Positions 1-64,000 of a stretch of 64,000 nt of DNA are shown here, one piece after another; the first letter of the stretch is position 1, and each line of letters begins with the position of its first letter. The notes below the pieces were generated by a model, which was given only the letters and a program-made list of their open reading frames with translations, ran no database searches and was not told the DNA's origin. Location of the stretch: IMG/VR virus record IMGVR_UViG_3300045731_000049; one strand, given 5' to 3'. The position numbers and the translations under genes were made by a program. The DNA comes from an uncultured virus (IMG/VR IMGVR_UViG_3300045731_000049). Its lineage: Duplodnaviria; Heunggongvirae; Uroviricota; Caudoviricetes.

Positions 1-171
1 GACCGAAAAATACTATTATTTGATGTGGTCTCGATTGCATTTCTTTTAACATTGGGAGTAATAACGGCCTATTGCTGTATCTTGGCTTCTTTGCCCTATC
101 CATATGAAATTGTTGAGACTATTGGCGCATAGTCAAGATGGCTAATCTGATGATTTATGTAACAAAAAGTC

Positions 172-200
172 TTGAAGTTGTTAGCGGGAATATCTACACT
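172..200 (+). promoter_or_regulatory. sigma70-type promoter TTGAAG-N17-TACACT
   Basis: -35 TTGAAG (172-177), 17-bp spacer, -10 TACACT (195-200), directly upstream of an ORF-free structured segment. Confidence 0.6.
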
Positions 201-204
201 TCGA

Positions 205-334
205 ATGGTGGCAGAGAACGAGGCTTCCGAAAGGTCGCTGCTGCATGTACACCTTTAATGGTCGGCACAACACGGTAAGGTACACTCGTTCGGCCGAGAG
301 GCCATGGAAAAGGCTCCTTATTGGAGTCTTTTTT
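205..334 (+). ncRNA. candidate ~125-nt structured non-coding RNA, family not recognised
   Basis: Upstream promoter; stems GAACGAG(216-222)/CTCGTTC(285-291), GGCC-GAGA-GGCC (292-303) and CC-GAAA-GG; ends in an intrinsic terminator; no ORF. Confidence 0.5.
308..334 (+). terminator. intrinsic terminator
   Basis: AAAAGGCTCC-TTATT-GGAGTCTTTT followed by a T run. Confidence 0.75.
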
Positions 335-546
335 GTTATTAAGGTGTCGTTATCTATTGCGCATGAGGCTATTTTTGAAAGCTGCTGCCATTAGTATCAA
401 TACAGTTTAAGTTATTAATCGTTATCTCGAATTTGGCGATATGCTCATTTGAAATATTAATAAAACAGTCGCGACTTCTATTTTAAATATGTACTAATTA
501 TTGACAAATAAAGCACATTTAATTATTCCGATGAGATAATCGCTAA

Positions 547-1248
547 ATGGAGTGCGAATTAAAAATGCCATTCAAATTAAACAGAGCCATGGGTTACGGA
601 ATGCCTTGGGAAAAATTCGAGGCGCTCTGCACTTTGCCAGTATGTGGCGATGATGACGATGAAATGTGGGACGTCCTGTTTAATACCTTTAATGGCTTCA
701 AGGAAGCTGACCTCACGATGAGTAAGGAAGAGCGGTCTGAGTTCAGTTCCGGCCCACATCGCCCATTCATCATCACGCGCAATCTGTTGCAGCTAGACAT
801 CAAGCTTGGTTCCGACGCGCCAGTCGAAATCGGCCTCGGTGGCGATCTTTTCACTTTTGTTGGTAATCCAGACAAGACCACCGATGTCGTATTTTTTCCA
901 AATCTCGTATGGGGCAAAAAATGGCATCGCACGGCTGACATCCTTGATCTCGTGTTCGACACCTATGGCGACGGCGACGGCGGCGGCGATGGTGAGCATC
1001 GGTATTATACCAACTACCGTCGCTTGGGTTTCTATCCTTATGGTCAGTACGTCATGGCCACGGACGGTACTCCTGTTGATGGACAGGACATCGTCAATTT
1101 CGCATTTGAGGATGTTCCACTTACGGATGAGCATGAGATCGTGGGAGCTGTACCTGGAGAAATCCGTTGGTACATGACAAAGCACCGTATCTTGACGAAT
1201 GAAGGCGTCAACGAACTTCGCCCTGTTCTGGCACAATGGTGGACTTAA
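547..1248 (+). CDS. hypothetical protein
   Basis: 233-aa ORF (start may be ATG 565) followed by a terminator. Confidence 0.75.
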   Translation: MECELKMPFKLNRAMGYGMPWEKFEALCTLPVCGDDDDEMWDVLFNTFNGFKEADLTMSKEERSEFSSGPHRPFIITRNLLQLDIKLGSDAPVEIGLGGDLFTFVGNPDKTTDVVFFPNLVWGKKWHRTADILDLVFDTYGDGDGGGDGEHRYYTNYRRLGFYPYGQYVMATDGTPVDGQDIVNFAFEDVPLTDEHEIVGAVPGEIRWYMTKHRILTNEGVNELRPVLAQWWT

Positions 1249-1269
1249 GACCGGAACGCCACCGCATAA

Positions 1270-1298
1270 AAAACCGCCTCATCAAATAAGGCGGTTTT
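1270..1298. terminator. bidirectional terminator between convergent genes
   Basis: AAAACCGCCT...AGGCGGTTTT. Confidence 0.65.
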
Positions 1299-1308
1299 GC
1301 TTTCGATT

Positions 1309-1884
1309 TCAGAATGTGTTTTTCGACCGTGTCGGACTGTCTTCCATTTTAGGTTTATAATTTTGAATTTGCTCACTCAGAAAATCATGGGTTCTGAATG
1401 TTTTGATTTCATCTGCAGTAATAAAAGAAGCAAAGCCTCCAAAATTACCGAATGCCTGCTTATGCTCGCTATATGATCCTTGGAGCTGAATATATGGCAG
1501 TTCATCTGGGTAAGAAATGCACAATTGCTGAAGCAAAGGCTCGATCAAGTTTTCAGCGTCATTCCTATCGAATTCTGCGAAACTATCGTCTCTGTGCTTG
1601 TCAGCGAATAATTTAAGCGGTGAAAGAGGATGATTTGCAGTTGAGTTGTCGAGCAAATTCAGAATACCTTTGATTTCCTCATCAGTGATAATGACGACGA
1701 GATCGTCCTCTAGATCTTCATCCATGTCGTCATCGTCAGCGAATGATTCTTCATCACTCAGTCCGAGGTACACCATCCCGCTATGAACTTCGGTGTCCAT
1801 TATCTTGCTTAGAATTCGACCTGCTACATGTGATTGGATGATCTCTTCAGGAATAGGTGGATCTATTAGTGTTGTGCTGCTCAT
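1309..1884 (-). CDS. acidic hypothetical protein
   Basis: 191-aa ORF, co-oriented with the upstream small gene. Confidence 0.7.
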   Translation of the reverse strand: MSSTTLIDPPIPEEIIQSHVAGRILSKIMDTEVHSGMVYLGLSDEESFADDDDMDEDLEDDLVVIITDEEIKGILNLLDNSTANHPLSPLKLFADKHRDDSFAEFDRNDAENLIEPLLQQLCISYPDELPYIQLQGSYSEHKQAFGNFGGFASFITADEIKTFRTHDFLSEQIQNYKPKMEDSPTRSKNTF

Positions 1885-1902
1885 ATTTGTTCATTTCCGT
1901 GT

Positions 1903-2175
1903 TTAAAATTGGAGAGACGGCATTTCTTTCTGAATATGAGACATCCATTCTTCACCGTCCCATTCAGCTACAAGTTCTTCGTCGCCGTGGTCGACGAAAT
2001 AAAGTTCCCGATCAATGCCGTCTGCTAGCTTTTCAATTGACTTGGAGAGCCGTGCAAGCCCCCGGTTCCGTTCTTCTTCGCTTTCGTAAGCAAATATCTC
2101 ATTACCGTATACTTCGCTACTCGTCTTAATCGCGAATTCAATATCTTCAAGATCGCTTTCTTTATAAGAGCTCAT
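1903..2175 (-). CDS. hypothetical protein
   Basis: 90-aa ORF with GGGAG RBS; ends EMPSLQF. Confidence 0.7.
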   Translation of the reverse strand: MSSYKESDLEDIEFAIKTSSEVYGNEIFAYESEEERNRGLARLSKSIEKLADGIDRELYFVDHGDEELVAEWDGEEWMSHIQKEMPSLQF

Positions 2176-2385
2176 GTTTTATCTCCCACCTTAATAATGA
2201 GAACATTATGCAAATACTCTGTAGAAAGCGACAAATTAAAAAAACTGCATTTCAAACGTGACGGCTTTCTACCTCAATTTCATCTAACAACTCTTCAGCC
2301 TGTTCGACAAACGGATCTTTGAAAGTCAAAATGATCATAAGACCTGCAATGCCGCCGAAAATTGAGATCCACCAAAGCACACTTA

Positions 2386-2817
2386 TCATTCTTCACCACG
2401 TTTATTTGTCGCCATATCAAGCTCCTGAAGAACGATGATGCATATTGATGTCGCCAATTCATAAAGCTGATGGGGCAATCTCTTGTTCGTATTCCAATCG
2501 TATTTTTCGGAAAGTCTTTCTATTGCTTTGGTGAAGATGTAAATCTCTTGTGAACCGTTATCATGGTGAAGGATCATCTCTCTTGCAAATGACAGAGCGT
2601 CGTCTACTGAAGTTGTGTAACGAAGCACTTTTTGGCCGTCGATGTGCTTGATGCCCTGATCCCACTTTGGAGCATCATGTAGTACATATACGCATCCAGC
2701 TCCATCCCACATTCGGAATTCTAGCGCACCGTTGTAGCGCTGACACCAGATCATACCATCGGCTTCACGTGATGGCCCTTTGGTTTCTAGAATTAATATT
2801 AGGTCAGCCAGTTTCAC
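2386..2817 (-). CDS. hypothetical protein
   Basis: 143-aa ORF, GTG start with AGGGG RBS. Confidence 0.65.
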   Translation of the reverse strand: MKLADLILILETKGPSREADGMIWCQRYNGALEFRMWDGAGCVYVLHDAPKWDQGIKHIDGQKVLRYTTSVDDALSFAREMILHHDNGSQEIYIFTKAIERLSEKYDWNTNKRLPHQLYELATSICIIVLQELDMATNKRGEE

Positions 2818-2861
2818 TAAAATTCCCCTTATAACGTTTGATAAAAATAGATGCCGTATAT

Positions 2862-3074
2862 TTAATGATGGTAATCAGCGTTTTGGAAAGCTATTTCGGC
2901 AAGATACTCCGGAGAACTCTTCAGGACGAGCGCGCTTTCCCTATATGACTTCGCCTTTTTACCCAAGTCCGACAATAGAATTTGAGCGTCTTTGTCGCCT
3001 CTAAATTGGGAGGCATATTCAATTATCTCCCTGGATTTCGCTTCAAGTATCTCGACTGCCCGATGAATGCTCAT
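2862..3074 (-). CDS. hypothetical protein
   Basis: 70-aa ORF with AGGA RBS. Confidence 0.6.
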   Translation of the reverse strand: MSIHRAVEILEAKSREIIEYASQFRGDKDAQILLSDLGKKAKSYRESALVLKSSPEYLAEIAFQNADYHH

Positions 3075-3226
3075 TTTTAATCGTCCTAAATGGATATTAT
3101 CGCTTCTTTATTTAAACAAAATAATTTATTTTCGCAAGAAATTGGGCCTGATAATTAATAAATTATGTTGACGAGGGCTTTAATTGATAATAATTATCCG
3201 TTTAAATCATAAATAGGAAGGCTTTT

Positions 3227-3541
3227 ATGTCAAAGAAAACCACAAAATCCGCTAGCGCTTCGCGTAATGGGGAAAAGCCCGCGACCAATAAAGATAAAGC
3301 AACCCCTGCTGTCTCTAAAAAACGCGAAGCTTTTGTTCGACTGGCTGAAGGACGAACTGCTGCCGCTATTCAGGGTATTCGTCTCATCGGGAATCTATCG
3401 AACACATCTATGTATGAATACACGGACGATGATGTGAAAAAGATGCTTCAATCGATCCGTGATGAACTGGCGTCGACAGAGGCTCGGTTTGAAGCCGAAA
3501 CTCATAAAAAGTCTCGATCACCAGTAAAGTTTGCGCTTTAG
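3227..3541 (+). CDS. small basic conserved hypothetical protein (KREAFVRLAE-RT...IGNLSN type)
   Basis: 104 aa; motif pattern I recall from small MGE-associated proteins; function unknown; TTGACG...GATAAT promoter-like sequence upstream. Confidence 0.75.
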   Translation: MSKKTTKSASASRNGEKPATNKDKATPAVSKKREAFVRLAEGRTAAAIQGIRLIGNLSNTSMYEYTDDDVKKMLQSIRDELASTEARFEAETHKKSRSPVKFAL

Positions 3542-3597
3542 TACTTAGTCCAGCATTGGATTTACTTCAGTGCTGACCCCGCAATTGGAGGCATTTT

Positions 3598-3996
3598 GTG
3601 AGTAATTATCGCAATAGACACAGGCGCAACAAGATCGAGAATGCTTTTTTCAAGGCTACGCGTGTCGAAAGTCTAACCACTTTCGAAAACAAATGTGCTT
3701 ATTGCTTTGATCGTCTCACGGTTCGATCTGTAACTGCAGACCATTATAAAGCTCGCAGTAAGGGCGGTTTGGATCACGCTGAAAATATTGTACCCGCTTG
3801 CAAGGCTTGTAATCTCTTAAAAGGCAACATGACTGCGGGTGAGTTCAAAAAGAGAATTAAAAATGCGACCTACAGCACAGATGGCCTCAAATGGCTTATG
3901 GCTAAAGTTCGCAGGAACATAAACATCCGTTTGGATCACATGGAAGAACGAGTGATGAGGGCTACAAGAGGCAAGAAAGCATCTGATAATGACTAA
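3598..3996 (+). CDS. HNH endonuclease
   Basis: CAYC...TADHYKARSKGG...NIVPACKACNLLKG zinc-binding HNH motif. Confidence 0.9.
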   Translation: MSNYRNRHRRNKIENAFFKATRVESLTTFENKCAYCFDRLTVRSVTADHYKARSKGGLDHAENIVPACKACNLLKGNMTAGEFKKRIKNATYSTDGLKWLMAKVRRNINIRLDHMEERVMRATRGKKASDND

Positions 3997-4174
3997 AAAT
4001 AAACAAAAAAATATTCCACGTTGGCAACAGGGCTTTCGACCAGGTGCTTATGGTGACGTTTGGGATGCAATGACACCTTCTGAACGTCGGTTCGCCTTTG
4101 CCACGGATATTGCAATTGCATTATTTGGGGCTGCCATTATTTTTTCTGTTGGCGCATATTTTGGAGGCGCTTGA
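3989..4174 (+). CDS. small membrane protein
   Basis: 61 aa with a C-terminal hydrophobic helix; overlaps neighbours in operon fashion. Confidence 0.6.
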   Translation: MTKNKQKNIPRWQQGFRPGAYGDVWDAMTPSERRFAFATDIAIALFGAAIIFSVGAYFGGA

Positions 4175-4749
4175 CGATGCGTGATTTGGATACGATCAAG
4201 AGAAGCGTTATCTTAGCACCTGACGGCGGATTGCTTACGAATGCCATGGTAAAGGGTGCGTATATTGACGAAGGCGATATTCTGCCTGCTGATGTGGCGT
4301 TTCACATTTCAACAGGAACCTATGTCGATGATCTAAGAGCAGATTATTATTTTCCTGCGAACGATGCTGCTCAGATGCCTGCTTTTAGGCTTTCGACAGG
4401 CCGCTACATCGCTGATCCGCAGGCTTATTATTCATCGGGCCGCGTTGTTTTGATCGATGACCGGATGTTGGTGATCGTAAACGCAGAAGGTACCATTGAG
4501 GTCAAACTTGAAATTGAGACGCCAATCTATAATCTCGTATCACTGGGTGGTTATGACTACGCTTTGATCAGTGAATTTAAGGTTTCCAAGCTTTCTCCTG
4601 ATTTCCACTCTTTCGCATGGGAGGCCGATTTACCAGACGTCATTGAGGACTATCGTGTCCGTTCTGGCGTAATTTTCCTATCGCTTTTTGGACAAATTGA
4701 ATACGAGATCGACGTCGAAAGTGGTAAATCGCAAGAAGTCATCGAGTAA
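4171..4749 (+). CDS. hypothetical protein
   Basis: 192-aa ORF coupled to the upstream gene, followed by a terminator. Confidence 0.7.
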   Translation: MTMRDLDTIKRSVILAPDGGLLTNAMVKGAYIDEGDILPADVAFHISTGTYVDDLRADYYFPANDAAQMPAFRLSTGRYIADPQAYYSSGRVVLIDDRMLVIVNAEGTIEVKLEIETPIYNLVSLGGYDYALISEFKVSKLSPDFHSFAWEADLPDVIEDYRVRSGVIFLSLFGQIEYEIDVESGKSQEVIE

Positions 4750-4754
4750 CGTTA

Positions 4755-4780
4755 AGGGGCCATCTGGCCCCTATTTTTTT
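4755..4780 (+). terminator. intrinsic terminator
   Basis: AGGGGCCA-TC-TGGCCCCT plus T run. Confidence 0.7.
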
Positions 4781-4791
4781 GACTTTTGAGA

Positions 4792-6066
4792 TCAAAGTCC
4801 AAACTTTGGGTTTTCATATTCGTCGTCCGGATTTGGTCCAATTAGTTCAAGCATGTAATCGAATTTTTTGGAGATTTCAACGTCATCACGATCTCTCATG
4901 TTTTTGAAGTTTTCCAGTGCATAATGGATGTCGCCGCCGATTGAATAGCCGCCGCGCGCTTCTACAAATGTATTTGAAAGATTAAGCGCTTCGTCATTAT
5001 TCGTTTTATTAAAATTATATTCAGCTAGCGGGATGTCGAATTCGCGTTCGCCATCGATCCATCGATTGATTAAATCAAGAGCAGTTCTTCCTGGTTGTAG
5101 ATGATACGCAGTCATCTTCGTAGGCAGGCCATTGGTTCCATTTTCAACAGAGATAAATGACACGTTTCCGTCAGAGTACATCACGAGTGCGTCTTCTCCA
5201 GTAGCCGCGCAGGACGCCACAGTGGCGTAACTATCGTGATCGTTATAGACGAAGTAGCTTTCTCCATAAACAACCTTTTTAGACTTCAACTTTTTGACCA
5301 GATTGCCGAAATCATCCCTAGCGCCCTGAAAACAATTGGCATACGCGACGTCCATCATTGCTTTTCCTGCAATTCTGCAAAGATTGCCAGGAAGGCCGCC
5401 ATCTAGATCAATGATTGACTGATAGTTAGTCATTTCTAGCTGGTGACGGCTTATAGGTAAACTCAGATAAGGCTCACCCAAATCAACGCTCTTGAGTTTT
5501 TCCTTTAAGGGTTCCCGCAAGTGATCCATCACATTTACAAATTTTCGAAAATCTGGAAGCCAAGCCGTCGCATGCGCTCCTGGCCCGAACTCTGTGCCTG
5601 GACGATCTATTGACGAAACAACAAGTCTGTTCGCGTAAGGGTAGGTAGGGTTGCCTACGGGAGTCTCTGCAATCGTGAAGTCCACTCTGATATTGTCATT
5701 CTTTTGTTCGAAATTCCATGACATCTGGCATACAGGTTCGCCGTCAGCAGAAACCAGCAATGAAGAAATTTTCGATGTGAAATCTTCGTTTCGATTACAT
5801 GCGAGGTGCGTGAATGTAAGGCCATGAACATTCACTTCAGAAAGCCCAATCTCGGCAGCATTCTGAATTTCCGCTGCTAGAATTTGATCGAGTTTCATTG
5901 TGGCGTCGCCAACTACTTTTTCTAGAAATGGTCGACTGCCACTGAGATATTGATCAATTGAATTATTAGTGTTGGGAAAACGATCACGATTTCTCTGGCT
6001 AATATTAAAAACCTCTAGTGATTTTTGTATTGCTTCTAATTCAATGTCTCTAATATCAGTTTTCAT
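4792..6066 (-). CDS. hypothetical protein
   Basis: 424-aa ORF with GAGG RBS; ends DDEYENPKFGL. Confidence 0.8.
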   Translation of the reverse strand: MKTDIRDIELEAIQKSLEVFNISQRNRDRFPNTNNSIDQYLSGSRPFLEKVVGDATMKLDQILAAEIQNAAEIGLSEVNVHGLTFTHLACNRNEDFTSKISSLLVSADGEPVCQMSWNFEQKNDNIRVDFTIAETPVGNPTYPYANRLVVSSIDRPGTEFGPGAHATAWLPDFRKFVNVMDHLREPLKEKLKSVDLGEPYLSLPISRHQLEMTNYQSIIDLDGGLPGNLCRIAGKAMMDVAYANCFQGARDDFGNLVKKLKSKKVVYGESYFVYNDHDSYATVASCAATGEDALVMYSDGNVSFISVENGTNGLPTKMTAYHLQPGRTALDLINRWIDGEREFDIPLAEYNFNKTNNDEALNLSNTFVEARGGYSIGGDIHYALENFKNMRDRDDVEISKKFDYMLELIGPNPDDEYENPKFGL

Positions 6067-6243
6067 TGTTTTGCCCTCAATTTTATTGCCTCATGATACC
6101 CATCAAACAGTGCAATCAACAATTAAAACTATGCGTGGAACCATTATTGTCGTCATCTCATCGAGAAGCGAAAGAAGATTTTTGTCTTTGACTTCGGGAC
6201 AATACTTTTGCTATTTCCAATACAAGGAAGTATGGGGTGGCTT

Positions 6244-6780
6244 ATGGTACGGCAGAAGAGCGGAACTGAAATTCTTTATGACATTGTAATGAATCACTTC
6301 GGGGGCCATCTTTTTCACAGGACTGACCATGCTCATTTGTCGACTATTGATGAATTGGGGTTGCTTTCAACCAAACAAGCATCCTTTCGCAACATTATTC
6401 CGCCTTTCCCAGGTGGAAATGCCTTAACAAGATCATTGGATTTTTCTAAAGGCCTTGATGACATGGTATTTTTGAGTTTCTTCAATAAAGGCCTGATGCC
6501 CAATCATGATGATGCAAAACGCCGCAGACCTATAACTTTGGCGATTGATCCAAGAGTACTGTATCTACAAGGTGTTCAAGTCGCACTGGGAAGGGCAAGT
6601 CTTAGACGCACAAAGATCTATCGTCCTGGTGGTGCACTCTATAAGATGGACTGGGATATCATCGAAGGTCTGGTTGATGAAAATAGTATTGGCTATCCAG
6701 CTCGTTTCAATACTGTTTGTGACTACGAGATTCTAATTCCCGCTCACGTGCCAAGGGAATTCATCCTTGGCACTGTCTAA
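6244..6780 (+). CDS. DarT-like (DUF4433) ssDNA ADP-ribosyltransferase
   Basis: LFHRTDHAHLSTIDELGLLS N-terminal motif, VFLSF, and C-terminal YEILIPAHVPREFI with a candidate catalytic Glu; start inferred at ATG 6244. Confidence 0.65.
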   Translation: MVRQKSGTEILYDIVMNHFGGHLFHRTDHAHLSTIDELGLLSTKQASFRNIIPPFPGGNALTRSLDFSKGLDDMVFLSFFNKGLMPNHDDAKRRRPITLAIDPRVLYLQGVQVALGRASLRRTKIYRPGGALYKMDWDIIEGLVDENSIGYPARFNTVCDYEILIPAHVPREFILGTV

Positions 6781-6813
6781 GTCCGGTCTAACATTTGCGG
6801 CGTCATTATTCGT

Positions 6814-7152
6814 TTAGTCACCACCATCTTTTTCAGAGCCTGATCCTAGGACAGCATCGATTGGGGCTTGATCCGTAAACGGCTTATGATCTTTCCAGCT
6901 GTGGATAGTCCATCCTTTCTCAGTGCGTTCTGCCTTCTGGTGAAGAAACAGACGCGTATCCGTGAGAATAGGTTCAACAATTGCCTCCAATTCATGTTTA
7001 TGAAGCGGATTGCTCGGTGAAATGGCGTCTAGGCCTAGATTATGGGAAATCCACTCCAAAATCTGTTGTTTGGTTGCTTCACACGGAAGGGCAGCCTCAA
7101 AATTAACGCCAATAATCGATGACCTAGGAAAAATTTTGTTTTCGTTATTCAT
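6814..7152 (-). CDS. hypothetical protein
   Basis: 112-aa ORF overlapping the upstream gene's stop. Confidence 0.65.
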   Translation of the reverse strand: MNNENKIFPRSSIIGVNFEAALPCEATKQQILEWISHNLGLDAISPSNPLHKHELEAIVEPILTDTRLFLHQKAERTEKGWTIHSWKDHKPFTDQAPIDAVLGSGSEKDGGD

Positions 7153-7516
7153 CAGACAGTGTTCCTTGATTATCGTTCAGTCGATTGAAAATCATATTAA
7201 TCTCAAGCATCATAGCTCTTTGATGTGCTTGGTAGCTTTTCAGGGCCGCTTGGCCTGCTGAGATAATGCTTTGTGCTTCATCTTCGCTATCGCAAATTGC
7301 ACCAATTGACTTCAAGCTGATGAAGTTTTTCGCAGTGAGAGCACCCATCCCTTGAACTGCGATAGGTTCGATATAAACACGATCTCCCGCAACGCGTGAT
7401 ACTCTACCGGGGTGTCTGAAGCTCCTAAAATTCATGACACCCTTAGCAAGAACCACCTTACCTTCAAGGTCTTCCAACGTCGGGAACAACGAACTTTGAT
7501 CAAAATAACGGATCAC
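7145..7516 (-). CDS. hypothetical protein
   Basis: 123-aa ORF, GTG start with AAGGAG RBS. Confidence 0.65.
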   Translation of the reverse strand: MIRYFDQSSLFPTLEDLEGKVVLAKGVMNFRSFRHPGRVSRVAGDRVYIEPIAVQGMGALTAKNFISLKSIGAICDSEDEAQSIISAGQAALKSYQAHQRAMMLEINMIFNRLNDNQGTLSDE

Positions 7517-7863
7517 TATAATCTCCTTAAGAAGTAATCAGATAGACGAATACGCATCATTCACAAAGCCCATCATTACCCCATCAATGTGAGGATTAGC
7601 CGACGCTCTTAAGTGCGATTTCAATCATTTTGCGAAGCTCTGCCTTATCTTCGTTTGATTGCTCCATAATTTCGTTTACTACTTTTTCCATTATGACATC
7701 CTTTATATGGCTCATACTTTATTGACACATGATTTCTACGTCGCATTAAGCGTGACAAGCTTTATATCTAATAATTAATTATATGCAACGATTAAATTTA
7801 TAAACAAAAAACTGATTGCACTCTATAATTGTTTAATATAATTCTGATTAAAAGGAGTTTTAT

Positions 7864-8250
7864 ATGGTTGATTTTTTGAGCGAAATTAATGAAACAACAG
7901 CAACCGCGCGAGCTGTTATAAAGAAAAATGAAGATGCTGCTCTTGATTTGGAACGAACGATAATGAGTAAAAAAACAGAGGATCAGCTTTCCAAATTTAA
8001 TATAGAAAATATCAAAGACACTATCCGAGCAGCAGCAGCTAAGGGTGAAAATAGAATTTATCTTAATATATATAGCTTTGAAGATCACAGGCCGCAGTGG
8101 AGCGAGCAGGTTGAAGATAAGCTGAAACATATTGCTTCAGAACTCGGCCTCGAAATTGTTATTACTGACGACGTACTCCCATCTTCTGGGTCTGATCCAC
8201 TGTTTCCCAATACTGTTTATTCGAGCCAGGCTTATTTGAAATGGCTGTAG
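7864..8250 (+). CDS. hypothetical protein
   Basis: 128 aa, AAGGAG RBS. Confidence 0.75.
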   Translation: MVDFLSEINETTATARAVIKKNEDAALDLERTIMSKKTEDQLSKFNIENIKDTIRAAAAKGENRIYLNIYSFEDHRPQWSEQVEDKLKHIASELGLEIVITDDVLPSSGSDPLFPNTVYSSQAYLKWL

Positions 8251-8609
8251 TACCGATATGTGACACTTATAGTTCGTGCTGCAAAGTTGAATTCTAATTC
8301 AGCGAACGATTGATGACGGACGAGCCGTATTGACGCACTACTCGTCCAGAGAATTGCGTCCTATTTGCATCATGAAAGAAAACCAACATTTTTTCGCTGC
8401 TATTTCTCGCTTCACGGTTTCACGATGCTGTTTTACAGTCAATTCAGTTTCCAATCAAACCTTCCTTTGTCTGGCAATAAGATTTTGATAAATTGCCTCT
8501 CGCACTTCTAAAAAACAACGTTTTCTTCATTTGTTTTTCGTTTAAATCTTTTATGGTGACAACTTATCGCTAATATGCTTTAACCGCCAGACAAATAAGG
8601 ATTCTGAAA

Positions 8610-9107
8610 ATGGATGAAGCACGCCGACAGGCTTATTTTGAAAAAGCACGTGGTTTGGTAGAGCAACATGGTTGGGTATGTCAGTCGGTGTTTCCTTCCG
8701 AAGATGAATGTGGATTTACCTACACGATTGGCCTCTCCAAAAAATTTCATCACCCTGAAGTTTTTGTTGTAGGTGTTGGATCCCACGAGTTGCAACAAGA
8801 TGTCCTGAATTCAATCGGTTCCCAAATCCGTGATGGGCATCGTTTCACGTCACCTGCTATTTTCAAATTGCCAAACTTTGATGTCGATTTCGCATCCGGC
8901 CCCGTAATTCCTCAGCATCTGGTGCGTAATTATTCAGGCATCGGAGCTACCCTGCTGCGTGGTTCTTTTGAGGCAATCCAACTTTATCTTCCTGATCCAG
9001 AGGGATTTTTTCCGTGGGATGCGAATGTAAAACCAATCTATCGCGAGTTACAGATGCAATTTTTTGATCTTCCTTCTGCAGACTCCTATACTAAAATTTT
9101 GCATTGA
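8610..9107 (+). CDS. DUF4262-like protein
   Basis: HGW..QSV...FTYTIGL....HPEV and QL..PD..G.FPWD motifs typical of DUF4262. Confidence 0.75.
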   Translation: MDEARRQAYFEKARGLVEQHGWVCQSVFPSEDECGFTYTIGLSKKFHHPEVFVVGVGSHELQQDVLNSIGSQIRDGHRFTSPAIFKLPNFDVDFASGPVIPQHLVRNYSGIGATLLRGSFEAIQLYLPDPEGFFPWDANVKPIYRELQMQFFDLPSADSYTKILH

Positions 9108-9576
9108 TGGGCGATCTTGCTTCATGGATATCTGACAGCTCTTTAGCATGTGCAAGACGATGTAGCCATTTGTCGTAGTAGCTGCGATCAAAAGAACCCT
9201 TCTCGTCGTCAATGTGTGCTAGGAATACCTCCTCTGCCATTTTGACGAGAGAGCCTCCTGTTCTTGCCGGATTTTTCCAACAGTAATTTTCGATTAGGTG
9301 GCTGAGTTCAACCTCACCTTCGATGTCGAATAGTCTGTTAGCAACGGTTGCAACGGCATGCTTCCAGACGAACTGCCCATCTTTTGCAATCATAGGCTCG
9401 CCGTTCTCGTCATTGAGAACGATCAGACCAAATTCGACTTCAGGAAATGACTTTTTGAGCGCCAGCGCGAAGGTGCCACAGAAGCAATTCGTGCCCGCAT
9501 CGATGTCGTATTCGTCGAAATCAGCGGCTACAATGGTGTCCGCGATATCAGAGGCCAATTTTTGTACCGTTAGCAT
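9091..9576 (-). CDS. hypothetical protein, possible papain/transglutaminase-like Cys-His-Asp enzyme
   Basis: FCGTFALAL ... WKHAV ... LFDIEG spacing. Confidence 0.6.
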   Translation of the reverse strand: MLTVQKLASDIADTIVAADFDEYDIDAGTNCFCGTFALALKKSFPEVEFGLIVLNDENGEPMIAKDGQFVWKHAVATVANRLFDIEGEVELSHLIENYCWKNPARTGGSLVKMAEEVFLAHIDDEKGSFDRSYYDKWLHRLAHAKELSDIHEARSPINAKF

Positions 9577-10759
9577 GGCTAGGGCCAACCCCACGAGATA
9601 GCTCGTTCAGCCGTCTAATTCCTTGTTTTAGGTCATCAAATTCTTCAAAATTCAATGTCACCAGATTCTCGTCGTAAGCTTCGATCATCATAGCTGCATA
9701 ATCGCCCCCACGACGCACGACGCGTGCGGCAGCCTTCAATGCCTTTGAGCAGTCGCTTGCAGGATTGTAACCAATATTCGGGTCCGAGTTGAATTCATTC
9801 GCCATGGTGAGCGACACCCAACCTTCTGATAAGACTTCTTCGCGAAGTCCAGCCGTTTTGCGACCTAAAAACTTACCAAGCCACCTGTCATGATCCTGGT
9901 ACGATTGGATCGGATAAACGGTACCGTCAGGACCGAACCAATATCCGTATGGCGAATAACCGCTGTCGATCTCACTTTGAACGAATTCATGGTAGGCAGT
10001 CATGTTGCCTTTGCTGATTGGGTGGCTTATGGCCATTGCTTCTGCAACTTCCGCATGGGTCTTCGCAGGTCTGCTTGAAATCCTTTCACGAGATTTCTCT
10101 GTAATTTCATTCTCGATCTCTCTTTTCATCCCAGATCGGACCATTGAGGTAGTCCTTACCTCGTGCTCATACTCAGCAATGCTCACGAAACCATGTTTGC
10201 ATTCGTATGGGTTACGAGGCAGGTACCGTAATGTGTCAAGCCCACGGTTTTTGACTTCGTTTTCTTCAAGGGCGTCTTCCAACAGTTCTCCAGCCATTGA
10301 AGCCGCATATTCGTTAAATGGACGCGGATAGCTTTGTGAAAGTGCCGCACAAAATTCCCACAAGCTTTCGACGGTTGGCATGTCGTGAACTTTCGCAGCA
10401 AGGTGTTTGCTGACTGAGGTCATGCTTGTGACCCATTCTGGATCGTGATCGAATGCATATCCTCCCGTGTGTTTTTCAAAGAGTTCCAGATAGCGATCAA
10501 AGACTTTGATCGCCCTGGGGTCACGGTCAAAAAGCGTAAGGCGACCCAGTCTGATAACATCCTTTGAAAAGGATGTGTTCTCAAAGAACGGCATGATGGC
10601 CGAATGGATATACGGTCGCAGATCGTCTTCTCCTGATACTTTGGAGTTATCGCGACCAAGATAATCTAAAATCTCGTTTTTCCGCATCTTATTGATGACG
10701 TCGAGAGATGAGTTAAAGTCCAAATATACTGTTCCAACCTGATCCATACGATTATCCAA
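9548..10759 (-). CDS. hypothetical protein
   Basis: 403-aa ORF; C-terminal GYWFGPDG...H...GWVSL motif reminiscent of large-phage proteins. Confidence 0.75.
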   Translation of the reverse strand: MDNRMDQVGTVYLDFNSSLDVINKMRKNEILDYLGRDNSKVSGEDDLRPYIHSAIMPFFENTSFSKDVIRLGRLTLFDRDPRAIKVFDRYLELFEKHTGGYAFDHDPEWVTSMTSVSKHLAAKVHDMPTVESLWEFCAALSQSYPRPFNEYAASMAGELLEDALEENEVKNRGLDTLRYLPRNPYECKHGFVSIAEYEHEVRTTSMVRSGMKREIENEITEKSRERISSRPAKTHAEVAEAMAISHPISKGNMTAYHEFVQSEIDSGYSPYGYWFGPDGTVYPIQSYQDHDRWLGKFLGRKTAGLREEVLSEGWVSLTMANEFNSDPNIGYNPASDCSKALKAAARVVRRGGDYAAMMIEAYDENLVTLNFEEFDDLKQGIRRLNELSRGVGPSHANGTKIGL

Positions 10760-10872
10760 ATCCTCATACGTTTATGCGCATGATTTATGATCTAATGGAA
10801 AGAGGCAACAACCAGTTCACCAATCTACCTTTCATGTGAAGGTACGACCTAGATAAACACGTCTTGAAACCT

Positions 10873-11199
10873 TCATAAGCGTGGGGTGTAATCATCGTCG
10901 TTTTCTGAATCGCTAACGGGTACGCCAGCAGATGTTGCGGCTTCATCGAGAACTTTTCGGCGAACATCTAAGTTAATAGCGTCGTCAAAATCTCCGATAT
11001 CAATGGAAGATATCAAGCTACGGCGTTGTTCTTCATCCAAATGTTTGTATTCTTCAGATATGGCGCGCTCTCCGACCCAGTCGGTAATTCTGATCCTTCC
11101 CTCAAGCAGTTTTTCAAGCTGCGTAATAAGAGAGCTTTCGTCCATAATGCCATCGGCATCATATTTTACTTCTAATGATATCTGTAAAGGCCTAGTCAT
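10873..11199 (-). CDS. acidic hypothetical protein
   Basis: ATG 11199 with GGAG RBS; ends NDDDYTPRL. Confidence 0.7.
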   Translation of the reverse strand: MTRPLQISLEVKYDADGIMDESSLITQLEKLLEGRIRITDWVGERAISEEYKHLDEEQRRSLISSIDIGDFDDAINLDVRRKVLDEAATSAGVPVSDSENDDDYTPRL

Positions 11200-11350
11200 A
11201 GATAATCTCCAAACAGCAATCAGATCATTAAAATAACATCGGCTGCATTTAACAACGTGACCTACAATATGGATACAATTAACGCAATTTTCCAAATGCT
11301 ACTTGCGGAAATAAACTTTATAATAAGTCAACGTATCAGGAATAAGTCTT

Positions 11351-12262
11351 ATGAATAAGTCATACTTAGGGAACTTGATAAAGTTCAAAAAAGTCGATGA
11401 TGCATTTCAAACAACTGACACAAAGATCATCGTCAAAACAGGATACATAGTCGGAAAGAGCAATAAAAATCCTGATAATTTGAAGGTCATATCCTCGGAC
11501 GAGGTGGAACTTGTTGTTAACGGGCAGAAAAAAAATTATGAAGCTTCATTCGAGGTTGTAAAACTCAATGACATTATTGAAACCATATCTGTAGCGCAGC
11601 TATACGATAGCTCTCCTTATTTGGGCGGCTTCGTCGACACGCATGCAGAGAGTTCGATAATGAGCAGTGGCAAACTAACAAATATGGTTCTGTCGTCTGC
11701 CAACTATATTCTAGCCTTTAAATGCGGCTTCAAAAGGGACGGCACGTTCTCATTCTATCAGGTAGCTAACTCGATCTCAGACTTGGATATTGGCGGCGAA
11801 GTCATGTTAAATCTGTTGGATGACAACCATCCCACTCATTTCTCGCAACATCTTCCCGTAACTCCAAACGAACAGAATGAAGACGCCTGTGATAACGATT
11901 GGGTATATCAGGATTCTGATGTTTACTTCGAGTTCACGGCTCGCGTTGATGGCCAGGCAACGATCCATGACATCGTCACCTTAAACCCTGAAAAGCGAGG
12001 TGCAAGGAGTGGTATCGGCCGCGCTACTCTTCAAACGTTGAAAGCGCATTTTCCGCTAATTGTCGCGAGTGGGGTGGGGGAAGATCCAGATGACCCTCTT
12101 ATGGAATTCAAACCATTTCTGTTTTGGAGAGCAATGTTGGAAGAAGAATTGGTTGATGGCATCGTTTTAACGTATGACCCCGTGATGATTACCAGAGACA
12201 ATCTTCACGAAAGACTGGCGGTAATAGAGGCAGATCAACGGCGCACGCCGCCTGCTTTCTGA
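11351..12262 (+). CDS. hypothetical protein with possible C-terminal GNAT-like domain
   Basis: 303 aa; IHDI...RSGIGRATL resembles the acetyl-CoA-binding motif A. Confidence 0.6.
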   Translation: MNKSYLGNLIKFKKVDDAFQTTDTKIIVKTGYIVGKSNKNPDNLKVISSDEVELVVNGQKKNYEASFEVVKLNDIIETISVAQLYDSSPYLGGFVDTHAESSIMSSGKLTNMVLSSANYILAFKCGFKRDGTFSFYQVANSISDLDIGGEVMLNLLDDNHPTHFSQHLPVTPNEQNEDACDNDWVYQDSDVYFEFTARVDGQATIHDIVTLNPEKRGARSGIGRATLQTLKAHFPLIVASGVGEDPDDPLMEFKPFLFWRAMLEEELVDGIVLTYDPVMITRDNLHERLAVIEADQRRTPPAF

Positions 12263-12647
12263 AAAAAAACAAAAAGGCCTCCAAAGAACCATTCCTTGGA
12301 AGCCTTTTTATTTAGTGAAATCGAATATTCTATGTTGTTCGATTTCCTAGCGGCTTTCTTAAAAGGCAATCTAGGACACCGGAGCTGGCCGCGAAAACTT
12401 TTGGTGTTTGTTCCTGAATGCGAACTCAATAATATTCACATAAAATGGATATTTAATCAAGGGAAAAATAAATTAAATGATTGCGGATAAAAAATACTGA
12501 CAATTATCATTCTATACAGGTCGACTAACCTTCCCATTTCACCTCAAGAAATTATTATGCTTGCATTAAAATTTATAAATTGTACAAATCGGACAGCTTA
12601 AAACTAATCATTAGCGATTGGAATGACTGTTCCCTTGGGAGACTAAT

Positions 12648-12911
12648 ATGGCTGATAAACTGACTATCGACAATGTTGTAGTTATTGCCGTCTCTCTAAA
12701 CAACGGCGCTCCTATTTCTGGGGAAGTCTCATTTTCAGACGGGAAAAATTTCGAGTGGAGTTCCTATGATGACGAAATTCGATTTCACACAAGACGAATG
12801 ATGCCAGGTGGTTACCAGAGGTTGTCGTTCGCCTCGCACCAAAGAGCTGTAATACTATTGGATTGGTTAAACACCAAAGATTGGTCCGTTAGCGTTATTG
12901 AAATTTCTTAA
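12648..12911 (+). CDS. hypothetical protein
   Basis: 87 aa, GGGAG RBS. Confidence 0.7.
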   Translation: MADKLTIDNVVVIAVSLNNGAPISGEVSFSDGKNFEWSSYDDEIRFHTRRMMPGGYQRLSFASHQRAVILLDWLNTKDWSVSVIEIS

Positions 12912-13367
12912 ATAATCTCACCTAGAGAACAAGCAAAATTCTTGCAATGTAAAAATCTTGGGTAGTTGCAATATTATTCCATTTTCAATAATTACTGTAA
13001 TTACAAAATAAATATTAATATAATCTCCATTGTTACAGTCCTTTCCTTTTGGTAGGATATAGTTCTCTAAATAAGGAGAAGAAACATGGCTAATATTACT
13101 GATAGAAATCATGTTCAGCTTAACTCAGTTAGCGATAAAAAAACTGAAATGGCATTCGTTGTCGGCGGGATTTTCATCGCAACTCTTCTGGCTCCGATTT
13201 TCTTCCTCGCGTGGTCGTTGATTAGCGCTTTATATAATTAAGTCATATCGACTATATAAACACGATTATCAGAATAAAAATTGTGAATTGTGTTGGCGAT
13301 ATCATGTGGATTGAATTATCATTATTTCATTATAATTATTTCTATCAGCGTCGAATGGAATTCTTTG

Positions 13368-14078
13368 ATGTCGCTTATTCACGATCTACGTGATCTCGCA
13401 GTTGCAATTCGTACTGATGAACAGAAAACCGGATTTTTCGTTTGGAACGATGTCCCGTTTAATGATTTTAATCGAGCGATTATAGAACCGGGTGTAGACG
13501 CCAATTATCCATCAGGTATTCTCATAATTTATGCTGATGACGATTTCTATGCTATTGCTGCGCTTCCATATCGTTTCAAAGAGCTGTCCTGTGTCGATAT
13601 CGTTTCCGTGCTTTGGCCCGATATTGCGAACCCTGTCATTCTACCGGATCACGGTGACTATTGGTGGACTGCTCAAAGGAACGACAAGTTGGAAGTCCCT
13701 GGAGAGCCGTGGGAGATGTGGTTTGTTGAAAGCTCGTCCAAATCCATTCCTGATAAGGAAGCTATACAAACACGTCATTTTACACCTGAAGTCATCTCTG
13801 GTGGAGGTAAAATAAGGTATGAAGCCGTTCGCTGGCGAACTTGCGCCACCGAAGATGAGGCACTAAAGGCGCGTTCCAATTTTGGTGGCTCTGTTTACAA
13901 AGAAGATCTCGACAACCTGTCGATTGAAATTCGTCATTGGGATCAGGGAGTTCGTACAGTCATTCACAAACTCGACGTCGATCTGGAAAAATTCAAGATC
14001 ATCGACACTCCAAAAGAGACAGATATCTACAAGCGTCTTGGCTTGACTGATGCCACCAAAGATAAGGGAAAGACATGA
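13368..14078 (+). CDS. hypothetical protein
   Basis: Likely start MSLIHDLR at 13368; coupled to the next gene by ATGA overlap. Confidence 0.7.
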   Translation: MSLIHDLRDLAVAIRTDEQKTGFFVWNDVPFNDFNRAIIEPGVDANYPSGILIIYADDDFYAIAALPYRFKELSCVDIVSVLWPDIANPVILPDHGDYWWTAQRNDKLEVPGEPWEMWFVESSSKSIPDKEAIQTRHFTPEVISGGGKIRYEAVRWRTCATEDEALKARSNFGGSVYKEDLDNLSIEIRHWDQGVRTVIHKLDVDLEKFKIIDTPKETDIYKRLGLTDATKDKGKT

Positions 14079-14272
14079 GTACAAATACGATTATTGTTAC
14101 TAAAGAAGAAGCAACGCAGCTGCGCAAAGAATGGTTGCAGGAACATGCTCCACGAAACGGCACCGACTGTGTGACGCCGTATGATCGCTATTTCTATAAG
14201 GACGAATTCCCGATTACCGTCGATAGGGCAACCTTTGAGGACCACGCAGAAGATTATCCGCCGATTTATTGA
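14075..14272 (+). CDS. hypothetical protein
   Basis: 65 aa, translationally coupled. Confidence 0.6.
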   Translation: MSTNTIIVTKEEATQLRKEWLQEHAPRNGTDCVTPYDRYFYKDEFPITVDRATFEDHAEDYPPIY

Positions 14273-14377
14273 GATAATTGTTTAATTTAGTGCGGATTTA
14301 TATTTCCCACGTATAAGCATTACTATTTACATTAATTCATGTTTTTGCTAAATAGTTCGCAACAAAAGGGCTTTGCC

Positions 14378-14746
14378 ATGAAATTCGAACTCGTTGATCA
14401 GATTGTTCTGCCACGTTACGGAGGCCGGAGTGGCGGCATCGATTTTGGTGCTACCCGTCGTGTCCTTATTATGAAAAAGAATAATTCGGCTCTCTTGTTT
14501 ATTCGTGCAGGATACAGCGCCGCCCAAAGTGGCGTTCGTGGTTTTGGCCGCGAATACAATCCAGCGCTTCTGCAGCTGCAAACCCCAAACGATACCAACT
14601 CATCTTATTATCTCGGTGTCGGTCTTGCGGAAGGCCGAATATCGAAATCCAAGCTTATGGAGCATGCGAATAAGATTGAGGAAGCTTTCGGAATGATGGA
14701 CTTCCTGCAGCACGTTGACATCAAGAAGACGTTGGTTGTTGAATAG
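14378..14746 (+). CDS. hypothetical protein
   Basis: Likely start MKFELVD at 14378 with AAGGG RBS. Confidence 0.65.
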   Translation: MKFELVDQIVLPRYGGRSGGIDFGATRRVLIMKKNNSALLFIRAGYSAAQSGVRGFGREYNPALLQLQTPNDTNSSYYLGVGLAEGRISKSKLMEHANKIEEAFGMMDFLQHVDIKKTLVVE

Positions 14747-14792
14747 CCTGCAAATAATAATGGAGCCAGTAGGCTCCATTATTATTTGCAGG
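14747..14792. terminator. perfect 21-bp-stem hairpin between convergent genes
   Basis: CCTGCAAATAATAATGGAGCC-AGTA-GGCTCCATTATTATTTGCAGG. Confidence 0.7.
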
Positions 14793-14801
14793 TGAGGACA
14801 A

Positions 14802-15107
14802 TCACATTCTCGGAACGACATCATCGAGGTTTCCCTCGTAGACTTCACGAAAATCGTTCTCCGTTCCAGCAGTTATCTCGTAATCTGAGCTGTCAGGGAT
14901 ATAGGCGTCCCGAATAATGTTTTCATCGTCCAGTGTGAATCGTATTGGATTAACCGGATCGTTGACGAAGCTATCTCTGATAGCTATTTCGTGGGCAGCC
15001 TCAATAGTGTTGGCAGAGATTTTAACCCTTGCCGATATTGTCGCTGGTGCGGTTACTGTAAATTCAAATTCAGGCATATTTATCTCCGCAATTATTACGT
15101 TATTCAA
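14802..15107 (-). CDS. hypothetical protein
   Basis: ORF (likely start MPEFEF with GGAG RBS); ends LDDVVPRM. Confidence 0.65.
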   Translation of the reverse strand: MNNVIIAEINMPEFEFTVTAPATISARVKISANTIEAAHEIAIRDSFVNDPVNPIRFTLDDENIIRDAYIPDSSDYEITAGTENDFREVYEGNLDDVVPRM

Positions 15108-15165
15108 TCAGACACTTTCTCTAAGAATAAAACAACATTAATGAGATGAAACCAATTCTATTGTT

Positions 15166-15801
15166 CTAATCCTTGTTTTTAATTCCAATAGTTTGAACAA
15201 TATTTCTCCGTTCCATCATCTGTGGAACGAGTACGTGTCTAACCCAATTACGTTCGTGAACGGTGTCGTTATTTGTTTCATCTTCGACCCATGTCAGGCC
15301 GAGATGTTTTGCGCGCTCAACGATCACATCTTTAGGGATATCAAGAAACGGCTTACAACGAATTTCGTCGATCTTTTTCATGCGGAGCTTATCATCCGGA
15401 TAGCCGCGCATAAGCCTCATAATAACGGTTTCAACTTGATCATTGGCGTGATGTCCAGTGACCAGCATGTCGGTCTCCAGTCGGATCGTATCGTAGTAAG
15501 CATAGCGCTGGTCGCGGGCTTCAGCTTCTAACGATGTGGCTTTCCTCATTTTGTCAGAATCTCCAAAACCGACAAAACATTCGACACCGAGTTTGTAGCA
15601 AACACTCTCTACGAATGCCTGATCGCGTTCTGCAGTTTCGCGAAGTCCGTGATTGAAATGAGCAACTCGAAATGGCTTCTTACAATTTCGATGAAAGAAA
15701 TCGAGCATAAACATTGAATCAACGCCACCACTTACGCAAAGAAGGTAGCTCGATGCATATTTATTGATTTCAGCAATATATTTTCGCCAAGGGATAACCA
15801 T
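15166..15801 (-). CDS. tilS: tRNA(Ile)-lysidine synthetase, catalytic domain only
   Basis: PP-loop SGGVDS, HFNHGLR, EAEARDQRY, TGHHANDQVET, EDETN, RNWVRH; lacks the C-terminal domains. Confidence 0.9.
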   Translation of the reverse strand: MVIPWRKYIAEINKYASSYLLCVSGGVDSMFMLDFFHRNCKKPFRVAHFNHGLRETAERDQAFVESVCYKLGVECFVGFGDSDKMRKATSLEAEARDQRYAYYDTIRLETDMLVTGHHANDQVETVIMRLMRGYPDDKLRMKKIDEIRCKPFLDIPKDVIVERAKHLGLTWVEDETNNDTVHERNWVRHVLVPQMMERRNIVQTIGIKNKD

Positions 15802-15995
15802 TATTACCTCTAGGTCAGGTTCTAAATTAAACTGAACAAAATCGCAACTGAAATCTCTCGTCAATGGACATTCAATAACCTATTCCCATCGCAATTGCAC
15901 TTAACCATTCTTGTATTAAGGAAATCACCTGTCCATAATAAGAGAATAGCGGCTATTACAAATTTAAGCCAATATATTTAAAACGGAGGATTAGC

Positions 15996-17537
15996 ATGAA
16001 AATTATAATTTTTACAGCACTTGGGTTGCTCACATCGGTCAGTCACTTGACGGCTCAAGAACACTCCGGTGCACAGATTATCTTTAGAGTAAACGGAATG
16101 GGTTCGACGGTGAAAGCGCCGACCGCTCCCACTAATCCGACGAATCCGGTTGATCCTAGTACACCCGTAGTCGATACAATCAATGCATTTATCAGTGGTG
16201 GGACCTTTATCGTTGGAGATAACGTCAATCTTGTTGGCTTCGTTACAGGTAATTCTGAACCTGTAACCTGGACCATAACTTCAGGATCACTACCTACAGG
16301 TCTTAATCTTGCCACCTCAGGTGTAATTTCAGGCACGCCCACTCAGGCGGGATCTTTCACAGCATATTTGGTGATCTCGAACTCAAGAGGTTCAACTACA
16401 GCCTCTGTCACTTTTACCATAAATGCCCAGGTTCCTCAGCTTGTTGTACCGCCTCAGAGTGGAGATTTTTTTGCAATTAAGGGACAGCCTATCGCCGCCC
16501 GTACAATTAACGTCACAGGTGGTGACGGAATACTTACATCTGAGGTGGCTATAGGTTCATTACCAAATGGCCTCTCATTATCAGGACTTACCCTCTCGGG
16601 CAGAGTTGATGCTGCAGTTTCTGTTGGTGACTATGATCCTATTATTACTGTTAAAGATGGTAGCGGTCAGTCTGGTGACACGTCATTCAACATTAAAGTC
16701 CGTGATGTTCTGAATCTAACGGTTGGTACACCTCCGCCAATATATCGTGGCATCAATTACACGTTCGATGTTTCGGCGTCGGGTGGTGAAAATCCTGTCA
16801 TCAGCGCAAATTTCGATGCTATCCCTGGCTTTAGCTTCTCGAACGGCCATCTTTCTGGTCAGCTTTCAAGTGTGACTTATCAAAATGAAACCACTGGCAG
16901 AGGATCAGCCTCAGTTACGTTCCAAGTTTCTGATGATACGGACCAGAAAGTCTCGCCTATCACTCGTACGTTTGACATGTGGGATTATCCATCGTTTGAA
17001 ATCTCTGGAAACACAAATGTCAGAGCAGAAAGTGACAGTGTGAATTTGACGATGACATCGAAAAGTGCGCCAGGCACCTTGTCTTACATCGCGTCAGGCC
17101 TTCCAAAGGGTCTTTCTATTAATGAGTCCACTGGACAAATCTCTGGAATTATCGCAGCTGATGCTTCAGGAGTTGTTAATTCTACGGTTACCCTCAAAGA
17201 TGGTCCCGGGAGAACTGCAACTCAGAACATTCAATTCAATATTTCGCCAGCGATTCAGCCATTAACCGCTTCGACGATATCCGACACAACTATGAATGTT
17301 AACGATAAGCGAACTATAACATTCACAATGTCTGGCGGAACGGGTGGCTACACGAGAACTGGGTCTCTGCCCACCCACGTCCTAGATATTACATTCAACG
17401 GCAATACAGGATCCATCGCTTTAAATCCTCGATCCGCACAACCGAGACGTCAGATGTCTTTCAAAGTTAGAGATAGTTCTGGAACGACAATTGATGTTTA
17501 TTTCAATTTGACGGTCAATGATAACGGTGGATTTTAA
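15996..17537 (+). CDS. secreted putative Ig (He_PIG-like) repeat protein
   Basis: Signal peptide, PTNP linker, repeated GSLPxGL...GxISGTP motifs; GGAGG RBS. Confidence 0.85.
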   Translation: MKIIIFTALGLLTSVSHLTAQEHSGAQIIFRVNGMGSTVKAPTAPTNPTNPVDPSTPVVDTINAFISGGTFIVGDNVNLVGFVTGNSEPVTWTITSGSLPTGLNLATSGVISGTPTQAGSFTAYLVISNSRGSTTASVTFTINAQVPQLVVPPQSGDFFAIKGQPIAARTINVTGGDGILTSEVAIGSLPNGLSLSGLTLSGRVDAAVSVGDYDPIITVKDGSGQSGDTSFNIKVRDVLNLTVGTPPPIYRGINYTFDVSASGGENPVISANFDAIPGFSFSNGHLSGQLSSVTYQNETTGRGSASVTFQVSDDTDQKVSPITRTFDMWDYPSFEISGNTNVRAESDSVNLTMTSKSAPGTLSYIASGLPKGLSINESTGQISGIIAADASGVVNSTVTLKDGPGRTATQNIQFNISPAIQPLTASTISDTTMNVNDKRTITFTMSGGTGGYTRTGSLPTHVLDITFNGNTGSIALNPRSAQPRRQMSFKVRDSSGTTIDVYFNLTVNDNGGF

Positions 17538-17622
17538 TTGAAAAATTAAGCGGATAAATTGAATATCCCGCTAAAAAAATACTTGGCGGGATATTTTTTC
17601 TATGGTGGCGAGTAATTTTAAA

Positions 17623-18552
17623 TTATCGGGGTTTGGGCACCCCACCACTCCAACCTTCAACAGCCTCCCATGTTTGATTAAGCTCGGTTTCAGTCACTGC
17701 AGCTTCAATTACCGGGAAAATAAGTTCAGCAATCTCCTCGACTACCTGTCCGAGGTCAATCTTTGAGTGGTGATCGATACGCTTTAGGAACGCGCTCCAA
17801 GCGCTCTCTTGTTCGTCAACGAAGTCCTCACTTAGGCCTTCAATTGGAGTGGATGGGATTTCTCGCTCCTGCGCCTCGAATGTCCTTACGAGGGCATTAA
17901 CTAGATCCTGTCCCTCGAACGAGTGCGTTTTCATCAACATCCAGACGTCGAAATAGTCTTTCACGCGGGTGTTCGAAGCGCCGAACTGCGCCATGGCGTG
18001 AACCTTCTCTGCGATCACGGTTTCAAGAGGGTAGGCAAGAATTACGGGCTTGGGAGCCACGCCATCCAATAGTGTAGGCATAACAATTTTACGAACAGCA
18101 GGCGAAACAGGATTTCCGAACCCCACGTCGACACGAATATCCACTCTAGCCGAATGAACCATGGCTTGAAGTGCAATCTTTCCACCTGGTATAATGCCAA
18201 CACGATCCTTTTTGATCGACATGGTTTCTAGCAAGAACTGAACTCCGTCGTCATTAACAGGCGTATTCAGGATTACTTTTAACGCCTCTCCCACTGTTTT
18301 GACATCGGCATTCTCATCGAATCCGTTAAAGTCAATGTCTTCAGTAGGGCGCAAGAGATCACCATTATTATATGCAGAAAGAAGGACGCCACCTTTGACG
18401 CAGAAGTTATTTGCCTCTTCAGAAACAGATAACCTATAAAGAAGACGTTCCTGAGCGTAACGGCGTAGCAGCGACATCATATCGACACCACGTTCACGAG
18501 ATATGTTCTTCAATTTCGCATGTACGGATGCACCAATATTCTTTTCTGCCAT
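17623..18552 (-). CDS. abiEii: AbiEii-family nucleotidyltransferase (type IV TA toxin)
   Basis: YAQERLLYRL, VKGGVLL, RPTEDIDF, AEKVHA, NTRVKDYFD motifs. Confidence 0.9.
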   Translation of the reverse strand: MAEKNIGASVHAKLKNISRERGVDMMSLLRRYAQERLLYRLSVSEEANNFCVKGGVLLSAYNNGDLLRPTEDIDFNGFDENADVKTVGEALKVILNTPVNDDGVQFLLETMSIKKDRVGIIPGGKIALQAMVHSARVDIRVDVGFGNPVSPAVRKIVMPTLLDGVAPKPVILAYPLETVIAEKVHAMAQFGASNTRVKDYFDVWMLMKTHSFEGQDLVNALVRTFEAQEREIPSTPIEGLSEDFVDEQESAWSAFLKRIDHHSKIDLGQVVEEIAELIFPVIEAAVTETELNQTWEAVEGWSGGVPKPR

Positions 18553-18722
18553 CTGCATAACTCCTTCACTCAAATATTTGATGAATAGTCTGCACGGCAC
18601 AAATGTAATATAGCGGAATCCTGATACGAAAAATCTGGATTGTGGGATTATAAGATATCGGCTATTTGAAATTTCATTGCGAAAACATAAAGTATGTTCA
18701 TGTTTTCATTCAGAGGCTGGTT

Positions 18723-19355
18723 ATGAATATTGAAGTTAATGAAGTCTACAGATTGCAGGAAGAAACAGACATCGCTTCCTTTGTCATGGTCAGTGAGATT
18801 AAAGGAAATACCATTATCGGCTCCCCATTGTCGGGTGGATGGCAGTTGAACATTCCGGTTGCTGACTTTAATGAGAAATTTGTTCATGTTCCACAAGAAG
18901 AACTCGCTCTTCTGAAGGGAAACTTCACAGAGAAGCATTTTGATATGGATGATTGGGATGAGACCATTCCAGGTTGGTCGAATGGGACGCGCTGGAACGG
19001 ATGGGGGTGTCCATATTTCGAACGTGACGTTTTAGAGAAAGCTATTGAAAATGGCTTTATCAGTGCTGACTACACCAAACTCATTATTCGAGACGAAGGT
19101 GCATATACCATTATGACAATGTCAGATCATCTACCTAAGGATTATGACTGGGATCAAATCATAGATAGAATTCGAAATGGCGAAGAAATTTATAATGAGG
19201 AAATAGCTCCAGGGGTTATAGTCGAAGGCCTTTTGTACGCGAAAGAGATCATTACTGTTGAGGGACGCAATATCGAAACCTATCCGTTAGGCAACGGATA
19301 TTGGACGTGGAACCAAAATGACGAGCCTCAGGTTTATAATCAGCCGAAGCCTTAA
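18723..19355 (+). CDS. hypothetical protein (RWNGWxCPYF motif)
   Basis: 210 aa; motif I recall from phage/plasmid hypotheticals; ends NQPKP. Confidence 0.7.
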   Translation: MNIEVNEVYRLQEETDIASFVMVSEIKGNTIIGSPLSGGWQLNIPVADFNEKFVHVPQEELALLKGNFTEKHFDMDDWDETIPGWSNGTRWNGWGCPYFERDVLEKAIENGFISADYTKLIIRDEGAYTIMTMSDHLPKDYDWDQIIDRIRNGEEIYNEEIAPGVIVEGLLYAKEIITVEGRNIETYPLGNGYWTWNQNDEPQVYNQPKP

Positions 19356-19512
19356 AAACCATTACGGCCAGCAAAACGACAGCATAGCATTTCATACCTA
19401 TCACTTTGCTGGCTTTCCATTTCTAAGTTTTCACGCATCCAGACGGGTTCTGCCGTTGTTTGATGCATCTGGATGTGTAAAATCCAAATGATAAATCAAT
19501 CAGGAGTTATGC

Positions 19513-19941
19513 ATGCCAGAATTTCATCTAGACTACGGGAACGAAGAGGGAAGTCGTAATATTTCTGATTTGGATGAATTCACTTATGGCTATGTTGAAG
19601 CCATGTTTTTTACAGAGACGTCAGACAGTGATGACGAATATGCTGACGCCACTGTGGCTGATATAAGCGATGATGGTTGGGAGAAGATAAAGTCAGATTG
19701 TCAGAATTTTCAAAGTGAAAACGACGACATGCTGCAGAAGGCTTACACATCTCACAACTACGACGTCGAAAAAGCTGGCCGCGATTTCTGGTACACAAGA
19801 AATGGGCACGGCGTTGGCTATTGGGATCGAGGATTGGATAAGGCGGTAGCTAAATCACTATCAGAAGCTGCCCGCACTTATGGGGAAGCCTATATAGATG
19901 ACGTTCTTGGTACTACAGCGTCTGAACCTAAACCCAAATAG
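19513..19941 (+). CDS. acidic phage/plasmid hypothetical protein (AGRDFWYTRNGHGVGYWDRG motif)
   Basis: AGGAG RBS; motif I recall as widespread in MGE hypotheticals; ends SEPKPK. Confidence 0.8.
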   Translation: MPEFHLDYGNEEGSRNISDLDEFTYGYVEAMFFTETSDSDDEYADATVADISDDGWEKIKSDCQNFQSENDDMLQKAYTSHNYDVEKAGRDFWYTRNGHGVGYWDRGLDKAVAKSLSEAARTYGEAYIDDVLGTTASEPKPK

Positions 19942-20276
19942 GATCAATGAATGGCACGGTTATGCATTGGCTCTCATTTGCATGGGGTGAATTCGGCATA
20001 AAGTTTAATGTTCACAGGTCACGTCTTGCTGTCCATAATCGGTATGAGTGGAAGGGTGCCTGATACGGTTTCCAGGAACAAGGTGGAGCTTCCGTATCAG
20101 GCGTATCCAGTCGTTTCCACTTTCATACGCAATACAGATCGAAAGGGGAAACGCACTCTTAATATACCGAAAATTGCCAACGTATGGTTAACGGCTAAAA
20201 CGTGAGATTACAATAAACCATGAATTGCTGACGGCTGATAATAGAAAAGGCAACCTAATAAAGCTGCCTTTCAGTT

Positions 20277-20626
20277 CTAAATAGTAACGTTTACGACTTG
20301 GACCACATGAAGCTTTTCGAGACTACCACCACTTCCGAATCCGCCCCAATTCGTTTGAGAAACGGCCCATTTGATAGCGTCATCGAGTTTTCCAGTTTTC
20401 CACTAACGTGGCCAATCGTCTGAAATTCTTCACTGCGGACGAGCCAAATACCGACTTCATCGAGTTTGTGTTGCCTCAACAAAGAGCTGTACTTGTCCGA
20501 TTTCACAAACTGGTCGTAGTGTTTCTTGATAGACTTGGCGCGCTTGGCCTCATGAGCAACCGCGTCGGCTTCGTGTTCAAACTCTTGGCCATCGATAGTT
20601 AAGTAAGTCGTTTTTACGGCAACCAT
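20277..20626 (-). pseudogene. hypothetical protein frameshifted by an 8-bp tandem duplication
   Basis: AGTTTTCC twice at 20386-20401; removing one copy gives ...SGKLDDAIKWAVSQTNWGGFGSGGSLEKL... ending at TAG 20277. Confidence 0.55.
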
Positions 20627-20776
20627 TTTAAATACCCTTCGTTGCGCATTATTTAATTAATATAAAAAAACATGTCAATTGAATATTTTAGTTGCGTCGT
20701 AATTATTATATAAATATTAGTTTAATGTCCTTTTCTATTTTTTGGTATTTGGTATCCTTATCGCAGAGAGGTAAAT

Positions 20777-21205
20777 ATGGATAATTTTAAGATTGATATT
20801 ACGGCTGAAGGGCGCTCTACTCTTCAGAGAGCATTGGAAATTGCCTTTTATCATAATGCGCCTGGCAATAAAATCGAGAGCTACCACATTGTCAAATTTG
20901 AGAGTACGTCTTATAACGGAATTCCGGAAAATCTGAACGGGCAGACAGCTTTGATTTTACGTTGGATGAAAGTTGAGAAACCAGAGAATAACGGACCTGT
21001 AAATCTTCCTTTCAAATTGGACATTGAAGGAGCCTCAGACTTCGCATGGCGATGGCTAGCTGAACAGGACTACGGCAAAAAACCAGATCATGACGGAGAT
21101 AATAATAAAGGCTGGCGCATATGGACAGGCGGATGGGGCCACGTTGGTAATGATCATTACGCTGTCTGTGCAATCTTGCCTGAGTGGGCTATGTACGGGA
21201 AGTAG
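20777..21205 (+). CDS. hypothetical phage-like protein (PDHDGD..KGW motif)
   Basis: 142 aa, GAGG RBS, terminator downstream. Confidence 0.8.
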   Translation: MDNFKIDITAEGRSTLQRALEIAFYHNAPGNKIESYHIVKFESTSYNGIPENLNGQTALILRWMKVEKPENNGPVNLPFKLDIEGASDFAWRWLAEQDYGKKPDHDGDNNKGWRIWTGGWGHVGNDHYAVCAILPEWAMYGK

Positions 21206-21221
21206 CTGTTGCTGCACAAAG

Positions 21222-21251
21222 CAAAAGCCCGCTCTTATAAACGGGCTTTTG
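21222..21251. terminator. bidirectional terminator
   Basis: CAAAAGCCCG...CGGGCTTTTG. Confidence 0.7.
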
Positions 21252-21276
21252 TAATATGAGATATCACAATTTCATA

Positions 21277-21603
21277 TCAGATTGATGGAGAATTCTCAAG
21301 TTCGACTTGTTGTTCAAGGAAGTCCTCAAATACATCGTTTGACTCCTGGTTCTGAATATATTTCAGGAGAAGAAAAACAATCGATTTATCATTCCACCCC
21401 ATATCGGCTGCGATTTCTCCGAGATCATTGCCTTCAGTGTCCACGCTTTCATCCAAGGCGGCCTGCACCAAGTAGTCAATGAGAGCTTCATTGTCTCGCT
21501 GGTTGTCAATATAGCTTTCAAGAACTACGCGCTGGCTTGCTTCATTCCAGCCCTGCTTATCGGTGAAACGTTCAAAAATATTTGTTGCACTCATTCTTTT
21601 CAT
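21277..21603 (-). CDS. hypothetical protein with internal duplication
   Basis: GWNEAS...YIDNQ and GWNDKS...YIQNQ repeat; ends ENSPSI. Confidence 0.7.
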   Translation of the reverse strand: MKRMSATNIFERFTDKQGWNEASQRVVLESYIDNQRDNEALIDYLVQAALDESVDTEGNDLGEIAADMGWNDKSIVFLLLKYIQNQESNDVFEDFLEQQVELENSPSI

Positions 21604-21681
21604 CTTCCTGTTGTCGATTGAATATCAAACTATAGTTTGCAAGCGACAATGGGATCACCGTGAGTGACCAAGTTTCTATCT

Positions 21682-22230
21682 CTAAGGGTGTCTTGAACTT
21701 GCGTTGAACATAGAAATCCATTCATCGAGCCCTGTTTTCAGAATTTTATAAGCGCGATCATAACGGTTAGAAATAGAGCGCTGTTCTTCAGGCAATTGCG
21801 CAATACGGGCTGGATCGTTGTTATCCTTATTGTCTCCAAGTTTGACAATAAGGGGTACGATATCGCGCTGGTCAACCAGATGCCTGATCCAATCCATGTA
21901 CGACATCTCTTTAAACTTTCCAATCCTGGATAGCAGTCCAAGCCGTTCAATGAAGAGTTCGTTGGCTCCGATAGCCCTGAGATCGTCTTTTGTTACTGTG
22001 GTGTCTTCAAGGATATCGTGGCAAAGGGCCAGCAACAAAGCGTGTTCCCGATCCTCTTTTGAAAGCATGTCACCCGGAAAATCCTCGTGGATCATGATGC
22101 ATACATTATGCAACACACGAGACAGATGATCAGTGTAGGGGTATCCAGCTTTGTCAGTCTGCCCCATGTGAGCCTCGTTGACCAGATTGCTGACGGTGAT
22201 GAAATCAAATACTTTTTCAATTTTGTTCAT
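21682..22230 (-). CDS. RelA/SpoT-type HD hydrolase (Mesh1/small alarmone hydrolase-like)
   Basis: AHMGQTDKAGYPYTDH, LCHDILEDT, VKLGDNKDN. Confidence 0.85.
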   Translation of the reverse strand: MNKIEKVFDFITVSNLVNEAHMGQTDKAGYPYTDHLSRVLHNVCIMIHEDFPGDMLSKEDREHALLLALCHDILEDTTVTKDDLRAIGANELFIERLGLLSRIGKFKEMSYMDWIRHLVDQRDIVPLIVKLGDNKDNNDPARIAQLPEEQRSISNRYDRAYKILKTGLDEWISMFNASSRHP

Positions 22231-22278
22231 AATTTTATTGTATACGGCTTCAGTTGATCTGCAGTCAATAGGATTTAA

Positions 22279-22491
22279 TTAAAACCATCGAGTTGTAACG
22301 CTGGAATTTTCCAATTTCTTTTTTAATTCGCTATGTTCTTTGGCAATTTCCGATGCCGCATTCAAAATTCGATCCATTTCTGGCCTGTGCTTTTCAATTG
22401 TTTTTCCGACAACGTCACGAATAAGCGAGTTCTCTGCAGAATCGGAAGCTGTTTTTGTAAAGGTGAATGATTTCCAGGATTTTTCACACAT
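22279..22491 (-). CDS. hypothetical protein
   Basis: 70-aa ORF. Confidence 0.45.
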   Translation of the reverse strand: MCEKSWKSFTFTKTASDSAENSLIRDVVGKTIEKHRPEMDRILNAASEIAKEHSELKKKLENSSVTTRWF

Positions 22492-22594
22492 TTATCTGTC
22501 TTAAATTAATCAATACGACAATTATAATTATTCAGAATTAATTGACAAACAAATATATATTCTTTAAATAACGCCAAGATCGAAGGAACACATT

Positions 22595-23005
22595 ATGAAA
22601 ATCGATAATGACAAGATTGCGGATCATCTCGAATTTTTGGCATCTCAAATCCGGAGTGGTAAGCTTAAACCAGTTTCAGCCTACCAGAATACTCAAGTCG
22701 AATTTCAAAGCCGACCAGATGAAAAAAAAGATGGCTACCGTATGGAAGGCGCTCAGACCTTCCCTACGAAGAGAGAGGCAGCCGAGTTCATGCACCGTGG
22801 TCTCGGCATTTTCCAGAAGTTCGACTGCGCAACTGGAGCGCTGACGTTCAGGTTCGATCAAACCAGTGACATCCAAAAGGAAATCGTGTTTCTCGGTCCA
22901 GTCCAAGCTAAAGACTGGATTCTTCAAAAACATCCTGACTTCACAATTCCTGATTTCATGAAAGAAGTCGGATTTGAAACTGTCGAGCAGGCGACCAATA
23001 ATTAG
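22595..23005 (+). CDS. hypothetical protein
   Basis: 136 aa, AAGGA RBS, TTGACA upstream. Confidence 0.7.
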   Translation: MKIDNDKIADHLEFLASQIRSGKLKPVSAYQNTQVEFQSRPDEKKDGYRMEGAQTFPTKREAAEFMHRGLGIFQKFDCATGALTFRFDQTSDIQKEIVFLGPVQAKDWILQKHPDFTIPDFMKEVGFETVEQATNN

Positions 23006-23188
23006 TTTTTACCTCAGCTTCCATGGGAGGTGTCTGATGTACAATCCGATTAGAAGTCGAATTAAGGAAATGTCTTTTTCTCTAATGATAATGGCATTTC
23101 TTACTACTCTCACGGTTTCTGCGATAATCATCGCGATAAAAGACCGCGCCAAAAGTGTCAAAAACGATGCAATTCTAACTGAGATTAT

Positions 23189-23398
23189 GTGATGAATACC
23201 TCCACGGAACCAAAACTGACCATGCGCGATGGCACATATGTACGAAAGAGCGATGGCCTTTATGTTAAAGCGGGTGACTGGTCGGATGGGACTGTCACTT
23301 ACATGCCTGATCCTTTGCCTCTCATTGCGATGGGGAAGGTAGTCAAAACTTGCTCTTTAAAGAAATTCGAGCGCGACTACAGCCTCTTGTCGACTTAA
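23189..23398 (+). CDS. hypothetical protein
   Basis: 69-aa ORF in a run of co-oriented genes. Confidence 0.55.
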   Translation: MMNTSTEPKLTMRDGTYVRKSDGLYVKAGDWSDGTVTYMPDPLPLIAMGKVVKTCSLKKFERDYSLLST

Positions 23399-23473
23399 AC
23401 CACTTTTTGATGTTTCGCATTTCGATTATTTGCATATGATGGGCTGCAGCACCTGAGACTGCGAGGGGTTTTT

Positions 23474-24235
23474 ATGGCGACCATTCTTGAACACATCAAT
23501 GCTGAAGCCCAAAAGCAGATCAATCTTGCCTACAATCCTGTTGTGGCGATGGACTGCATTGCAGCCGATACCCGCGCACAACTCTGTCGACAGATCGCTG
23601 GTTCTCTGGCAGGTCTTGAAGACGATGCAGCACTTGCGTTGATCAAGCAGTTGCGTGATCAGTTTAACGGTCGCATTAAAGGCGATATCAGCTCAACGAT
23701 CAATTTCGTCTTCGACCTCTCCGATGCGAAATGGTTTGATGGCATTGTTGATACTGTGTCCGTGGAAAACAGAGGATGGATTGAAGTTGGAAACCATGGT
23801 TTCGATGGACGTCTTAACAAGAATCTCTATCTTCCTCGGTATCGTCGCATGCTTGATATCAACCACTGCGTTTCTTCGATTGGCCGATTGCGTGAAGAAA
23901 CAGACTCAGATTGGCTAAATCGTCGTAAGACATGGCTAGAACGTTATCATCCAGATGTTCGAGTGGTTCACGCAGAAGAACGATGGACACGACAAGGTCT
24001 GATCAAGGTCGACCTGGGAAATATCCAAACCTTCATTGAGAAGGAACATCTTGTCGAATCTGGATTGTTCGCAGGCTCTCATCGTTTATGCGATATGGAC
24101 TGTGTATTTGACGTCGTGGAACTATATGATGGATATCAAAAGGGTGCCTTGGGCAAGGTTCGTCATGTTTCCGGCCAGCCATTGGAACCTGGTGTCCACA
24201 CCATCTGCGGCTATCCTTTTGAACTGGTTGCCTAA
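23474..24235 (+). CDS. hypothetical protein
   Basis: 253 aa, GAGGGG RBS. Confidence 0.75.
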   Translation: MATILEHINAEAQKQINLAYNPVVAMDCIAADTRAQLCRQIAGSLAGLEDDAALALIKQLRDQFNGRIKGDISSTINFVFDLSDAKWFDGIVDTVSVENRGWIEVGNHGFDGRLNKNLYLPRYRRMLDINHCVSSIGRLREETDSDWLNRRKTWLERYHPDVRVVHAEERWTRQGLIKVDLGNIQTFIEKEHLVESGLFAGSHRLCDMDCVFDVVELYDGYQKGALGKVRHVSGQPLEPGVHTICGYPFELVA

Positions 24236-24316
24236 CCGAAAAAGATGAGACAAAACCGGAGTTATCCAGACAACTGGAAGCTACCGTGAAATTAGAGCGT
24301 TCGGAAGGATTAAATC

Positions 24317-24580
24317 GTGCCAACGGATCATCCCTGTAAAGGCCGTTCTCAATCGCAGATCAATGCTTTTGAGGCTATTGCCATCAATGAGCAGCCGAAC
24401 AGCTCTAAAAAGACGCTTGATGCGCTTCTGAAGGACAATCTTATCGTTGTCATAGGCAATCAGGAACTCGGCCGCGACGGATTTGGAGCAATTACAGTTC
24501 CTGTCTATGAAGTGCCTATCCACCACCATATGCAATGGTGCCAATGGGCATCCGAACAGTTTAACGATGAAGAGGTTTAA
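24317..24580 (+). CDS. hypothetical protein
   Basis: 87 aa, GTG start with AAGGA RBS. Confidence 0.6.
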   Translation: MPTDHPCKGRSQSQINAFEAIAINEQPNSSKKTLDALLKDNLIVVIGNQELGRDGFGAITVPVYEVPIHHHMQWCQWASEQFNDEEV

Positions 24581-24583
24581 TCC

Positions 24584-24832
24584 GTGAATTTTTCTGTTGT
24601 TCATTCACTGAGATGCGGAGGCATGGGCATCACAAATTACGGCGTAATCTCTGTAGCGGCAGCAATGGCCCGAGCAAGGCGTCTTTCCAGAAGTGAGGAC
24701 TGCCGTGCTTCTGCACGCAAATGGAACCATGTCACTTTGTTTGGAAGCGATGACGAGGGCGATAGCGCGCATTACAAGTTTCTCAACGGTAAAATGACCG
24801 AAAAGAAGGTGACATTATCAGAACAGAATTGA
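24584..24832 (+). CDS. hypothetical protein, paralog of 24954..25205
   Basis: ISVAAAMARARRLSR...VTLFGSDDEG. Confidence 0.6.
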   Translation: MNFSVVHSLRCGGMGITNYGVISVAAAMARARRLSRSEDCRASARKWNHVTLFGSDDEGDSAHYKFLNGKMTEKKVTLSEQN

Positions 24833-24953
24833 GTTCCTCGTTCTCATTAAAATGTTTAAATAAATTGACCGTTAAATTTGTTGCCGTGCAAATATATCTG
24901 GACATTAATTGTTTATTTCTATATTAAGCCTCCTTAATTAAAGGAGATTTCTT

Positions 24954-25205
24954 ATGCAGTATCGTATTGAACATACTCTTGCAAATGGGAAAGAAGAAAC
25001 GATCCCGCTCGGAGCAATTTCCACCTCTTCGGCTCGTTCTCGCGCAAGCCGCCTATCTACAAAAGTTGGGGATCTCGGCCACGGCATCCCAGGCCATTCC
25101 GTGTATCTTTATGGTTTCGATGACGAAGGCACTGATCAGGAATATTACGCATATTTTGGCGGAGGTCTTGCGGAAAAGAATCTGGTCAAAGATTGGGATA
25201 AGTAA
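24954..25205 (+). CDS. hypothetical protein, paralog of 24584..24832
   Basis: ISTSSARSRASRLST...VYLYGFDDEG; AAGGAG RBS. Confidence 0.7.
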   Translation: MQYRIEHTLANGKEETIPLGAISTSSARSRASRLSTKVGDLGHGIPGHSVYLYGFDDEGTDQEYYAYFGGGLAEKNLVKDWDK

Positions 25206-25567
25206 TCCCAGAACGTTCGATGTCTTGTCCAGCATTTGTAGACTGGTAATTCCACAACTCCAAGATACACGACAGGAACTGGCCATGAGAGACTTCGAAA
25301 CCTATAAGAAACGTCAGGATTAAGAAGAGAAGCGTAGGGCGGCTCTCCATGAAGCGCCTGAAACTGGCTGAAACTGACATCGAATCCTCTAGAATTGCAG
25401 AATTAGCTCTACTGAACAGCGACTATGCAGTTCGAAAGGCACATTCCGTTCTGAGTTTGGTGAGAAGCTGGGATTAATTTATTGACGTTAACAGGCGAAT
25501 AGCACTCGAATAGCACCTTTTCGTCTAATCACTAGGTCGCTCACAAATATAGAGGATCGAGATTATC

Positions 25568-25801
25568 GTGGCGAAAACTCTGACTTCCGAACAATGGTTT
25601 GCACGGTTTCAGGCTCTGGAAGAAGCCGCCGACCATCTTCAACTCGATTGGACTGATGTTGCATTAGAACAGGAACAAGGGCTGATAGCCTCACGCCACA
25701 TTCGCAGATTAGCAGACCAAGCCAAAAGTAATGCTTATGCCGCTCTTCGGCGAGAGCAGGCGGGTTCTCACGATGAGCATGAAGGTAAAGAAACTGATTA
25801 G
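25568..25801 (+). CDS. hypothetical protein
   Basis: 77 aa, GTG start. Confidence 0.55.
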   Translation: MAKTLTSEQWFARFQALEEAADHLQLDWTDVALEQEQGLIASRHIRRLADQAKSNAYAALRREQAGSHDEHEGKETD

Positions 25802-26019
25802 GGCAGACTAGTTTACCCAAATAATCTACTCGCGCCCCATTAAAGACCGAATTTCCGTTAAATCGTTTTCTTAACAAGGCATAATCTTGCGAAATATGTT
25901 TATTTTCTTAGGGAAATCGCCTCCTTTATACTGTTAAGCCTCTTAAATATAAAAATTATCGTTGTTTGCTAATTATAATTGTAAAATAATGTCATTTAAA
26001 GTTTCCAGGAAATTACTAA

Positions 26020-27891
26020 ATGACATTAATCATACAAGATATTAAACACCCACAATATATTGGTGCAAAAACGCGCGTTAAGGCTGAAGCCTCGATCTTC
26101 CTAACTTTTTTTATGAAAAACCACATGTCTATAAAATGGTTTCATGCCACTCGAAATAAGGTGACTGAATCAGGGCAGGACATGTTTGAAAAACATGGAG
26201 ATTGGGCCGCACGCATTGCAGGAGAGTTATCCGAACATCACTCGAATATCCTGTCTGAATCTCACTTTTCCACTAAAGACATTTCGAAGTTAAAATGGTG
26301 GCGAGACGTCAAGGAGCGTCTAGTCTCTATCGAAAAGGTTGCAGAACCAGAATACACAGACAAAATCGTCTGGATTGCTGCTGATACGTACATTGACGTG
26401 CGTTTTGCTAACAACTTCCCTCATATTGCCAAACTTAATACTCTCTACGACGCCAACAGCGTGCGATCCACATACAATTTGACAAAAGTAGCGACTGCTT
26501 GGCTTCGCCTTCGTAGAAATTCAGATCCTGAAGCAATTTCTGAATCTCAAATGATAGAAGAGATGGCAGAAGGATTGAAACGACGAACTGCATTCGCAAA
26601 TCGCCGTAAGGAAGAGGTCAAGCAGAAGTTGCGTGTGATCGCGCGAGAAGATCCAGAGAAGATGTTTAAAAATCTGAATTCAAGAAAATCTTCCGCAGCT
26701 GAAACTGGAAAGAATAGTATATGGTCAGCGCTGCATGTTTATGCCGGAAGACCTAGAAGCAGATTCCACAAGACGGTAATTAAAAGCGATCCGCAAAAAT
26801 CACTGTCTCGTGCCGCTGCGCTCAATCAGCGAAGCGATAGATCGCATGATGTTGCAAAGATACTTGATTATCATTTAAGGCTAATTCCAAAAGGTTATAA
26901 CGAGAACTCTCTTCAATTACGAGAAGTCATAATCAATACGATTAAGGATAAAGCTCTTCCAAATAGAAAGCTTGCTAAGATACTAGAAACCTTGATACCG
27001 AAGGTGTCGGAACCGTTGCATGAATACTCAAGATTTCTGCATGACATCATTAACGTATTTGAGAATATGCATGGCCTTCATCCAACTTTATATGTGGGCG
27101 AAGTTCTAAACTCGTTGGCTAGCAGGGAAGTGTCAGATGTTAGTAAATCACTTAGGATACTATCTAATGCATCTGATGAATTTCGTTCTGAAGCAATTAA
27201 GGCCAACCCCCAAAGTTTAAAGCGGGCGGCCAATGCTGTTACTGCTCTTCAGCAGGCAGAACTCATTTCAGAGATCAGGAATAAAGCTGCATCGTGGAAT
27301 GTTGCCAATTTAGACCGCTTGATCAGCAATTCTTTGAAAATGGGGACCAGTCGAACGCTCGGTCATTTGATGTCTCTCAAGAAAAGAGAGGAATTGGATC
27401 AATCTCTTCCGGAAAGGATTGTTCATCATATCAAAGACAGCGATATTACAATCGAATTCACAAACATAACGGTTCCAGATGGCTGGCTGGCCATGGCTGT
27501 TACAGGAATATGCGTGCGGTTCGGCGGTAGCCAACATCTGAAACATTTCTATCATCCGACTGGATATATCTGCGTTTATGACAAATCTGACGTCGTTCTA
27601 GGAGGATTTGTGCTCGATACGGGAGAAAAAATTCTGTTGAACAATCTCCAGGGAAGGCTTGGAAACCGTATCAACAAATCCGATATCAAAAAACAAATAT
27701 CTCTCGGAATTGAGAGCATTTTCATGCAAATGGGAAAGCCAGTTGTTCTAAGAAAGATTTATTTCAATAGCCTTTCTCTGACTGATGAACTCGATCTCAA
27801 AGGTGAAGACATGCAACTTAACCTTCCCAGAATGTACTTGGACAATCCATCTGCGGGGCACTACTTTACATTTGGAGCCCGAAATTTATAA
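26020..27891 (+). CDS. large hypothetical protein
   Basis: 623-aa ORF, no motif recognised. Confidence 0.8.
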   Translation: MTLIIQDIKHPQYIGAKTRVKAEASIFLTFFMKNHMSIKWFHATRNKVTESGQDMFEKHGDWAARIAGELSEHHSNILSESHFSTKDISKLKWWRDVKERLVSIEKVAEPEYTDKIVWIAADTYIDVRFANNFPHIAKLNTLYDANSVRSTYNLTKVATAWLRLRRNSDPEAISESQMIEEMAEGLKRRTAFANRRKEEVKQKLRVIAREDPEKMFKNLNSRKSSAAETGKNSIWSALHVYAGRPRSRFHKTVIKSDPQKSLSRAAALNQRSDRSHDVAKILDYHLRLIPKGYNENSLQLREVIINTIKDKALPNRKLAKILETLIPKVSEPLHEYSRFLHDIINVFENMHGLHPTLYVGEVLNSLASREVSDVSKSLRILSNASDEFRSEAIKANPQSLKRAANAVTALQQAELISEIRNKAASWNVANLDRLISNSLKMGTSRTLGHLMSLKKREELDQSLPERIVHHIKDSDITIEFTNITVPDGWLAMAVTGICVRFGGSQHLKHFYHPTGYICVYDKSDVVLGGFVLDTGEKILLNNLQGRLGNRINKSDIKKQISLGIESIFMQMGKPVVLRKIYFNSLSLTDELDLKGEDMQLNLPRMYLDNPSAGHYFTFGARNL

Positions 27892-28095
27892 TTCATGATT
27901 TAGTTTTCAAGTGTTTCCTTGTTTGTTCACGGCAATAAATTCTTCTTCAAATGCGGACAATAAAAAATGATGAAAAACAGTTTAAATATCTGAAACTTTA
28001 GACTTAAATCTTGCAAAAAACATAGAAAGAATAGTATTTGGCTTCCGCCTTGTGCGGAGGGTAAATTAATCACTTTAGAAATTTTGGAGATTTAA

Positions 28096-28617
28096 ATGAA
28101 CAGAACTATTAAAGTAACTATTGACGAAAGCGTTTACTCTTGGGATATGTGTCGATATTACGATCCTGAAAATACCGCCTTCATTTGGGTGGAACGAGAG
28201 ATGGCGATACTAGATTTAACTCCCGAAATGATACCGGATCGCCCCCGTGGATGGAACCCTCCTGCTGGAACTTGCCACGGCCCTAAGAAGTTATTTCTTA
28301 TGAGGCCTATTGGTATGGTAGGCCTCCCCGAATGGTGTGTGTTAAAAGGTATTTCCAAGCCGCGAATTGGAGACACACACGAGTGGTTCGAAATTATAAA
28401 GCCATCGAATAATTTAACACGTCTTGAAAGAATTGATAAACCCATAGCGCTTATAAAAGACTGCTTGGAGTGGCGTCTGATATTTGAGGATGACAATCCT
28501 CAAATTAGTCACGAAAGTCGATGTCAGACGAATTTGTTTAATTACGGCTTAATTGAAGCGGCGAATAATTTGACAATCATACCGTTGGAAGCTCTTAATT
28601 CAAGTTTTGCGACTTGA
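28096..28617 (+). CDS. hypothetical protein
   Basis: 173 aa, GGAG RBS. Confidence 0.7.
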   Translation: MNRTIKVTIDESVYSWDMCRYYDPENTAFIWVEREMAILDLTPEMIPDRPRGWNPPAGTCHGPKKLFLMRPIGMVGLPEWCVLKGISKPRIGDTHEWFEIIKPSNNLTRLERIDKPIALIKDCLEWRLIFEDDNPQISHESRCQTNLFNYGLIEAANNLTIIPLEALNSSFAT

Positions 28618-29846
28618 TTTTAAAAGTATTGTTGCTAAGACCCTTTCATCAATTGAAGGGGTTTAGATTGACCGGACGATACTCATCGAGACGATCCCAA
28701 AATAAACAAGCTGGTGGCGTGGTCGCCGAATGTTCCTCCCGGATTGCAAAAAGCGGCAGTCACGCCCACAGTTTTCAAATCAGAAGCGACCGTTTTACAA
28801 TTTTCACATCTGATGCTTTATCTCCTGTAACGACAGGAGACCGCGTCAGGTTCGATTATGAGGTCAGACGTCTCAAATCAGGATATCGTAACGAGTATTT
28901 CGCTGTTATTCCTGAAACGCTCGTCATTGAAGTTCCCGGTGATTTGGAAGGCGAAGTTGAGGGCGTTGTTTACGTTCTCAGCAATCAATCAATGCCCGGT
29001 TTGCTAAAGGTCGGATTCACAACGGGTACCGCAACTAATCGTGCCGCTGCACTTTCCGGAGTAACCAGTGTTCCGACAGGTTTTAAGGTAGAATGGTCTT
29101 TGCCTGTCATAGGCAGTCCGCGTGCAGTCGAACAGCGTGCGCATGCTCACCTTGCAAAATTTCGATCTGGCAAGGAATTTTTCCGCATCTCTCTCGATGA
29201 AGCAAAGAGTGCTTGCATCAGATCGTTCGCAGAAATCTATCCTGAACAGGCCTCTCGTATGGACGAAGCGTTCTCGAAGCGCGCTGCAGACGAACTCAAC
29301 AGACGTGATGAACTAGCTCGCATTCAGGTTCAAAAAGAGCAGGCGAAAGCTGAAGAAGACGAACGCAGAGCGTTTAATGAGAGCAGAGAAGGGCGCTGGC
29401 TGAATGAAGGATGCGCAAAAACGGTCATTCGAGATTTCTTATACGAACCAAACAGGAACTATCCGTCGTTCTTTGGAAAGCTGATCCGTCAAAAATATGA
29501 TGATTTTCTGGAAATAACTGTGAAGCCTTATCAGGAAGATGGCCAGTTGAAATGGTTATTTGGGGTACATGGACGCCTTAAAGAGAAATACGCTCAGGAT
29601 TCAAAGGCTGGCTTCACTCATGACGAGTGCATCACGGCGGCTATGGATTTTGCGAGCAATCACGGCGTCGACAACTATCGTCTCTGCGTCGAAATCTCCA
29701 ATATTTTCATCGAGCAGCCACCTGAATTGCCTGAAGACTATCTTAATCCGAAAGTGACCTTGGAGATTCCAAATCTGGATGACCTGATCATCCGACCTGC
29801 ACGCGAGATTATTACGAGATATGGCCGGAAGAAACTTGTGAGATGA
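28614..29846 (+). CDS. GIY-YIG superfamily T5orf172-domain protein with possible N-terminal OB-fold
   Basis: VYVLSNQSMPGLLKVGFT...TSVPTGF...EQRAH...GKEFF; exact start uncertain. Confidence 0.8.
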   Translation: MILKVLLLRPFHQLKGFRLTGRYSSRRSQNKQAGGVVAECSSRIAKSGSHAHSFQIRSDRFTIFTSDALSPVTTGDRVRFDYEVRRLKSGYRNEYFAVIPETLVIEVPGDLEGEVEGVVYVLSNQSMPGLLKVGFTTGTATNRAAALSGVTSVPTGFKVEWSLPVIGSPRAVEQRAHAHLAKFRSGKEFFRISLDEAKSACIRSFAEIYPEQASRMDEAFSKRAADELNRRDELARIQVQKEQAKAEEDERRAFNESREGRWLNEGCAKTVIRDFLYEPNRNYPSFFGKLIRQKYDDFLEITVKPYQEDGQLKWLFGVHGRLKEKYAQDSKAGFTHDECITAAMDFASNHGVDNYRLCVEISNIFIEQPPELPEDYLNPKVTLEIPNLDDLIIRPAREIITRYGRKKLVR

Positions 29847-29868
29847 CAAGAATTTGGTGGCAAACAAT

Positions 29869-29892
29869 AAGGGCGATCCGAAGACCGCCCTT
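29869..29892. terminator. hairpin between convergent genes
   Basis: AAGGGCG...CGCCCTT. Confidence 0.55.
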
Positions 29893-29896
29893 AACT

Positions 29897-32800
29897 TTAC
29901 TTTGCTGTAACAATAAACCGTCCGAAGATGTTCTTGTTTTTATCTGAGATTGTTATCTCACGAGTTTGGCCTGCAACATGCGGTGTAATCTGGACTTGCA
30001 CGTACTGCGCAGGTTTCAAAGTGGCATTTACACTGAATTGTGACGTTGACCAACCAATTTCTTTCCAAGCGACACCATCACAAGTCGCATTATCACAAAT
30101 ACGGAATTTGGTTAACGCGGCCGTGCCTTTCCTATCTTGTGTAAATGTAACGGGAGCGTCATCCCTTGTTCCATTTACTCGAACGACATTCGAATATACT
30201 GGGTCGACAGGAGGTGTTACTTCAGCGCCAACAATCGTTCCAAAATAGACAGCATCTGGAATATCCATCAGCGGACGAGCTGTGACTGTGAAGGCCCCCA
30301 AATCACCACTTGGAGCAGACACAGTGATTGTTCTTGTATCGTTTGCAGCTATCAATCTTGCACGAAGTTGAACAAAAGTTCCAGGAACGACAGCTGCTTC
30401 CGTTGATGTGTGCTGTGACGTTGACCAACCAATGTCTTTCCATGTAACTGAAGAACAATCAGATGTTGGGCAGCGCTTATATTGAACTACAGAAGAGGTT
30501 ACTTTGGCTGGCTTTTTAAACGTGATAGCGACGGGATCGACATATCCTGTCAATTCAACAGGTGCTGTTTCGATCCAAACATTAGCTCCATAATCCATGT
30601 TCTCTTGTGCTGGCCCGAAGTTAAGCGTGTTCGGTACATTGCTAAGAGAACGTGTTTCAATCAGGAAGCTCCCCAATTCTTTGTTGTTTAAGGCAGGCAC
30701 TAACAGTTTGATCGAGCCTTCGGTCGAATGTGAGTTTGATGCAGCAATTCTCAACTGGAGATACTGATTTGGCTGAACCTGAATATCAGAAAAGTTGCTT
30801 CTTCCATCAGATATGAATTTCCAATCCCTAATAACCGCGTCGCAATCCGCGTCAATACACGTCCTGTAATGAAAAGCCGTAGTTGATGTATAATTTGTCT
30901 GCATTCTCAGCATCGTTGGATCACTGAAGCCACGAAGTTGAACAATGTTCGAGAAATGATAGCTATAGTCAGCGCCAACTGTCGGATCGACACCTCGCTT
31001 ATCTCCTCCAAGAATGACTGTTGCAATATCGTTGCTAAAGCCGCGAGATGTGGCCTTAAAAGAACCAAATTGCGTAAGCGAATTAGTTGGTTTGGCTGCC
31101 CAATAGGCTATCACCTCAATTGAAGTTGAAACCGAATTAGAGACAGTCAAACGCAGACGCAGGTATTCGTTTGGATTTACATTGAAATTCATTGAACTCG
31201 ATGTCGACCAATTTTTCCAATCCCCTATTCCGTTTTCGCAGTCGCTGAATGTCGTGCAGATCAGATATTCACGTTTCGTGGAAACCCCAACAGGTTTTAA
31301 TCGAACTTCTGTTACATCCGAAAATCCAGTGAGTTGGACCGTTTTACTAAGCACCGCTTCAGAACGTTCGACATCAACAGCTTCTGGACCAAAATCCACT
31401 TCGGTGATTGTGTTACTATAACCACGGTTCGTGATTGCCCACTGTGAGCTCTTTCCACCAATATTGACAGTGGTGTAGGCCTTCAGCGAGAAGGTGCTGG
31501 AAGTCGTTCTCCGCAACTGCAGATAACTGTTAGGTAAAATAGTTGTGTTGGTGACAGAGCTTGTCGTTGCGCTCCAGTTTCCATCTGAACAGTTAGAGGC
31601 ACTGCAAATTCGATACGCATAATCTGCACCCGATATCGTGAGAACGGCAGGAGCAACGATCCCTGTTACATGTACAGGGTTTGTTGTATATAATGTGGAC
31701 AAATCTGCGGCCAGTATTTCTTCATCCGCAAAACTATAAATAGCTGTTGGATTTTTGGCATCGATGCTAATAGCTATCTCCGTTGCCTCTACGTCGTCTC
31801 TGGCAACAACGACACGATTGCGATAGTTTCCGACAAAAGGTGTTCCACTTATAACACCAGTTACAGGATCAACACTCAGACCATCAACTTCGCTTCCAGG
31901 TTTCCAAGAGAATTGAACAGGTCCGACATTATTAGAAATTTCAGGTTCCGCAGACGTAAATGGTTGCCCCGCATCGACTGAATAAGATGTTGTTTTATAA
32001 TCTATTCCAAGCTTAACCAGATTTATGTAAGCACGGCTGTGCGAGAAAATTTGGTCCTGATCATCTGTGTATATAGAATAGACAAGGCTCGTTCCCGTTT
32101 GCGTTATCGGAATTGTGCCGCTAATTGTCCCGGTTTCTGGGTCGATGCTTAGGAACTTGGGAAGATAGCTGTCTAAAAATTTGGTTTTACCTGCTGGAAC
32201 TCCTTGCATAAGAACAGCAGGCTTTGAAACAAACGGCACTCCACGTCTCACATCAAATGATTGAACATTGTAAAGAGGTGGGGGATTCGAGTAAATCTGA
32301 ATATCGAATTCATTAGAATCTGATCTGTTCTCAGCAGTATCCGTAAGTGTAATCACGTATCCGGTGTATTTACCTACATTAGAAATTGATACGATACCGC
32401 TAATTACACCAGTCGTTTCATTTATCGAGAGAGTACCCGGCAGCGCTTTGTTAAGCGTGTAGACATCACCAAGTTTCTTCGGCGATACCGTAGGAGTAAT
32501 CGTTACAATACCGCTGCTGGCTTGCCATCGATAAAGCGCATTTGTGGTTACGCTTGGTAAAATTCCACTAGGATGGACAACTACTGAAAACTCATTCGAC
32601 GTCGCCCGATCACCAAGCCCGTCTACACCTTCAATAAAATATCCTTTGAAATTTCCCAGAACGGTTGGTGTTCCAGAAATCGCTCCATTACTCTTATTGA
32701 ATGTAAGACCAGTGGGCAGGGTAGGACCCAAAAGTTCATATCTTACAGTTCCAATCGCGTATTCCACGCTTGGCCGCAGTGCCGACATTTCGGTACTCGC

Positions 32801-35800
32801 CGTCACGTTTGACGTCTCACGCATCGACAGCATGAGATTTGGAATAACTTCAATCGTAATCGGCTTTGACGTCACACGATTTGTACTATCAGTGACATGG
32901 ATATTGCCTGTCACGCGAACGGGACTATCGAATTTACCTGAAATTTCACCAGTGACGGGATCAAGTTTGATTCCATGGCTAGCCAGGTCATCTGAATAGA
33001 ATGAATAATCACCAACCGCATTTTTCACCAATGGTAGCTGCGATAAAAATGCCAAACCACTCTTGGTCTGGACAGAATAAGTAGTCAGGGATATTGGGAG
33101 GCCATTAGTAGTAACGACGTAATTCACTGTTTGTGAAGCTGATCCACCCACGCTATCGGTAGCTCTAAATGTGGCGGTAAAGAATCCAAGCTGTGTAGGT
33201 AAGCCAGACACAATTCCATCAGAGAGAGACAAACCTGTAGGAATATCACCACTTGTTATGGTCCATGTCACTTCCCCAACAGCGTTCTTTACAGTCGCCT
33301 TTTGCGAAAACTTTTGGTTGACCAATAAGTTCTGATCCTCGGCCATCGCTATTTCCAAAGGAAGGCGCTGACCAACCGTGATCGTGATGTTCCCAGTGGT
33401 GTATGTGTTGTTCGATGTACCCTCATCAATTGCCCTGATACTGAACGTTAGGGTGCCAATGGCTGAAGGAGCGCCAGTAATTTCACCAGTCTTGGAGTTC
33501 AACGTCAAATTGCCTATAGAGCCGTTGGCGACGGTGAAGGTAACTTCATCGATAGCATTTTCGACAACTGGCTGAATGCGTATTGGTGCATGCTGGTTTG
33601 CAGACGTATTGTCGTACGTGACCATCAGTTCATCAACAACCTTGAGGGTAATCTGGAACGTCGTTTTACGGCCAACCGAATCTGTTGCACCAACAGTGAC
33701 CACCTGACCACCAGTTGAGGACGGAACTCCCGTGAAAACGCCATAAGTCGTACTGAATGTCAGCCCCAGCGGGGTAGGGGTCGTCGTTGAGTAAGTGACC
33801 GTACCGACAGCGCCTTTCACCTGTGGAGCTTCGGTCTGCATGAGAGTGCCAACTCGTCCCGAAACAGCTAGATTGGCGACAGAAAACTGCTGATTTGGCG
33901 CTACGACTATACGGAGCGGTTCAGACGATGCTGTCGTTCCGTCTGTATCTCTGCCTGCAACGACTATCCCTTCGAAAACCCCAACCTTGAGCGGTGTTCC
34001 TCCAAACGATCCATCCTTGGCGTTGAACGTAAGGCCATCAGGAAGCACACCAGCAACGGAATAGGCGACTTCACCTACTGCATAGGTTGGTTCAAGAGGA
34101 CGTTTTGGAAGACCTGAGGCTGAATTTTCAGTCAGTGGATTCGTGAAGTTATAGGCGAGCTTCAGTGGCTGACGTTCTGTAATTGTCAGCTTGGTTGTGG
34201 CCGTAGCACGTGTTCCTGCACTGTCCACGACTGCCACAGTGATGTTTTGCGTCTCACCCACTTTAGAAGGTTTACCACTAATGGTGCCGCTGGTCGGGTT
34301 AAACATCAGTCCATCTGGAAGAGTTCCAGTTATTGAAAAGGACACCGATCCAATAGCATTAGTGGTTTCAGGTTCAATGATAGTCGCGGCCAAACGTGGC
34401 AATTCATAGCTCCCGTTCAGTTTCAGCGTCATTGCAGCCGTGAACGTCAGCTTGAGCGTCTTCGTTGCTGTGCGGTTCAAGTTGTCCGTGGCGGTAATCG
34501 CGACTGTCACTTCACTCGGATCAGAAGCTTGTCCAGAGAATTTTCCATCTGGACTGAGTGTCACACCTGCAGGCAACGATCCGCTGGTGACTGCAAATGA
34601 AACCGACTGTGAAAAGTTCTTGGCTTCGAGGACGATGTTGAGTGGACGATAAACTGACCAACGAATGTCTTTAGAGACAATTTCCATGTCCTCAGGAGGC
34701 GTAACCGTCACGTCGAATGGCTTAGTTTCAGCAACTGCGCCTTCGTCATCTGTCACAGTTATAACGATATCAGATGAACGGCCTTCGACAGTCGGTTTAC
34801 CAATGATTGCGCCATCAGGAGACAAACTGAGACCGGTTGGAAGCACACCTGATTTCAACGCGTAGGTAGCTTTTCCCGCAGGATTGACTGCCCTCACAAA
34901 AGGCGATGCGTAAGTCCCGAACGCGGCAAAGCTGTCGCGAAGAACTTCTACTGAAAGCGGTTCTTTTTCTAAAACTCTGATGGAGAATGAGTTCGACGTA
35001 GCTCTATCACCAGCACCGTCTGTGACTTGCATTGAAAGAGGACCATAGTAACCATTGATCTTGGCTTTGCCCGTAATTGTGCCCGTATTCGAATTAAATA
35101 GGAGACCTTCTGGCAGAGAACCCGTCAGACGAAAATCACCAAGTGATGCTTTTTCGTTGGGGATCAGCGTATTCTTTTCATATTTAGGAACGATAATTGC
35201 ATCTGTTGTAAGACGGGTCAATTCGACTGATGCAGGTTCAATAGAGATAGAAAGTGGATTGTAAGCAGAAACACCTACAACGAAAGGAGTGGAAATTGTT
35301 CCGTTCGCGTCTTTGACTTGCAACGCTATATTCTTGGCTCCTGCAATCGCATAAGTGCCAGAAATCACCCCTGTCATTTCATTGAGTACAACTCCATCCA
35401 GTGCAGTCTGCCCTTCGGCTAGTGTAAATTCATATGGCGCTCGGCCATCAGAAATGACAGGCATTGGCGTCGAAAAACTCTTACCAATCCGGACATGTGT
35501 GTGAGCGATAGCAGCAACCTTAAGAGGCTTTTCGTGAACGACCATCTTGAATTCATTAGACGACGCAGAATATCCCCTAGACGTCGACACATTCAGAACG
35601 ATCCTTTCCTTAACTTCAGCCTTCGTAGGCGTACCAGAGATCGTACCTGAAGCCGCATCTATGGTCATGCCTTCTGGCAATTCCCCTTTCTCTATTTTCC
35701 ATGTCGGTGTTGCATCTATTTCCTTGGCATAAAGATTCATAGTATTAAAGGTGCCAACGAATAAATTGCGATCCTGTATGTTATTTATGTCAAGATCCGG

Positions 35801-36724
35801 CGAGCGGCTGTTGATCATGAAGTAGTTTGAATAACCAACAGTTCCATCAGTATCGAAGCCAATCATACGGATACGAGCACTGGTGTCAAAAGTTGACACT
35901 GAACCCGTGATGCGCCCATCTTCGCTCGAAAATCCAAGATTTGCGGGGAGAGAATCTCCTTCAATCTTCCATTTCAGCTTACCTACTGTATTGGTCGCGG
36001 ATGCTGATAGAGAAAGATATTTATTAGGTTCAACAAAAAGGTCATCAATGAAACTAATTACTGGCCCCACATTTACAACGAGTTTGCCGTAAACCAACTT
36101 GGAATTTACGCCCGTAAAATCCTTACCCTGCATTGCGAACGAGAAAACGCCCTCAAGGCCTTCTGGCGGAGTGCCAATGATGTTCATTCCGCTCATCCGT
36201 GCCCATGACGGTAGCGGGATGATTGGTTCCCATGAATAGGCTTCACCTGGTGTAGCGATAGCCTGTTCGAAGAAACGATCTGAATGCGCATAGACGGTCA
36301 CTTCCTTCGACGTCGGATCGCGTTCTAAAACCGTGATATCGACATTGACCTTTGACACATCTCCGCCATTTGACGACACGCCTATCAACGACATGGTCGA
36401 TTTGCCTCGGCCAATCGCCGTGCCTTCAATGATGCCAGAATCTGAATTAAGCTTTAAGCCGCGTGGTTCCCCACCTGATTTAACAATCCAGCTATTGGCA
36501 GTTTTACCTGGCTTAAGAGGTATTTGGAAGGAACTTTGCTCCCCAATGAATGCGATAAATGATGCCGTTATATCGTAATCACTCTCGTTAACGGGAGATT
36601 CAGGATCAATCGTAGAATAATTGATATTGCCTGATTTATATCTAAATATATATGAATCTGCATACACAGGCGGGGCAATTAATGATACAGACAATAACGC
36701 TGAAATTAATGATTTAAAATTCAC
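29897..36724 (-). CDS. giant secreted Ig-like (He_PIG-type) repeat protein, putative adhesin (paralog A)
   Basis: Signal peptide; about 18 GLxxxxxxGxIxGxP repeats; five C-terminal Cys-pair modules. Confidence 0.9.
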   Translation of the reverse strand: MNFKSLISALLSVSLIAPPVYADSYIFRYKSGNINYSTIDPESPVNESDYDITASFIAFIGEQSSFQIPLKPGKTANSWIVKSGGEPRGLKLNSDSGIIEGTAIGRGKSTMSLIGVSSNGGDVSKVNVDITVLERDPTSKEVTVYAHSDRFFEQAIATPGEAYSWEPIIPLPSWARMSGMNIIGTPPEGLEGVFSFAMQGKDFTGVNSKLVYGKLVVNVGPVISFIDDLFVEPNKYLSLSASATNTVGKLKWKIEGDSLPANLGFSSEDGRITGSVSTFDTSARIRMIGFDTDGTVGYSNYFMINSRSPDLDINNIQDRNLFVGTFNTMNLYAKEIDATPTWKIEKGELPEGMTIDAASGTISGTPTKAEVKERIVLNVSTSRGYSASSNEFKMVVHEKPLKVAAIAHTHVRIGKSFSTPMPVISDGRAPYEFTLAEGQTALDGVVLNEMTGVISGTYAIAGAKNIALQVKDANGTISTPFVVGVSAYNPLSISIEPASVELTRLTTDAIIVPKYEKNTLIPNEKASLGDFRLTGSLPEGLLFNSNTGTITGKAKINGYYGPLSMQVTDGAGDRATSNSFSIRVLEKEPLSVEVLRDSFAAFGTYASPFVRAVNPAGKATYALKSGVLPTGLSLSPDGAIIGKPTVEGRSSDIVITVTDDEGAVAETKPFDVTVTPPEDMEIVSKDIRWSVYRPLNIVLEAKNFSQSVSFAVTSGSLPAGVTLSPDGKFSGQASDPSEVTVAITATDNLNRTATKTLKLTFTAAMTLKLNGSYELPRLAATIIEPETTNAIGSVSFSITGTLPDGLMFNPTSGTISGKPSKVGETQNITVAVVDSAGTRATATTKLTITERQPLKLAYNFTNPLTENSASGLPKRPLEPTYAVGEVAYSVAGVLPDGLTFNAKDGSFGGTPLKVGVFEGIVVAGRDTDGTTASSEPLRIVVAPNQQFSVANLAVSGRVGTLMQTEAPQVKGAVGTVTYSTTTPTPLGLTFSTTYGVFTGVPSSTGGQVVTVGATDSVGRKTTFQITLKVVDELMVTYDNTSANQHAPIRIQPVVENAIDEVTFTVANGSIGNLTLNSKTGEITGAPSAIGTLTFSIRAIDEGTSNNTYTTGNITITVGQRLPLEIAMAEDQNLLVNQKFSQKATVKNAVGEVTWTITSGDIPTGLSLSDGIVSGLPTQLGFFTATFRATDSVGGSASQTVNYVVTTNGLPISLTTYSVQTKSGLAFLSQLPLVKNAVGDYSFYSDDLASHGIKLDPVTGEISGKFDSPVRVTGNIHVTDSTNRVTSKPITIEVIPNLMLSMRETSNVTASTEMSALRPSVEYAIGTVRYELLGPTLPTGLTFNKSNGAISGTPTVLGNFKGYFIEGVDGLGDRATSNEFSVVVHPSGILPSVTTNALYRWQASSGIVTITPTVSPKKLGDVYTLNKALPGTLSINETTGVISGIVSISNVGKYTGYVITLTDTAENRSDSNEFDIQIYSNPPPLYNVQSFDVRRGVPFVSKPAVLMQGVPAGKTKFLDSYLPKFLSIDPETGTISGTIPITQTGTSLVYSIYTDDQDQIFSHSRAYINLVKLGIDYKTTSYSVDAGQPFTSAEPEISNNVGPVQFSWKPGSEVDGLSVDPVTGVISGTPFVGNYRNRVVVARDDVEATEIAISIDAKNPTAIYSFADEEILAADLSTLYTTNPVHVTGIVAPAVLTISGADYAYRICSASNCSDGNWSATTSSVTNTTILPNSYLQLRRTTSSTFSLKAYTTVNIGGKSSQWAITNRGYSNTITEVDFGPEAVDVERSEAVLSKTVQLTGFSDVTEVRLKPVGVSTKREYLICTTFSDCENGIGDWKNWSTSSSMNFNVNPNEYLRLRLTVSNSVSTSIEVIAYWAAKPTNSLTQFGSFKATSRGFSNDIATVILGGDKRGVDPTVGADYSYHFSNIVQLRGFSDPTMLRMQTNYTSTTAFHYRTCIDADCDAVIRDWKFISDGRSNFSDIQVQPNQYLQLRIAASNSHSTEGSIKLLVPALNNKELGSFLIETRSLSNVPNTLNFGPAQENMDYGANVWIETAPVELTGYVDPVAITFKKPAKVTSSVVQYKRCPTSDCSSVTWKDIGWSTSQHTSTEAAVVPGTFVQLRARLIAANDTRTITVSAPSGDLGAFTVTARPLMDIPDAVYFGTIVGAEVTPPVDPVYSNVVRVNGTRDDAPVTFTQDRKGTAALTKFRICDNATCDGVAWKEIGWSTSQFSVNATLKPAQYVQVQITPHVAGQTREITISDKNKNIFGRFIVTAK

Positions 36725-36864
36725 TAATCAAACTCCTTATTCAACGATCTAATTATTTAACACCATGTTGTATTGGTCAACTAAGCATCAGCGAACATTT
36801 GCAAATTTCTGTTTACATATAAAACGATCTCATTAAGATGACGCTAAATTGCTAACAACATGTA

Positions 36865-37179
36865 GTGTGTCAAGGTGAGGGACCTGTGAAACAGACAAAA
36901 TCGGCAATCAGAAAATATCATGTCAGCCACGGACATTTGACAAACACGACGTTATCTCCAGTCACGGCACTCCTGCAAGAACGCGAGAGAATCGAGCGGC
37001 CAGTATATAAAACTGAACACTACGACCGATCCCCCAAAGCCGATGTCGATCCGGCAAACCCATTTTCACGACTAGCAGACTGGCGAACGAGGCATTCCAC
37101 TGAAGATGCCAATGAGAAACAATCTGAGCTTATGACAGATAACCAGAAGTTTCTTAATCGCGGTTGGGGCTTTTTTTGA
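36865..37179 (+). CDS. possible small hypothetical ORF upstream of flagellin
   Basis: 104-aa ORF, start uncertain. Confidence 0.3.
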   Translation: MCQGEGPVKQTKSAIRKYHVSHGHLTNTTLSPVTALLQERERIERPVYKTEHYDRSPKADVDPANPFSRLADWRTRHSTEDANEKQSELMTDNQKFLNRGWGFF

Positions 37180-37204
37180 CCTAGTTCTAACCCTAAAGGT
37201 TTTG

Positions 37205-37220
37205 TTAATAATTTGTTAAC
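37205..37220 (+). promoter_or_regulatory. CtrA-binding box TTAA-N7-TTAAC
   Basis: TTAA-TAATTTG-TTAAC about 130 bp upstream of the flagellin start; matches the alphaproteobacterial CtrA consensus. Confidence 0.65.
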
Positions 37221-37347
37221 GAATTGGGCTATAGAACTCAGAGCAAGCTGGAATCATCGCATGTAAGCGAATGATCGACATGATGTCACCTCCAGCTTTT
37301 CGGTTCAAATCCGAAATGTCCCTATTCTCAAATTCGGGACTCAAACT

Positions 37348-38298
37348 ATGTCCAGCATTCTGACTAACGCTTCGGCGATGACCGCTCTGCAGACCCTTTC
37401 TGCTACTAACAAGAATCTTGCAACGACTCAGAGCCGTATTTCTACGGGCATGAAAGTTGCAGAAGCTCAAGATAATGCGGCGTACTGGTCAATCGCAACC
37501 ACGATGCGTTCTGATAATAAAGCAAATGATGTCGTTACCAGCTCTCTGGGCCTTGGCGGTGCGAAGATTGATACTGCGTATACCGCAGTGAAAGACACCA
37601 TTTCTGTCGTCGACCAGATCAAAGAGAAGGTTCTTTCTGCTAAGAACGCTTCCGCTGACGACCGTGCCAAGATTCAGACGGAAATCACCGCCCTGCAGAA
37701 GCAGCTTGGTGAAAGCGTCAAGGCGTCCTACGCAGGTTCAAACCTGTTGAGCACGGACGCTGCAAAAGACACTGGAGCAGGCTCTCAGCCAAATTTTAGC
37801 ATCGTTTCCTCCTATAATCGTGCGACGGACGGTACGGTTTCAACTGGTTCTATCGACGTCGCACTGAAAGACATTCGTCTTTTTGACAACGGTGCGGCTA
37901 GCGGAACCGCAACGGGTGGCATTCTTGACAAGACCTTCGCTGTTACTCCATCTGGAGGTACAGCAACCAATGTGTCTGTCTTAACCCTTGATGTATCAGA
38001 TGCAGCCGTTGATAACGATGCACTAGATGATATGCTCGCAGGCATTGAAACGGCCGCAGGTGGACTCGCCACGGCCGCATCGACACTTGGTGCAGCGAAG
38101 ACGCGCGTTGATCTGCAAACGACACTGGTTAAGAGCCTGTCTGATGCAATCGACCGTGGTATTGGCTCAATGGTTGATGCAGACATGAATGCTGAATCGG
38201 CGAAGCTATCTGCTCTCCAAGTTCAGCAGCAGCTAGGCGTTCAGGCACTCTCGATTGCAAATCAGAGCACCCAGAACATTCTGTCTCTCTTCCGTTAA
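37348..38298 (+). CDS. fla: flagellin (Rhizobiales FlaA-type)
   Basis: MSSILTNASAMTALQTL...RISTG...DNAAYWSIA N-terminus and VDADMNAESAKLSALQVQQQLGVQALSIAN...ILSLFR C-terminus. Confidence 0.95.
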   Translation: MSSILTNASAMTALQTLSATNKNLATTQSRISTGMKVAEAQDNAAYWSIATTMRSDNKANDVVTSSLGLGGAKIDTAYTAVKDTISVVDQIKEKVLSAKNASADDRAKIQTEITALQKQLGESVKASYAGSNLLSTDAAKDTGAGSQPNFSIVSSYNRATDGTVSTGSIDVALKDIRLFDNGAASGTATGGILDKTFAVTPSGGTATNVSVLTLDVSDAAVDNDALDDMLAGIETAAGGLATAASTLGAAKTRVDLQTTLVKSLSDAIDRGIGSMVDADMNAESAKLSALQVQQQLGVQALSIANQSTQNILSLFR

Positions 38299-38322
38299 TA
38301 TCGGTAGAGAAGCAGATTATTA

Positions 38323-38348
38323 GAGGCGGTGGAGAAATCCATCGCCTC
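38323..38348. terminator. hairpin between flagellin and the convergent adhesin
   Basis: GAGGCGGTGGA-GAAA-TCCATCGCCTC. Confidence 0.7.
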
Positions 38349-38362
38349 CTTGTATAAGCGCG

Positions 38363-41300
38363 CTAGTTTCCAGCTGTTGCTTTCCAAGTTCCTATATTTA
38401 CGTATTCACCATTTCTTTTGTTGGCGACAACGATCTCTGCCGAATTTCCAGCACCGGTAAACTTGGTCACACGTAGTCTCATGAATTTACGAGAAACTAC
38501 GACATTTACATCACTGCCGTTTGGAATTGCAGTCCATCCAGTCGTTGCCTCGCAAACTGCAAGCGTGTCGCATGTCTTATATTGAACTGCATTTGCTGAA
38601 TTATACGTCATGCGCATGGTCGCCATATCTTTAAAACCAGTCAATGTGGCTATTGCCGACTCAATGGGAACGTTTAGCTCCGCATCCACGACTTCTGGCC
38701 CGAAATCTAACTGGTCAATGATTGTCTGTGAATCGCGAGATATAAACGTCACTGAGCCAATGTCATCAAATGTAGCTGTTCCATCTACCGCATATGACAA
38801 AGTAAATACCCCTGAATCACTTGTTGTAGATGCCGTCTTTACTCTAACGCCAATATATTCGTTTGGTTTTACAGTTGTTATTTTGGAGCCGGAACCTATG
38901 CTTGCCCATCCCGACGTCATTTCCTCAGCTAATCTGCACTCTTCGTGTGTTTGGCAAATCTTATATTGCCCTGACAAAGTAGCCCCTCCAGTTTTTATAA
39001 AACGTAAGGTCGGGTTTTCCAAAGCACCAGTGATTTGAACTATTGCGGCTTTTGAATAAGTGTTCAATTCAATGCCATCAATATCTGGGCCGAACGAAAC
39101 TGGGTCTACGTTTACACTCTTATCTCGGGTGGAAACTGTAAATGTTGTCAGTTCTACGTAACCATTATTAAATAGTTTATCATATTGTATTATGGATGAA
39201 CCACTGCTCCCAAAGTTGGGATGAGCCTGAATTCTCAAGCGCATAAATGTTCCTGGATTCACCATAATCGAGGTGGTACTTGCAGTACTCCAACCATCTT
39301 CCCCTAAATTATCACACGCTTCGCGAGTTGCACATATCTGGTACTGTCGTGCATTCACGGTACCAGTTAAACCAAACCGCATGCGCGTCTGATCCAAAAA
39401 TCCTTTCATCTCGATGGTGTTACTCATTTTCCACTCCAACGGATTGGCTACGAGCGGGCCACCAATATCTACAGGATCCGGCGTATGGCTTCTCGCACGT
39501 GTGCTTACGGACCATGTCGTGAACGGAAGATATGATCCATTGGCTGGATTACGATATCCACCTTTTACATAAACCGTGCCGGAATAAACGTTAAGGCTCA
39601 TCGTCACTCTGAGACGGACGTATTGGTCAGGCTTTACATCAGGATAAACGTTCTGGTTTGCAACCTTCCACACCTGTCCCAATGAGGTTTGAGCCTCTGT
39701 GGTGTTGCATTCTGCAAGCGTGTCACACAGAAGGTAATGAAGAGAGCCACTCGGTGAACCTCCTGTTGCACTTTGTGACGTCACAAACTGAATTTTTGTG
39801 TTGTCCAAGAAACCATTTAACTGGAAAACATCAGAATATTCGATGGAATTTGGTTCTACTGTCCGAGGGTCTCCAAGATCAACGGAATTTATTTCCCAAC
39901 TTGACTTACGTGTTCCAATACTCCAAGCGGAAGAAGTTCCATTAATACTTACAAAAAGCGATTCAGTTGCTCCCGCAGAATTAGAAGAATTTCTCTTTAA
40001 TTGGATATACTGACCTGGTTGAATCGAGTCAGTTCTTGAAGTGGTCCCAGTTTTCCAATCCGCATCGCTACAGTCATCGATATTGCAAATGCGATGGCTA
40101 TACGCTCTGGTCTGCTGAGAAGATATGTTCACGGTAGATTGAAGCGCGATGCCTGTTACCTGCACCGGACGTGTTGTGAATTCCTGATTGGTTTCGACCC
40201 CAGTCAGATTTTCTGACTCGAAACTGAATATTGCAGGTGGATTTCCACCACGAACATTGACGGAAAACGTTGCAGTCTCGGTATCATCTTTAACCACAAC
40301 CTTACGACCATCGAACGTACCAGACGGCATTATACCTGTGATTACACCTGTGGTCGAATTAACATTCAGCCCCGGAACCTCACTACCTTCTTCCCATGCA
40401 AACGAAACCGGACCAACACTGTTTTTGACCTCTGGGGTGACGCTGGTTACGGAAATTCCTGAATTACCTGTGATTGTTGGCGTTGATATAGAGGCGATTA
40501 GCCTTACGATATCCATGCGAACTGTGTTGTTTGTATAACTGCTTATTTCATCACTTACTGCGAAGTAAGGTTCTAACGAACTCTGGTTGTAATTTATAGG
40601 GAACGTGCCACTTACAGCTCCCGTTTGGGGGTCCATAGTCAAATAAGACGGGAAATTTGTCCCTTTAAAAGTTACAGACCCAGCAGGTATTCCTGCTGTT
40701 AATCGTGCTGGCCCCGTTTGGAACGGCACACCACGGCGAACATTAACACTGTCTATGGTGTAGGCTGGTACTGGGTTTGAGCGAACGTTGATGCTGAATT
40801 CGTTGCTTTTGGCCTCATTACCAAGCGTGTCAGTAAGCGTGATGACATAGCCATCGTTGCGGCTGACGTCACTATTGCTCAGATACCCACCGACTTCGCC
40901 CGTTTCTGGGTTTATTGCAACCAATCCTGGCAGCTCCTTATTGATCGTATATACGTCTCCAATCTTCTTCGCAGTTACACTGGGGGTTAACGTCACACGC
41001 GAAGAACCAGCTTGCCAAAGATATGTTGTGTTGGTCTTAACTGTCGGCAGAATGCCACTCGCATATACCTTAATTGCGAACTCATTGCTGACTTGTCGGT
41101 CACCAACGGCATCAATTGCTTCAATATAATATCCCGTAAAATCGCCAAGAGCAGTCGGAGTTCCAGACACTGTCGCCGCCGTCTTACTAAACGATAGTCC
41201 AGTAGGCAGGGCGGGGCCAACCAGTTCGTATTTGACGGAACCAATGGCATATTCAACCGTGGGCTTCACAACAGCCATTTCAGTACTCGCAGTGACATTG

Positions 41301-44300
41301 ATCTGCTCTCGCATTGTCACTCGCATGTTCGGAATAACTTCGACTTGTATCGGCTTCGATGTAACCCTGTTGGTGCTATCTGTTACATGGATGTTTGCAG
41401 TCACCTTGATAGGCTCATTAAATTTACCAGATATTACACCAGTTATTGGGTCCAATATGATGCCATAAGCCTGTAGCTCATCTGTATAAAAGCTATAGTC
41501 TCCTACCGCATTCAGAACCAAGGGCATATCCGATACAAATGACATGCCAGCTTTTGTTTGAACACTGTATGTTGTTAACTGGATAGGTAAACCATCTGTG
41601 GTAACAACGAAGTTGATATCCAGAGATGCAGAACCACCCGCTGTGTCCGTTGCAGAAAGAGTTACAGGAAAAACACCAAGTGTAGTAGCTGTACCTGAAA
41701 ACAAACCATTCAGAAACGCAATGCCCGATGGCAGATCACCAGACACACTCCAGGATACGGTTCCGACTGCGTTAGTTGCTTTAGCTGCCTGAGAGAATGT
41801 TCTGCCTGCTATGACGCTTTGTTCAGTGGCATTTGCAATCTCTAAGGGAATTCTCTCAACAACATTCATGGAAATCACGGATGTGGTGAAGGTGTTGTTC
41901 TCCAAACCTTCATCCGTCCCCTTGATCGCAAATGAGGTTACGCCTGTGGTAGTCGGGATACCGGATATACCTCCAGTATTAGCGTTCAAAGACAACCCGT
42001 TTGGGAGAGTTCCGGCCACCTCGAAGAGGACATTACCGATAGCATTCTCGACATTTGGATTCATCGAGAAAGGAGCATGCTGATTGATGACATCAACAGA
42101 TGGGTAGGCAATTATCATGCCTTCTACGATCTTGATCGTAACATAGAACTTTGCAGTTCTTCCGGCTGAATCATTCGCCGTCATAGTTACAACCGCGCTG
42201 CCGACACCTGTTGGACGTCCGGAGAACACACCTGTTTCTGTCGATAAATCCAAACCAAGTGGATTTGATGGCGTTGCGCTATAATTTACCGCTCCAACCG
42301 AACCAGAAACTTTCGGCTCTGTTGACTGGAACCAAGAATTGACGCGACCCGTCGTGGTTACATTATCAACATAGAACGAGCCGTTGGGGATAACAGTGAT
42401 TGAGAACGCATCCGAAGCCCCGGTAAAACCCTCGCTGTCCTTCGCTGAGACCACAATGTTTTCGAAAACACCAGTTGCAATCGGCGTTCCATAGATAGAA
42501 CCGTCCGTGGTGTTGAATTGTAATCCATTCGGCAAGGCACCTGTCAGATTATATTCGACGGCACCAACCGCATTGATCGGCTCCAATGGACGCTTTGGCA
42601 ATCCATATGGTGAATTTTGGCGCAGCGGCTCAGTAAAGTCGTAGGCAACCTTAATTTGTTTACGTTCACCGACTGAAAGTTTTGTGGTTGCAGTAGCCTT
42701 GGTGCCTGATGCATCAATGGCCGTAATCGTTACAGTAGATAAAGCGCCTTCTGTAGTTGGCTGGCCGTATATTTCACCGTTTGTCGCATTGAACGACATG
42801 CCTCCTGGCAAAGAACCAGTCAAAGAGAATGTCACTGCACCAATGGGATCGGTGAGAACCGGAATAATCGAAGCGGCAGACATACGATTGAGTTGATATG
42901 AATTGTCGAGGGTCATAGTCATCGGGTTCGTGAAGGTCAGTCTGATACGCTTATCCGTCTCGCGATCCATACTGTCCTTTGCGACAATCATAACATCGCC
43001 ATTGAACGGTGATGACACGCGTCCCTGCAGAAACCCATCAGCAGTTACCGTTACACCAGCAGGAAGGCTACCTTGCGTTGAAAGTGAAACAGGGTCGGCA
43101 CCGTTTTTTACTTCAATACGAGTTACAAAATCTTTCCCAACAGGCCAAGAAAATCTTGACGTTACAATCTCAATGGCTTCAGCTGGCGTAATGTTGATAT
43201 CAAATGGCTCAGATAAAGCGCTCACTCCTTCAGAGTCTTTTACTTCAATGACAATACCCGAAAACGTTCCTTGTTGCGTTGGGGTACCAATGATTGATCC
43301 ATCCGGCGAAAATGTCATACCTGGCGGCAAAGTGCCACTTTTCAAAGTCCAATTTACAGATCCTGCGGCGCTTACAGCTTTAGCAAGTGGCAAATTTACA
43401 GACGAATAGACTGCAAATGTCGTGCGCAGTAGTTCAATCGAAAGAGGAGCCTTCTCATCCACACGTATCGAGAAATCGTTGGAACGAGCCGTTTCACCCG
43501 AACCATCTGTTAAGGTGATTGCCATAGGCCCAAAATAGCCAAGATCGGTGGCAATTCCTGTGATTGTTCCAATATTCTGGTTAAATACGAGACCAGCAGG
43601 CAATTCACTGCCTGAAAGCGCAAAATTGGCCAATCTTCCTTCGGCTTCGATTATTGTGTCCTTAGGAGCTTCCGCACGGATCATAACTTCAGTCTGCAGA
43701 CGCGTTACGACATTCTCTGATGGTGTCACAGAAACCGACAACGGCGCATATACGTTAATGCCAACTAGGAATGGAGAGGAAACCGTCCCATTCGCATCGG
43801 TCACCACCAATGACACTGTTTTATTCCCTGCTTCAGCTATTTGTCCACTAAGAACGCCAGTGGCATTATCAAGTGTCAAGCCTGATATTTCAGTTTGTCC
43901 GTCGGCGTATGAATAGCTAAAAGGCATACGACCATTCTTCACCGTTGGAACGGGTGTAGAGAATGACTTGTTTGCTCTGACATGAGTTCGTACAACCGCA
44001 ACTTCAAGCGGTTTCTCGGTAACCGTAATTTTGAACTCGTTGGATACAGCTGAGTATCCCGTTGACGTCGAAACTGAAATCTTCAGTCCCTCTGAAACGC
44101 CTGCAATCGTCGGCGTTCCAGAAATCACCCCAGTGTTTTCATCCAGAGAAATTCCGACAGGGAGCGTTCCTGAATCTAAATTCCATGTCGGTGTTCCTGT
44201 TAGTTCTGAAGCAGCCAAAGCGAACGAAGTGAAGGCACCCAAATATAAAGTGCGGTCGGCGACATTGTTCAAATCTAGATTAGGGTCACGAGTAGTAATA

Positions 44301-45211
44301 GTGAAATAGTTGGAATAACCGACAGTGCCATCAGTGTCGTAAGCCACAAATCGAACACGCATAGATGTACTGAAGGTGGCGATGGCTCCATTAATTCTTC
44401 CATTAACCTGATCAACACTCACGCCAGATGGCAAAGGGTCACCTTGAACAGCCCAAGTAATTTTTCCTGCCGTATTACGTGCGCTGGTCGAAATAGAAAA
44501 AACCTGCTTAGGCTCGTAAGTCCTGTTTTCGACAAAGGCGACATCTGGACCAGGATTAACGGTTATCTGCCCATAAACAAACGTAGAATTTGTTCCTGTA
44601 TAGTCTTTACCTTGGAATGCATACGAAAAAATGCCTTCAGTACCAGCTGGAGGCGTTCCTTCTATATTTGGTCCGTTTGCTCTTGCCCATGCGGGAGGAG
44701 CTAATACCGTTTCCCAAGTATATGCATCACCTACAGAGACCAGCAGTTGCTGAAAAAAACGATCAGCGTGTGCGTAAACATTTACCTCTTTTGAAGCTGG
44801 GGTGGCTTCAAAAACTGAAAAGTCAATATTTACCTTTGAAATATCTGCATTATCAGCGGAATATCCATAAATAAGAGCCTTCGTGACACCACGACCCGAT
44901 GCAATACCTTCAATTTGACCAGTGTTTTGATTGATAGATAGTCCGCTTGGCAACGAGCCAGATTTAATTTCCCAACGGGAAGCTGTTTTACCTGGTTTCA
45001 AAGGAATTTGATTTATTGATTGAACGCCGATAAAAGCGATATATGAAGCAGTAATATCATAGTCTTTTTCATCGACAGGTGGCTCAGGATCTATTTTATT
45101 GTAATCAACGTATCCTGTTTTATAGCGAAAAATATAGGATTCGGCGCTAGCAGGTGGTATCACCATAAGAATTGCAAGGACCGCTGAAAGTGCTGATTTA
45201 ATTATTTTCAT
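38363..45211 (-). CDS. giant secreted Ig-like (He_PIG-type) repeat protein, putative adhesin (paralog B)
   Basis: Signal peptide; collinear with paralog A (e.g. SYIFRYK, DGTVGYSNYF, NIHVTDSTNRVTSKPI); five C-terminal Cys-pair modules. Confidence 0.9.
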   Translation of the reverse strand: MKIIKSALSAVLAILMVIPPASAESYIFRYKTGYVDYNKIDPEPPVDEKDYDITASYIAFIGVQSINQIPLKPGKTASRWEIKSGSLPSGLSINQNTGQIEGIASGRGVTKALIYGYSADNADISKVNIDFSVFEATPASKEVNVYAHADRFFQQLLVSVGDAYTWETVLAPPAWARANGPNIEGTPPAGTEGIFSYAFQGKDYTGTNSTFVYGQITVNPGPDVAFVENRTYEPKQVFSISTSARNTAGKITWAVQGDPLPSGVSVDQVNGRINGAIATFSTSMRVRFVAYDTDGTVGYSNYFTITTRDPNLDLNNVADRTLYLGAFTSFALAASELTGTPTWNLDSGTLPVGISLDENTGVISGTPTIAGVSEGLKISVSTSTGYSAVSNEFKITVTEKPLEVAVVRTHVRANKSFSTPVPTVKNGRMPFSYSYADGQTEISGLTLDNATGVLSGQIAEAGNKTVSLVVTDANGTVSSPFLVGINVYAPLSVSVTPSENVVTRLQTEVMIRAEAPKDTIIEAEGRLANFALSGSELPAGLVFNQNIGTITGIATDLGYFGPMAITLTDGSGETARSNDFSIRVDEKAPLSIELLRTTFAVYSSVNLPLAKAVSAAGSVNWTLKSGTLPPGMTFSPDGSIIGTPTQQGTFSGIVIEVKDSEGVSALSEPFDINITPAEAIEIVTSRFSWPVGKDFVTRIEVKNGADPVSLSTQGSLPAGVTVTADGFLQGRVSSPFNGDVMIVAKDSMDRETDKRIRLTFTNPMTMTLDNSYQLNRMSAASIIPVLTDPIGAVTFSLTGSLPGGMSFNATNGEIYGQPTTEGALSTVTITAIDASGTKATATTKLSVGERKQIKVAYDFTEPLRQNSPYGLPKRPLEPINAVGAVEYNLTGALPNGLQFNTTDGSIYGTPIATGVFENIVVSAKDSEGFTGASDAFSITVIPNGSFYVDNVTTTGRVNSWFQSTEPKVSGSVGAVNYSATPSNPLGLDLSTETGVFSGRPTGVGSAVVTMTANDSAGRTAKFYVTIKIVEGMIIAYPSVDVINQHAPFSMNPNVENAIGNVLFEVAGTLPNGLSLNANTGGISGIPTTTGVTSFAIKGTDEGLENNTFTTSVISMNVVERIPLEIANATEQSVIAGRTFSQAAKATNAVGTVSWSVSGDLPSGIAFLNGLFSGTATTLGVFPVTLSATDTAGGSASLDINFVVTTDGLPIQLTTYSVQTKAGMSFVSDMPLVLNAVGDYSFYTDELQAYGIILDPITGVISGKFNEPIKVTANIHVTDSTNRVTSKPIQVEVIPNMRVTMREQINVTASTEMAVVKPTVEYAIGSVKYELVGPALPTGLSFSKTAATVSGTPTALGDFTGYYIEAIDAVGDRQVSNEFAIKVYASGILPTVKTNTTYLWQAGSSRVTLTPSVTAKKIGDVYTINKELPGLVAINPETGEVGGYLSNSDVSRNDGYVITLTDTLGNEAKSNEFSINVRSNPVPAYTIDSVNVRRGVPFQTGPARLTAGIPAGSVTFKGTNFPSYLTMDPQTGAVSGTFPINYNQSSLEPYFAVSDEISSYTNNTVRMDIVRLIASISTPTITGNSGISVTSVTPEVKNSVGPVSFAWEEGSEVPGLNVNSTTGVITGIMPSGTFDGRKVVVKDDTETATFSVNVRGGNPPAIFSFESENLTGVETNQEFTTRPVQVTGIALQSTVNISSQQTRAYSHRICNIDDCSDADWKTGTTSRTDSIQPGQYIQLKRNSSNSAGATESLFVSINGTSSAWSIGTRKSSWEINSVDLGDPRTVEPNSIEYSDVFQLNGFLDNTKIQFVTSQSATGGSPSGSLHYLLCDTLAECNTTEAQTSLGQVWKVANQNVYPDVKPDQYVRLRVTMSLNVYSGTVYVKGGYRNPANGSYLPFTTWSVSTRARSHTPDPVDIGGPLVANPLEWKMSNTIEMKGFLDQTRMRFGLTGTVNARQYQICATREACDNLGEDGWSTASTTSIMVNPGTFMRLRIQAHPNFGSSGSSIIQYDKLFNNGYVELTTFTVSTRDKSVNVDPVSFGPDIDGIELNTYSKAAIVQITGALENPTLRFIKTGGATLSGQYKICQTHEECRLAEEMTSGWASIGSGSKITTVKPNEYIGVRVKTASTTSDSGVFTLSYAVDGTATFDDIGSVTFISRDSQTIIDQLDFGPEVVDAELNVPIESAIATLTGFKDMATMRMTYNSANAVQYKTCDTLAVCEATTGWTAIPNGSDVNVVVSRKFMRLRVTKFTGAGNSAEIVVANKRNGEYVNIGTWKATAGN

Positions 45212-45355
45212 TGAGCTGCCTGATATTTGATTATTATATTTAAATAATAAATAAGCTCATACGTCCACATAAGTCAATAAAAACGCTGATTTTTTCGCCG
45301 TTAGGAACAGTATAAAAATACAAAAAATGCCGAATTTATAGCCAGTTTTTGGACG

Positions 45356-46051
45356 TCATGGTGCAAAACTTCTGCCAACGGTCATGGAGACCAACTCAAT
45401 CTGAGGCTTCATTCTGTCCCATAGTCCAAGAGGTTTGGCGATTTTTCGCAACATTTTCATACCTTCACCCTGGGGGGCTTTCTCAAGATATCTAACCAAT
45501 GTGTCATGAAATGCTTCCGTCTCAATAAATCGTTGGGTACGAATTGATGCTGGAGCTAGGTTCGAATATCGGAACATATCTACGACGGTTCGCTCTGGAG
45601 AAGTCACCTTCACATTCACGCCCTCCACAGAGATGACATCGACGCCAATCTCCATGAACGGTTCTGGCCAACTGAAATAGCGGGCGTCGACATTGGAGGT
45701 CAGCTCTGGAGAACCACCTTTCAGACCTGCTGGAACCGCGATATTGAGCTTGGAGGCCATCCCCTGGGTCATTTGATGAAATGCGGCAGCACTCTCCAAA
45801 CAGAAAACAATAGACGGATTACGAAGCGATGCCCATGCCCAAACAGCGCGCGGGTCCTCAGGCGTGTTACGTTCCACTGGCTGAAACACGCCGCGAGCGA
45901 CACGTTCCAACACGCCTGCTTTGATGAGGCGATTAAGCGCCATTCGATTAACACCCTTGATGCCTAGTTCGGCGCTGGTCATAGGGCGACCAGCTTTTGC
46001 CAACACTTGAAGAGCATTTTGTCCTGAAATTGAGTTCACATCCTCCGGCAT
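45356..46051 (-). CDS. abiEi: AbiEi-family antitoxin / transcriptional regulator
   Basis: N-terminal wHTH (LIKAGVLERVARGVF), CLESAAAFH, VTSPERTVVD. Confidence 0.85.
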   Translation of the reverse strand: MPEDVNSISGQNALQVLAKAGRPMTSAELGIKGVNRMALNRLIKAGVLERVARGVFQPVERNTPEDPRAVWAWASLRNPSIVFCLESAAAFHQMTQGMASKLNIAVPAGLKGGSPELTSNVDARYFSWPEPFMEIGVDVISVEGVNVKVTSPERTVVDMFRYSNLAPASIRTQRFIETEAFHDTLVRYLEKAPQGEGMKMLRKIAKPLGLWDRMKPQIELVSMTVGRSFAP

Positions 46052-46064
46052 TTTCTGGCACCCT

Positions 46065-46191
46065 TGTTACAAACTGTCCATACTAACTGGATCAGTATAG
46101 ACAGTTTGTAACATGGCGGGACGTTGAAGGTCAAGATTGATATGTTACAAACTGTCTATACTGATCGTATTAACACAGACATTTTGTAACA
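46065..46191. repeat. two pairs of 23-bp inverted repeats (23-3-23), predicted AbiEi operators
   Basis: Arms of consensus TGTTACAAACTGTCTATACTGAT at 46065-46087/46091-46113 and 46143-46165/46169-46191. Confidence 0.85.
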
Positions 46192-46249
46192 TCATTTGAA
46201 TACGGTTCGAGACTCAAGTCTCGCTAAATGATAAATTGAACGCAGTTGC

Positions 46250-47161
46250 TTGTATCTAATCTCAAACGAAGGAAACGGCATTTTGGAGAGACGTTTGAAG
46301 TTTGTTCCCTTCATGAAGCCTAAAATGGCAAAGAAGCCGCCAGAAGACGACGAATGGGTTCATGAGATTAAATATGACGGCTATCGCACACAGCTAATAA
46401 TTGAGAACGGTAATGCGCGGGCTTATAGTAGCAGTGGGAATGATTGGACATCAAAATATCGCAACATTTCCGAGCAAGCTGTAACGTTACCATGTAAGAC
46501 AGCAATCATTGATGGTGAAATCATCATCAATGATGCTAACGGAATCTCAAATTTCGGGGCACTTCCGCGTGCTATCAAATGGGAACAAGAAAAGCTGATA
46601 TTTATGGCTTTCGATCTTCTACTTATAAATGGAGAAGACATACGATCTAAGCCGCTCACAAGTAGAAAGGCTGTTCTTCATAAGTTACTATCTGCAGAGA
46701 AACGAGAAATTCTCTATTGCGAACATCTAGTAACGAATGGAAAAGATTTTTTTGAAGCGTGCGAGAGACTCAATCTTGAAGGCATGGTCTCAAAACTCTC
46801 AAGAAGCCGCTACAAAAGTGGTCTTTCGAAAGAATGGCTCAAGATAAAATGTTTCACAGTAGATGAGTACAACGTTATTGGAACGAAAATAACTATAACA
46901 AAAGAGTTGGTTGCTATTCTTCAGTCTAGAACTACATTGAATTACGCTGGCGTTGCGTTCGTAAACCTCAAAAGTAATGAACGAAAACTATTTAGAGATG
47001 CCGTAAAATTGTTACATACATCGTCTCCAACTATAGAATGTCCTAGGGATGGAACGACAAAATGGCTTAAACCAGGTTTAGTCGCAACTGTTAAGCATTT
47101 GCGTGGGGAAGAGAGCCTCCGCCACGCAAGCATTATGAACATAAGGGTCGAACTCACTTAG
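46250..47161 (+). CDS. ATP-dependent DNA ligase (LigD ligase-domain type)
   Basis: HEIKYDGYR, IIDGE, MAFDLL, LEGMVSK, WLKIK motifs; start uncertain. Confidence 0.9.
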   Translation: MYLISNEGNGILERRLKFVPFMKPKMAKKPPEDDEWVHEIKYDGYRTQLIIENGNARAYSSSGNDWTSKYRNISEQAVTLPCKTAIIDGEIIINDANGISNFGALPRAIKWEQEKLIFMAFDLLLINGEDIRSKPLTSRKAVLHKLLSAEKREILYCEHLVTNGKDFFEACERLNLEGMVSKLSRSRYKSGLSKEWLKIKCFTVDEYNVIGTKITITKELVAILQSRTTLNYAGVAFVNLKSNERKLFRDAVKLLHTSSPTIECPRDGTTKWLKPGLVATVKHLRGEESLRHASIMNIRVELT

Positions 47162-47171
47162 GCCAACCACA

Positions 47172-47960
47172 TCAACCTTTGAACTGCGAAGCTCCATTCC
47201 AATCAGACTGCTTATCCTCGGGATTGATATCGAATGGTAACGGCCGTGGGTAGAACTCGAAAGGTGCAGGAAGGGCCGGATTAATCGTATTACCAACGCG
47301 GTCGAACCTCTTTTTCGTGAAGTCCATACGGATGAATGTGCGCTGGCCTTCATGCTCAGGCTTTGCGACTGGAGAACGATGAAGTTGGTAAGCAGTCATC
47401 ATCATGATGTCATATGTCTCAGGAACGAACAGCTCGGCATCGTCAGGAACCTGCTTACCGAGTTCCACAAACCAGTTGTCCTTGGCTTCATCTAAATGCG
47501 TGGCATCTACCGCAACATTGCTAAATTCAGTCGGATTGTTGTCGCTGACCACGTACTGATGACAGACTTCCAGCTTGTCAGGGTATCGAACACCCTGCAT
47601 ACCATCAAAATGCCAGCCGCCATTGCGATGAGTGCGTCCAGCGGTAATCTTCCGCTGATCGACTGTAATATAGACGAAGTGAGTGTCGCGCCAAGACTGC
47701 ATCAGTTTGTCCTCGTAAGCGATGGCCTGATTGATAACACCCATGATCGCGGGATCGCTCTTGTAGACCTCGGGTAGAGATATTTCTCCACCTGGAACGT
47801 AGACCAGCATGTCCAAGCAAGATGGCAGCGCGGTTCCGAAACGATGATTTTCAAGTCGTCCGACTTTGATTGGAAGGCGAGAAATGGAAAAACGGGCACG
47901 CTCGAATTTGTGCGTGATGTCGTCGACTGCAATCTGAATATTTTCCGCTCGTGTCGACAT
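47172..47960 (-). CDS. 2OG-Fe(II) oxygenase-like protein
   Basis: HRNGGWHFDG (HxD), distal LHRSP and RTFIR. Confidence 0.6.
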   Translation of the reverse strand: MSTRAENIQIAVDDITHKFERARFSISRLPIKVGRLENHRFGTALPSCLDMLVYVPGGEISLPEVYKSDPAIMGVINQAIAYEDKLMQSWRDTHFVYITVDQRKITAGRTHRNGGWHFDGMQGVRYPDKLEVCHQYVVSDNNPTEFSNVAVDATHLDEAKDNWFVELGKQVPDDAELFVPETYDIMMMTAYQLHRSPVAKPEHEGQRTFIRMDFTKKRFDRVGNTINPALPAPFEFYPRPLPFDINPEDKQSDWNGASQFKG

Positions 47961-47964
47961 CTTT

Positions 47965-48147
47965 TCAACCTTCGCTTTCAGAAAGATAGGAAGTAATCAT
48001 GTACTCCAAATCCTCGTCTGATAATATGCCTGTAAAGTCTTTTCTCAATTTTTCGACCGTTCTTTGCTTAAATACTGAATTAGACCGCGCCTCTTGCTCT
48101 CTAATATGATCGTCCAAATCGGCATAATAACAATTTTCTGACGGCAT
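47965..48147 (-). CDS. hypothetical protein
   Basis: 60 aa, directly upstream of the oxygenase-like gene. Confidence 0.5.
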   Translation of the reverse strand: MPSENCYYADLDDHIREQEARSNSVFKQRTVEKLRKDFTGILSDEDLEYMITSYLSESEG

Positions 48148-48423
48148 AATATTGGCCCTTTATTTGTCATAAAAAGAATGTGCGATAATATCAACTTATT
48201 GTAAATCACCAATAAGCGGCTAACTTAGTGTTATCCTCGCCTTGCCAACAATTCGGCGCTGAAAAGGGTTGGAGATCGCATCAATTCAAATAATATATTT
48301 ATTTTCTTAAATACAAGGCGTAATTTTGAACGCGCTTTTGTTTTTATAATTTTTTATTTTAAAATGTGGTTTAAACTGGTAAAGAGTTTTGTGGAATTAA
48401 AGCTGACAGGAGACTGCATATAA

Positions 48424-49113
48424 ATGGCTTATGAAAATGTGCGTTCTGTCGAAGGACTCCTCAAAACAATTTTCGATCTCGGTCTAAACCACATGGCTGG
48501 CGTTGATCTCGCCTACCATAATCTCGAACATGTTAGCACAATGTTGAACTCATTTCGCATTCTAGCGAAAGAAAACGCAGTGTTCGAACGTGTCTATGCA
48601 GATCGACGCCTTAATCTTCAGATGCATGTCGCAATTGCTTGGCATGATGCAATCTGCGAAATAGGGGCTCCGAAAGGGCAAAATGAACGTAACAGCGTTG
48701 ATTTGCTCAAGTCACGCATTCCTACGCAAGCCTACGAGCGGTTTCCGGAACTAAGCGATTGGATGTCAGACATCGAAGCACTGATTATGGCAACCGCAGA
48801 GCATTTCACCGACTACACGCCAAAGAATGAAGCTGAAAGCGTGATTATGGACCTAGATGTCCTGAATTTCTCTTGGGATACAGATGCATTCCTGATGGCT
48901 AGCTCTCAAGTAGATCAGGAAGCATGTGAGCGCTATGGAATTGATCGCGCGCGGGCAGGGCGACTTGCTTTCTTCGAGACGATCAAAGATTTTCGTTTCC
49001 ATGTCCTCAACGAGGAACTACAGAACCAAGCGAATTTAAACATCACTTTGATGATTGAGAAACTCCGCGCAGAGGTAGCGCAAAATCACATTAAAGGAAC
49101 CAAAAATGATTGA
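48424..49113 (+). CDS. HD-superfamily metal-dependent phosphohydrolase
   Basis: YHNLEH, AWHDA, NERNS, IMAT..H, DLD. Confidence 0.8.
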   Translation: MAYENVRSVEGLLKTIFDLGLNHMAGVDLAYHNLEHVSTMLNSFRILAKENAVFERVYADRRLNLQMHVAIAWHDAICEIGAPKGQNERNSVDLLKSRIPTQAYERFPELSDWMSDIEALIMATAEHFTDYTPKNEAESVIMDLDVLNFSWDTDAFLMASSQVDQEACERYGIDRARAGRLAFFETIKDFRFHVLNEELQNQANLNITLMIEKLRAEVAQNHIKGTKND

Positions 49114-50146
49114 TGGAACAATTGTATTTTGTTCGGACTCCATTCTTCGCTTCCGTTCTGATTTTGACGAAAAGACAGCATTGCCGATGACGCTTGTGCA
49201 GAAGGTCGTCGAAAAAGGTGAAAGTGATCCTTATTTCCTCCTTCGGTTCTTTGAACATAGTGTTTTTATCGAAAGTGGAACTTCATTAGCAAACATCTTT
49301 TTTGCTATCGAACCATGGAAAGATATGCTGAAGGCATATTTGGGTAATGATGTTGCCGCATATATCGATGAAGCTCGGAAGCCATCTGCTATAACGAATT
49401 CAAATCTTGAATGGATTGGTATCTATCGCAAAACAGATATCCATCGGGCATATGTTCGTGAAGAAATGGGAGAAGATGAAGACATCACTGCCTATTTCAA
49501 CAGAGAACGAACGCCAACTGATCGTTTCAGTATCGAAACCTCTTGCGAAGCCTCTGGTTTCAAACAAGGCGTTAATGAACATTACAGCATTAGCGACGGC
49601 TTGCATGACATTAAAAATCTTCCAGTTATTTTGATCGACAAGGAGGTGACATCTGGCTACCTAGGCAAAGAAAGTTCTCTTTTCGATGCGTCAATCTTAG
49701 GTGTTAATATTGACAAATACGGGTCATTCGTTGTTGGCGAAACTAGTTTCACCCTAAGAGAAATGCTGGAAGCTATTTTCAAGTCTGGGTTATTCTTCTA
49801 TTCCCCTAAGGATGCAATGATTGCACACGAAAATATCAAAGCGACACTTGCAGCCTTTGATTTTGAACAGAATCCTAGTGAAATCACCTCAGTTGACGAA
49901 GTTGTTGATGAAGATGAAGGCGTAGTTGCAACAGAAGAGGCCGCTCAAAGTAATGATGTCCCTAAGAAAATTGTTGTAGCACCCGGTGCTTTCGACTCTT
50001 TGAACAACCACTTCGAACATGAAAACGAACTTTGGACGAAGATCAAAAATAGCGCTAAAGATTTAGATGGGCAGCCAATTCGTATCGGAAACATCACAGA
50101 AGCGAAGCCTCCAGAAGTGCGTATCCATGGGATGGTTTTCGAGTAA
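49106..50146 (+). CDS. acidic hypothetical protein
   Basis: 346 aa, overlaps the HD gene stop. Confidence 0.75.
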   Translation: MIDGTIVFCSDSILRFRSDFDEKTALPMTLVQKVVEKGESDPYFLLRFFEHSVFIESGTSLANIFFAIEPWKDMLKAYLGNDVAAYIDEARKPSAITNSNLEWIGIYRKTDIHRAYVREEMGEDEDITAYFNRERTPTDRFSIETSCEASGFKQGVNEHYSISDGLHDIKNLPVILIDKEVTSGYLGKESSLFDASILGVNIDKYGSFVVGETSFTLREMLEAIFKSGLFFYSPKDAMIAHENIKATLAAFDFEQNPSEITSVDEVVDEDEGVVATEEAAQSNDVPKKIVVAPGAFDSLNNHFEHENELWTKIKNSAKDLDGQPIRIGNITEAKPPEVRIHGMVFE

Positions 50147-50197
50147 CTCGATCAATCGGAAGCAATCGTTACAAAAGAAGAGAAAAACGAGTATTAA

Positions 50198-50482
50198 TTG
50201 ATGTCACAATCTGAACTTTATTACGTAATCAGCAACACGTCATATCACGATAGTCGGCGCTATATTCTTAAAAATATGGGCGCTAATGATTATCGCAAGC
50301 GTCGCGAAGAGCTGAAAGATCGCTCAAATCGCGACCGAATTGTCATCCACAAGATGGGTCCAAATAGCTATCGCTTTCAGATTTATCGTTCGCGCCATGC
50401 ATTCTGGGATGGTGCTCGGACTGGCAAGGGAACGACCGCCGAACAGTGTCTGTATCGCGCATACGCAGAGCTTCTCAAGTAA
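50198..50482 (+). CDS. hypothetical protein
   Basis: 94-aa basic ORF. Confidence 0.55.
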   Translation: MMSQSELYYVISNTSYHDSRRYILKNMGANDYRKRREELKDRSNRDRIVIHKMGPNSYRFQIYRSRHAFWDGARTGKGTTAEQCLYRAYAELLK

Positions 50483-50501
50483 CTCCGCAAAAGAAGAACG
50501 A

Positions 50502-50910
50502 TTAAGCGATGTCCTCTGGTTGCATCGCTTCAATCGACGGCTTATTTCCATGGATATTTGAGATCGCTGTTTTCAGCGTCGGGCCTTCACTCGGCGACGG
50601 ATTGATGTCGAACGCAGGAGATAACCGCCATTTGCCACCAGCGCCCAGCAGGAAGCCGTGGTTGTGAAGATGATCGTCAACGTTCGGGACCAAAACGGAG
50701 AACATCAGGCGTCGATACAACTCCTCGATATCCTGACGTGGTTGTTCTCCGTAGCGCTCGATCTGCATGGCTAGGTCGACATAATTGCCCGCCTCGATTC
50801 CAAAAAGCCCCATGAAGGTCTGCGCACTGATATATGGAACCCGTTCCCCAACAGCGCGGTCGAACCTCTTCACGAGGAGAACTGAGTGAGGACCATTGAT
50901 CCTGACGGTA
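50502..50910 (-). pseudogene. C-terminal fragment of a HipA-family kinase
   Basis: VKRFDR...NVDDHLHNHGF...WRLSPAFDINP; N-terminal half and normal C-terminus missing; GC-richer than surroundings. Confidence 0.75.
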
Positions 50911-50930
50911 TCTCTGCCGAAAAATGAATA

Positions 50931-51335
50931 CTACATCCTAGGGCTGTCGGCTCCAGGTTTTATCCGCTTCTCGACAGCCACTATTTCGATCTGTTCAGGA
51001 TCAAACACTGCGATCTCGTAAATCCGTCCATTGCGCCCCGACACCCCATAGACGGCGTCATATCCCTGAGCTTTGAGTTCAGCGATCCTGTCTGTCGACA
51101 GAACCTGAGACTCGATCCCAAACAAGCGTATAGGATTTCTGATCGTGAGATTGGCTGTCATCACAGTCTGAACGTCGCCCTCTTCGATACAACCATTGTC
51201 GGCATAGCTCCATGCATCGTCGACATCTGGCGTGAAATAGATTCCACCCACGCCCTCGTACCGTAGTGGAGAGAACCTCGTGATCTGCTTATAAGAGCCG
51301 TGATAGCCGATCACTGGTACATTCGTGTCCGTCAT
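50931..51335 (-). CDS. ADP-ribosyltransferase-fold protein (ART-PolyVal-like)
   Basis: GYHGS...GIYFT...AWSYA...GYDAV...YEIAVFDPEQI; ends DSPRM. Confidence 0.7.
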   Translation of the reverse strand: MTDTNVPVIGYHGSYKQITRFSPLRYEGVGGIYFTPDVDDAWSYADNGCIEEGDVQTVMTANLTIRNPIRLFGIESQVLSTDRIAELKAQGYDAVYGVSGRNGRIYEIAVFDPEQIEIVAVEKRIKPGADSPRM

Positions 51336-51619
51336 GATGTTTTCCAAGTCCGAGCAGGCTGCGAATTTTGTACATTGAGAGTACGTGAGTGGCATGCCAA
51401 GGACAACAGACTGACTTTATAGCGTCCATCAGTTTATTTTCCTTTGTGAGAGGATGTGTAAAATCTCCGAGATTTAAATCGTCATCCGCAAGATACCAAA
51501 CCCAATTTCCGAGATTCGCGTCATCTTTTAATTTTCCAAGCTAAATATCTATATTTATTGAAAAATTTCTTGAAACAAATAACGCTAACGAATATTAACT
51601 TGGCCAAAGGAGATTACTC

Positions 51620-52048
51620 ATGATTTACGGAAAGGTTGATCTTGAACCAATCGAAATCGAATTTTTGAAAGCAAAAATTGTGGTTGCTAAATCCCAGGTT
51701 CAAGCCAGCCTCGCGGTCAGCTCGTCTGCTCAAGAACAAACGTTCTACACCGAGATGAATCTCAAACTCTCGACCATTTCCACCCTCATGGATACTTGGC
51801 AGTCTGGAGTTCGGTCTCTGGAAGAAGACACGCTCCTGCTCCTAAGAGGGCTTGCTGCACCTGCTCGCCCGACTGAATACGCATTACGATTGGAAGCCGC
51901 AAAAACAGCGCATGACGCTTCAGAAATGGCTAGCATCATGGCGGAATGGGATTTATCCAAGCTTTTGCAAGCAAAGTTAGAGGAGCCATTTCTCAAAGAT
52001 AATTCACAGGATGCCGAAGCGGAAGACGACGAGCAATCTCATAATTAA
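51620..52048 (+). CDS. hypothetical protein
   Basis: 142 aa, AAGGAG RBS. Confidence 0.7.
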   Translation: MIYGKVDLEPIEIEFLKAKIVVAKSQVQASLAVSSSAQEQTFYTEMNLKLSTISTLMDTWQSGVRSLEEDTLLLLRGLAAPARPTEYALRLEAAKTAHDASEMASIMAEWDLSKLLQAKLEEPFLKDNSQDAEAEDDEQSHN

Positions 52049-52137
52049 ATCTTCAATTATAAAATTTACAATTTTTGGCTTGCCCTCTGGTGTTTAATTG
52101 GTCAACATTTTTACATTCGACCATTGGGAGTAATTAA

Positions 52138-52470
52138 ATGGCAAATGAAAATACTATAATTAATTTCGATCCAAATATGAATTATTCTGGAAACATGTCA
52201 ACGAAGACGTTACGAATGACGTTTGGCGTTTGGGATTATCGTCTGACAAGGGAAGTGACCGTTGGCGGCAACGGTGCTGGCTTCCATAACATCGATTCTG
52301 CACTCATGCAGATTTACGATGACGTTGGAGATAAAGGCATCGTACTCAAACGCGAAAGTGATGGCGACACTCTTCTCTGCGAAGACGACGAAGGACAGGG
52401 CGAAGACTGGCTCAAGGAAATGCTGATCGCAGCTGAAATCATTGCCGTTGCGCCCCAAGAATGGCGCTAA
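52138..52470 (+). CDS. hypothetical protein
   Basis: 110 aa, GGGAG RBS. Confidence 0.7.
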   Translation: MANENTIINFDPNMNYSGNMSTKTLRMTFGVWDYRLTREVTVGGNGAGFHNIDSALMQIYDDVGDKGIVLKRESDGDTLLCEDDEGQGEDWLKEMLIAAEIIAVAPQEWR

Positions 52471-52477
52471 ACCGATG

Positions 52478-52741
52478 TTATGTTTCGATGGAGAGGATGT
52501 CGTCTTCGTCGAACACTATCTCAGCAACAGCATATGGCGGCCCAGCTAACCTGCTCGGGTCGCTTTCCATTTTTGGCTCCAATTTAATGGCTGACAAGGT
52601 GCGAGAGCCGATGTCAGTCACGATCCATTCGCCACCGCCATTTGTGAAAGGGCTGCCGATCTTCAGGTGAGCGAGATCGCAACGGAGATGACCTGCATTC
52701 AAGTCTGAGAGATTAGGTTTCAATTCTTTGATCGCCCTCAA
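52478..52741 (-). CDS. hypothetical protein
   Basis: 87 aa; W.VTDIGSRT...GPPYAVAEIVFDE motif. Confidence 0.6.
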   Translation of the reverse strand: MRAIKELKPNLSDLNAGHLRCDLAHLKIGSPFTNGGGEWIVTDIGSRTLSAIKLEPKMESDPSRLAGPPYAVAEIVFDEDDILSIET

Positions 52742-52919
52742 TGGCGATTGTGTAGTTTGGGCTATGTTTCATTGAAAGTAGCCCGGAGGCGGTCAATTTA
52801 CAAGGTAGTCGGAAATGTATAGCAGACCGTCTTGCGGACATCGTCCGACCGAAACGCCTGTTTTCAACGACACTTGCGAGATCCGCAGTTACGATGGTTC
52901 CAATATTCGGATATCGTTT

Positions 52920-54716
52920 ATGACTGAAAGCCTCGACATACAGAAGAAAGCCGTCCTTCGTCTGCTGCACGCCTATGCTCCACAGAATGAGAAGGTGGAC
53001 CCACTTCTCGTGGTGTCGCTCGGACGAGTCTTGCTCAAGGGCGCAAAACGCAACGAGGACATCCATTCACTCGTAACAGGTGATCAAGTCCGTCACATAT
53101 ACGACTGGCTGAAGGCCGAAGTCTTAAACGGAGCGGAATGGCTGTCGAATTGCGATGAGAAAGGACGTCCGAGGAAGCTGCTCAAGTTCGGGTCCGTCGC
53201 TCAGATCGTTCAGGAAGCGGACCAGGCCATGGAAAAGGCCAACCAGGGCACAGGCAAGGTTTCTCTGATCGAAGGCGATGAAGTCCTCATTGCAGAACTG
53301 GAAGACGGCTACTCGCTCGTTCGGATGCTCACACCTGCAGCGCTCGACCGCGAGAGCCAAGTTATGCAGCACTGCATCGGAAATGGCGGTTACGACGACG
53401 AGCTTACAAAAGAATGGGCGAGATTTCTTTCTCTGAGGGACGCTTCAGGTAACCCTCATGTTACCATGGACATCTCAATTAACGATGATCGGATGAATAT
53501 TAATCAGATCAAGGGGAAACAGAATGCGGTGCCAATCGCCAAATATCTGTCGATTCTTCGCCCATGGTTTGCAGAAATGAAAGCTACTCTGACCTACATG
53601 CCAGAACGAGGGTTAATGGTTTCGTCGAATGAAGAAATTTATCACGCCAGCGAGCTGCCAGATGACTTCGAATGCAAAAGAGATTTTCGAGCACATGAAT
53701 TGGAGGGGGCTAGGATTCCAGAACGTCTTAAAGTTCATGGACATATGAGCATTATCAGCTACGACGGCGAGAACACTCAAAGTCATCTCCCCGAGGGGCT
53801 GTATGTCGGCGGGGATTTAACGATCAGGTCTCCTATGATCGAGGTAATTTCCAAAAATACGACAGTCAAAGGCACACTGCGAGCGAGCTGTTCAAATATC
53901 TCCGCAATCGGAGAGGGCCTTACTGTCTTTGGCGATTGTTATTTGGCGAACACAAAAATCGAAAAGCTTCCTTCCAAATTAACCGTCATCGGGAAGTTAT
54001 TCATCGGCGAAACCCAAGTCAAAGAAATTGGAGAATCCGTAATATTCAGCTCGCTCGATGCCTCAGGAAGCTATCTGGATGCGGTTCCTACGCACATCAA
54101 AGAGTATGATGAACTGAAGATAGACGGGACATCAGTCAAAGGCCTCCCGGAAGGACTATCAATTTCAAGATTTAGTGCTACAAATGTCGATTTTGCTAGT
54201 TTTCCAGAAAATCTCCGAGTTGAAGATGATTTGATACTTTATCGTGCCAATATCCCGGTGTTGTTCGACACATTAAAACTCCCTCTTGATTCCTGTTTTG
54301 CTGTATCAAAGATCGGGGAAATGCGCGGTGATATCGTGTTTGAAGGCCCTATTCGTAACAGCGTAGATTTTACGGATGCAAAAATAGGCAAGCTGCCAGA
54401 TAGCATAACCGTAATTGATGGTGATCTCATATTGAATGGAACGGATATCTCTACACTTCCTAGAAAATTGCATGTTACCCATAATATTGATCTGCTGCAC
54501 ATGGAAAATCTCAAGGAATTACCATCTGATTGTGAGTTGTCATGTGAAAAATTGTTATTGGACCATGATTCAAAATTCGAAATACCAAAACATTGGAAAG
54601 TGAAGACAGTTGCTCTTGTGGGTGGTGGCGAATACGAAACGACTATGACTGCCGAGGAGTATCGGCAAAGGGTTCGGAAAGAATTTGCTATGTTGGAATC
54701 GACATTGAAATTCTGA
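52920..54716 (+). CDS. PcfJ-domain protein with C-terminal LRR-like repeats
   Basis: ALDRESQVMQHCIG...SLRDASGNPHVT...QIKGKQN, then LP.GL.V.G.L repeats; start inferred at ATG 52920. Confidence 0.75.
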   Translation: MTESLDIQKKAVLRLLHAYAPQNEKVDPLLVVSLGRVLLKGAKRNEDIHSLVTGDQVRHIYDWLKAEVLNGAEWLSNCDEKGRPRKLLKFGSVAQIVQEADQAMEKANQGTGKVSLIEGDEVLIAELEDGYSLVRMLTPAALDRESQVMQHCIGNGGYDDELTKEWARFLSLRDASGNPHVTMDISINDDRMNINQIKGKQNAVPIAKYLSILRPWFAEMKATLTYMPERGLMVSSNEEIYHASELPDDFECKRDFRAHELEGARIPERLKVHGHMSIISYDGENTQSHLPEGLYVGGDLTIRSPMIEVISKNTTVKGTLRASCSNISAIGEGLTVFGDCYLANTKIEKLPSKLTVIGKLFIGETQVKEIGESVIFSSLDASGSYLDAVPTHIKEYDELKIDGTSVKGLPEGLSISRFSATNVDFASFPENLRVEDDLILYRANIPVLFDTLKLPLDSCFAVSKIGEMRGDIVFEGPIRNSVDFTDAKIGKLPDSITVIDGDLILNGTDISTLPRKLHVTHNIDLLHMENLKELPSDCELSCEKLLLDHDSKFEIPKHWKVKTVALVGGGEYETTMTAEEYRQRVRKEFAMLESTLKF

Positions 54717-54768
54717 ATTTTCTATTTCTTTATGAATATATGTCAGTTAACATTATTGTACACCGCAG

Positions 54769-54915
54769 GGCTATCCGACATCTGAGGTTGATGCAGGTTC
54801 CTGGTTCAACGCTCCATACCTGCCAGATGCAATTGCGTCTGGCCCAGCAGAGGAAGCTCCACAGGCGTTGATGGGAATAATTACTCCCATCCGTTCGGGC
54901 ATAGCCTGCCCTACG
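54769..54915 (-). ncRNA. predicted TnpB omega-RNA scaffold overlapping the tnpB 3' end
   Basis: Hairpins GGGCA-GGCTA-TGCCC, GATGGGA...TCCCATC and GCCAGA...TCTGGC; ACGCCTGTGGAG...GAACCAGGAA motifs resembling those at tnpB 3' ends; 5' boundary uncertain. Confidence 0.6.
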
Positions 54916-56027
54916 TAATTTAATCCATAATTGCGCAGATTAAGCGCTGCATTGAAGTCGCGATCCGCGACATTTCCACACGAAGCGCACCGATAGGTGC
55001 GTTCGTGAAGACGGAGACGGTCTTCTCCGCTTCTGATATTTCCGCAGGATGAACATTTCTGGGTCGATGGTTCAAACCGACCGACTTTGATATGTTGCTT
55101 ACCCGCCCATTCAGCCTTATAGCTGATCTGCCGTAATGCTTCTCCCCATCCTGCATCGGAGATGGAACGAGATAGGCGCTTGTTCTTCAGCATGCCCTGG
55201 ACGTTCAGATCTTCTGTCACAATGACATCGGCCCGACGAACCAAAGCTGTCGTCGCCTGATGCAGAGCATCAGAGCGATAGTCAGCCACTTTGGCATGAA
55301 GAACAGCTACACGAGCCGCCTGACGGCGTCTGTTGGCACTGTTCTTCTGCCGTCGCGCCAGGATGCGCTGCGCGCGTCTCAGGCGCTTCTGTGTCTTGCT
55401 CAACTTGCGTGGGTTGGAAACACCCACGCCATCAGAACTGGCCATCAGTGATGCAAGGCCTAAATCAACGCCGATCACATTCTTGATCGGGAGGGATGAT
55501 ACATCTGGAACATCAATGTCCTGTTCCACCTCACACTGAACGACACACCACCATGTTCCAGCCCTTTGTGAGACTGTCGCAGATAAAATCCGGCCTTCTG
55601 GAAGCCGTCCCGCACGAAACTTCACACCCTGCTTCATTTTAGGCAGAACAACGCGACTGTTCTCGATGCGCAGGCTTTGATTAGCTATATAAAAAGCTTC
55701 TCTCGAAATACCACGCTTCTTGAAACGGGGAAAACCTGCGCCTTCCTTGAAGCATTTTTTCAGCGCCTGATCCAGATTCCGACAAACCCGTTGCAGAGAA
55801 TTGGATGGTGCATCAGCAAGCCATGGATTTTCAACCTTCAGAGTGGGTAAGAGTTGATCCATTTCAAAACGGAAAATGAATTTCTTTTCCGCTTCGTATT
55901 TCTTCTGCTGAAGATCGAGCAGGTAATTCCATAACCAACGGCATGATCCAGCGAAGCGTGCCAACATATCCGCCTGTTCCACAGTCGGATATAACTTCAG
56001 CCTGTATGCTTTCTGGATTAATGCCAA
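54771..56027 (-). CDS. tnpB: RNA-guided endonuclease TnpB
   Basis: AYRLKLYPT HTH, RuvC motifs GVDLG / TEDL / DRDFNAA, CSSC...CASC zinc finger; stop codon lies inside the TIR. Confidence 0.95.
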   Translation of the reverse strand: MALIQKAYRLKLYPTVEQADMLARFAGSCRWLWNYLLDLQQKKYEAEKKFIFRFEMDQLLPTLKVENPWLADAPSNSLQRVCRNLDQALKKCFKEGAGFPRFKKRGISREAFYIANQSLRIENSRVVLPKMKQGVKFRAGRLPEGRILSATVSQRAGTWWCVVQCEVEQDIDVPDVSSLPIKNVIGVDLGLASLMASSDGVGVSNPRKLSKTQKRLRRAQRILARRQKNSANRRRQAARVAVLHAKVADYRSDALHQATTALVRRADVIVTEDLNVQGMLKNKRLSRSISDAGWGEALRQISYKAEWAGKQHIKVGRFEPSTQKCSSCGNIRSGEDRLRLHERTYRCASCGNVADRDFNAALNLRNYGLNYVGQAMPERMGVIIPINACGASSAGPDAIASGRYGALNQEPASTSDVG

Positions 56028-56127
56028 TGATTAAGATTCTCGGTTTGTTCAAAGCCAGAACTGAGCTCATCAGCTCGATATGTCAAGAGCATAAAACTGG
56101 TCCATCAACCTCAGATGTCGGATAGCC

Positions 56128-56262
56128 CACCGCAGTAAACGGACAGCAACGGGACTACAAAGAACCAGCGGCGAGAGCAATAAGCTCAGTGAAATGTACA
56201 TCTCACTCTTGCAGTGGTGTCTAAACCTCCGTTCAATGTAAAAGGCTCCTTCGGGAGCCTTT
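56128..56262 (+). ncRNA. candidate structured ncRNA interrupted near its 5' end by the TnpB element
   Basis: ORF-free; hairpins GAGC-AATAA-GCTC and AGTGA...TCACT; AACGGA/TCCGTT pairing; ends in a UUCG terminator. Confidence 0.4.
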
Positions 56263-56268
56263 CTGTTT
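56241..56268 (+). terminator. intrinsic terminator with UUCG loop
   Basis: AAAGGCTCC-TTCG-GGAGCCTTT-CTGTTT. Confidence 0.8.
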
Positions 56269-56319
56269 GCTAATTGACGCAAATGCTTATTTTAGCTACA
56301 GGATTTTTATCAAATTAGG

Positions 56320-56808
56320 ATGGGCAACATGACAGATATTCCGGAAATTGTTCCTCAAAAAGGCGAACACGATATGACCGTGGATGATCTTGTTTTCCAT
56401 AAGCATGAACTCGCCTATGGAGCCGAACTTACCGAACAGACTATGAACGCGCCTAAAGAGGATAATGAAGACATTCTCTCGCAGGCGCTCAAGGTCATGC
56501 CACCCCATATCCAGAAATCCATGCAGGCGTGGAATAATACGTTGAAGTCCGCAACTCACGCCGTTGTCGTTTTCGAAAATGGTGCGTCCGTCAGCGTCAT
56601 TACAGGTGTTCCAGAATATCGTGATCCAGAAAACGGTGAAGACATTGTTATGTTCGCCAAGGGAGACGCACGCGTGCCGACTTATGAGGTCGCATTTACA
56701 CGTCCAGATGGAGAAGAGACAATTCTTCCGTATCAAACACGAGATGAAGTGACAGCGATCTTGTCCAGAATGGCCTCACTCCCATCCGTTGGTAAATACG
56801 AGAACTAA
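56320..56808 (+). CDS. hypothetical protein
   Basis: 162 aa; FENGASVSVI...YEVA motif. Confidence 0.7.
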   Translation: MGNMTDIPEIVPQKGEHDMTVDDLVFHKHELAYGAELTEQTMNAPKEDNEDILSQALKVMPPHIQKSMQAWNNTLKSATHAVVVFENGASVSVITGVPEYRDPENGEDIVMFAKGDARVPTYEVAFTRPDGEETILPYQTRDEVTAILSRMASLPSVGKYEN

Positions 56809-57030
56809 GGAGATTGCCTGGCAGAAATAGTCCATGTTCAGGATGGTATCATTTACTCGCTTGTGGGTTGCAATGATCATCGGCAAGATTTCATTAGAAG
56901 CCCCCGACTTGCGGCTCACTTATTACGTCCAAGCGTTCTGGTGAGCCGTTTTTTTATTTCTGTGTTTTCAGACTTTCTGTTATATGTTCTATAGCCCATA
57001 ATTCCGTTCAAATATTGCCCTTAACACATA

Positions 57031-58314
57031 TTAAAACGCAATCTCGAAATCCGCCACCAGTGCAAGTTTTTCGGTTCGTTCGATCAATGCCTTTGAATAA
57101 TCATCCGGCATCGGAAGTTCTTTCAGCAAATCTCGCCATTGGTCAGCGGCCTGTTCGACGACGATCTTGACTTCCTTATCCAGTCTCTTTTGAGGAACGT
57201 CGCAGAATGAGGCAAGTTTACGAAACCGATTGAGTGCTAAAATCTCACTGTTGTGAGTATTTCTGAACCGTAGTGCCATATCATTACGCCTGTCATAGAC
57301 ATAGCTCGCTACAATATCATAGGCGGGGCTGAGCTTCCCTTCTGATGCTTCTGGATACCACAGAGACCAGTTCTTCAAGTGAGCGTCAGTGTTTCCCATC
57401 AACACATTTGCCGCCACTCTTCTGACAGCTTGCAGAAAAGCTTCAGTTCCGCCACCGAGACGGTTCGCAATGTTTACGACTGTTTCTTCGTTCGCGGCCG
57501 TATATTTTCTCGTGGGCTGCTCGCCTAAAATCTGTAAAAAGTCTTCCATATGCACACGCTGACCGTCAGGTGTACGATCAAATCGTTGTACAGCTAATAC
57601 CAGATCGCCACCTTTTAGGATGTCCTCATCAAGACCACTGATTTCCTTGGTGGAAACAAGGTCCATTTGAGGAATGGTAATGCCAACAGCTTCGGCCAGC
57701 TTCATAGACGAAAACTCGACTTCGGGAAGATTTCGGAACTTTTCGCTTGGCAACTTGGCTACGATGTTTCCGTGTTCGCCAACAGCAGGAAACGTCAATC
57801 GTTCACCCTGCTTTAGCATTGACATCTTCAACTGAACGCCAGCTAGCGAAAAACGGATGCCGGATTGTCTTTCGACTTCGTCAGATAACATAAACTCGAC
57901 TTCAGTTCCTTCTTCTGGTCGCACAATTACAGCACCAGGCAAATCTTCGCCGAGCCACGCCAACACATCGTAATCAGACGTGTGTCCAGTAGGCATCCCG
58001 CGCATTACCATGTCTCTTAGAGCGCCTTCAGGAAGAAGGTTTGAGAACCATGCCGGAATTTCCCTGCCTGCTTGAACCATCGGACCAGCGCGCAAAAGTT
58101 CAACTGTTTCCTCTTCATTGCCGTAGCGGAGTAGCGACGAGCTCAGCAAAGGACGGTTTGAACCTAGCTCAATGTAAGATTCATCAATATCGAAGCGTAC
58201 GATGTTACGGGCATCCCGAGTAAGCGAGCCGACGCGCACTTCCTCGCCACCAGCCTGAAGATAGATACCAAGAACCTCAAATCTGCTCACGTACGAACTC
58301 CGTTTAACGATCAA
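57031..58314 (-). CDS. hipA: HipA-family Ser/Thr kinase toxin
   Basis: FSNLLPEG, FSLAGVQLK, QRFDR, HMEDF, GNTDAHLKNWS, LSPAYD. Confidence 0.92.
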   Translation of the reverse strand: MIVKRSSYVSRFEVLGIYLQAGGEEVRVGSLTRDARNIVRFDIDESYIELGSNRPLLSSSLLRYGNEEETVELLRAGPMVQAGREIPAWFSNLLPEGALRDMVMRGMPTGHTSDYDVLAWLGEDLPGAVIVRPEEGTEVEFMLSDEVERQSGIRFSLAGVQLKMSMLKQGERLTFPAVGEHGNIVAKLPSEKFRNLPEVEFSSMKLAEAVGITIPQMDLVSTKEISGLDEDILKGGDLVLAVQRFDRTPDGQRVHMEDFLQILGEQPTRKYTAANEETVVNIANRLGGGTEAFLQAVRRVAANVLMGNTDAHLKNWSLWYPEASEGKLSPAYDIVASYVYDRRNDMALRFRNTHNSEILALNRFRKLASFCDVPQKRLDKEVKIVVEQAADQWRDLLKELPMPDDYSKALIERTEKLALVADFEIAF

Positions 58315-58619
58315 TCATCATCACTATCAGGAATGAAGAGTTCATCCCGAACGCTTTTCACTGGGCTGTAGGTCTTGTTCTTAGGATCGAGATGACCGTT
58401 TACCATTTCCTGTACAGAACCAATGATCCTTTTAGGAACGAGAACAAAATCAGCGTTCAATGCAGCAATTAAGCTCATCAATGTCGAAACTTCGACGTTT
58501 GCTTTTCCGCTTTCAATTCTGGAAATGTCTCCTTGATGGATACCAGAAATTTCAGCTAATTGTTTTTGCGTCCATCCTTTGGCCTTACGCAACTTCCGGA
58601 TATCATTCAGAAAATTCAT
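58311..58619 (-). CDS. hipB: HipB-like XRE HTH antitoxin
   Basis: RKAKGWTQKQLAEISGIHQGDISRIESG; overlaps the hipA start; GGAGG RBS. Confidence 0.85.
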   Translation of the reverse strand: MNFLNDIRKLRKAKGWTQKQLAEISGIHQGDISRIESGKANVEVSTLMSLIAALNADFVLVPKRIIGSVQEMVNGHLDPKNKTYSPVKSVRDELFIPDSDDD

Positions 58620-58861
58620 GCACAGGCCTCCTTTGCTGCCATCATATAGCTTATACGCCATACTATGTCAATATTATAGGTTTTAAGCCATACCGAGAAA
58701 CCAAGGGAACATGTATCTAAATACAACATCCATGCTTACTATTGAGTGTCGTTCGCAAATTCATCAAATGAATGCCCCATAAAAGATAATTCATAAAGCC
58801 ATAAATCCTGAAATTAAAAGAACAAAAGAATTGACAAACTTATATTTCAGAAACTCTAATA

Positions 58862-60991
58862 ATGCAGGATTTAAGGAAAATTGCCATGATTTATGAAATT
58901 GAAAATATTCGTGATATCAACACCGATGTCTATTCAACGGATAAGGTGCCATTGGACGAAACATTACAGAGAATATCCAATGGGCAGATTCAGTTGCCAA
59001 ACTTTCAAAGATCATGGAAATGGAACAATGAACCTATCGTCAAATTGATTGAATCAGTAACCGAGTGTGCTCCCATTGGCACAATTATGTTCATTGAAAC
59101 GGGTGGCGAGTCTCGTTTTGACTGCATACCGATTAATTCTGTCGACTTGATTAAGGTAAAAGACGTTCGTCCTGATATGCTCGCAATGGACGGACAACAA
59201 CGACTAACATCTTTGTATCAGGTACTATATTCCCATAAACCTGTCGTGATTAATCATGAGCGCAAAAAGCCGGAATACCGCTATTATTTTATGGATATGT
59301 GTAAGGCGCTCGATGCTAACGTCGAATTACGGGATGCAATCATTTCATTGAAAGTTGACGAAAACGGAACGCCACTTAAGGGGGAAGTCGACTACACCGA
59401 TCTTAGAATTCAATGCGAGCGGGGTGTATTCCCTCTCAACATGACATTCCGAATGGCAGAATGGGAATCCAAGATTCTTGAGAATATTAAGCTGTTCGAT
59501 ATGAACGGTTTGGAAATTGAGTTATTTAATAAGACAGCGATGCTTTTCAGAGAAAAAACCATCAAAGGCTTCGTGAAGGCTACTTTACCAGTAATTGTGC
59601 TTAGAAAACATATTACTCTGGGTTCGCTTTCTAAGCTCTATGAAAAGATTAACTCAATTGGCGTTCCCTTGAATGCTTTTGATCTACTGATCGCTCGCTA
59701 CGCGGCCCAAGGCTTCAATCTAAGGGAATCCTGGGGCGAGATTCAGGGCGAACTTGAAAAGGGGAACAAAAACCTACGGAAGAAAATCGCAGAGAGCCCA
59801 TTTCTTCTGAGCGTTCTTTTATACACGACGATCCTTGAGGAACGGAGCCTAGCAGCAACAAAGGGCGCAATTCTCGGATTAACCCTTGAGGACTTTAAAA
59901 AACATAAAGATACCGTGGTAAAAGGATACATCGAAGCAATTAGATATCTTCATTTGAAGAAGCTTGCTACCTCGAAGGAACTTCCTGCAAATACTCTCAT
60001 TTCAACTATGGCTCTGGTTCATTCTCTTCTTGGCAAAGAAGCTAGAGATCATCAAGTGATGAAGAAAATCGATCAATGGTTCTGGACCATCAGTCTGACG
60101 GGCTTCCATTTGAATAAGCCAACTGTCATCGCAGCAGACATTATCACTTTGCTTAAGTGGGCGCGGGGGACATCAGACACGCTCCCTTATGCAATGAGAA
60201 CCGCTCAGTTTATCGATGTGAACATTTCACGTTACACGAAAGGCGGAGCAATGACCTCAAGGTGTATTTCCGCCGCCTTAATGGCTTCTGTGGAGGACTT
60301 TATTACAGGATCGTCAGTAAATGATCATATAGTTGCTGATGACGGTTTTGATGTACACCATATTTTCCCCGCCAGCTGGTGTAAGGACAATAACATACAG
60401 CAGGAGCGCCGTGATAGTGTTGTTAACAAGACTCCGCTTTCGAAGTCAACGAATAGATATATTGGTGGCCATGCTCCCTCTACTTATATTGAGTACATTA
60501 AGAACGATACGAAAGTTCCTGACAACTTGATCAAGAAACGTGTAGAAAGTCACGGAATCAACTATGAACACCTAATCGCAGATGATTTTGATGCTTTCTT
60601 TTATGAGCGGGAGGCATTTATTTATGACACCATTGAAAAGCTGACTGGTATTTCTGTTATTCGAAGCGAGGAGGGCGGTCAGCGAATTCAGTTAAATTCC
60701 AGAGGCATTACCGTTAATGCGGTTAGAGGAACACACAACACTGTTGTCGTTTTACCTGGTTCAACGATGACGAGAGATCATAATCCAGGACTTCGGGAAG
60801 GTTACGTTGATTTTCGCGAACGGCTGATACAAGGCAAGGATGTGATGCTGAATCCAGATGGCCTATACGAAGTCCTCAATCCTATTCCAATGGAATCGCC
60901 AAGTTATGCTGGTTCCGTTTTGTCCGGTCGAATGACTAATCTTGAAGATTGGAAAGTTCTGACGGAGGATGAAGACGAAGCTGAAGATTAA
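58862..60991 (+). CDS. GmrSD-family restriction protein (DUF262 + DUF1524/HNH) with C-terminal DUF4357/RAMA-like domain
   Basis: LPNFQRSWKW, DGQQRLTSL, DVHHIFP...N.TPL...N, and VVLPGS...SPSYAGSVLSGR...WK. Confidence 0.85.
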   Translation: MQDLRKIAMIYEIENIRDINTDVYSTDKVPLDETLQRISNGQIQLPNFQRSWKWNNEPIVKLIESVTECAPIGTIMFIETGGESRFDCIPINSVDLIKVKDVRPDMLAMDGQQRLTSLYQVLYSHKPVVINHERKKPEYRYYFMDMCKALDANVELRDAIISLKVDENGTPLKGEVDYTDLRIQCERGVFPLNMTFRMAEWESKILENIKLFDMNGLEIELFNKTAMLFREKTIKGFVKATLPVIVLRKHITLGSLSKLYEKINSIGVPLNAFDLLIARYAAQGFNLRESWGEIQGELEKGNKNLRKKIAESPFLLSVLLYTTILEERSLAATKGAILGLTLEDFKKHKDTVVKGYIEAIRYLHLKKLATSKELPANTLISTMALVHSLLGKEARDHQVMKKIDQWFWTISLTGFHLNKPTVIAADIITLLKWARGTSDTLPYAMRTAQFIDVNISRYTKGGAMTSRCISAALMASVEDFITGSSVNDHIVADDGFDVHHIFPASWCKDNNIQQERRDSVVNKTPLSKSTNRYIGGHAPSTYIEYIKNDTKVPDNLIKKRVESHGINYEHLIADDFDAFFYEREAFIYDTIEKLTGISVIRSEEGGQRIQLNSRGITVNAVRGTHNTVVVLPGSTMTRDHNPGLREGYVDFRERLIQGKDVMLNPDGLYEVLNPIPMESPSYAGSVLSGRMTNLEDWKVLTEDEDEAED

Positions 60992-61190
60992 TAGTCTTAG
61001 AAAAATCGCTTAGGCTTGATATCAATTTAAATAGACGAGAAACTAAATTTACAGCCATGGATTTGGCGGGCCACTACGACAGCTACGGCGCTCGGGTGGC
61101 CCATTTTATTTAAACATCGACACAGTTTTTGTCGCTTGCGCAACCAGCGCCGTATTATGCCCTCCATTAACTCCAGAACGGACATCACAC

Positions 61191-61661
61191 ATGACAGACA
61201 ATCATGGCCGCATTGAACTCGAAAACGGACGTCACATCCAATGGAAATGGATCGCCGGCGGCGGTTACGCGGATGCTCTCTGGACGCGAGATCTTCAGGA
61301 AGACGAAGAGGCTAATTGGAAGTTCCTTGGTGAAATGCTCGATGTTTCGGTATTCGATGGAGAAGACTGGCTTGGGGCAGCCGTCTTCAGTTATCTCTGC
61401 GAAGGCCATGGCGGTCATCTGGCGTGCTTCAACATCTACGTTAATGACGACTATCGTCGTCAAGGCATCGCTACGGCTCTGTACAACGCCGCCAGCGAGC
61501 AGTTTGGTGACATTGTGCTTCCATATCCAGGCAATGAGGGGGGAGCGATCCAGCACTTTTGGGTGAACCGCCTAAAGGAACAGCCCGACCTCTTAGACAG
61601 GTTCCGTAGCGATATCGGAGGACCAGCGCTCGAAATCGCTTTTGGCCCACGTCTCTACTAA
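61191..61661 (+). CDS. GNAT-family acetyltransferase
   Basis: IYVNDDYRRQGIATALY motif A; ends FGPRLY. Confidence 0.8.
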   Translation: MTDNHGRIELENGRHIQWKWIAGGGYADALWTRDLQEDEEANWKFLGEMLDVSVFDGEDWLGAAVFSYLCEGHGGHLACFNIYVNDDYRRQGIATALYNAASEQFGDIVLPYPGNEGGAIQHFWVNRLKEQPDLLDRFRSDIGGPALEIAFGPRLY

Positions 61662-61710
61662 AGTTGCCAATAGCGACAAGACTTGTCGCCATAAGAGACT
61701 TAACTGGCGA

Positions 61711-61956
61711 TTATGGCGCACTCGAACACTTAGTTATGCCTTGAACGATACCGCCAGGCACTCCGGTGGCGTCCGCCCATCCTGTAGGTGTCCAGTCATA
61801 GACAAGACCTTGGCCATTTTCGAAATGAACACCGTCCTCCTGACACAGCGCTTCGATGACAATCGTCTTGTCCGGATTGTTGAACCACTCGCATTTCAAT
61901 CGGATCAGAACATCTTTCGGTGCAGTCTCGATTGGATGCCAGACATCAGTCATCAT
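61711..61956 (-). CDS. small phage-type protein (WHPIETAPKD, DUF551-like)
   Basis: N-terminal WxPIETAPKD and PTGW motifs. Confidence 0.6.
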   Translation of the reverse strand: MMTDVWHPIETAPKDVLIRLKCEWFNNPDKTIVIEALCQEDGVHFENGQGLVYDWTPTGWADATGVPGGIVQGITKCSSAP

Positions 61957-62389
61957 GAAGCATCTTCAGCTTCATCGGATTGCAGAAGCCGCCTTCCTGA
62001 CCGAAGGGCCAGTAGCCGTTACGATGAGGCTCAGCCCTTGGGTCCACATAGGCCGCACGGACGCCCATAAGACGCACGGACATATAATGCAGCAATCGCT
62101 CAGCGATCTGAGGATAGAGGGAGAGGTATCCGACATCCTTGGTCTCAATAGCCTGGAAGATATCATGTGCAACCTTCTCGATCTCATACTGCGAGAACTT
62201 ATCCGCATGATCTCGATAACGCTCACAGATAGTCTCGAAAACAAGCTTGGCAGTTAGATCGCAACATTGGCCACGGGTCGCGCCATTCTTTTCAGATGAC
62301 TTCTTTTCAACGAAGTTGCGCACGCCTTCAGTAATGATGAACATGAGTTCGGCATCGAGATTTTGGTCAGCGAATTTAACTAGGTTCAT
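61946..62389 (-). CDS. hypothetical protein
   Basis: 147 aa, GGAGG RBS; GQCCD...H...YVD pattern. Confidence 0.65.
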   Translation of the reverse strand: MNLVKFADQNLDAELMFIITEGVRNFVEKKSSEKNGATRGQCCDLTAKLVFETICERYRDHADKFSQYEIEKVAHDIFQAIETKDVGYLSLYPQIAERLLHYMSVRLMGVRAAYVDPRAEPHRNGYWPFGQEGGFCNPMKLKMLHDD

Positions 62390-62610
62390 TGCTGAGCCTC
62401 CTTCAGAGGTCTCTTTTAATATGATAAAAATTTTAAATCAAATAAATATGTCCATTAGACATTCATTATTTACGTATTTAATTGAAAAAAATTAGTTAAT
62501 ACATGTTTCCAAATGATGCCATCATGGACGGATTTGGCACCCCCCGATTGTCCCTTGCTCTCATTTATCTGATTATTTATTTTCCAAATGAGAATAATCG
62601 GAGTTTGCAT

Positions 62611-62811
62611 ATGAATTATTTGCTGACGCATATCGAATGGGATACTGATGGCGCGGATCCAGAAGAACTTGGTCTTCCTTCACAATTGACAATCAATGGA
62701 GATGGAGAAGGAATTGATAACAGCAGCGAGATCAGTAACTTGCTTTCTGATAAATATGGTTGGGCAGTAATAAGCTTTGCATGCGATGAAGAGGTGGCAC
62801 CGAAGCTATAA
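62611..62811 (+). CDS. small acidic hypothetical protein
   Basis: IEWDTDG...LP....I...LSDKYGW..F; GGAG RBS; ends DEEVAPKL. Confidence 0.65.
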   Translation: MNYLLTHIEWDTDGADPEELGLPSQLTINGDGEGIDNSSEISNLLSDKYGWAVISFACDEEVAPKL

Positions 62812-62875
62812 GCGGAACGCCTCTTTCCAACTTCAAACGGATCGTATCTAAAATCTTCTTGAAAGCACCACCTGA

Positions 62876-64000
62876 ATGTCAAATCGCAATCCCTTAATTA
62901 TCGATATCATTAAAGATTATTCGGAAAACAATCAGGAATTAGCGAGGTTATTAGCTCTATCGGTAGGCCGTGTTTTAAATAATGCCTACCTTAGATATGA
63001 GGATTGGGAAGCTCAATATCAGGGCTGTGACATAGGCCACATAACGGATTGGCTGAAAGTAGCGCTTAGAAACAATGACCTTTGGCTCTCAAACGTCGAC
63101 CATAAGAACAGACCTCTCAAACTGATGAAATTTTCGACTCTTGAGCAGATAACTCTGGAAGCTGACAAGGCCATGATGAAGGCCAATCAGAAAAACCAAG
63201 GAATTCAGTTATCTCCTGGCGAAGAGGAACTCGTTGTTGAGCTGGCTGACGGTTATTACCTCGTGGAACTCCTGACACCAAGCGCACTCGACAAGGAAGG
63301 TTCATTGATGCAACACTGTGTGGGGCACGGTGCGTACGATGACGATGTTGAGAGTGGTGACGTCAAAATACTGTCACTTCGCGACCCAAGCGGCAAGCCT
63401 CATGCCACAATCGAATTGAACGTTCCGGAGACTGCGGTTTTTCATCACTATGAGATCGCGCAAATACAGGGAAAACAAAACAAGTTGCCTATTGGTAAAT
63501 ATTTATCTGTGCTGAAGCCATATATGGAAAAGGAATACCGTAACTTTCTAAAATACATCTCCGAACGAGGGTTGGTATCGGCAGATGACGGAACGTTTTA
63601 TAAGCCAAACGAATTACCGGAAAATTCGACTATATATAGCCTTATCTTAAATCAGGCTCGTGATATCACGTTACCAGCAGGACTTACTGTAAGAAATACA
63701 TTTAATATATCGAGAAGTTACATTTCAGAATTACCTGATGATATAAAACTTATGGGTAATGCCGTTTTCCAATCTGGGAAACTAACAAGATTTCCCGACG
63801 GATTTACAGTGGGCGGCAATCTACACATTCGCTATCATAAACCAATTTCCATGCCTTCCGGTCTGAAAGTCGGAGGCGATTTATATATTGACCACATCGA
63901 CGTAATTGACATGCCTGATGGCCTCCAGGTCGGTCGCGATTTAACATTATTTCGGTCAGGCCGTTCGGAGGTAGAATCGCTTCCTGAAGACATGATGATT
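62876..64000 (+). CDS. second PcfJ-domain/LRR-like repeat protein (runs off the window; absent from the ORF track)
   Basis: My translation from ATG 62876: MSNRNP...LSVGRVL...HITDWLK...RPLKLMKF...EADKAMMKANQ, then ALDKEGSLMQHCVG...QIQGKQN; collinear with 52920..54716. Confidence 0.85.
   Translation, partial: MSNRNPLIIDIIKDYSENNQELARLLALSVGRVLNNAYLRYEDWEAQYQGCDIGHITDWLKVALRNNDLWLSNVDHKNRPLKLMKFSTLEQITLEADKAMMKANQKNQGIQLSPGEEELVVELADGYYLVELLTPSALDKEGSLMQHCVGHGAYDDDVESGDVKILSLRDPSGKPHATIELNVPETAVFHHYEIAQIQGKQNKLPIGKYLSVLKPYMEKEYRNFLKYISERGLVSADDGTFYKPNELPENSTIYSLILNQARDITLPAGLTVRNTFNISRSYISELPDDIKLMGNAVFQSGKLTRFPDGFTVGGNLHIRYHKPISMPSGLKVGGDLYIDHIDVIDMPDGLQVGRDLTLFRSGRSEVESLPEDMMI

Follow-up and report, generated by a model that had tools for sequence, protein, structure and literature searches.

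What kind of mobile element consists of a tnpB gene between perfect terminal inverted repeats (TIRs) and a target-site duplication (TSD), and which enzyme moves it? This question is raised by a locus in a 64,000-nucleotide stretch of DNA from an uncultured virus of the Caudoviricetes (IMG/VR record IMGVR_UViG_3300045731_000049); the whole stretch is called the window here. TnpB is the ancestor of Cas12, and in its known natural role it keeps IS200/IS605 elements from loss after scarless excision. As described below, the element is most probably a non-autonomous member of the ISL3 family, with a TnpB/omega RNA module as its sole cargo.

Structure of the element

The features of the locus are listed in window coordinates.

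54769-56127: mobile element, 1359 bp, with perfect 25-bp TIRs, an 8-bp duplication and tnpB as its sole gene
54761-54768: target-site duplication CACCGCAG on the tnpB 3' side, read from the sequence
56128-56135: target-site duplication CACCGCAG on the tnpB 5' side, read from the sequence
54769-54793: TIR at the tnpB 3' end, GGCTATCCGACATCTGAGGTTGATG, read from the sequence; homology with other copies ends at 54769
56103-56127: TIR at the tnpB 5' end, the exact reverse complement of GGCTATCCGACATCTGAGGTTGATG
54771-56027, minus strand: tnpB, 418 aa, TTG start, intact RuvC triad and CxxC...CxxC zinc finger
54771-54773, minus strand: tnpB stop codon, inside the TIR at the tnpB 3' end
56028-56102, minus strand: untranslated region upstream of tnpB, holding TTGACA (56087-56082)
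54769-55030, minus strand: candidate omega RNA scaffold overlapping the tnpB 3' end, conserved and structured
54749-54768, minus strand: predicted guide segment of the omega RNA, a TIR read-through into duplication and flank, placed by analogy with IS200/IS605 TnpB
56136-56139, minus strand: candidate TAM TTTA (TAAA on the plus strand), directly 5' of the duplication in the tnpB orientation

The 1359-bp element with its 25-bp TIRs, 8-bp duplication and single gene was read directly from the sequence, in agreement with the sequence-only reading from which this analysis started, and the stop codon lies inside the TIR as had been claimed there. When the whole window was searched with the 25-mer TIR at up to three mismatches, exactly two occurrences were found, one on each strand, while the mean over 100 shuffles was 0.00 matches. 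The predicted guide starts with the 8 nt of the duplication at 54761-54768, read on the minus strand. The TTGACA that had been placed inside the other end is indeed present upstream of tnpB (minus strand, 56087-56082), but it is subterminal, 16-21 bp inside the inner TIR edge and thus outside the TIR, and a consensus promoter scan found no promoter at this end.

The only long ORF inside the element is the one at 54771-56027 on the minus strand. Its product matched the Pfam families HTH_OrfB_IS605, OrfB_IS605 and Cas12f1-like_TNB, and residues 5-373 aligned with the solved ISDra2 TnpB (8h1j, E 3.2e-63). In a 22-sequence alignment of the TnpB clade, D188, E272, D355/D357, C325, C328, C347 and C350 were invariant, and the earlier statement that all three RuvC acidic residues and the zinc finger are intact holds. 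As judged by these alignments, the window tnpB is intact and ISDra2-like, with the RuvC triad and the zinc finger of an OMEGA-type TnpB.

The clade comprises eight protein clusters at 83% identity or more. About 38 further clusters were found at 45-60% identity, and most of them still end in a TIR-like ..ST...G tail. A search of plasmids gave 4020 records matching TnpB, all below 60% identity and the best at about 40%, with no close relative among them; the nearest plasmid-borne relatives (36-40% identity) are in IS607- or IS605-type elements. No close relative was found in viral contigs by exact peptide patterns. On a 543-kb viral contig, a TnpB of lower similarity (49% identity) is associated with another inverted repeat, of 29 bp, and with an ambiguous direct repeat of 6-9 bp.

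Independent copies of the element

Five further complete TSD-flanked tnpB copies of about 80-86% identity were found, three in a Mesorhizobium genome and two on metagenome contigs. In Mesorhizobium sp. SP-1A, the three copies showed 82-83% nucleotide identity, with homology that runs from TIR tip to TIR tip and no further. They are flanked by the duplications CAATTTGC, AATTAAGC and ATGCTGGT, and the two metagenome copies by TTGCGATT and TTCTCATT. Every one of the six TSD-flanked tnpB copies, including that of the window, has its own 8-bp duplication, the sequence of which differs between copies. The possibility that the ends lie elsewhere, or that homologous genes are without these TIRs, is contradicted by the stop of the homology at the TIR tips. 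An alternative parse with a 26-bp TIR and a shorter, 6-bp duplication was ruled out, since the homology of the independent copies ends at GGCTAT.../...ATAGCC and leaves a duplication of 8 bp. Across 20 complete TIR pairs, 16 perfect 8-bp duplications were counted, together with one of 7/8 and three pairs with none. By this comparison of copies, the 1359-bp element is a real mobile unit.

Contigs from four of the 24 listed ant-metagenome runs were compared with the window. In each of the four, a contig leaves the window sequence at exactly 54769, with two different flanks seen overall, and runs X1 and X10 also have a contig with a copy that has diverged further, differing at 33 of 203 bases. 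No joint that skips the element was found in the contigs of these four runs; contigs drop rare variants, and this is therefore not evidence of immobility. The stretch is also present in six runs on record as RNA, two of which were among those compared; contigs do not show transcription.

Among the sister copies, some show decay, with a frameshift in L003, the loss of one TIR in L026, a truncation in L027 and an internal deletion in L024. Megablast of the element against E. coli genomes, plasmids and phages gave no match, and the exact window TIR was not found in viral contigs. The TIR pattern matched in 6 of 401 genomes of the order to which the Mesorhizobium genome G001 belongs, with pairs only in G001, while the pattern read backwards, as a control, gave one match each in two further genomes. 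Scans of the genomes around G001 with the TIR pattern and a 631-aa protein, described below, revealed no new copy and no partner.

The ends are of the ISL3 type

Viral contigs were scanned with a degenerate TIR pattern, which gave 45 loci. One of them, L085, is an element of 2411 bp with the duplication GTAAAAAA, whose TIR shares 23 of 27 bases with that of the window. Its 500-aa product has DDE_Tnp_ISL3 (PF01610, E 3.6e-50), Zn_ribbon_ISL3 and HTH_Tnp_ISL3 domains. Another, L111, is an element of 2386 bp with the duplication CGACTTCG and an ISL3 DDE domain (E 5e-40). The same kind of ends with perfect 8-bp duplications was found on ORF-less elements of 306-625 bp, and one ISL3-type element (L082) has a methylase as a passenger. 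The L085 transposase is 37% identical to the ISPpu12 transposase over 348 aa (E 7e-75). Between the ISPpu12 end on plasmid pWW0 and the TIR of the window, 14 of 23 bases agree in register, GG.TAT.CG and GGTTGA among them, and ISPpu12 is described as making 8-bp duplications in the part of the source consulted (PMC3735179).

Since ISL3 DDE transposases with 8-bp duplications lie inside TIRs that match at 23 of 27 bases, the shell is by this match ISL3 (ISPpu12-like), and not IS1595, IS6 or IS1, the DDE families named in the sequence-only reading. With ISL3 insertion sequences such as ISPpu12 and with the related MITEs, the window element shares the 8-bp duplication, TIRs of about 24-25 bp beginning with GG and the register GG.TAT.CG ... 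GGTTGA, and passenger genes and ORF-less derivatives are common in this group. It differs from them in having no ISL3 transposase and in its cargo, an RNA-guided nuclease whose ORF ends in the TIR. ISL3 copies sampled in other Pseudomonadota have different TIRs (GGCTCYTC..., GGTTCATCG...), so that the match of the window is to one ISL3 subgroup. ISL3 copies sampled from 3 of 41 and from 9 of 121 genomes were dropped as leads, as their TIRs are unlike that of the window. The ISL3-encoding elements with matching ends are on unrelated viral contigs and in other hosts than the tnpB copies. The ends to be expected around an ISL3 partner are GGCTATCCG.../GGGTATTCG....

The protein is a typical ISDra2-like TnpB, and this, together with its nearest plasmid-borne relatives in IS607- or IS605-type elements, would fit an ordinary tnpB-only (IS1341-type) element of the IS200/IS605 or IS607 kind, in which the TIRs and the duplication had been misread. 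The probability of this explanation is close to negligible. Copies are homologous only as far as the TIR tips and have a different 8-bp direct repeat each time, the same ends enclose ISL3 transposases, and a Pfam scan of 46 window ORFs, a subset of the 70 listed ORFs of at least 110 aa, detected no DDE, Y1 or serine recombinase. Both families have neither TIRs nor duplications according to the consulted part of a review (PMC13565253). With the IS200/IS605 tnpB-only elements (IS1341 group), the window element has the ISDra2-type TnpB in common. Its predicted omega RNA would likewise overlap the 3' end of tnpB and continue beyond the element end, and its candidate TAM would be placed by the unoccupied site next to the guide target. 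Those elements have subterminal hairpins instead of TIRs and duplications, and a Y1 HUH transposase. Furthermore, the IS200/IS605 TAM abuts the left end, whereas the candidate TAM of the window element is 8 bp away from the end because of the duplication.

Transposase partner and empty site

To locate an autonomous partner, as had been proposed, the window and the host replicons were searched. Elements that encode ISL3 transposases and have matching TIRs exist on viral contigs as described above, but no such transposase was found in the window or in the Mesorhizobium genome. Tblastn with three ISL3 transposases gave no match in the window. A 6-Mb Mesorhizobium genome with five duplication-flanked elements had no match to PF01610 or NF033550; it is a draft, in which absence is not proof. 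A 1.3-Mb Rhizobium leguminosarum plasmid carrying three elements with a cargo of about 600 aa had no ISL3 transposase either; its only ISL3 match was a zinc-ribbon-like N-terminal fragment, whose score of 33 bits fell short of the cut-off. A Komagataeibacter plasmid with a solitary TIR-like 26-mer was dropped as a lead, with no transposase nearby. A TIR-like match at G001:C2:658114 is inside an ORF without a partner, and was taken as a chance match for this reason.

An element without an ISL3 transposase is non-autonomous and not an ISL3 insertion sequence proper. As tnpB is the sole gene between ISL3-type ends, the transposase is probably borrowed from elsewhere. Since the searches of the window and of the Mesorhizobium genome gave no ISL3 transposase, mobilisation in trans by such an enzyme is an inference. 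The earlier proposal of a non-autonomous element with DDE-type ends, carrying only the TnpB/guide RNA module and presumably moved in trans, is the best-supported reading, given the independent copies with their own duplications, the matching ends of ISL3-encoding and ORF-less elements, and the negative window searches for Y1, serine and ISL3 enzymes.

The search for an empty allele, which had been suggested as a check, was without success: an unoccupied site was found for none of the insertions. G001 shares 78%-identical DNA with window positions 51970-53380 and has a 71%-identical copy of positions 56139-56268; the insertion point itself is in neither. When the flanks of 11 elements were compared with all DNA available to the analysis, the sole match was that of the left flank of L022 with window positions 15197-15810, and no recognisable empty site was found beyond it.

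These negative results, together with the decay of sister copies (L003, L026, L027 and L024), could mean that the window copy is a stranded relic of a one-off capture, now immobile, with a nuclease that has no role. We consider this very unlikely. In the window copy, the TIRs and the duplication are perfect and the ORF is intact, and several sequence variants were present in the ant-metagenome runs compared. In addition, the clade has the eight clusters at 83% identity or more and the 38 or so at 45-60%, most of the latter still with the TIR-like tail, which favours an association of long standing over a single capture.

Other cargos in the same ends

Two unrelated cargos of the TnpB-like kind were also found between near-identical TIRs, namely a protein of about 600 aa and a 546-aa TnpB. 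The protein of about 600 aa is Cas12k-like and has no zinc finger, and an invariant histidine occupies its third RuvC acidic position. A Foldseek search with the model of a 631-aa member gave Cas12k as the best match (8rdu_A, E 7.2e-9), followed by Cas12f and Cas12m, with low TM-scores (0.36). The profile of its family matched only coiled-coil proteins among the PDB sequences. By BLASTP, the 631-aa and 418-aa proteins have no similarity beyond a six-residue tail encoded by the TIR. Like Cas12k of the type V-K CAST, the cargo of about 600 aa is without the third RuvC acidic residue and resides in a transposon. It differs in having no CRISPR array, Tn7-like genes or sequence-level similarity, so that only the overall architecture is alike.

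The family of about 600 aa has at least 727 relatives and is multicopy, with two copies on one Mesorhizobium contig and copies at three places on the R. leguminosarum plasmid. In scans of the family to which G001 belongs, the 631-aa protein itself was found only in G001 (1 of 61 and at least 1 of 401 genomes). This 'TnpB-related' Rhizobiales family is annotated as an IS200/IS605 accessory protein, and the five complete elements examined all have ISL3-type shells.

The TnpB-like cargos might be the own transposases of the shell, with the RuvC/RNase H fold working as a DDE-like enzyme. In favour of this, a TnpB-like gene is all that the shell contains in the host replicons examined, searches of the Mesorhizobium genome and the R. 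leguminosarum plasmid gave no ISL3 transposase, and the family of about 600 aa is large with several copies on single records. Even so, it is extremely improbable. Three cargo proteins share the TIRs although the 631-aa and 418-aa proteins are dissimilar outside the TIR-encoded tail, and unrelated cargos are unlikely all to recognise the same TIRs. Real ISL3 transposases are surrounded by TIRs that match closely, again with an 8-bp duplication, and ORF-less derivatives exist. We know of no report of strand-transfer activity for TnpB or Cas12 proteins.

Candidate guide RNA and TAM

The region 54769-55030 contains long invariant runs without codon periodicity. A consensus fold at the tnpB 3' end had 81 pairs, five with compensatory changes among seven related sequences; covariation was tested on the structure derived from these same seven sequences. 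The covariation score was reached by none of 500 shuffles, and slid controls gave 0-1 compensatory pairs. Rfam gave no match to the candidate omega RNA region. The predicted guide stretch (54749-54768) is in the part of the between-copy alignment that is without conservation.

On the promoter side, TA directly 5' of the duplication was present in six of the six TSD-flanked tnpB copies (TTTA in four, CTTA and GCTA in one each). At the same place, it was found in none of eight elements that carry another cargo or encode an ISL3 transposase (Fisher p = 3.3e-4). Two of these eight controls come from the Mesorhizobium genome that also has tnpB copies, and their TIRs are near-identical, in one case identical over the 23 bases scanned. 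The decayed seventh copy, L026, which has no duplication, has TA there too. The oriented TTTA beside the duplication is thus restricted to tnpB-bearing copies, unlike in ISL3 insertion sequences. The oriented TA and the conserved RNA that runs into the TIR fit a guide RNA targeting the empty site. From this placement, TTTA next to the duplication is a candidate TAM, and by analogy with IS200/IS605 elements the structured region is a candidate omega RNA scaffold, for which the duplication and flank would serve as the guide. Two duplication-flanked ISL3-encoding elements showed no TTTA preference, a point against this reading.

One explanation of this pattern is active targeting, in which the nuclease (TnpB or the protein of about 600 aa) binds TAM-bearing DNA and recruits or licenses an ISL3 transposase, a minimal form of RNA- or TAM-directed DDE transposition. 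The oriented, cargo-specific TA/TTTA (6/6 versus 0/8, including the same-genome elements with near-identical TIRs) and its absence from the two ISL3-encoding elements would agree with this, as would the resemblance of the other cargo to the CAST effector Cas12k, its best structural match, and the invariant histidine at its third RuvC acidic position. On the other hand, the duplications and flanks vary between copies, and as the guide is set by the flank of the previous site, it cannot have selected these differing new ones. The nuclease triad of the window TnpB is intact, and the flanks of elements with the cargo of about 600 aa (CAAA, CCAA, GTGA, TCGT and CGTC) have no common motif. Moreover, only six or seven sites are available, and the pattern is accounted for just as well if insertions differ in their survival. 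We regard active targeting as quite unlikely.

Discussion

The best-supported reading remains that of a non-autonomous ISL3-family element with a TnpB/omega RNA module. In its kind it is already described, and the window element is a clean new example. In the parts consulted, Altae-Tran et al. 2023 report inverted terminal repeats for six TnpB branches associated with DDE transposases, and solo TnpBs lie in ends near-identical to those of transposase-bearing elements, from which these authors inferred trans-mobilisation (PMC10691335). For the branch DDE-5, the SI as consulted gives a "TA motif 8bp upstream" of the end, examples of insertion and excision, and presence on plasmids (PMC10691335). 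The window element likewise has inverted terminal repeats, TA 8 bp upstream of the end and solo copies. As in the DDE-associated branches, so far as their description was available, the 3' end of its tnpB is close to the transposon end. The comparison with DDE-5 is by description only, and the examined portion of the published text does not name ISL3 (PMC10691335).

A literature search on TnpB and ISL3 found no paper naming ISL3 as a carrier of TnpB; the sole paper with both words among the matches listed is, judging by its title, on Proteus resistance genomes. ISL2, IS630 and IS1031 make duplications of 2-3 bp or TA, not of 8 bp. These three are the DDE partners of TnpB in the available part of a later review (PMC13565253).

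Fanzor in eukaryotic TIR transposons was described by Bao and Jurka in 2013 (PMC3627910, consulted in part). In both cases, as far as that description goes, a TnpB homologue travels as cargo inside a cut-and-paste DDE transposon that has TIRs and makes duplications. The window element differs in its bacterial host, its compact canonical TnpB and its ISL3 shell. The view that capture of TnpB between TIRs is best known from eukaryotic Fanzors, from which the sequence-only reading had set out, is out of date in the light of the bacterial DDE-associated branches in the text consulted (PMC10691335).

In the mechanism that we propose, an ISL3 transposase made elsewhere would bind the TIRs, excise the element and insert it with 8-bp staggered cuts. 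Transcription of tnpB would start at the upstream end, and the 3' part of the transcript would fold into the omega RNA scaffold, end in the TIR and read into the duplication and flank as the guide. TnpB with the omega RNA would recognise the unoccupied site (TTTA, duplication sequence and flank) and cut it, and repair from the occupied copy would restore or spread the element (homing or retention). Homing or retention has been shown for IS200/IS605 TnpB. The strict one-sided TA/TTTA, seen only with the tnpB cargo, would be the footprint of a TAM requirement.

The side of the TAM is fixed relative to the element only with the TnpB cargo, and the nuclease may therefore steer the landing or the survival of insertions. 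Shell and RNA-guided cargo might then form a coupled system rather than a hitch-hiker and its vehicle, that is, RNA-guided homing of a bacterial cut-and-paste DDE transposon, which we put forward as an unlikely idea. If it is true, the same role could fall to the Cas12k-like protein of about 600 aa, in which an invariant His replaces the third RuvC Asp, and RNA-guided homing would have been assembled at least three times from unrelated TnpB lineages in one shell. What service a TnpB module gives to a duplication-making cut-and-paste DDE transposon has been much less explored. The present family of elements offers a compact case, with defined 25-bp ends, an identifiable ISL3 partner type, and a predicted TAM (TTTA) and guide, and the three unrelated TnpB-type cargos in the same shell allow comparison.

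Structure of the element and its copies

The sequence-only reading had proposed a lone tnpB between TIRs flanked by an 8-bp duplication, and direct reading of the sequence bore out both the coordinates and the ORF:

Features of the window element
54761-54768 and 56128-56135, direct repeat CACCGCAG
54769-54793, 25-base TIR, with its perfect reverse complement at 56103-56127
54771..56027, minus strand, tnpB (418 aa), the sole long ORF between the TIRs

With up to three mismatches allowed, the 25-mer TIR was found at these two places only in the 64 kb, and 0 times in 100 shuffles. The 418-aa protein has all three TnpB Pfam domains and an NCBIfam match as RNA-guided TnpB, and the solved ISDra2 TnpB aligns to its residues 5-373 (E 3.2e-63). 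The RuvC acidic residues (D188, E272 and D355/D357) and the zinc finger are intact as proposed, these residues and the four zinc-finger cysteines being invariant across the clade of this TnpB. The tnpB stop codon was likewise found within the TIR. The TTGACA noted inside the other end is actually subterminal, outside the TIR and 16-21 bp inward from its inner edge, and no promoter was detected at that end by a consensus scan.

In a scan of species-representative genomes, Mesorhizobium sp. SP-1A contained three copies on one 1.19-Mb contig, with protein identity of 85-87%. Their DNA homology to the window (82-83%) is bounded exactly by the first and last TIR bases, and they have separate 8-bp direct repeats (CAATTTGC, AATTAAGC and ATGCTGGT). 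A degenerate TIR-pattern scan yielded 8 metagenome stretches, which contained two further intact tnpB copies, flanked by TTGCGATT and TTCTCATT respectively, a third that lacks a repeat and has a decayed TIR, and a fourth that is truncated. Among the matches listed, the window stretch was found in 24 runs labelled as ant metagenomes, and contigs from four of them were aligned to the element region. In these four runs the contigs fragment inside the element, and two other left-hand flanks diverge from the window exactly at 54769. A more divergent copy (33 differences in 203 bases) was present in two ant-metagenome runs. The alternative parse of the sequence-only reading, a 26-bp TIR with a shorter duplication, was excluded, because homology stops exactly at the TIR tips, contigs diverge at 54769 and the copies have their own 8-bp repeats. 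Taken together, these sequences indicate that the element is a discrete mobile unit.

The shell of the element

The window TIR was compared with the ends of ISPpu12 on plasmid pWW0. There, the ISPpu12 end GGGTATACGGATTTAATGGTTGA and its imperfect partner lie 3372 bp apart and enclose an ISL3 transposase. When this end and the window TIR are aligned in register, 14 of 23 positions agree. For ISPpu12, 24-bp inverted repeats and 8-bp duplications are described (PMC3735179). Viral contigs were scanned with the pattern GGNTATNCGNCANNNNNGGTTGA, and the ends were then paired; of the 45 loci obtained, most are single matches that probably arose by chance. One of them, L085, is 2411 bp long, with the repeat GTAAAAAA and a TIR equal to that of the window at 23 of 27 bases. 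Its 500-aa protein has DDE_Tnp_ISL3 (E 3.6e-50), the ISL3 zinc ribbon and an HTH, and is 37% identical to the ISPpu12 transposase (E 7e-75). Another, L111 (2386 bp, repeat CGACTTCG), encodes an ISL3 DDE domain (E 5e-40), and its TIR matches that of a Rhizobium leguminosarum element at 22 of 27 bases. A 2238-bp element with family-type ends (L082:3501-5738) carries an ISL3 transposase and a passenger C-5 cytosine DNA methyltransferase, without a target duplication. ORF-less elements with paired ends were also obtained: perfect 8-bp repeats flank those of 306, 331 and 625 bp, and no repeat flanks a fourth, of 981 bp. Over the 20 complete TIR pairs examined, the repeat was a perfect 8 bp in 16, 7/8 in one and absent in three. 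These comparisons indicate that the shell of the window element is ISL3. The ISL3 copies sampled in other Pseudomonadota have quite different TIRs, and therefore the match is to an ISL3 subgroup, not to the family at large.

Other cargos in the same shell

In the Mesorhizobium genome the TIR-pattern scan detected five TIR pairs, four of them complete and the other degenerate. The fourth pair bounds a 1969-bp element (repeat GCTTTTTC) with a 631-aa ORF, whose last residues, STSDVG, are encoded within the TIR, as in tnpB. Outside this tail, BLASTP detected no similarity to the window TnpB. The 631-aa protein has no Pfam match and a borderline NCBIfam 'TnpB-related' match (E 6.8e-8), and the top Foldseek matches of its predicted model (pLDDT 76) were Cas12k, Cas12f and Cas12m. 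At least 727 relatives were found among 8000 candidates scored, and those with named organisms were nearly all from Rhizobium, Agrobacterium or Mesorhizobium. In this family D350, E410, D413 and H481 are invariant, a His being invariant at the position expected for the third RuvC Asp, and there is no zinc finger. The Mesorhizobium genome contains one more copy, which is decayed and has the repeat CCTCTTTA. On an R. leguminosarum plasmid, a 41%-identical relative lies within an element of 1967 bp whose TIRs (GGGTATTCGTCACGAACGGTTGA...) are homologous and whose repeat is CGTCTACG; a sister copy there has the repeat GCATGGCC.

Loci of the other cargos and of distant relatives
L013:3003-4898, minus strand, ~600-aa 'IS200/IS605 accessory protein TnpB-related' family
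L014:2079-4031, plus strand, same family
L036:1353-3319, same family
L028:1799-3439, plus strand, third, GC-rich TnpB cargo, metagenome contig
L029:313-1968, plus strand, third cargo, metagenome contig
L048:2334-4662, distant ~600-aa relative directly downstream of an IS607 recombinase
L047:1459-4635, distant ~600-aa relative directly downstream of an ISLre2 transposase

All 5 complete elements of the ~600-aa family examined have ISL3-type shells, with four perfect 8-bp duplications and one of 7/8. The third cargo, found in a same-type shell on two metagenome contigs, is a TnpB of 546/551 aa that has a zinc finger and matches NF040570 (E 4e-22). Both ends are present in the L028 copy alone (duplication AAAGAAGG); for the L029 copy, no left end was found. 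Three unrelated TnpB-type cargos share this one type of shell. At 31% identity, more distant homologues of the ~600-aa protein adjoin an IS607 serine recombinase on a Pseudomonas plasmid or an ISLre2 transposase on a Thermaerobacter plasmid; therefore, the TIR shell characterizes the Rhizobiales subclade rather than the family as a whole, and this protein lineage has apparently switched vehicles more than once.

Proposed mobilization of the element

No ISL3 transposase was detected in the window by Pfam (covering 46 of 70 ORFs with 110 aa or more) or by tblastn of three ISL3 transposases. None was found in the Mesorhizobium genome, and the R. leguminosarum plasmid showed a sub-threshold zinc-ribbon fragment only. 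Unoccupied sites were found for none of the insertions searched, and no contig from the four ant-metagenome runs bridged the element. Because neither a transposase, an unoccupied site nor a bridging contig was found, it is from the anatomy of the element and its relatives that we infer mobilization in trans. The earlier proposal of a DDE shell moved in trans is thus supported in outline, with the shell family corrected to ISL3.

Related TnpBs and surroundings of the element

TnpBs 48-49% identical to that of the window were found on a 543-kb viral contig (L126:2337-3738 and L128). Their inverted repeat, of 29 bp (ACTATCGCATCAGATCAGGTA...), differs from the window TIR, and their direct repeat includes TTTAGTTAC, with an uncertainty of 1-2 bases in where the element ends. 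In the second copy, an insertion of ~1.1 kb lies close to the upstream end. A further ~38 TnpB clusters (P0129-P0165; 45-60% identity) mostly end in ..ST(E/S)..(G/A/V), and these protein tails are those expected if the ORFs end inside a GG.TAT.CG...GGTTGA-type TIR.

A non-coding stretch of ~130 nt adjoins the insertion (56139-56268), with a strong terminator-like hairpin at its end (56241-56262). The Mesorhizobium genome has a copy of this stretch (G001:C2:252267-252391) at 71% identity, and the stretch may represent either a small RNA gene or a conserved 3' UTR. At 29897-45211, a flagellin gene (37348-38298) lies between two giant ORFs of 2275 and 2282 aa, both with many He_PIG Ig-like repeats. 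Two sequences, the Mesorhizobium contig and a metagenome contig of 596 kb, are 76-78% identical to parts of the window. A cluster of defence or addiction genes, comprising AbiEii, AbiEi, HipA with an HTH partner, and GmrSD (17623-18600, 45356-46051, 57031-58661 and 58862-60991), is accompanied by HNH, PcfJ-like and polyvalent-protein ART domains, which in combination suggest a large plasmid or other mobile replicon.

Predicted guide RNA and candidate TAM

A comparison of seven copies shows stronger conservation in the final ~260 nt of the element than in the rest of the ORF, with loss of the third-position pattern. The structure predicted by RNAalifold ends in the TIR and comprises 11 helices (81 pairs), with compensatory changes in five pairs. 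The covariation score was reached by 0 of 500 shuffles, and slid controls with the same structure gave 0-1 compensatory pairs, in a test of seven related sequences from which the structure itself was derived. No Rfam match was found for this tnpB 3' region. A transcript reading past the TIR would have the duplication and flank as its guide. An unoccupied site would then show the guide sequence, preceded by the bases that lie 5' of the duplication at the opposite end of the element.

At this position 5' of the duplication, TA was present in each of the six tnpB copies that have a duplication (TTTA in four, CTTA and GCTA) and also in the decayed seventh copy. It was present there in 0 of 8 control elements (Fisher p = 3.3e-4 against 6/6). 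The controls comprise two ISL3-encoding elements, one 546-aa-cargo element and five ~600-aa-cargo elements; two of these five are from the same Mesorhizobium genome and have near-identical TIRs, with full identity over the 23 scanned bases in one of them. Among the elements compared, the oriented TTTA beside the duplication is peculiar to the tnpB copies. The motif is one-sided and therefore is not a symmetric target preference. The oriented TA behaves as a TAM would, and it may reflect site choice or the survival of insertions.

Comparison with described TnpB elements

Altae-Tran et al. 2023 (PMC10691335) describe six DDE-associated TnpB branches, all with inverted terminal repeats and with tnpB 3' ends at most 250 bp from the transposon end. 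They also report solo TnpBs in near-identical ends and, for the branch 'DDE-5', a TA motif 8 bp upstream of the end. The features of the element agree with the published description of the 'DDE-5' branch, and so the element very likely belongs to or adjoins it. The DDE partners of TnpB given in a 2026 review are ISL2, IS630 and IS1031 (PMC13565253). ISL3 was not named as a partner in the literature found, and a search for TnpB with ISL3 gave, among the matches listed, only an unrelated resistance-genome paper. In the tnpB copies, a cut-and-paste transposase without target specificity and a nuclease that would require a TAM appear to be tightly registered with each other. This kind of element is already described; the present analysis corrects the shell to ISL3 and adds the three cargos and the oriented TTTA in the tnpB copies.

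Follow-up and report, generated by a model that had tools for sequence, protein, structure and literature searches.

The window analysed here is a whole stretch of 64,000 nt from an uncultured virus of the Caudoviricetes (IMG/VR record IMGVR_UViG_3300045731_000049). Its minus strand carries a 1,359-bp element whose sole gene is a canonical tnpB (Table 1). This element is bounded by the two arms of a perfect 25-bp inverted repeat, GGCTATCCGACATCTGAGGTTGATG, a 25-mer that has two matches within the window for none expected (100 shuffles). The same 8-mer, CTGCGGTG on the minus strand, is found on both sides of the element. Its right copy is followed by TACAATAATGTT and its left copy is preceded by ...CCGTTTA, as the original prediction had read them. 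An 18-mer made of duplication and flank occurs only once in the window. The G+C content of the element is 50.4% vs 44.3% for the window. When the minus strand is followed toward the right end, ACGCCTGTGGAG, a 22-nt palindromic hairpin and GAACCAGGAA succeed one another, and the strand then passes without any break into the repeat, read here as CATCAACCTCAGATGTCGGATAGCC. The claim that the scaffold hairpins run straight into the terminal repeat, with no gap between them, is therefore borne out.

Table 1. Coordinates of the element and of its proven or putative features within the window.
Feature	Position	Strand	Basis or remark
tnpB element, 1,359 bp	54769..56127	-	
TAM-like TTTA, outside the element	56136..56139	-	abuts the left duplication on its 5' side
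Left copy of the 8-bp target site duplication	56128..56135	-	CTGCGGTG; differs from the 8-mer of every other copy
Left terminal inverted repeat	56103..56127	-	25 bp, identical to the right arm
tnpB ORF, 418 codons	54771..56027	-	Pfam, NCBIfam, selection
Putative omega-RNA scaffold, reaching the last base of the element	54769..54925	-	fold, compensatory changes, low dS; 5' limit approximate
Hairpin GGGCA-GGCUA-UGCCC	54897..54911	-	loop and closing U, possible pseudoknot partner
Scaffold hairpin GAUGGGAGUAAUUAUUCCCAUC	54870..54891	-	helix 6, two pairs changed on both sides
ACGCCTGTGGAG	54857..54868	-	
Scaffold hairpin GCCAGACGCAAUUGCAUCUGGC (22-nt palindrome)	54822..54843	-	helix 9, three pairs changed on both sides
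GAACCAGGAA	54798..54807	-	
Predicted terminal hairpin	54775..54797	-	predicted pairing between internal CCUGCAUC and GAUGUCGG in the right repeat
Right terminal inverted repeat; putatively also the scaffold 3' end	54769..54793	-	inverted-repeat match to the left arm
Right duplication copy; putatively the first 8 nt of the guide	54761..54768	-	position of the TAM-like motif
Right flank TACAATAATGTT; putatively the remainder of the guide	54749..54760	-	

The product of tnpB matches the Pfam domains HTH_OrfB_IS605 (8e-17), OrfB_IS605 (5.5e-24) and Cas12f1-like_TNB (3e-20) as well as the NCBIfam model guided_TnpB (319 bits for a cut-off of 100). By these profiles, it belongs to the same protein family as the TnpBs of IS200/IS605 and IS607 elements (ISDra2, IS608). 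Residues D188, E272 and D357 and the zinc-finger cysteines C325, C328, C347 and C350 are invariant among 24 sequences, and the motif ADRDFNAALN is of the DRDxN type. The catalytic core covers approximately residues 1–368 and ends about 155 nt before the end of the element, whereas the last ~50 codons overlap the putative scaffold and the right repeat, whose TAG serves as stop codon. Beyond the core, the peptide VGQAMPE, whose codons form the hairpin GGGCAGGCUAUGCCC, has been kept in relatives with as little as 49% identity; in relatives down to this same identity, the ORF stops 8–10 codons past a KQE motif and its tail resembles the repeat-encoded one. Some 45 proteins (45–93% identity) belong to the clade of this TnpB.

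Selection was analysed on three copies of the element, namely the window copy, L001 and L002 (see below for the other copies). In the core (362 codons), dN/dS is 0.11 with a dS of 0.81–0.87 when the window copy is compared with L001 and with L002; tnpB is, as judged from its codons, intact and under purifying selection. In the last 52 codons, dS falls to 0.14–0.26 in these two pairs, the synonymous sites of the tail being 3–6 times more conserved than those of the core; between L001 and L002, dS is 0.19 in the tail and 0.32 in the core. This drop indicates that the nucleotide sequence itself is constrained in the tail, at the level of RNA or DNA.

Copies of the element were found in one sequenced genome and in metagenomes. 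A scan of one genome per species revealed three copies in Mesorhizobium sp. SP-1A (protein identity of 85–87%), and eight stretches were retrieved from a metagenome scan with a degenerate end pattern. Two of these, L021 and L022, share a single full copy, and a second full copy is present in L024; copy L025 has a decayed left end and L026 a truncated right end. Six copies have a verified duplication (that of the window, three from Mesorhizobium and two from metagenomes), all with the same ends. Their six duplications, CTGCGGTG, CAATTTGC, AATTAAGC, ATGCTGGT, AATCGCAA and AATGAGAA, are all different, and the copies of the element are 80–95% identical to each other, which indicates old, separate insertions. 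The element is a real transposon that has inserted independently at these sites. The outer 23 nt of its right repeat are unchanged in 7/8 copies, and the left repeat shows nine changes over seven copies, five of them in L025. With five mismatches or indels in its left repeat and no matching duplication, L025 was excluded from the motif count given below; taken at face value, it has GTTA or GGTT 5' of its left end. Membership in the IS200/IS605 family (IS1341-type, tnpB-only elements) was rejected, given the perfect 25-bp inverted ends and the 8-bp duplications that differ between copies.

Within the Mesorhizobium genome, the ends are found in five pairs only, which correspond to the three TnpB elements and to two sister elements of about 1.96 kb. 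The latter are also flanked by 8-bp duplications and carry a single gene that encodes a protein of 631 or 650 aa. No Pfam domain reaches the threshold in this partner protein, its sole NCBIfam match is a weak one to the TnpB-related TIGR01766 (32.9 bits), and it shares no pairwise similarity with TnpB beyond six residues that originate from the common repeat. Among 26 sequences of this group, D350, E410 and H481 are invariant; they have no zinc finger, and no Cys pairs are found between RuvC-II and RuvC-III. The best fold matches of its AlphaFold model (pLDDT 75.7) are Cas12k, Cas12f, Cas12m and RuvC, with E values of 3e-9 to 1e-4 and low TM-scores (0.14–0.36). According to this model, the partner protein has a Cas12/TnpB fold and is not a classical transposase. 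In the same way, Pfam, NCBIfam and the fold search revealed no recognised DDE transposase domain or fold in it, and the Mesorhizobium genome holds no element that has these ends and encodes a DDE transposase. The DDE transposase assumed by the original prediction is thus not supported: none was found with these ends, and the partner elements encode a Cas12/TnpB-fold protein instead. An 8-bp duplication together with GGCT... ends is a combination that we take to resemble ISL3-type elements; an ISL3-type transposase was considered as mobiliser and rejected, as the profile for this type detected no such DDE domain in the Mesorhizobium genome.

As the only candidate encoded between these ends, the ~630-aa Cas12/TnpB-fold protein is probably the mobiliser. 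It appears moderately likely that the TnpB element is a non-autonomous transposon mobilised in trans by the same machinery as its sister elements. A more specific scenario can be put forward only tentatively: the 630-aa protein would be the transposase of an unrecognised IS family with ~25-bp inverted ends and 8-bp duplications, and the elements with a canonical TnpB would be its long-standing hitch-hikers, whose scaffold has been fused to its right end, thereby adding TAM-coupled homing or even target choice.

The sister elements are not confined to Mesorhizobium. A plasmid of Rhizobium leguminosarum harbours relatives of 1,967 and 1,973 bp, with related ends GGGTATTCGTCACGAACGGTTGA and 8-bp duplications. 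The group of partner proteins is large (727 matches), often with several members per contig in Rhizobium and its relatives. A third type of cargo, a TnpB-like protein of 546 aa that has a zinc finger, lies between ends of the same family (L027, L028). Rhizobium sp. MHM7A encodes both a TnpB relative (54% identity) with the tail STELSG and a partner-type protein with the tail STEVSG. Sequence comparison thus dates the association of TnpB elements with their partners as old. In the stretches examined around the homologues of the partner protein from Pseudomonas and Thermaerobacter, no clear inverted ends were found.

The 157 nt that precede the end of the element fold better than all of 200 shuffles (z = -2.93). 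In the structure predicted on eight aligned right ends, six pairs are changed on both sides vs 0–1 when the partners are slid, and these two-sided changes are concentrated in the hairpins of helices 6 and 9 (Table 1). The sequence GGCTAT lies 135–138 nt from the right end in 7/7 copies. In the RNA, GGCUAU, made of the loop and the closing U of a third hairpin, would be complementary to AUAGCC, the last 6 nt of the element, so a pseudoknot is possible; its partners (helix 5) are invariant in 8/8 copies and covariation is thus uninformative on it. According to a 2026 review (PMC13565253), prokaryotic scaffolds engage their 3' end in a pseudoknot with a different scaffold segment. The model also hints at a terminal hairpin (helix 10) that would join the right repeat to the predicted fold. 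It comprises seven pairs, two of them with one-sided changes that keep the pairing and one that is broken in one copy, and the sister elements have no complement to the repeat at the corresponding position. No Rfam family matched the scaffold, and no terminator-like site is present on the minus strand between the element and position 54500.

The motifs GCCTGTGGAG and TTGAA(C/G)CAGGAACC of the scaffold are common to the 3' region of the insQ TnpB element of Escherichia coli, the second as TTGAAGCAGGAACC. At the nucleotide level, the homologues from E. coli and Deinococcus align poorly, with these two short motifs as the only anchors. The right end of the E. coli homologue, mapped by comparing filled and empty plasmids, reads ...GGAGGATGTCAA. 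From the GGAACC motif to the right end, this homologue has 72 nt and two hairpins vs 27 nt here, which suggests that the 3' part of the scaffold was rebuilt around the transposon end; the competence of such a rebuilt scaffold is presumed, against the longer 3' part of the E. coli homologue. That TnpB would be an inert, decaying passenger, and the tail structure a mere requirement of the transposon end, is extremely unlikely. Although L003 is frameshifted, such a passenger accords neither with the dN/dS of 0.11 over 362 codons at a dS of ~0.8, nor with catalytic residues that are invariant in 24 relatives, nor with compensatory hairpin changes that lie well inside the 25-bp repeat boundary.

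A shared feature of the insertion sites lies outside the element, on the tnpB-upstream side. The four bases located 5' of the left duplication, read on the sense strand of tnpB, are TTTA in the window and GCTA, TTTA, TTTA, CTTA and TTTA in the other verified copies. TA therefore occupies positions -2/-1 in 6/6 copies, preceded by T (TTA) in 5/6 and by TT (TTTA) in 4/6; this tally of the bases upstream of the duplications agrees with the T-rich motif expected from the original prediction. The side of the motif is fixed, as it is tnpB-upstream in every verified copy (n=6). The four bases that follow the right duplication (TACA, GCCC, ATTA, GCTA, TCAA and TGGG) have no common motif, and neither do the six duplications among themselves. 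Copies with the same family of ends but without this TnpB were used as controls. They read CAAA (L014), CCAA (L015), GTGA (L023) and GTCT (L027) or, for the two copies from R. leguminosarum, TCGT (L042) and CGTC (L075), so that TA is found at -2/-1 in 0/6 of them. The exact probability of 6/6 vs 0/6, calculated by hand and on a small sample, is 1 in 924. The motif is like the targets TTTAA, TTAAC and TTAC known for IS200/IS605 elements, as given in PMC13565253.

The T-rich motif might alternatively be a by-product of where the insertion machinery lands or of which insertions are tolerated, unrelated to TnpB, in which case the RNA may end at the element boundary. It is true that a GC-rich, terminator-like hairpin precedes TTTA in three of the six copies (L002, L003 and L024) and that the sister element L014 lies inside the T-tract of a GC-rich hairpin, so a liking for terminator-like sites may contribute to the motif. 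However, such a hairpin is absent from the other three copies, and the controls, which have the same ends, show TA in 0/6. A loose preference for terminators does not predict the exact register (-2/-1 in 6/6) or the fixed side; it does not explain these features or the motif-free controls. This explanation is therefore regarded as unlikely.

A TAM must immediately flank the guide-matched sequence on its 5' side. As the motif lies outside the variable duplication, a guide that skips the duplication would have no TAM, and the position of the motif fits a guide that begins with the duplication. The sequence data thus support a TAM that lies immediately beyond the duplication, with a guide composed of duplication and right flank. 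This is the geometry that the original prediction had put forward, with a T-rich TAM 5' of the duplication; judged by sequence, it fits 6/6 copies and 0/6 controls.

The scaffold could also end before the inverted repeat, the repeat itself then acting as a fixed guide against the ends of sibling or partner elements. This would account for the short distance between GGAACC and the end of the element (27 nt, as against a further 72 nt of scaffold in the E. coli homologue) and for a right repeat that is more conserved than the left one. Yet neither TTA nor TTTA precedes the repeat on the 5' side in any of its copies, whichever end or type of element is considered; moreover, a fixed guide leaves the motif outside the duplication unexplained, and a guide that matches its own element would need some protection of its own locus. 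It is considered very improbable.

Taken as a whole, the life cycle that we infer for the element, including the 3' end of the RNA, the register of the guide, cleavage, homing and the identity of the mobiliser, can be viewed as follows. The omega-RNA would be transcribed from the 3' end of tnpB, across the right repeat and into the host flank, so that the right repeat would double as transposon end and as last part of the RNA scaffold. The guide would start with the 8-nt duplication and continue with the right flank, its T-rich TAM (TTTA or TTA) being placed beyond the element, immediately upstream of the left duplication. Where the allele is empty or has been precisely repaired, the TAM, one copy of the duplication and the right flank would be contiguous and TnpB would cut; repair from a filled copy would then lead to restorative homing or retention. 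In a filled allele, the match would end at the left repeat after 8 nt. Such a match would be too short for cleavage, and the filled allele would be spared because only these 8 nt match. Copies would now be seen beside a TAM since only those were retained over time. On balance, this overall reading, with an omega-RNA through the right repeat, a duplication-first guide, a TAM outside, cleavage of the empty allele and retention of TAM-adjacent copies, is somewhat favoured. TnpB homing has been established in elements whose excision leaves no scar and that generate no duplication; the experimental paper on restorative homing by IS200/IS605-type TnpBs is reportedly that of Meers et al. 2023. If the mobiliser does not excise the element, there would be little for homing to restore.

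With the same RNA geometry, TnpB could instead act at insertion: its recognition of the TAM would steer the mobiliser, and the element would insert in one constant orientation, 8 bp downstream from a TAM, as a primitive type of target choice assisted by a nuclease. The motif itself (6/6 copies, always tnpB-upstream, 0/6 controls) accords with such steering, and as TTTA is rare by chance, pure survivorship requires that many insertions were lost. The fold matches of the partner protein include Cas12k, which belongs to CRISPR-associated transposons, although this perhaps reflects merely the common Cas12 fold. Against such steering, a guide derived from the former flank has no means of designating a new site, which leaves only the reading of the TAM as a possible help, and the age of the copies (80–95% alike) suits survivorship. 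To our knowledge, no TnpB steers insertion by TAM recognition. Steering at insertion is accordingly held to be rather improbable, and the survival of TAM-adjacent copies is tentatively preferred.

TnpB genes located between inverted ends are already known. In Altae-Tran et al. (2023, PNAS, PMC10691335), TnpBs accompanied by DDE transposases and solo TnpBs found between the same ends make up the branches DDE-1 to DDE-6. Like those DDE-associated TnpBs, the element described here combines a prokaryotic TnpB with inverted repeats and a 3' end located within 250 bp of the transposon end; like the solo TnpBs, it has ends in common with another type of element and would presumably be mobilised in trans. 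Unlike in these elements, the partner has no DDE gene and encodes a large TnpB-like protein with a RuvC-III His and no zinc finger. Matched by description, this protein resembles the RIIIr-4 clade of TnpBs from the same paper, in which His takes the place of the RuvC-III Asp and no C4 zinc finger is present. That clade is linked there to MazE-like antitoxins, and the portion of the paper that was available describes neither inverted-repeat elements with 8-bp duplications for it nor any TAM or duplication geometry.

The IS200/IS605 and IS607 systems share with the present one a guide RNA that overlaps the 3' end of the gene and extends into the flank, a T-rich TAM and a proposed cutting of empty sites (PMC13565253, as for the following points). 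Elements of the IS200/IS605 family have no inverted ends and generate no duplication; they carry subterminal hairpins and insert directly 3' of a tetra- or pentanucleotide. Their TAM is the target of their own transposase and abuts the left end, whereas here the TAM is separated from the element by an 8-bp duplication, which would have to be part of the guide. A further difference is that the last 25 nt of the putative scaffold coincide here with the transposon end. The idea of restorative homing is described in that review. In eukaryotes, Fanzor1, a nuclease of the TnpB family, is likewise carried by DDE transposons with inverted ends and duplications (PMC13565253; Bao and Jurka 2013, PMC3627910), and its guide RNA reads through the transposon end, as is proposed here. 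According to the review, the 5' duplication of Fanzor1 elements helps to make up the TAM, the 3' one belonging to the scaffold, outside of target recognition. A Fanzor1-type geometry was rejected for the present element, given six variable duplications without any motif and a motif located 5' of them.

Prokaryotic TnpBs in elements with inverted ends are said by this review to be rare and uncharacterised, and rigid target recognition is raised there, as a question, as the reason. The present element provides a concrete and testable answer, in which the TAM would lie outside, the duplication would serve as the guide seed and the end of the transposon as scaffold; in this proposed geometry, the filled site would be protected by a match of only 8 nt. 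What is new here is the TAM-outside-duplication geometry and the TnpB-like partner. A literature search found no description of this geometry and no inverted-repeat elements that carry only a RIIIr-4-like protein, two points on which the lists of transposon ends of Altae-Tran 2023 may bear. The elements also form a natural pair with the same ends, with and without this TnpB, whose insertion sites can be compared directly, and they draw attention to Cas12-fold proteins that stand alone between inverted repeats and form a large, multi-copy group.

Close copies of the element seem to be scarce in the collections searched. Four samples of 401 genomes each (the order searched by DNA, the family by protein, the order with a 59%-identical relative and the family with the partner protein) gave close copies only in Mesorhizobium sp. 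SP-1A. Plasmids and phages yielded no near nucleotide matches, and the relatives of TnpB that were detected on plasmids by protein are all at most 41% identical. In viral contigs, a profile search found relatives of at most 40% identity only; a single match to the end pattern, situated inside phage structural genes, was rejected as due to chance. The stretch itself is present in 24 sequencing runs of ant metagenomes. Contigs were obtained from four of these runs (three from RNA libraries, one from DNA) and give information on presence only; they contain no joint that skips the element, as an empty allele would. Two contigs from RNA libraries (X19 record 8 and X21 record 25) extend across flank, repeat and scaffold, and are silent on transcription and on RNA ends, since DNA was possibly present. 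In the contigs of the four runs, the element is fragmented and multi-copy, and is found with two other right flanks.

Elements of about 1.96 kb with the same family of ends as the TnpB element occur widely across the Rhizobiales and in multiple copies. The four examined, two from Mesorhizobium sp. SP-1A (G001) and two from an R. leguminosarum plasmid, have inverted ends of about 25 bp and 8-bp duplications, and no transposase of a known family was found between their ends. Their single gene encodes a protein of 600–650 aa that is predicted to adopt a Cas12/TnpB fold, carries the RuvC residues D-E-H and is devoid of a zinc finger. A shortened relative (L023) retains a 403-aa ORF, and the two copies of its duplication agree at 7 of 8 positions. 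A third cargo, a TnpB-like protein of 546–551 aa with a zinc finger, was found in two elements (L027 and L028), and an 8-bp duplication, AAAGAAGG, accompanies an element of this type. On its left, L028 directly adjoins a stretch whose sequence reads as the last, C-terminal part of a gene for an IS5-like transposase.

Variant and partial copies of the TnpB element itself were also found. In another copy from an ant metagenome (run X20; protein P0121), a 10-nt deletion affects the right inverted repeat (54785 region of the window) and removes the tnpB stop codon, so that the ORF runs on into a different flank. Runs X20 and X1 together provide two further right flanks. One of the three Mesorhizobium copies (L003:4001-5256, G001) has a frameshifted tnpB that lies in two frames, despite which its ends and duplication are intact. 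A solo right end (L026) and the shortened L023 element share a single 596-kb metagenome contig with full TnpB copies. Near the left end, the hexamer TTGACA (window 56081-56086, minus strand), about 20 nt inward of the left repeat, is unchanged in all four aligned copies; a simple promoter scan did not call any promoter at this hexamer.

The right end of the insQ TnpB element, which is common in enterobacteria, was mapped by comparing empty and filled plasmids: on the E. coli plasmid TP114 (L038:2655-2740), it falls exactly after ...GGAGGATGTCAA. This provides a scaffold/guide boundary for a homologue. Judging from the neighbouring genes (see the table), the element looks like it resides in mobile or accessory DNA.

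Coordinates of the elements and of the genes surrounding the TnpB element
Feature	Location	Strand	Remarks
Partner-type elements, G001	L014:501-2469; L015:501-2457		
Partner-type elements, R. leguminosarum plasmid	L042:1053-3019; L075:200-2172		
Shortened partner-type element	L023:2601-3901		internal deletion of ~660 bp
Third-cargo elements, ends of same family	L027:642-2623; L028:313-2034		
Solo right end of TnpB element	L026:2601-2853		254 bp, scaffold and repeat
633-aa protein	window 52815-54716	+	weak PcfJ-like match
HipA-like kinase	window 57031-58661	-	Pfam HipA_C and Couple_hipA
Small ORF	window, just upstream of the HipA-like kinase gene		
709-aa ORF	window 58862-60991	+
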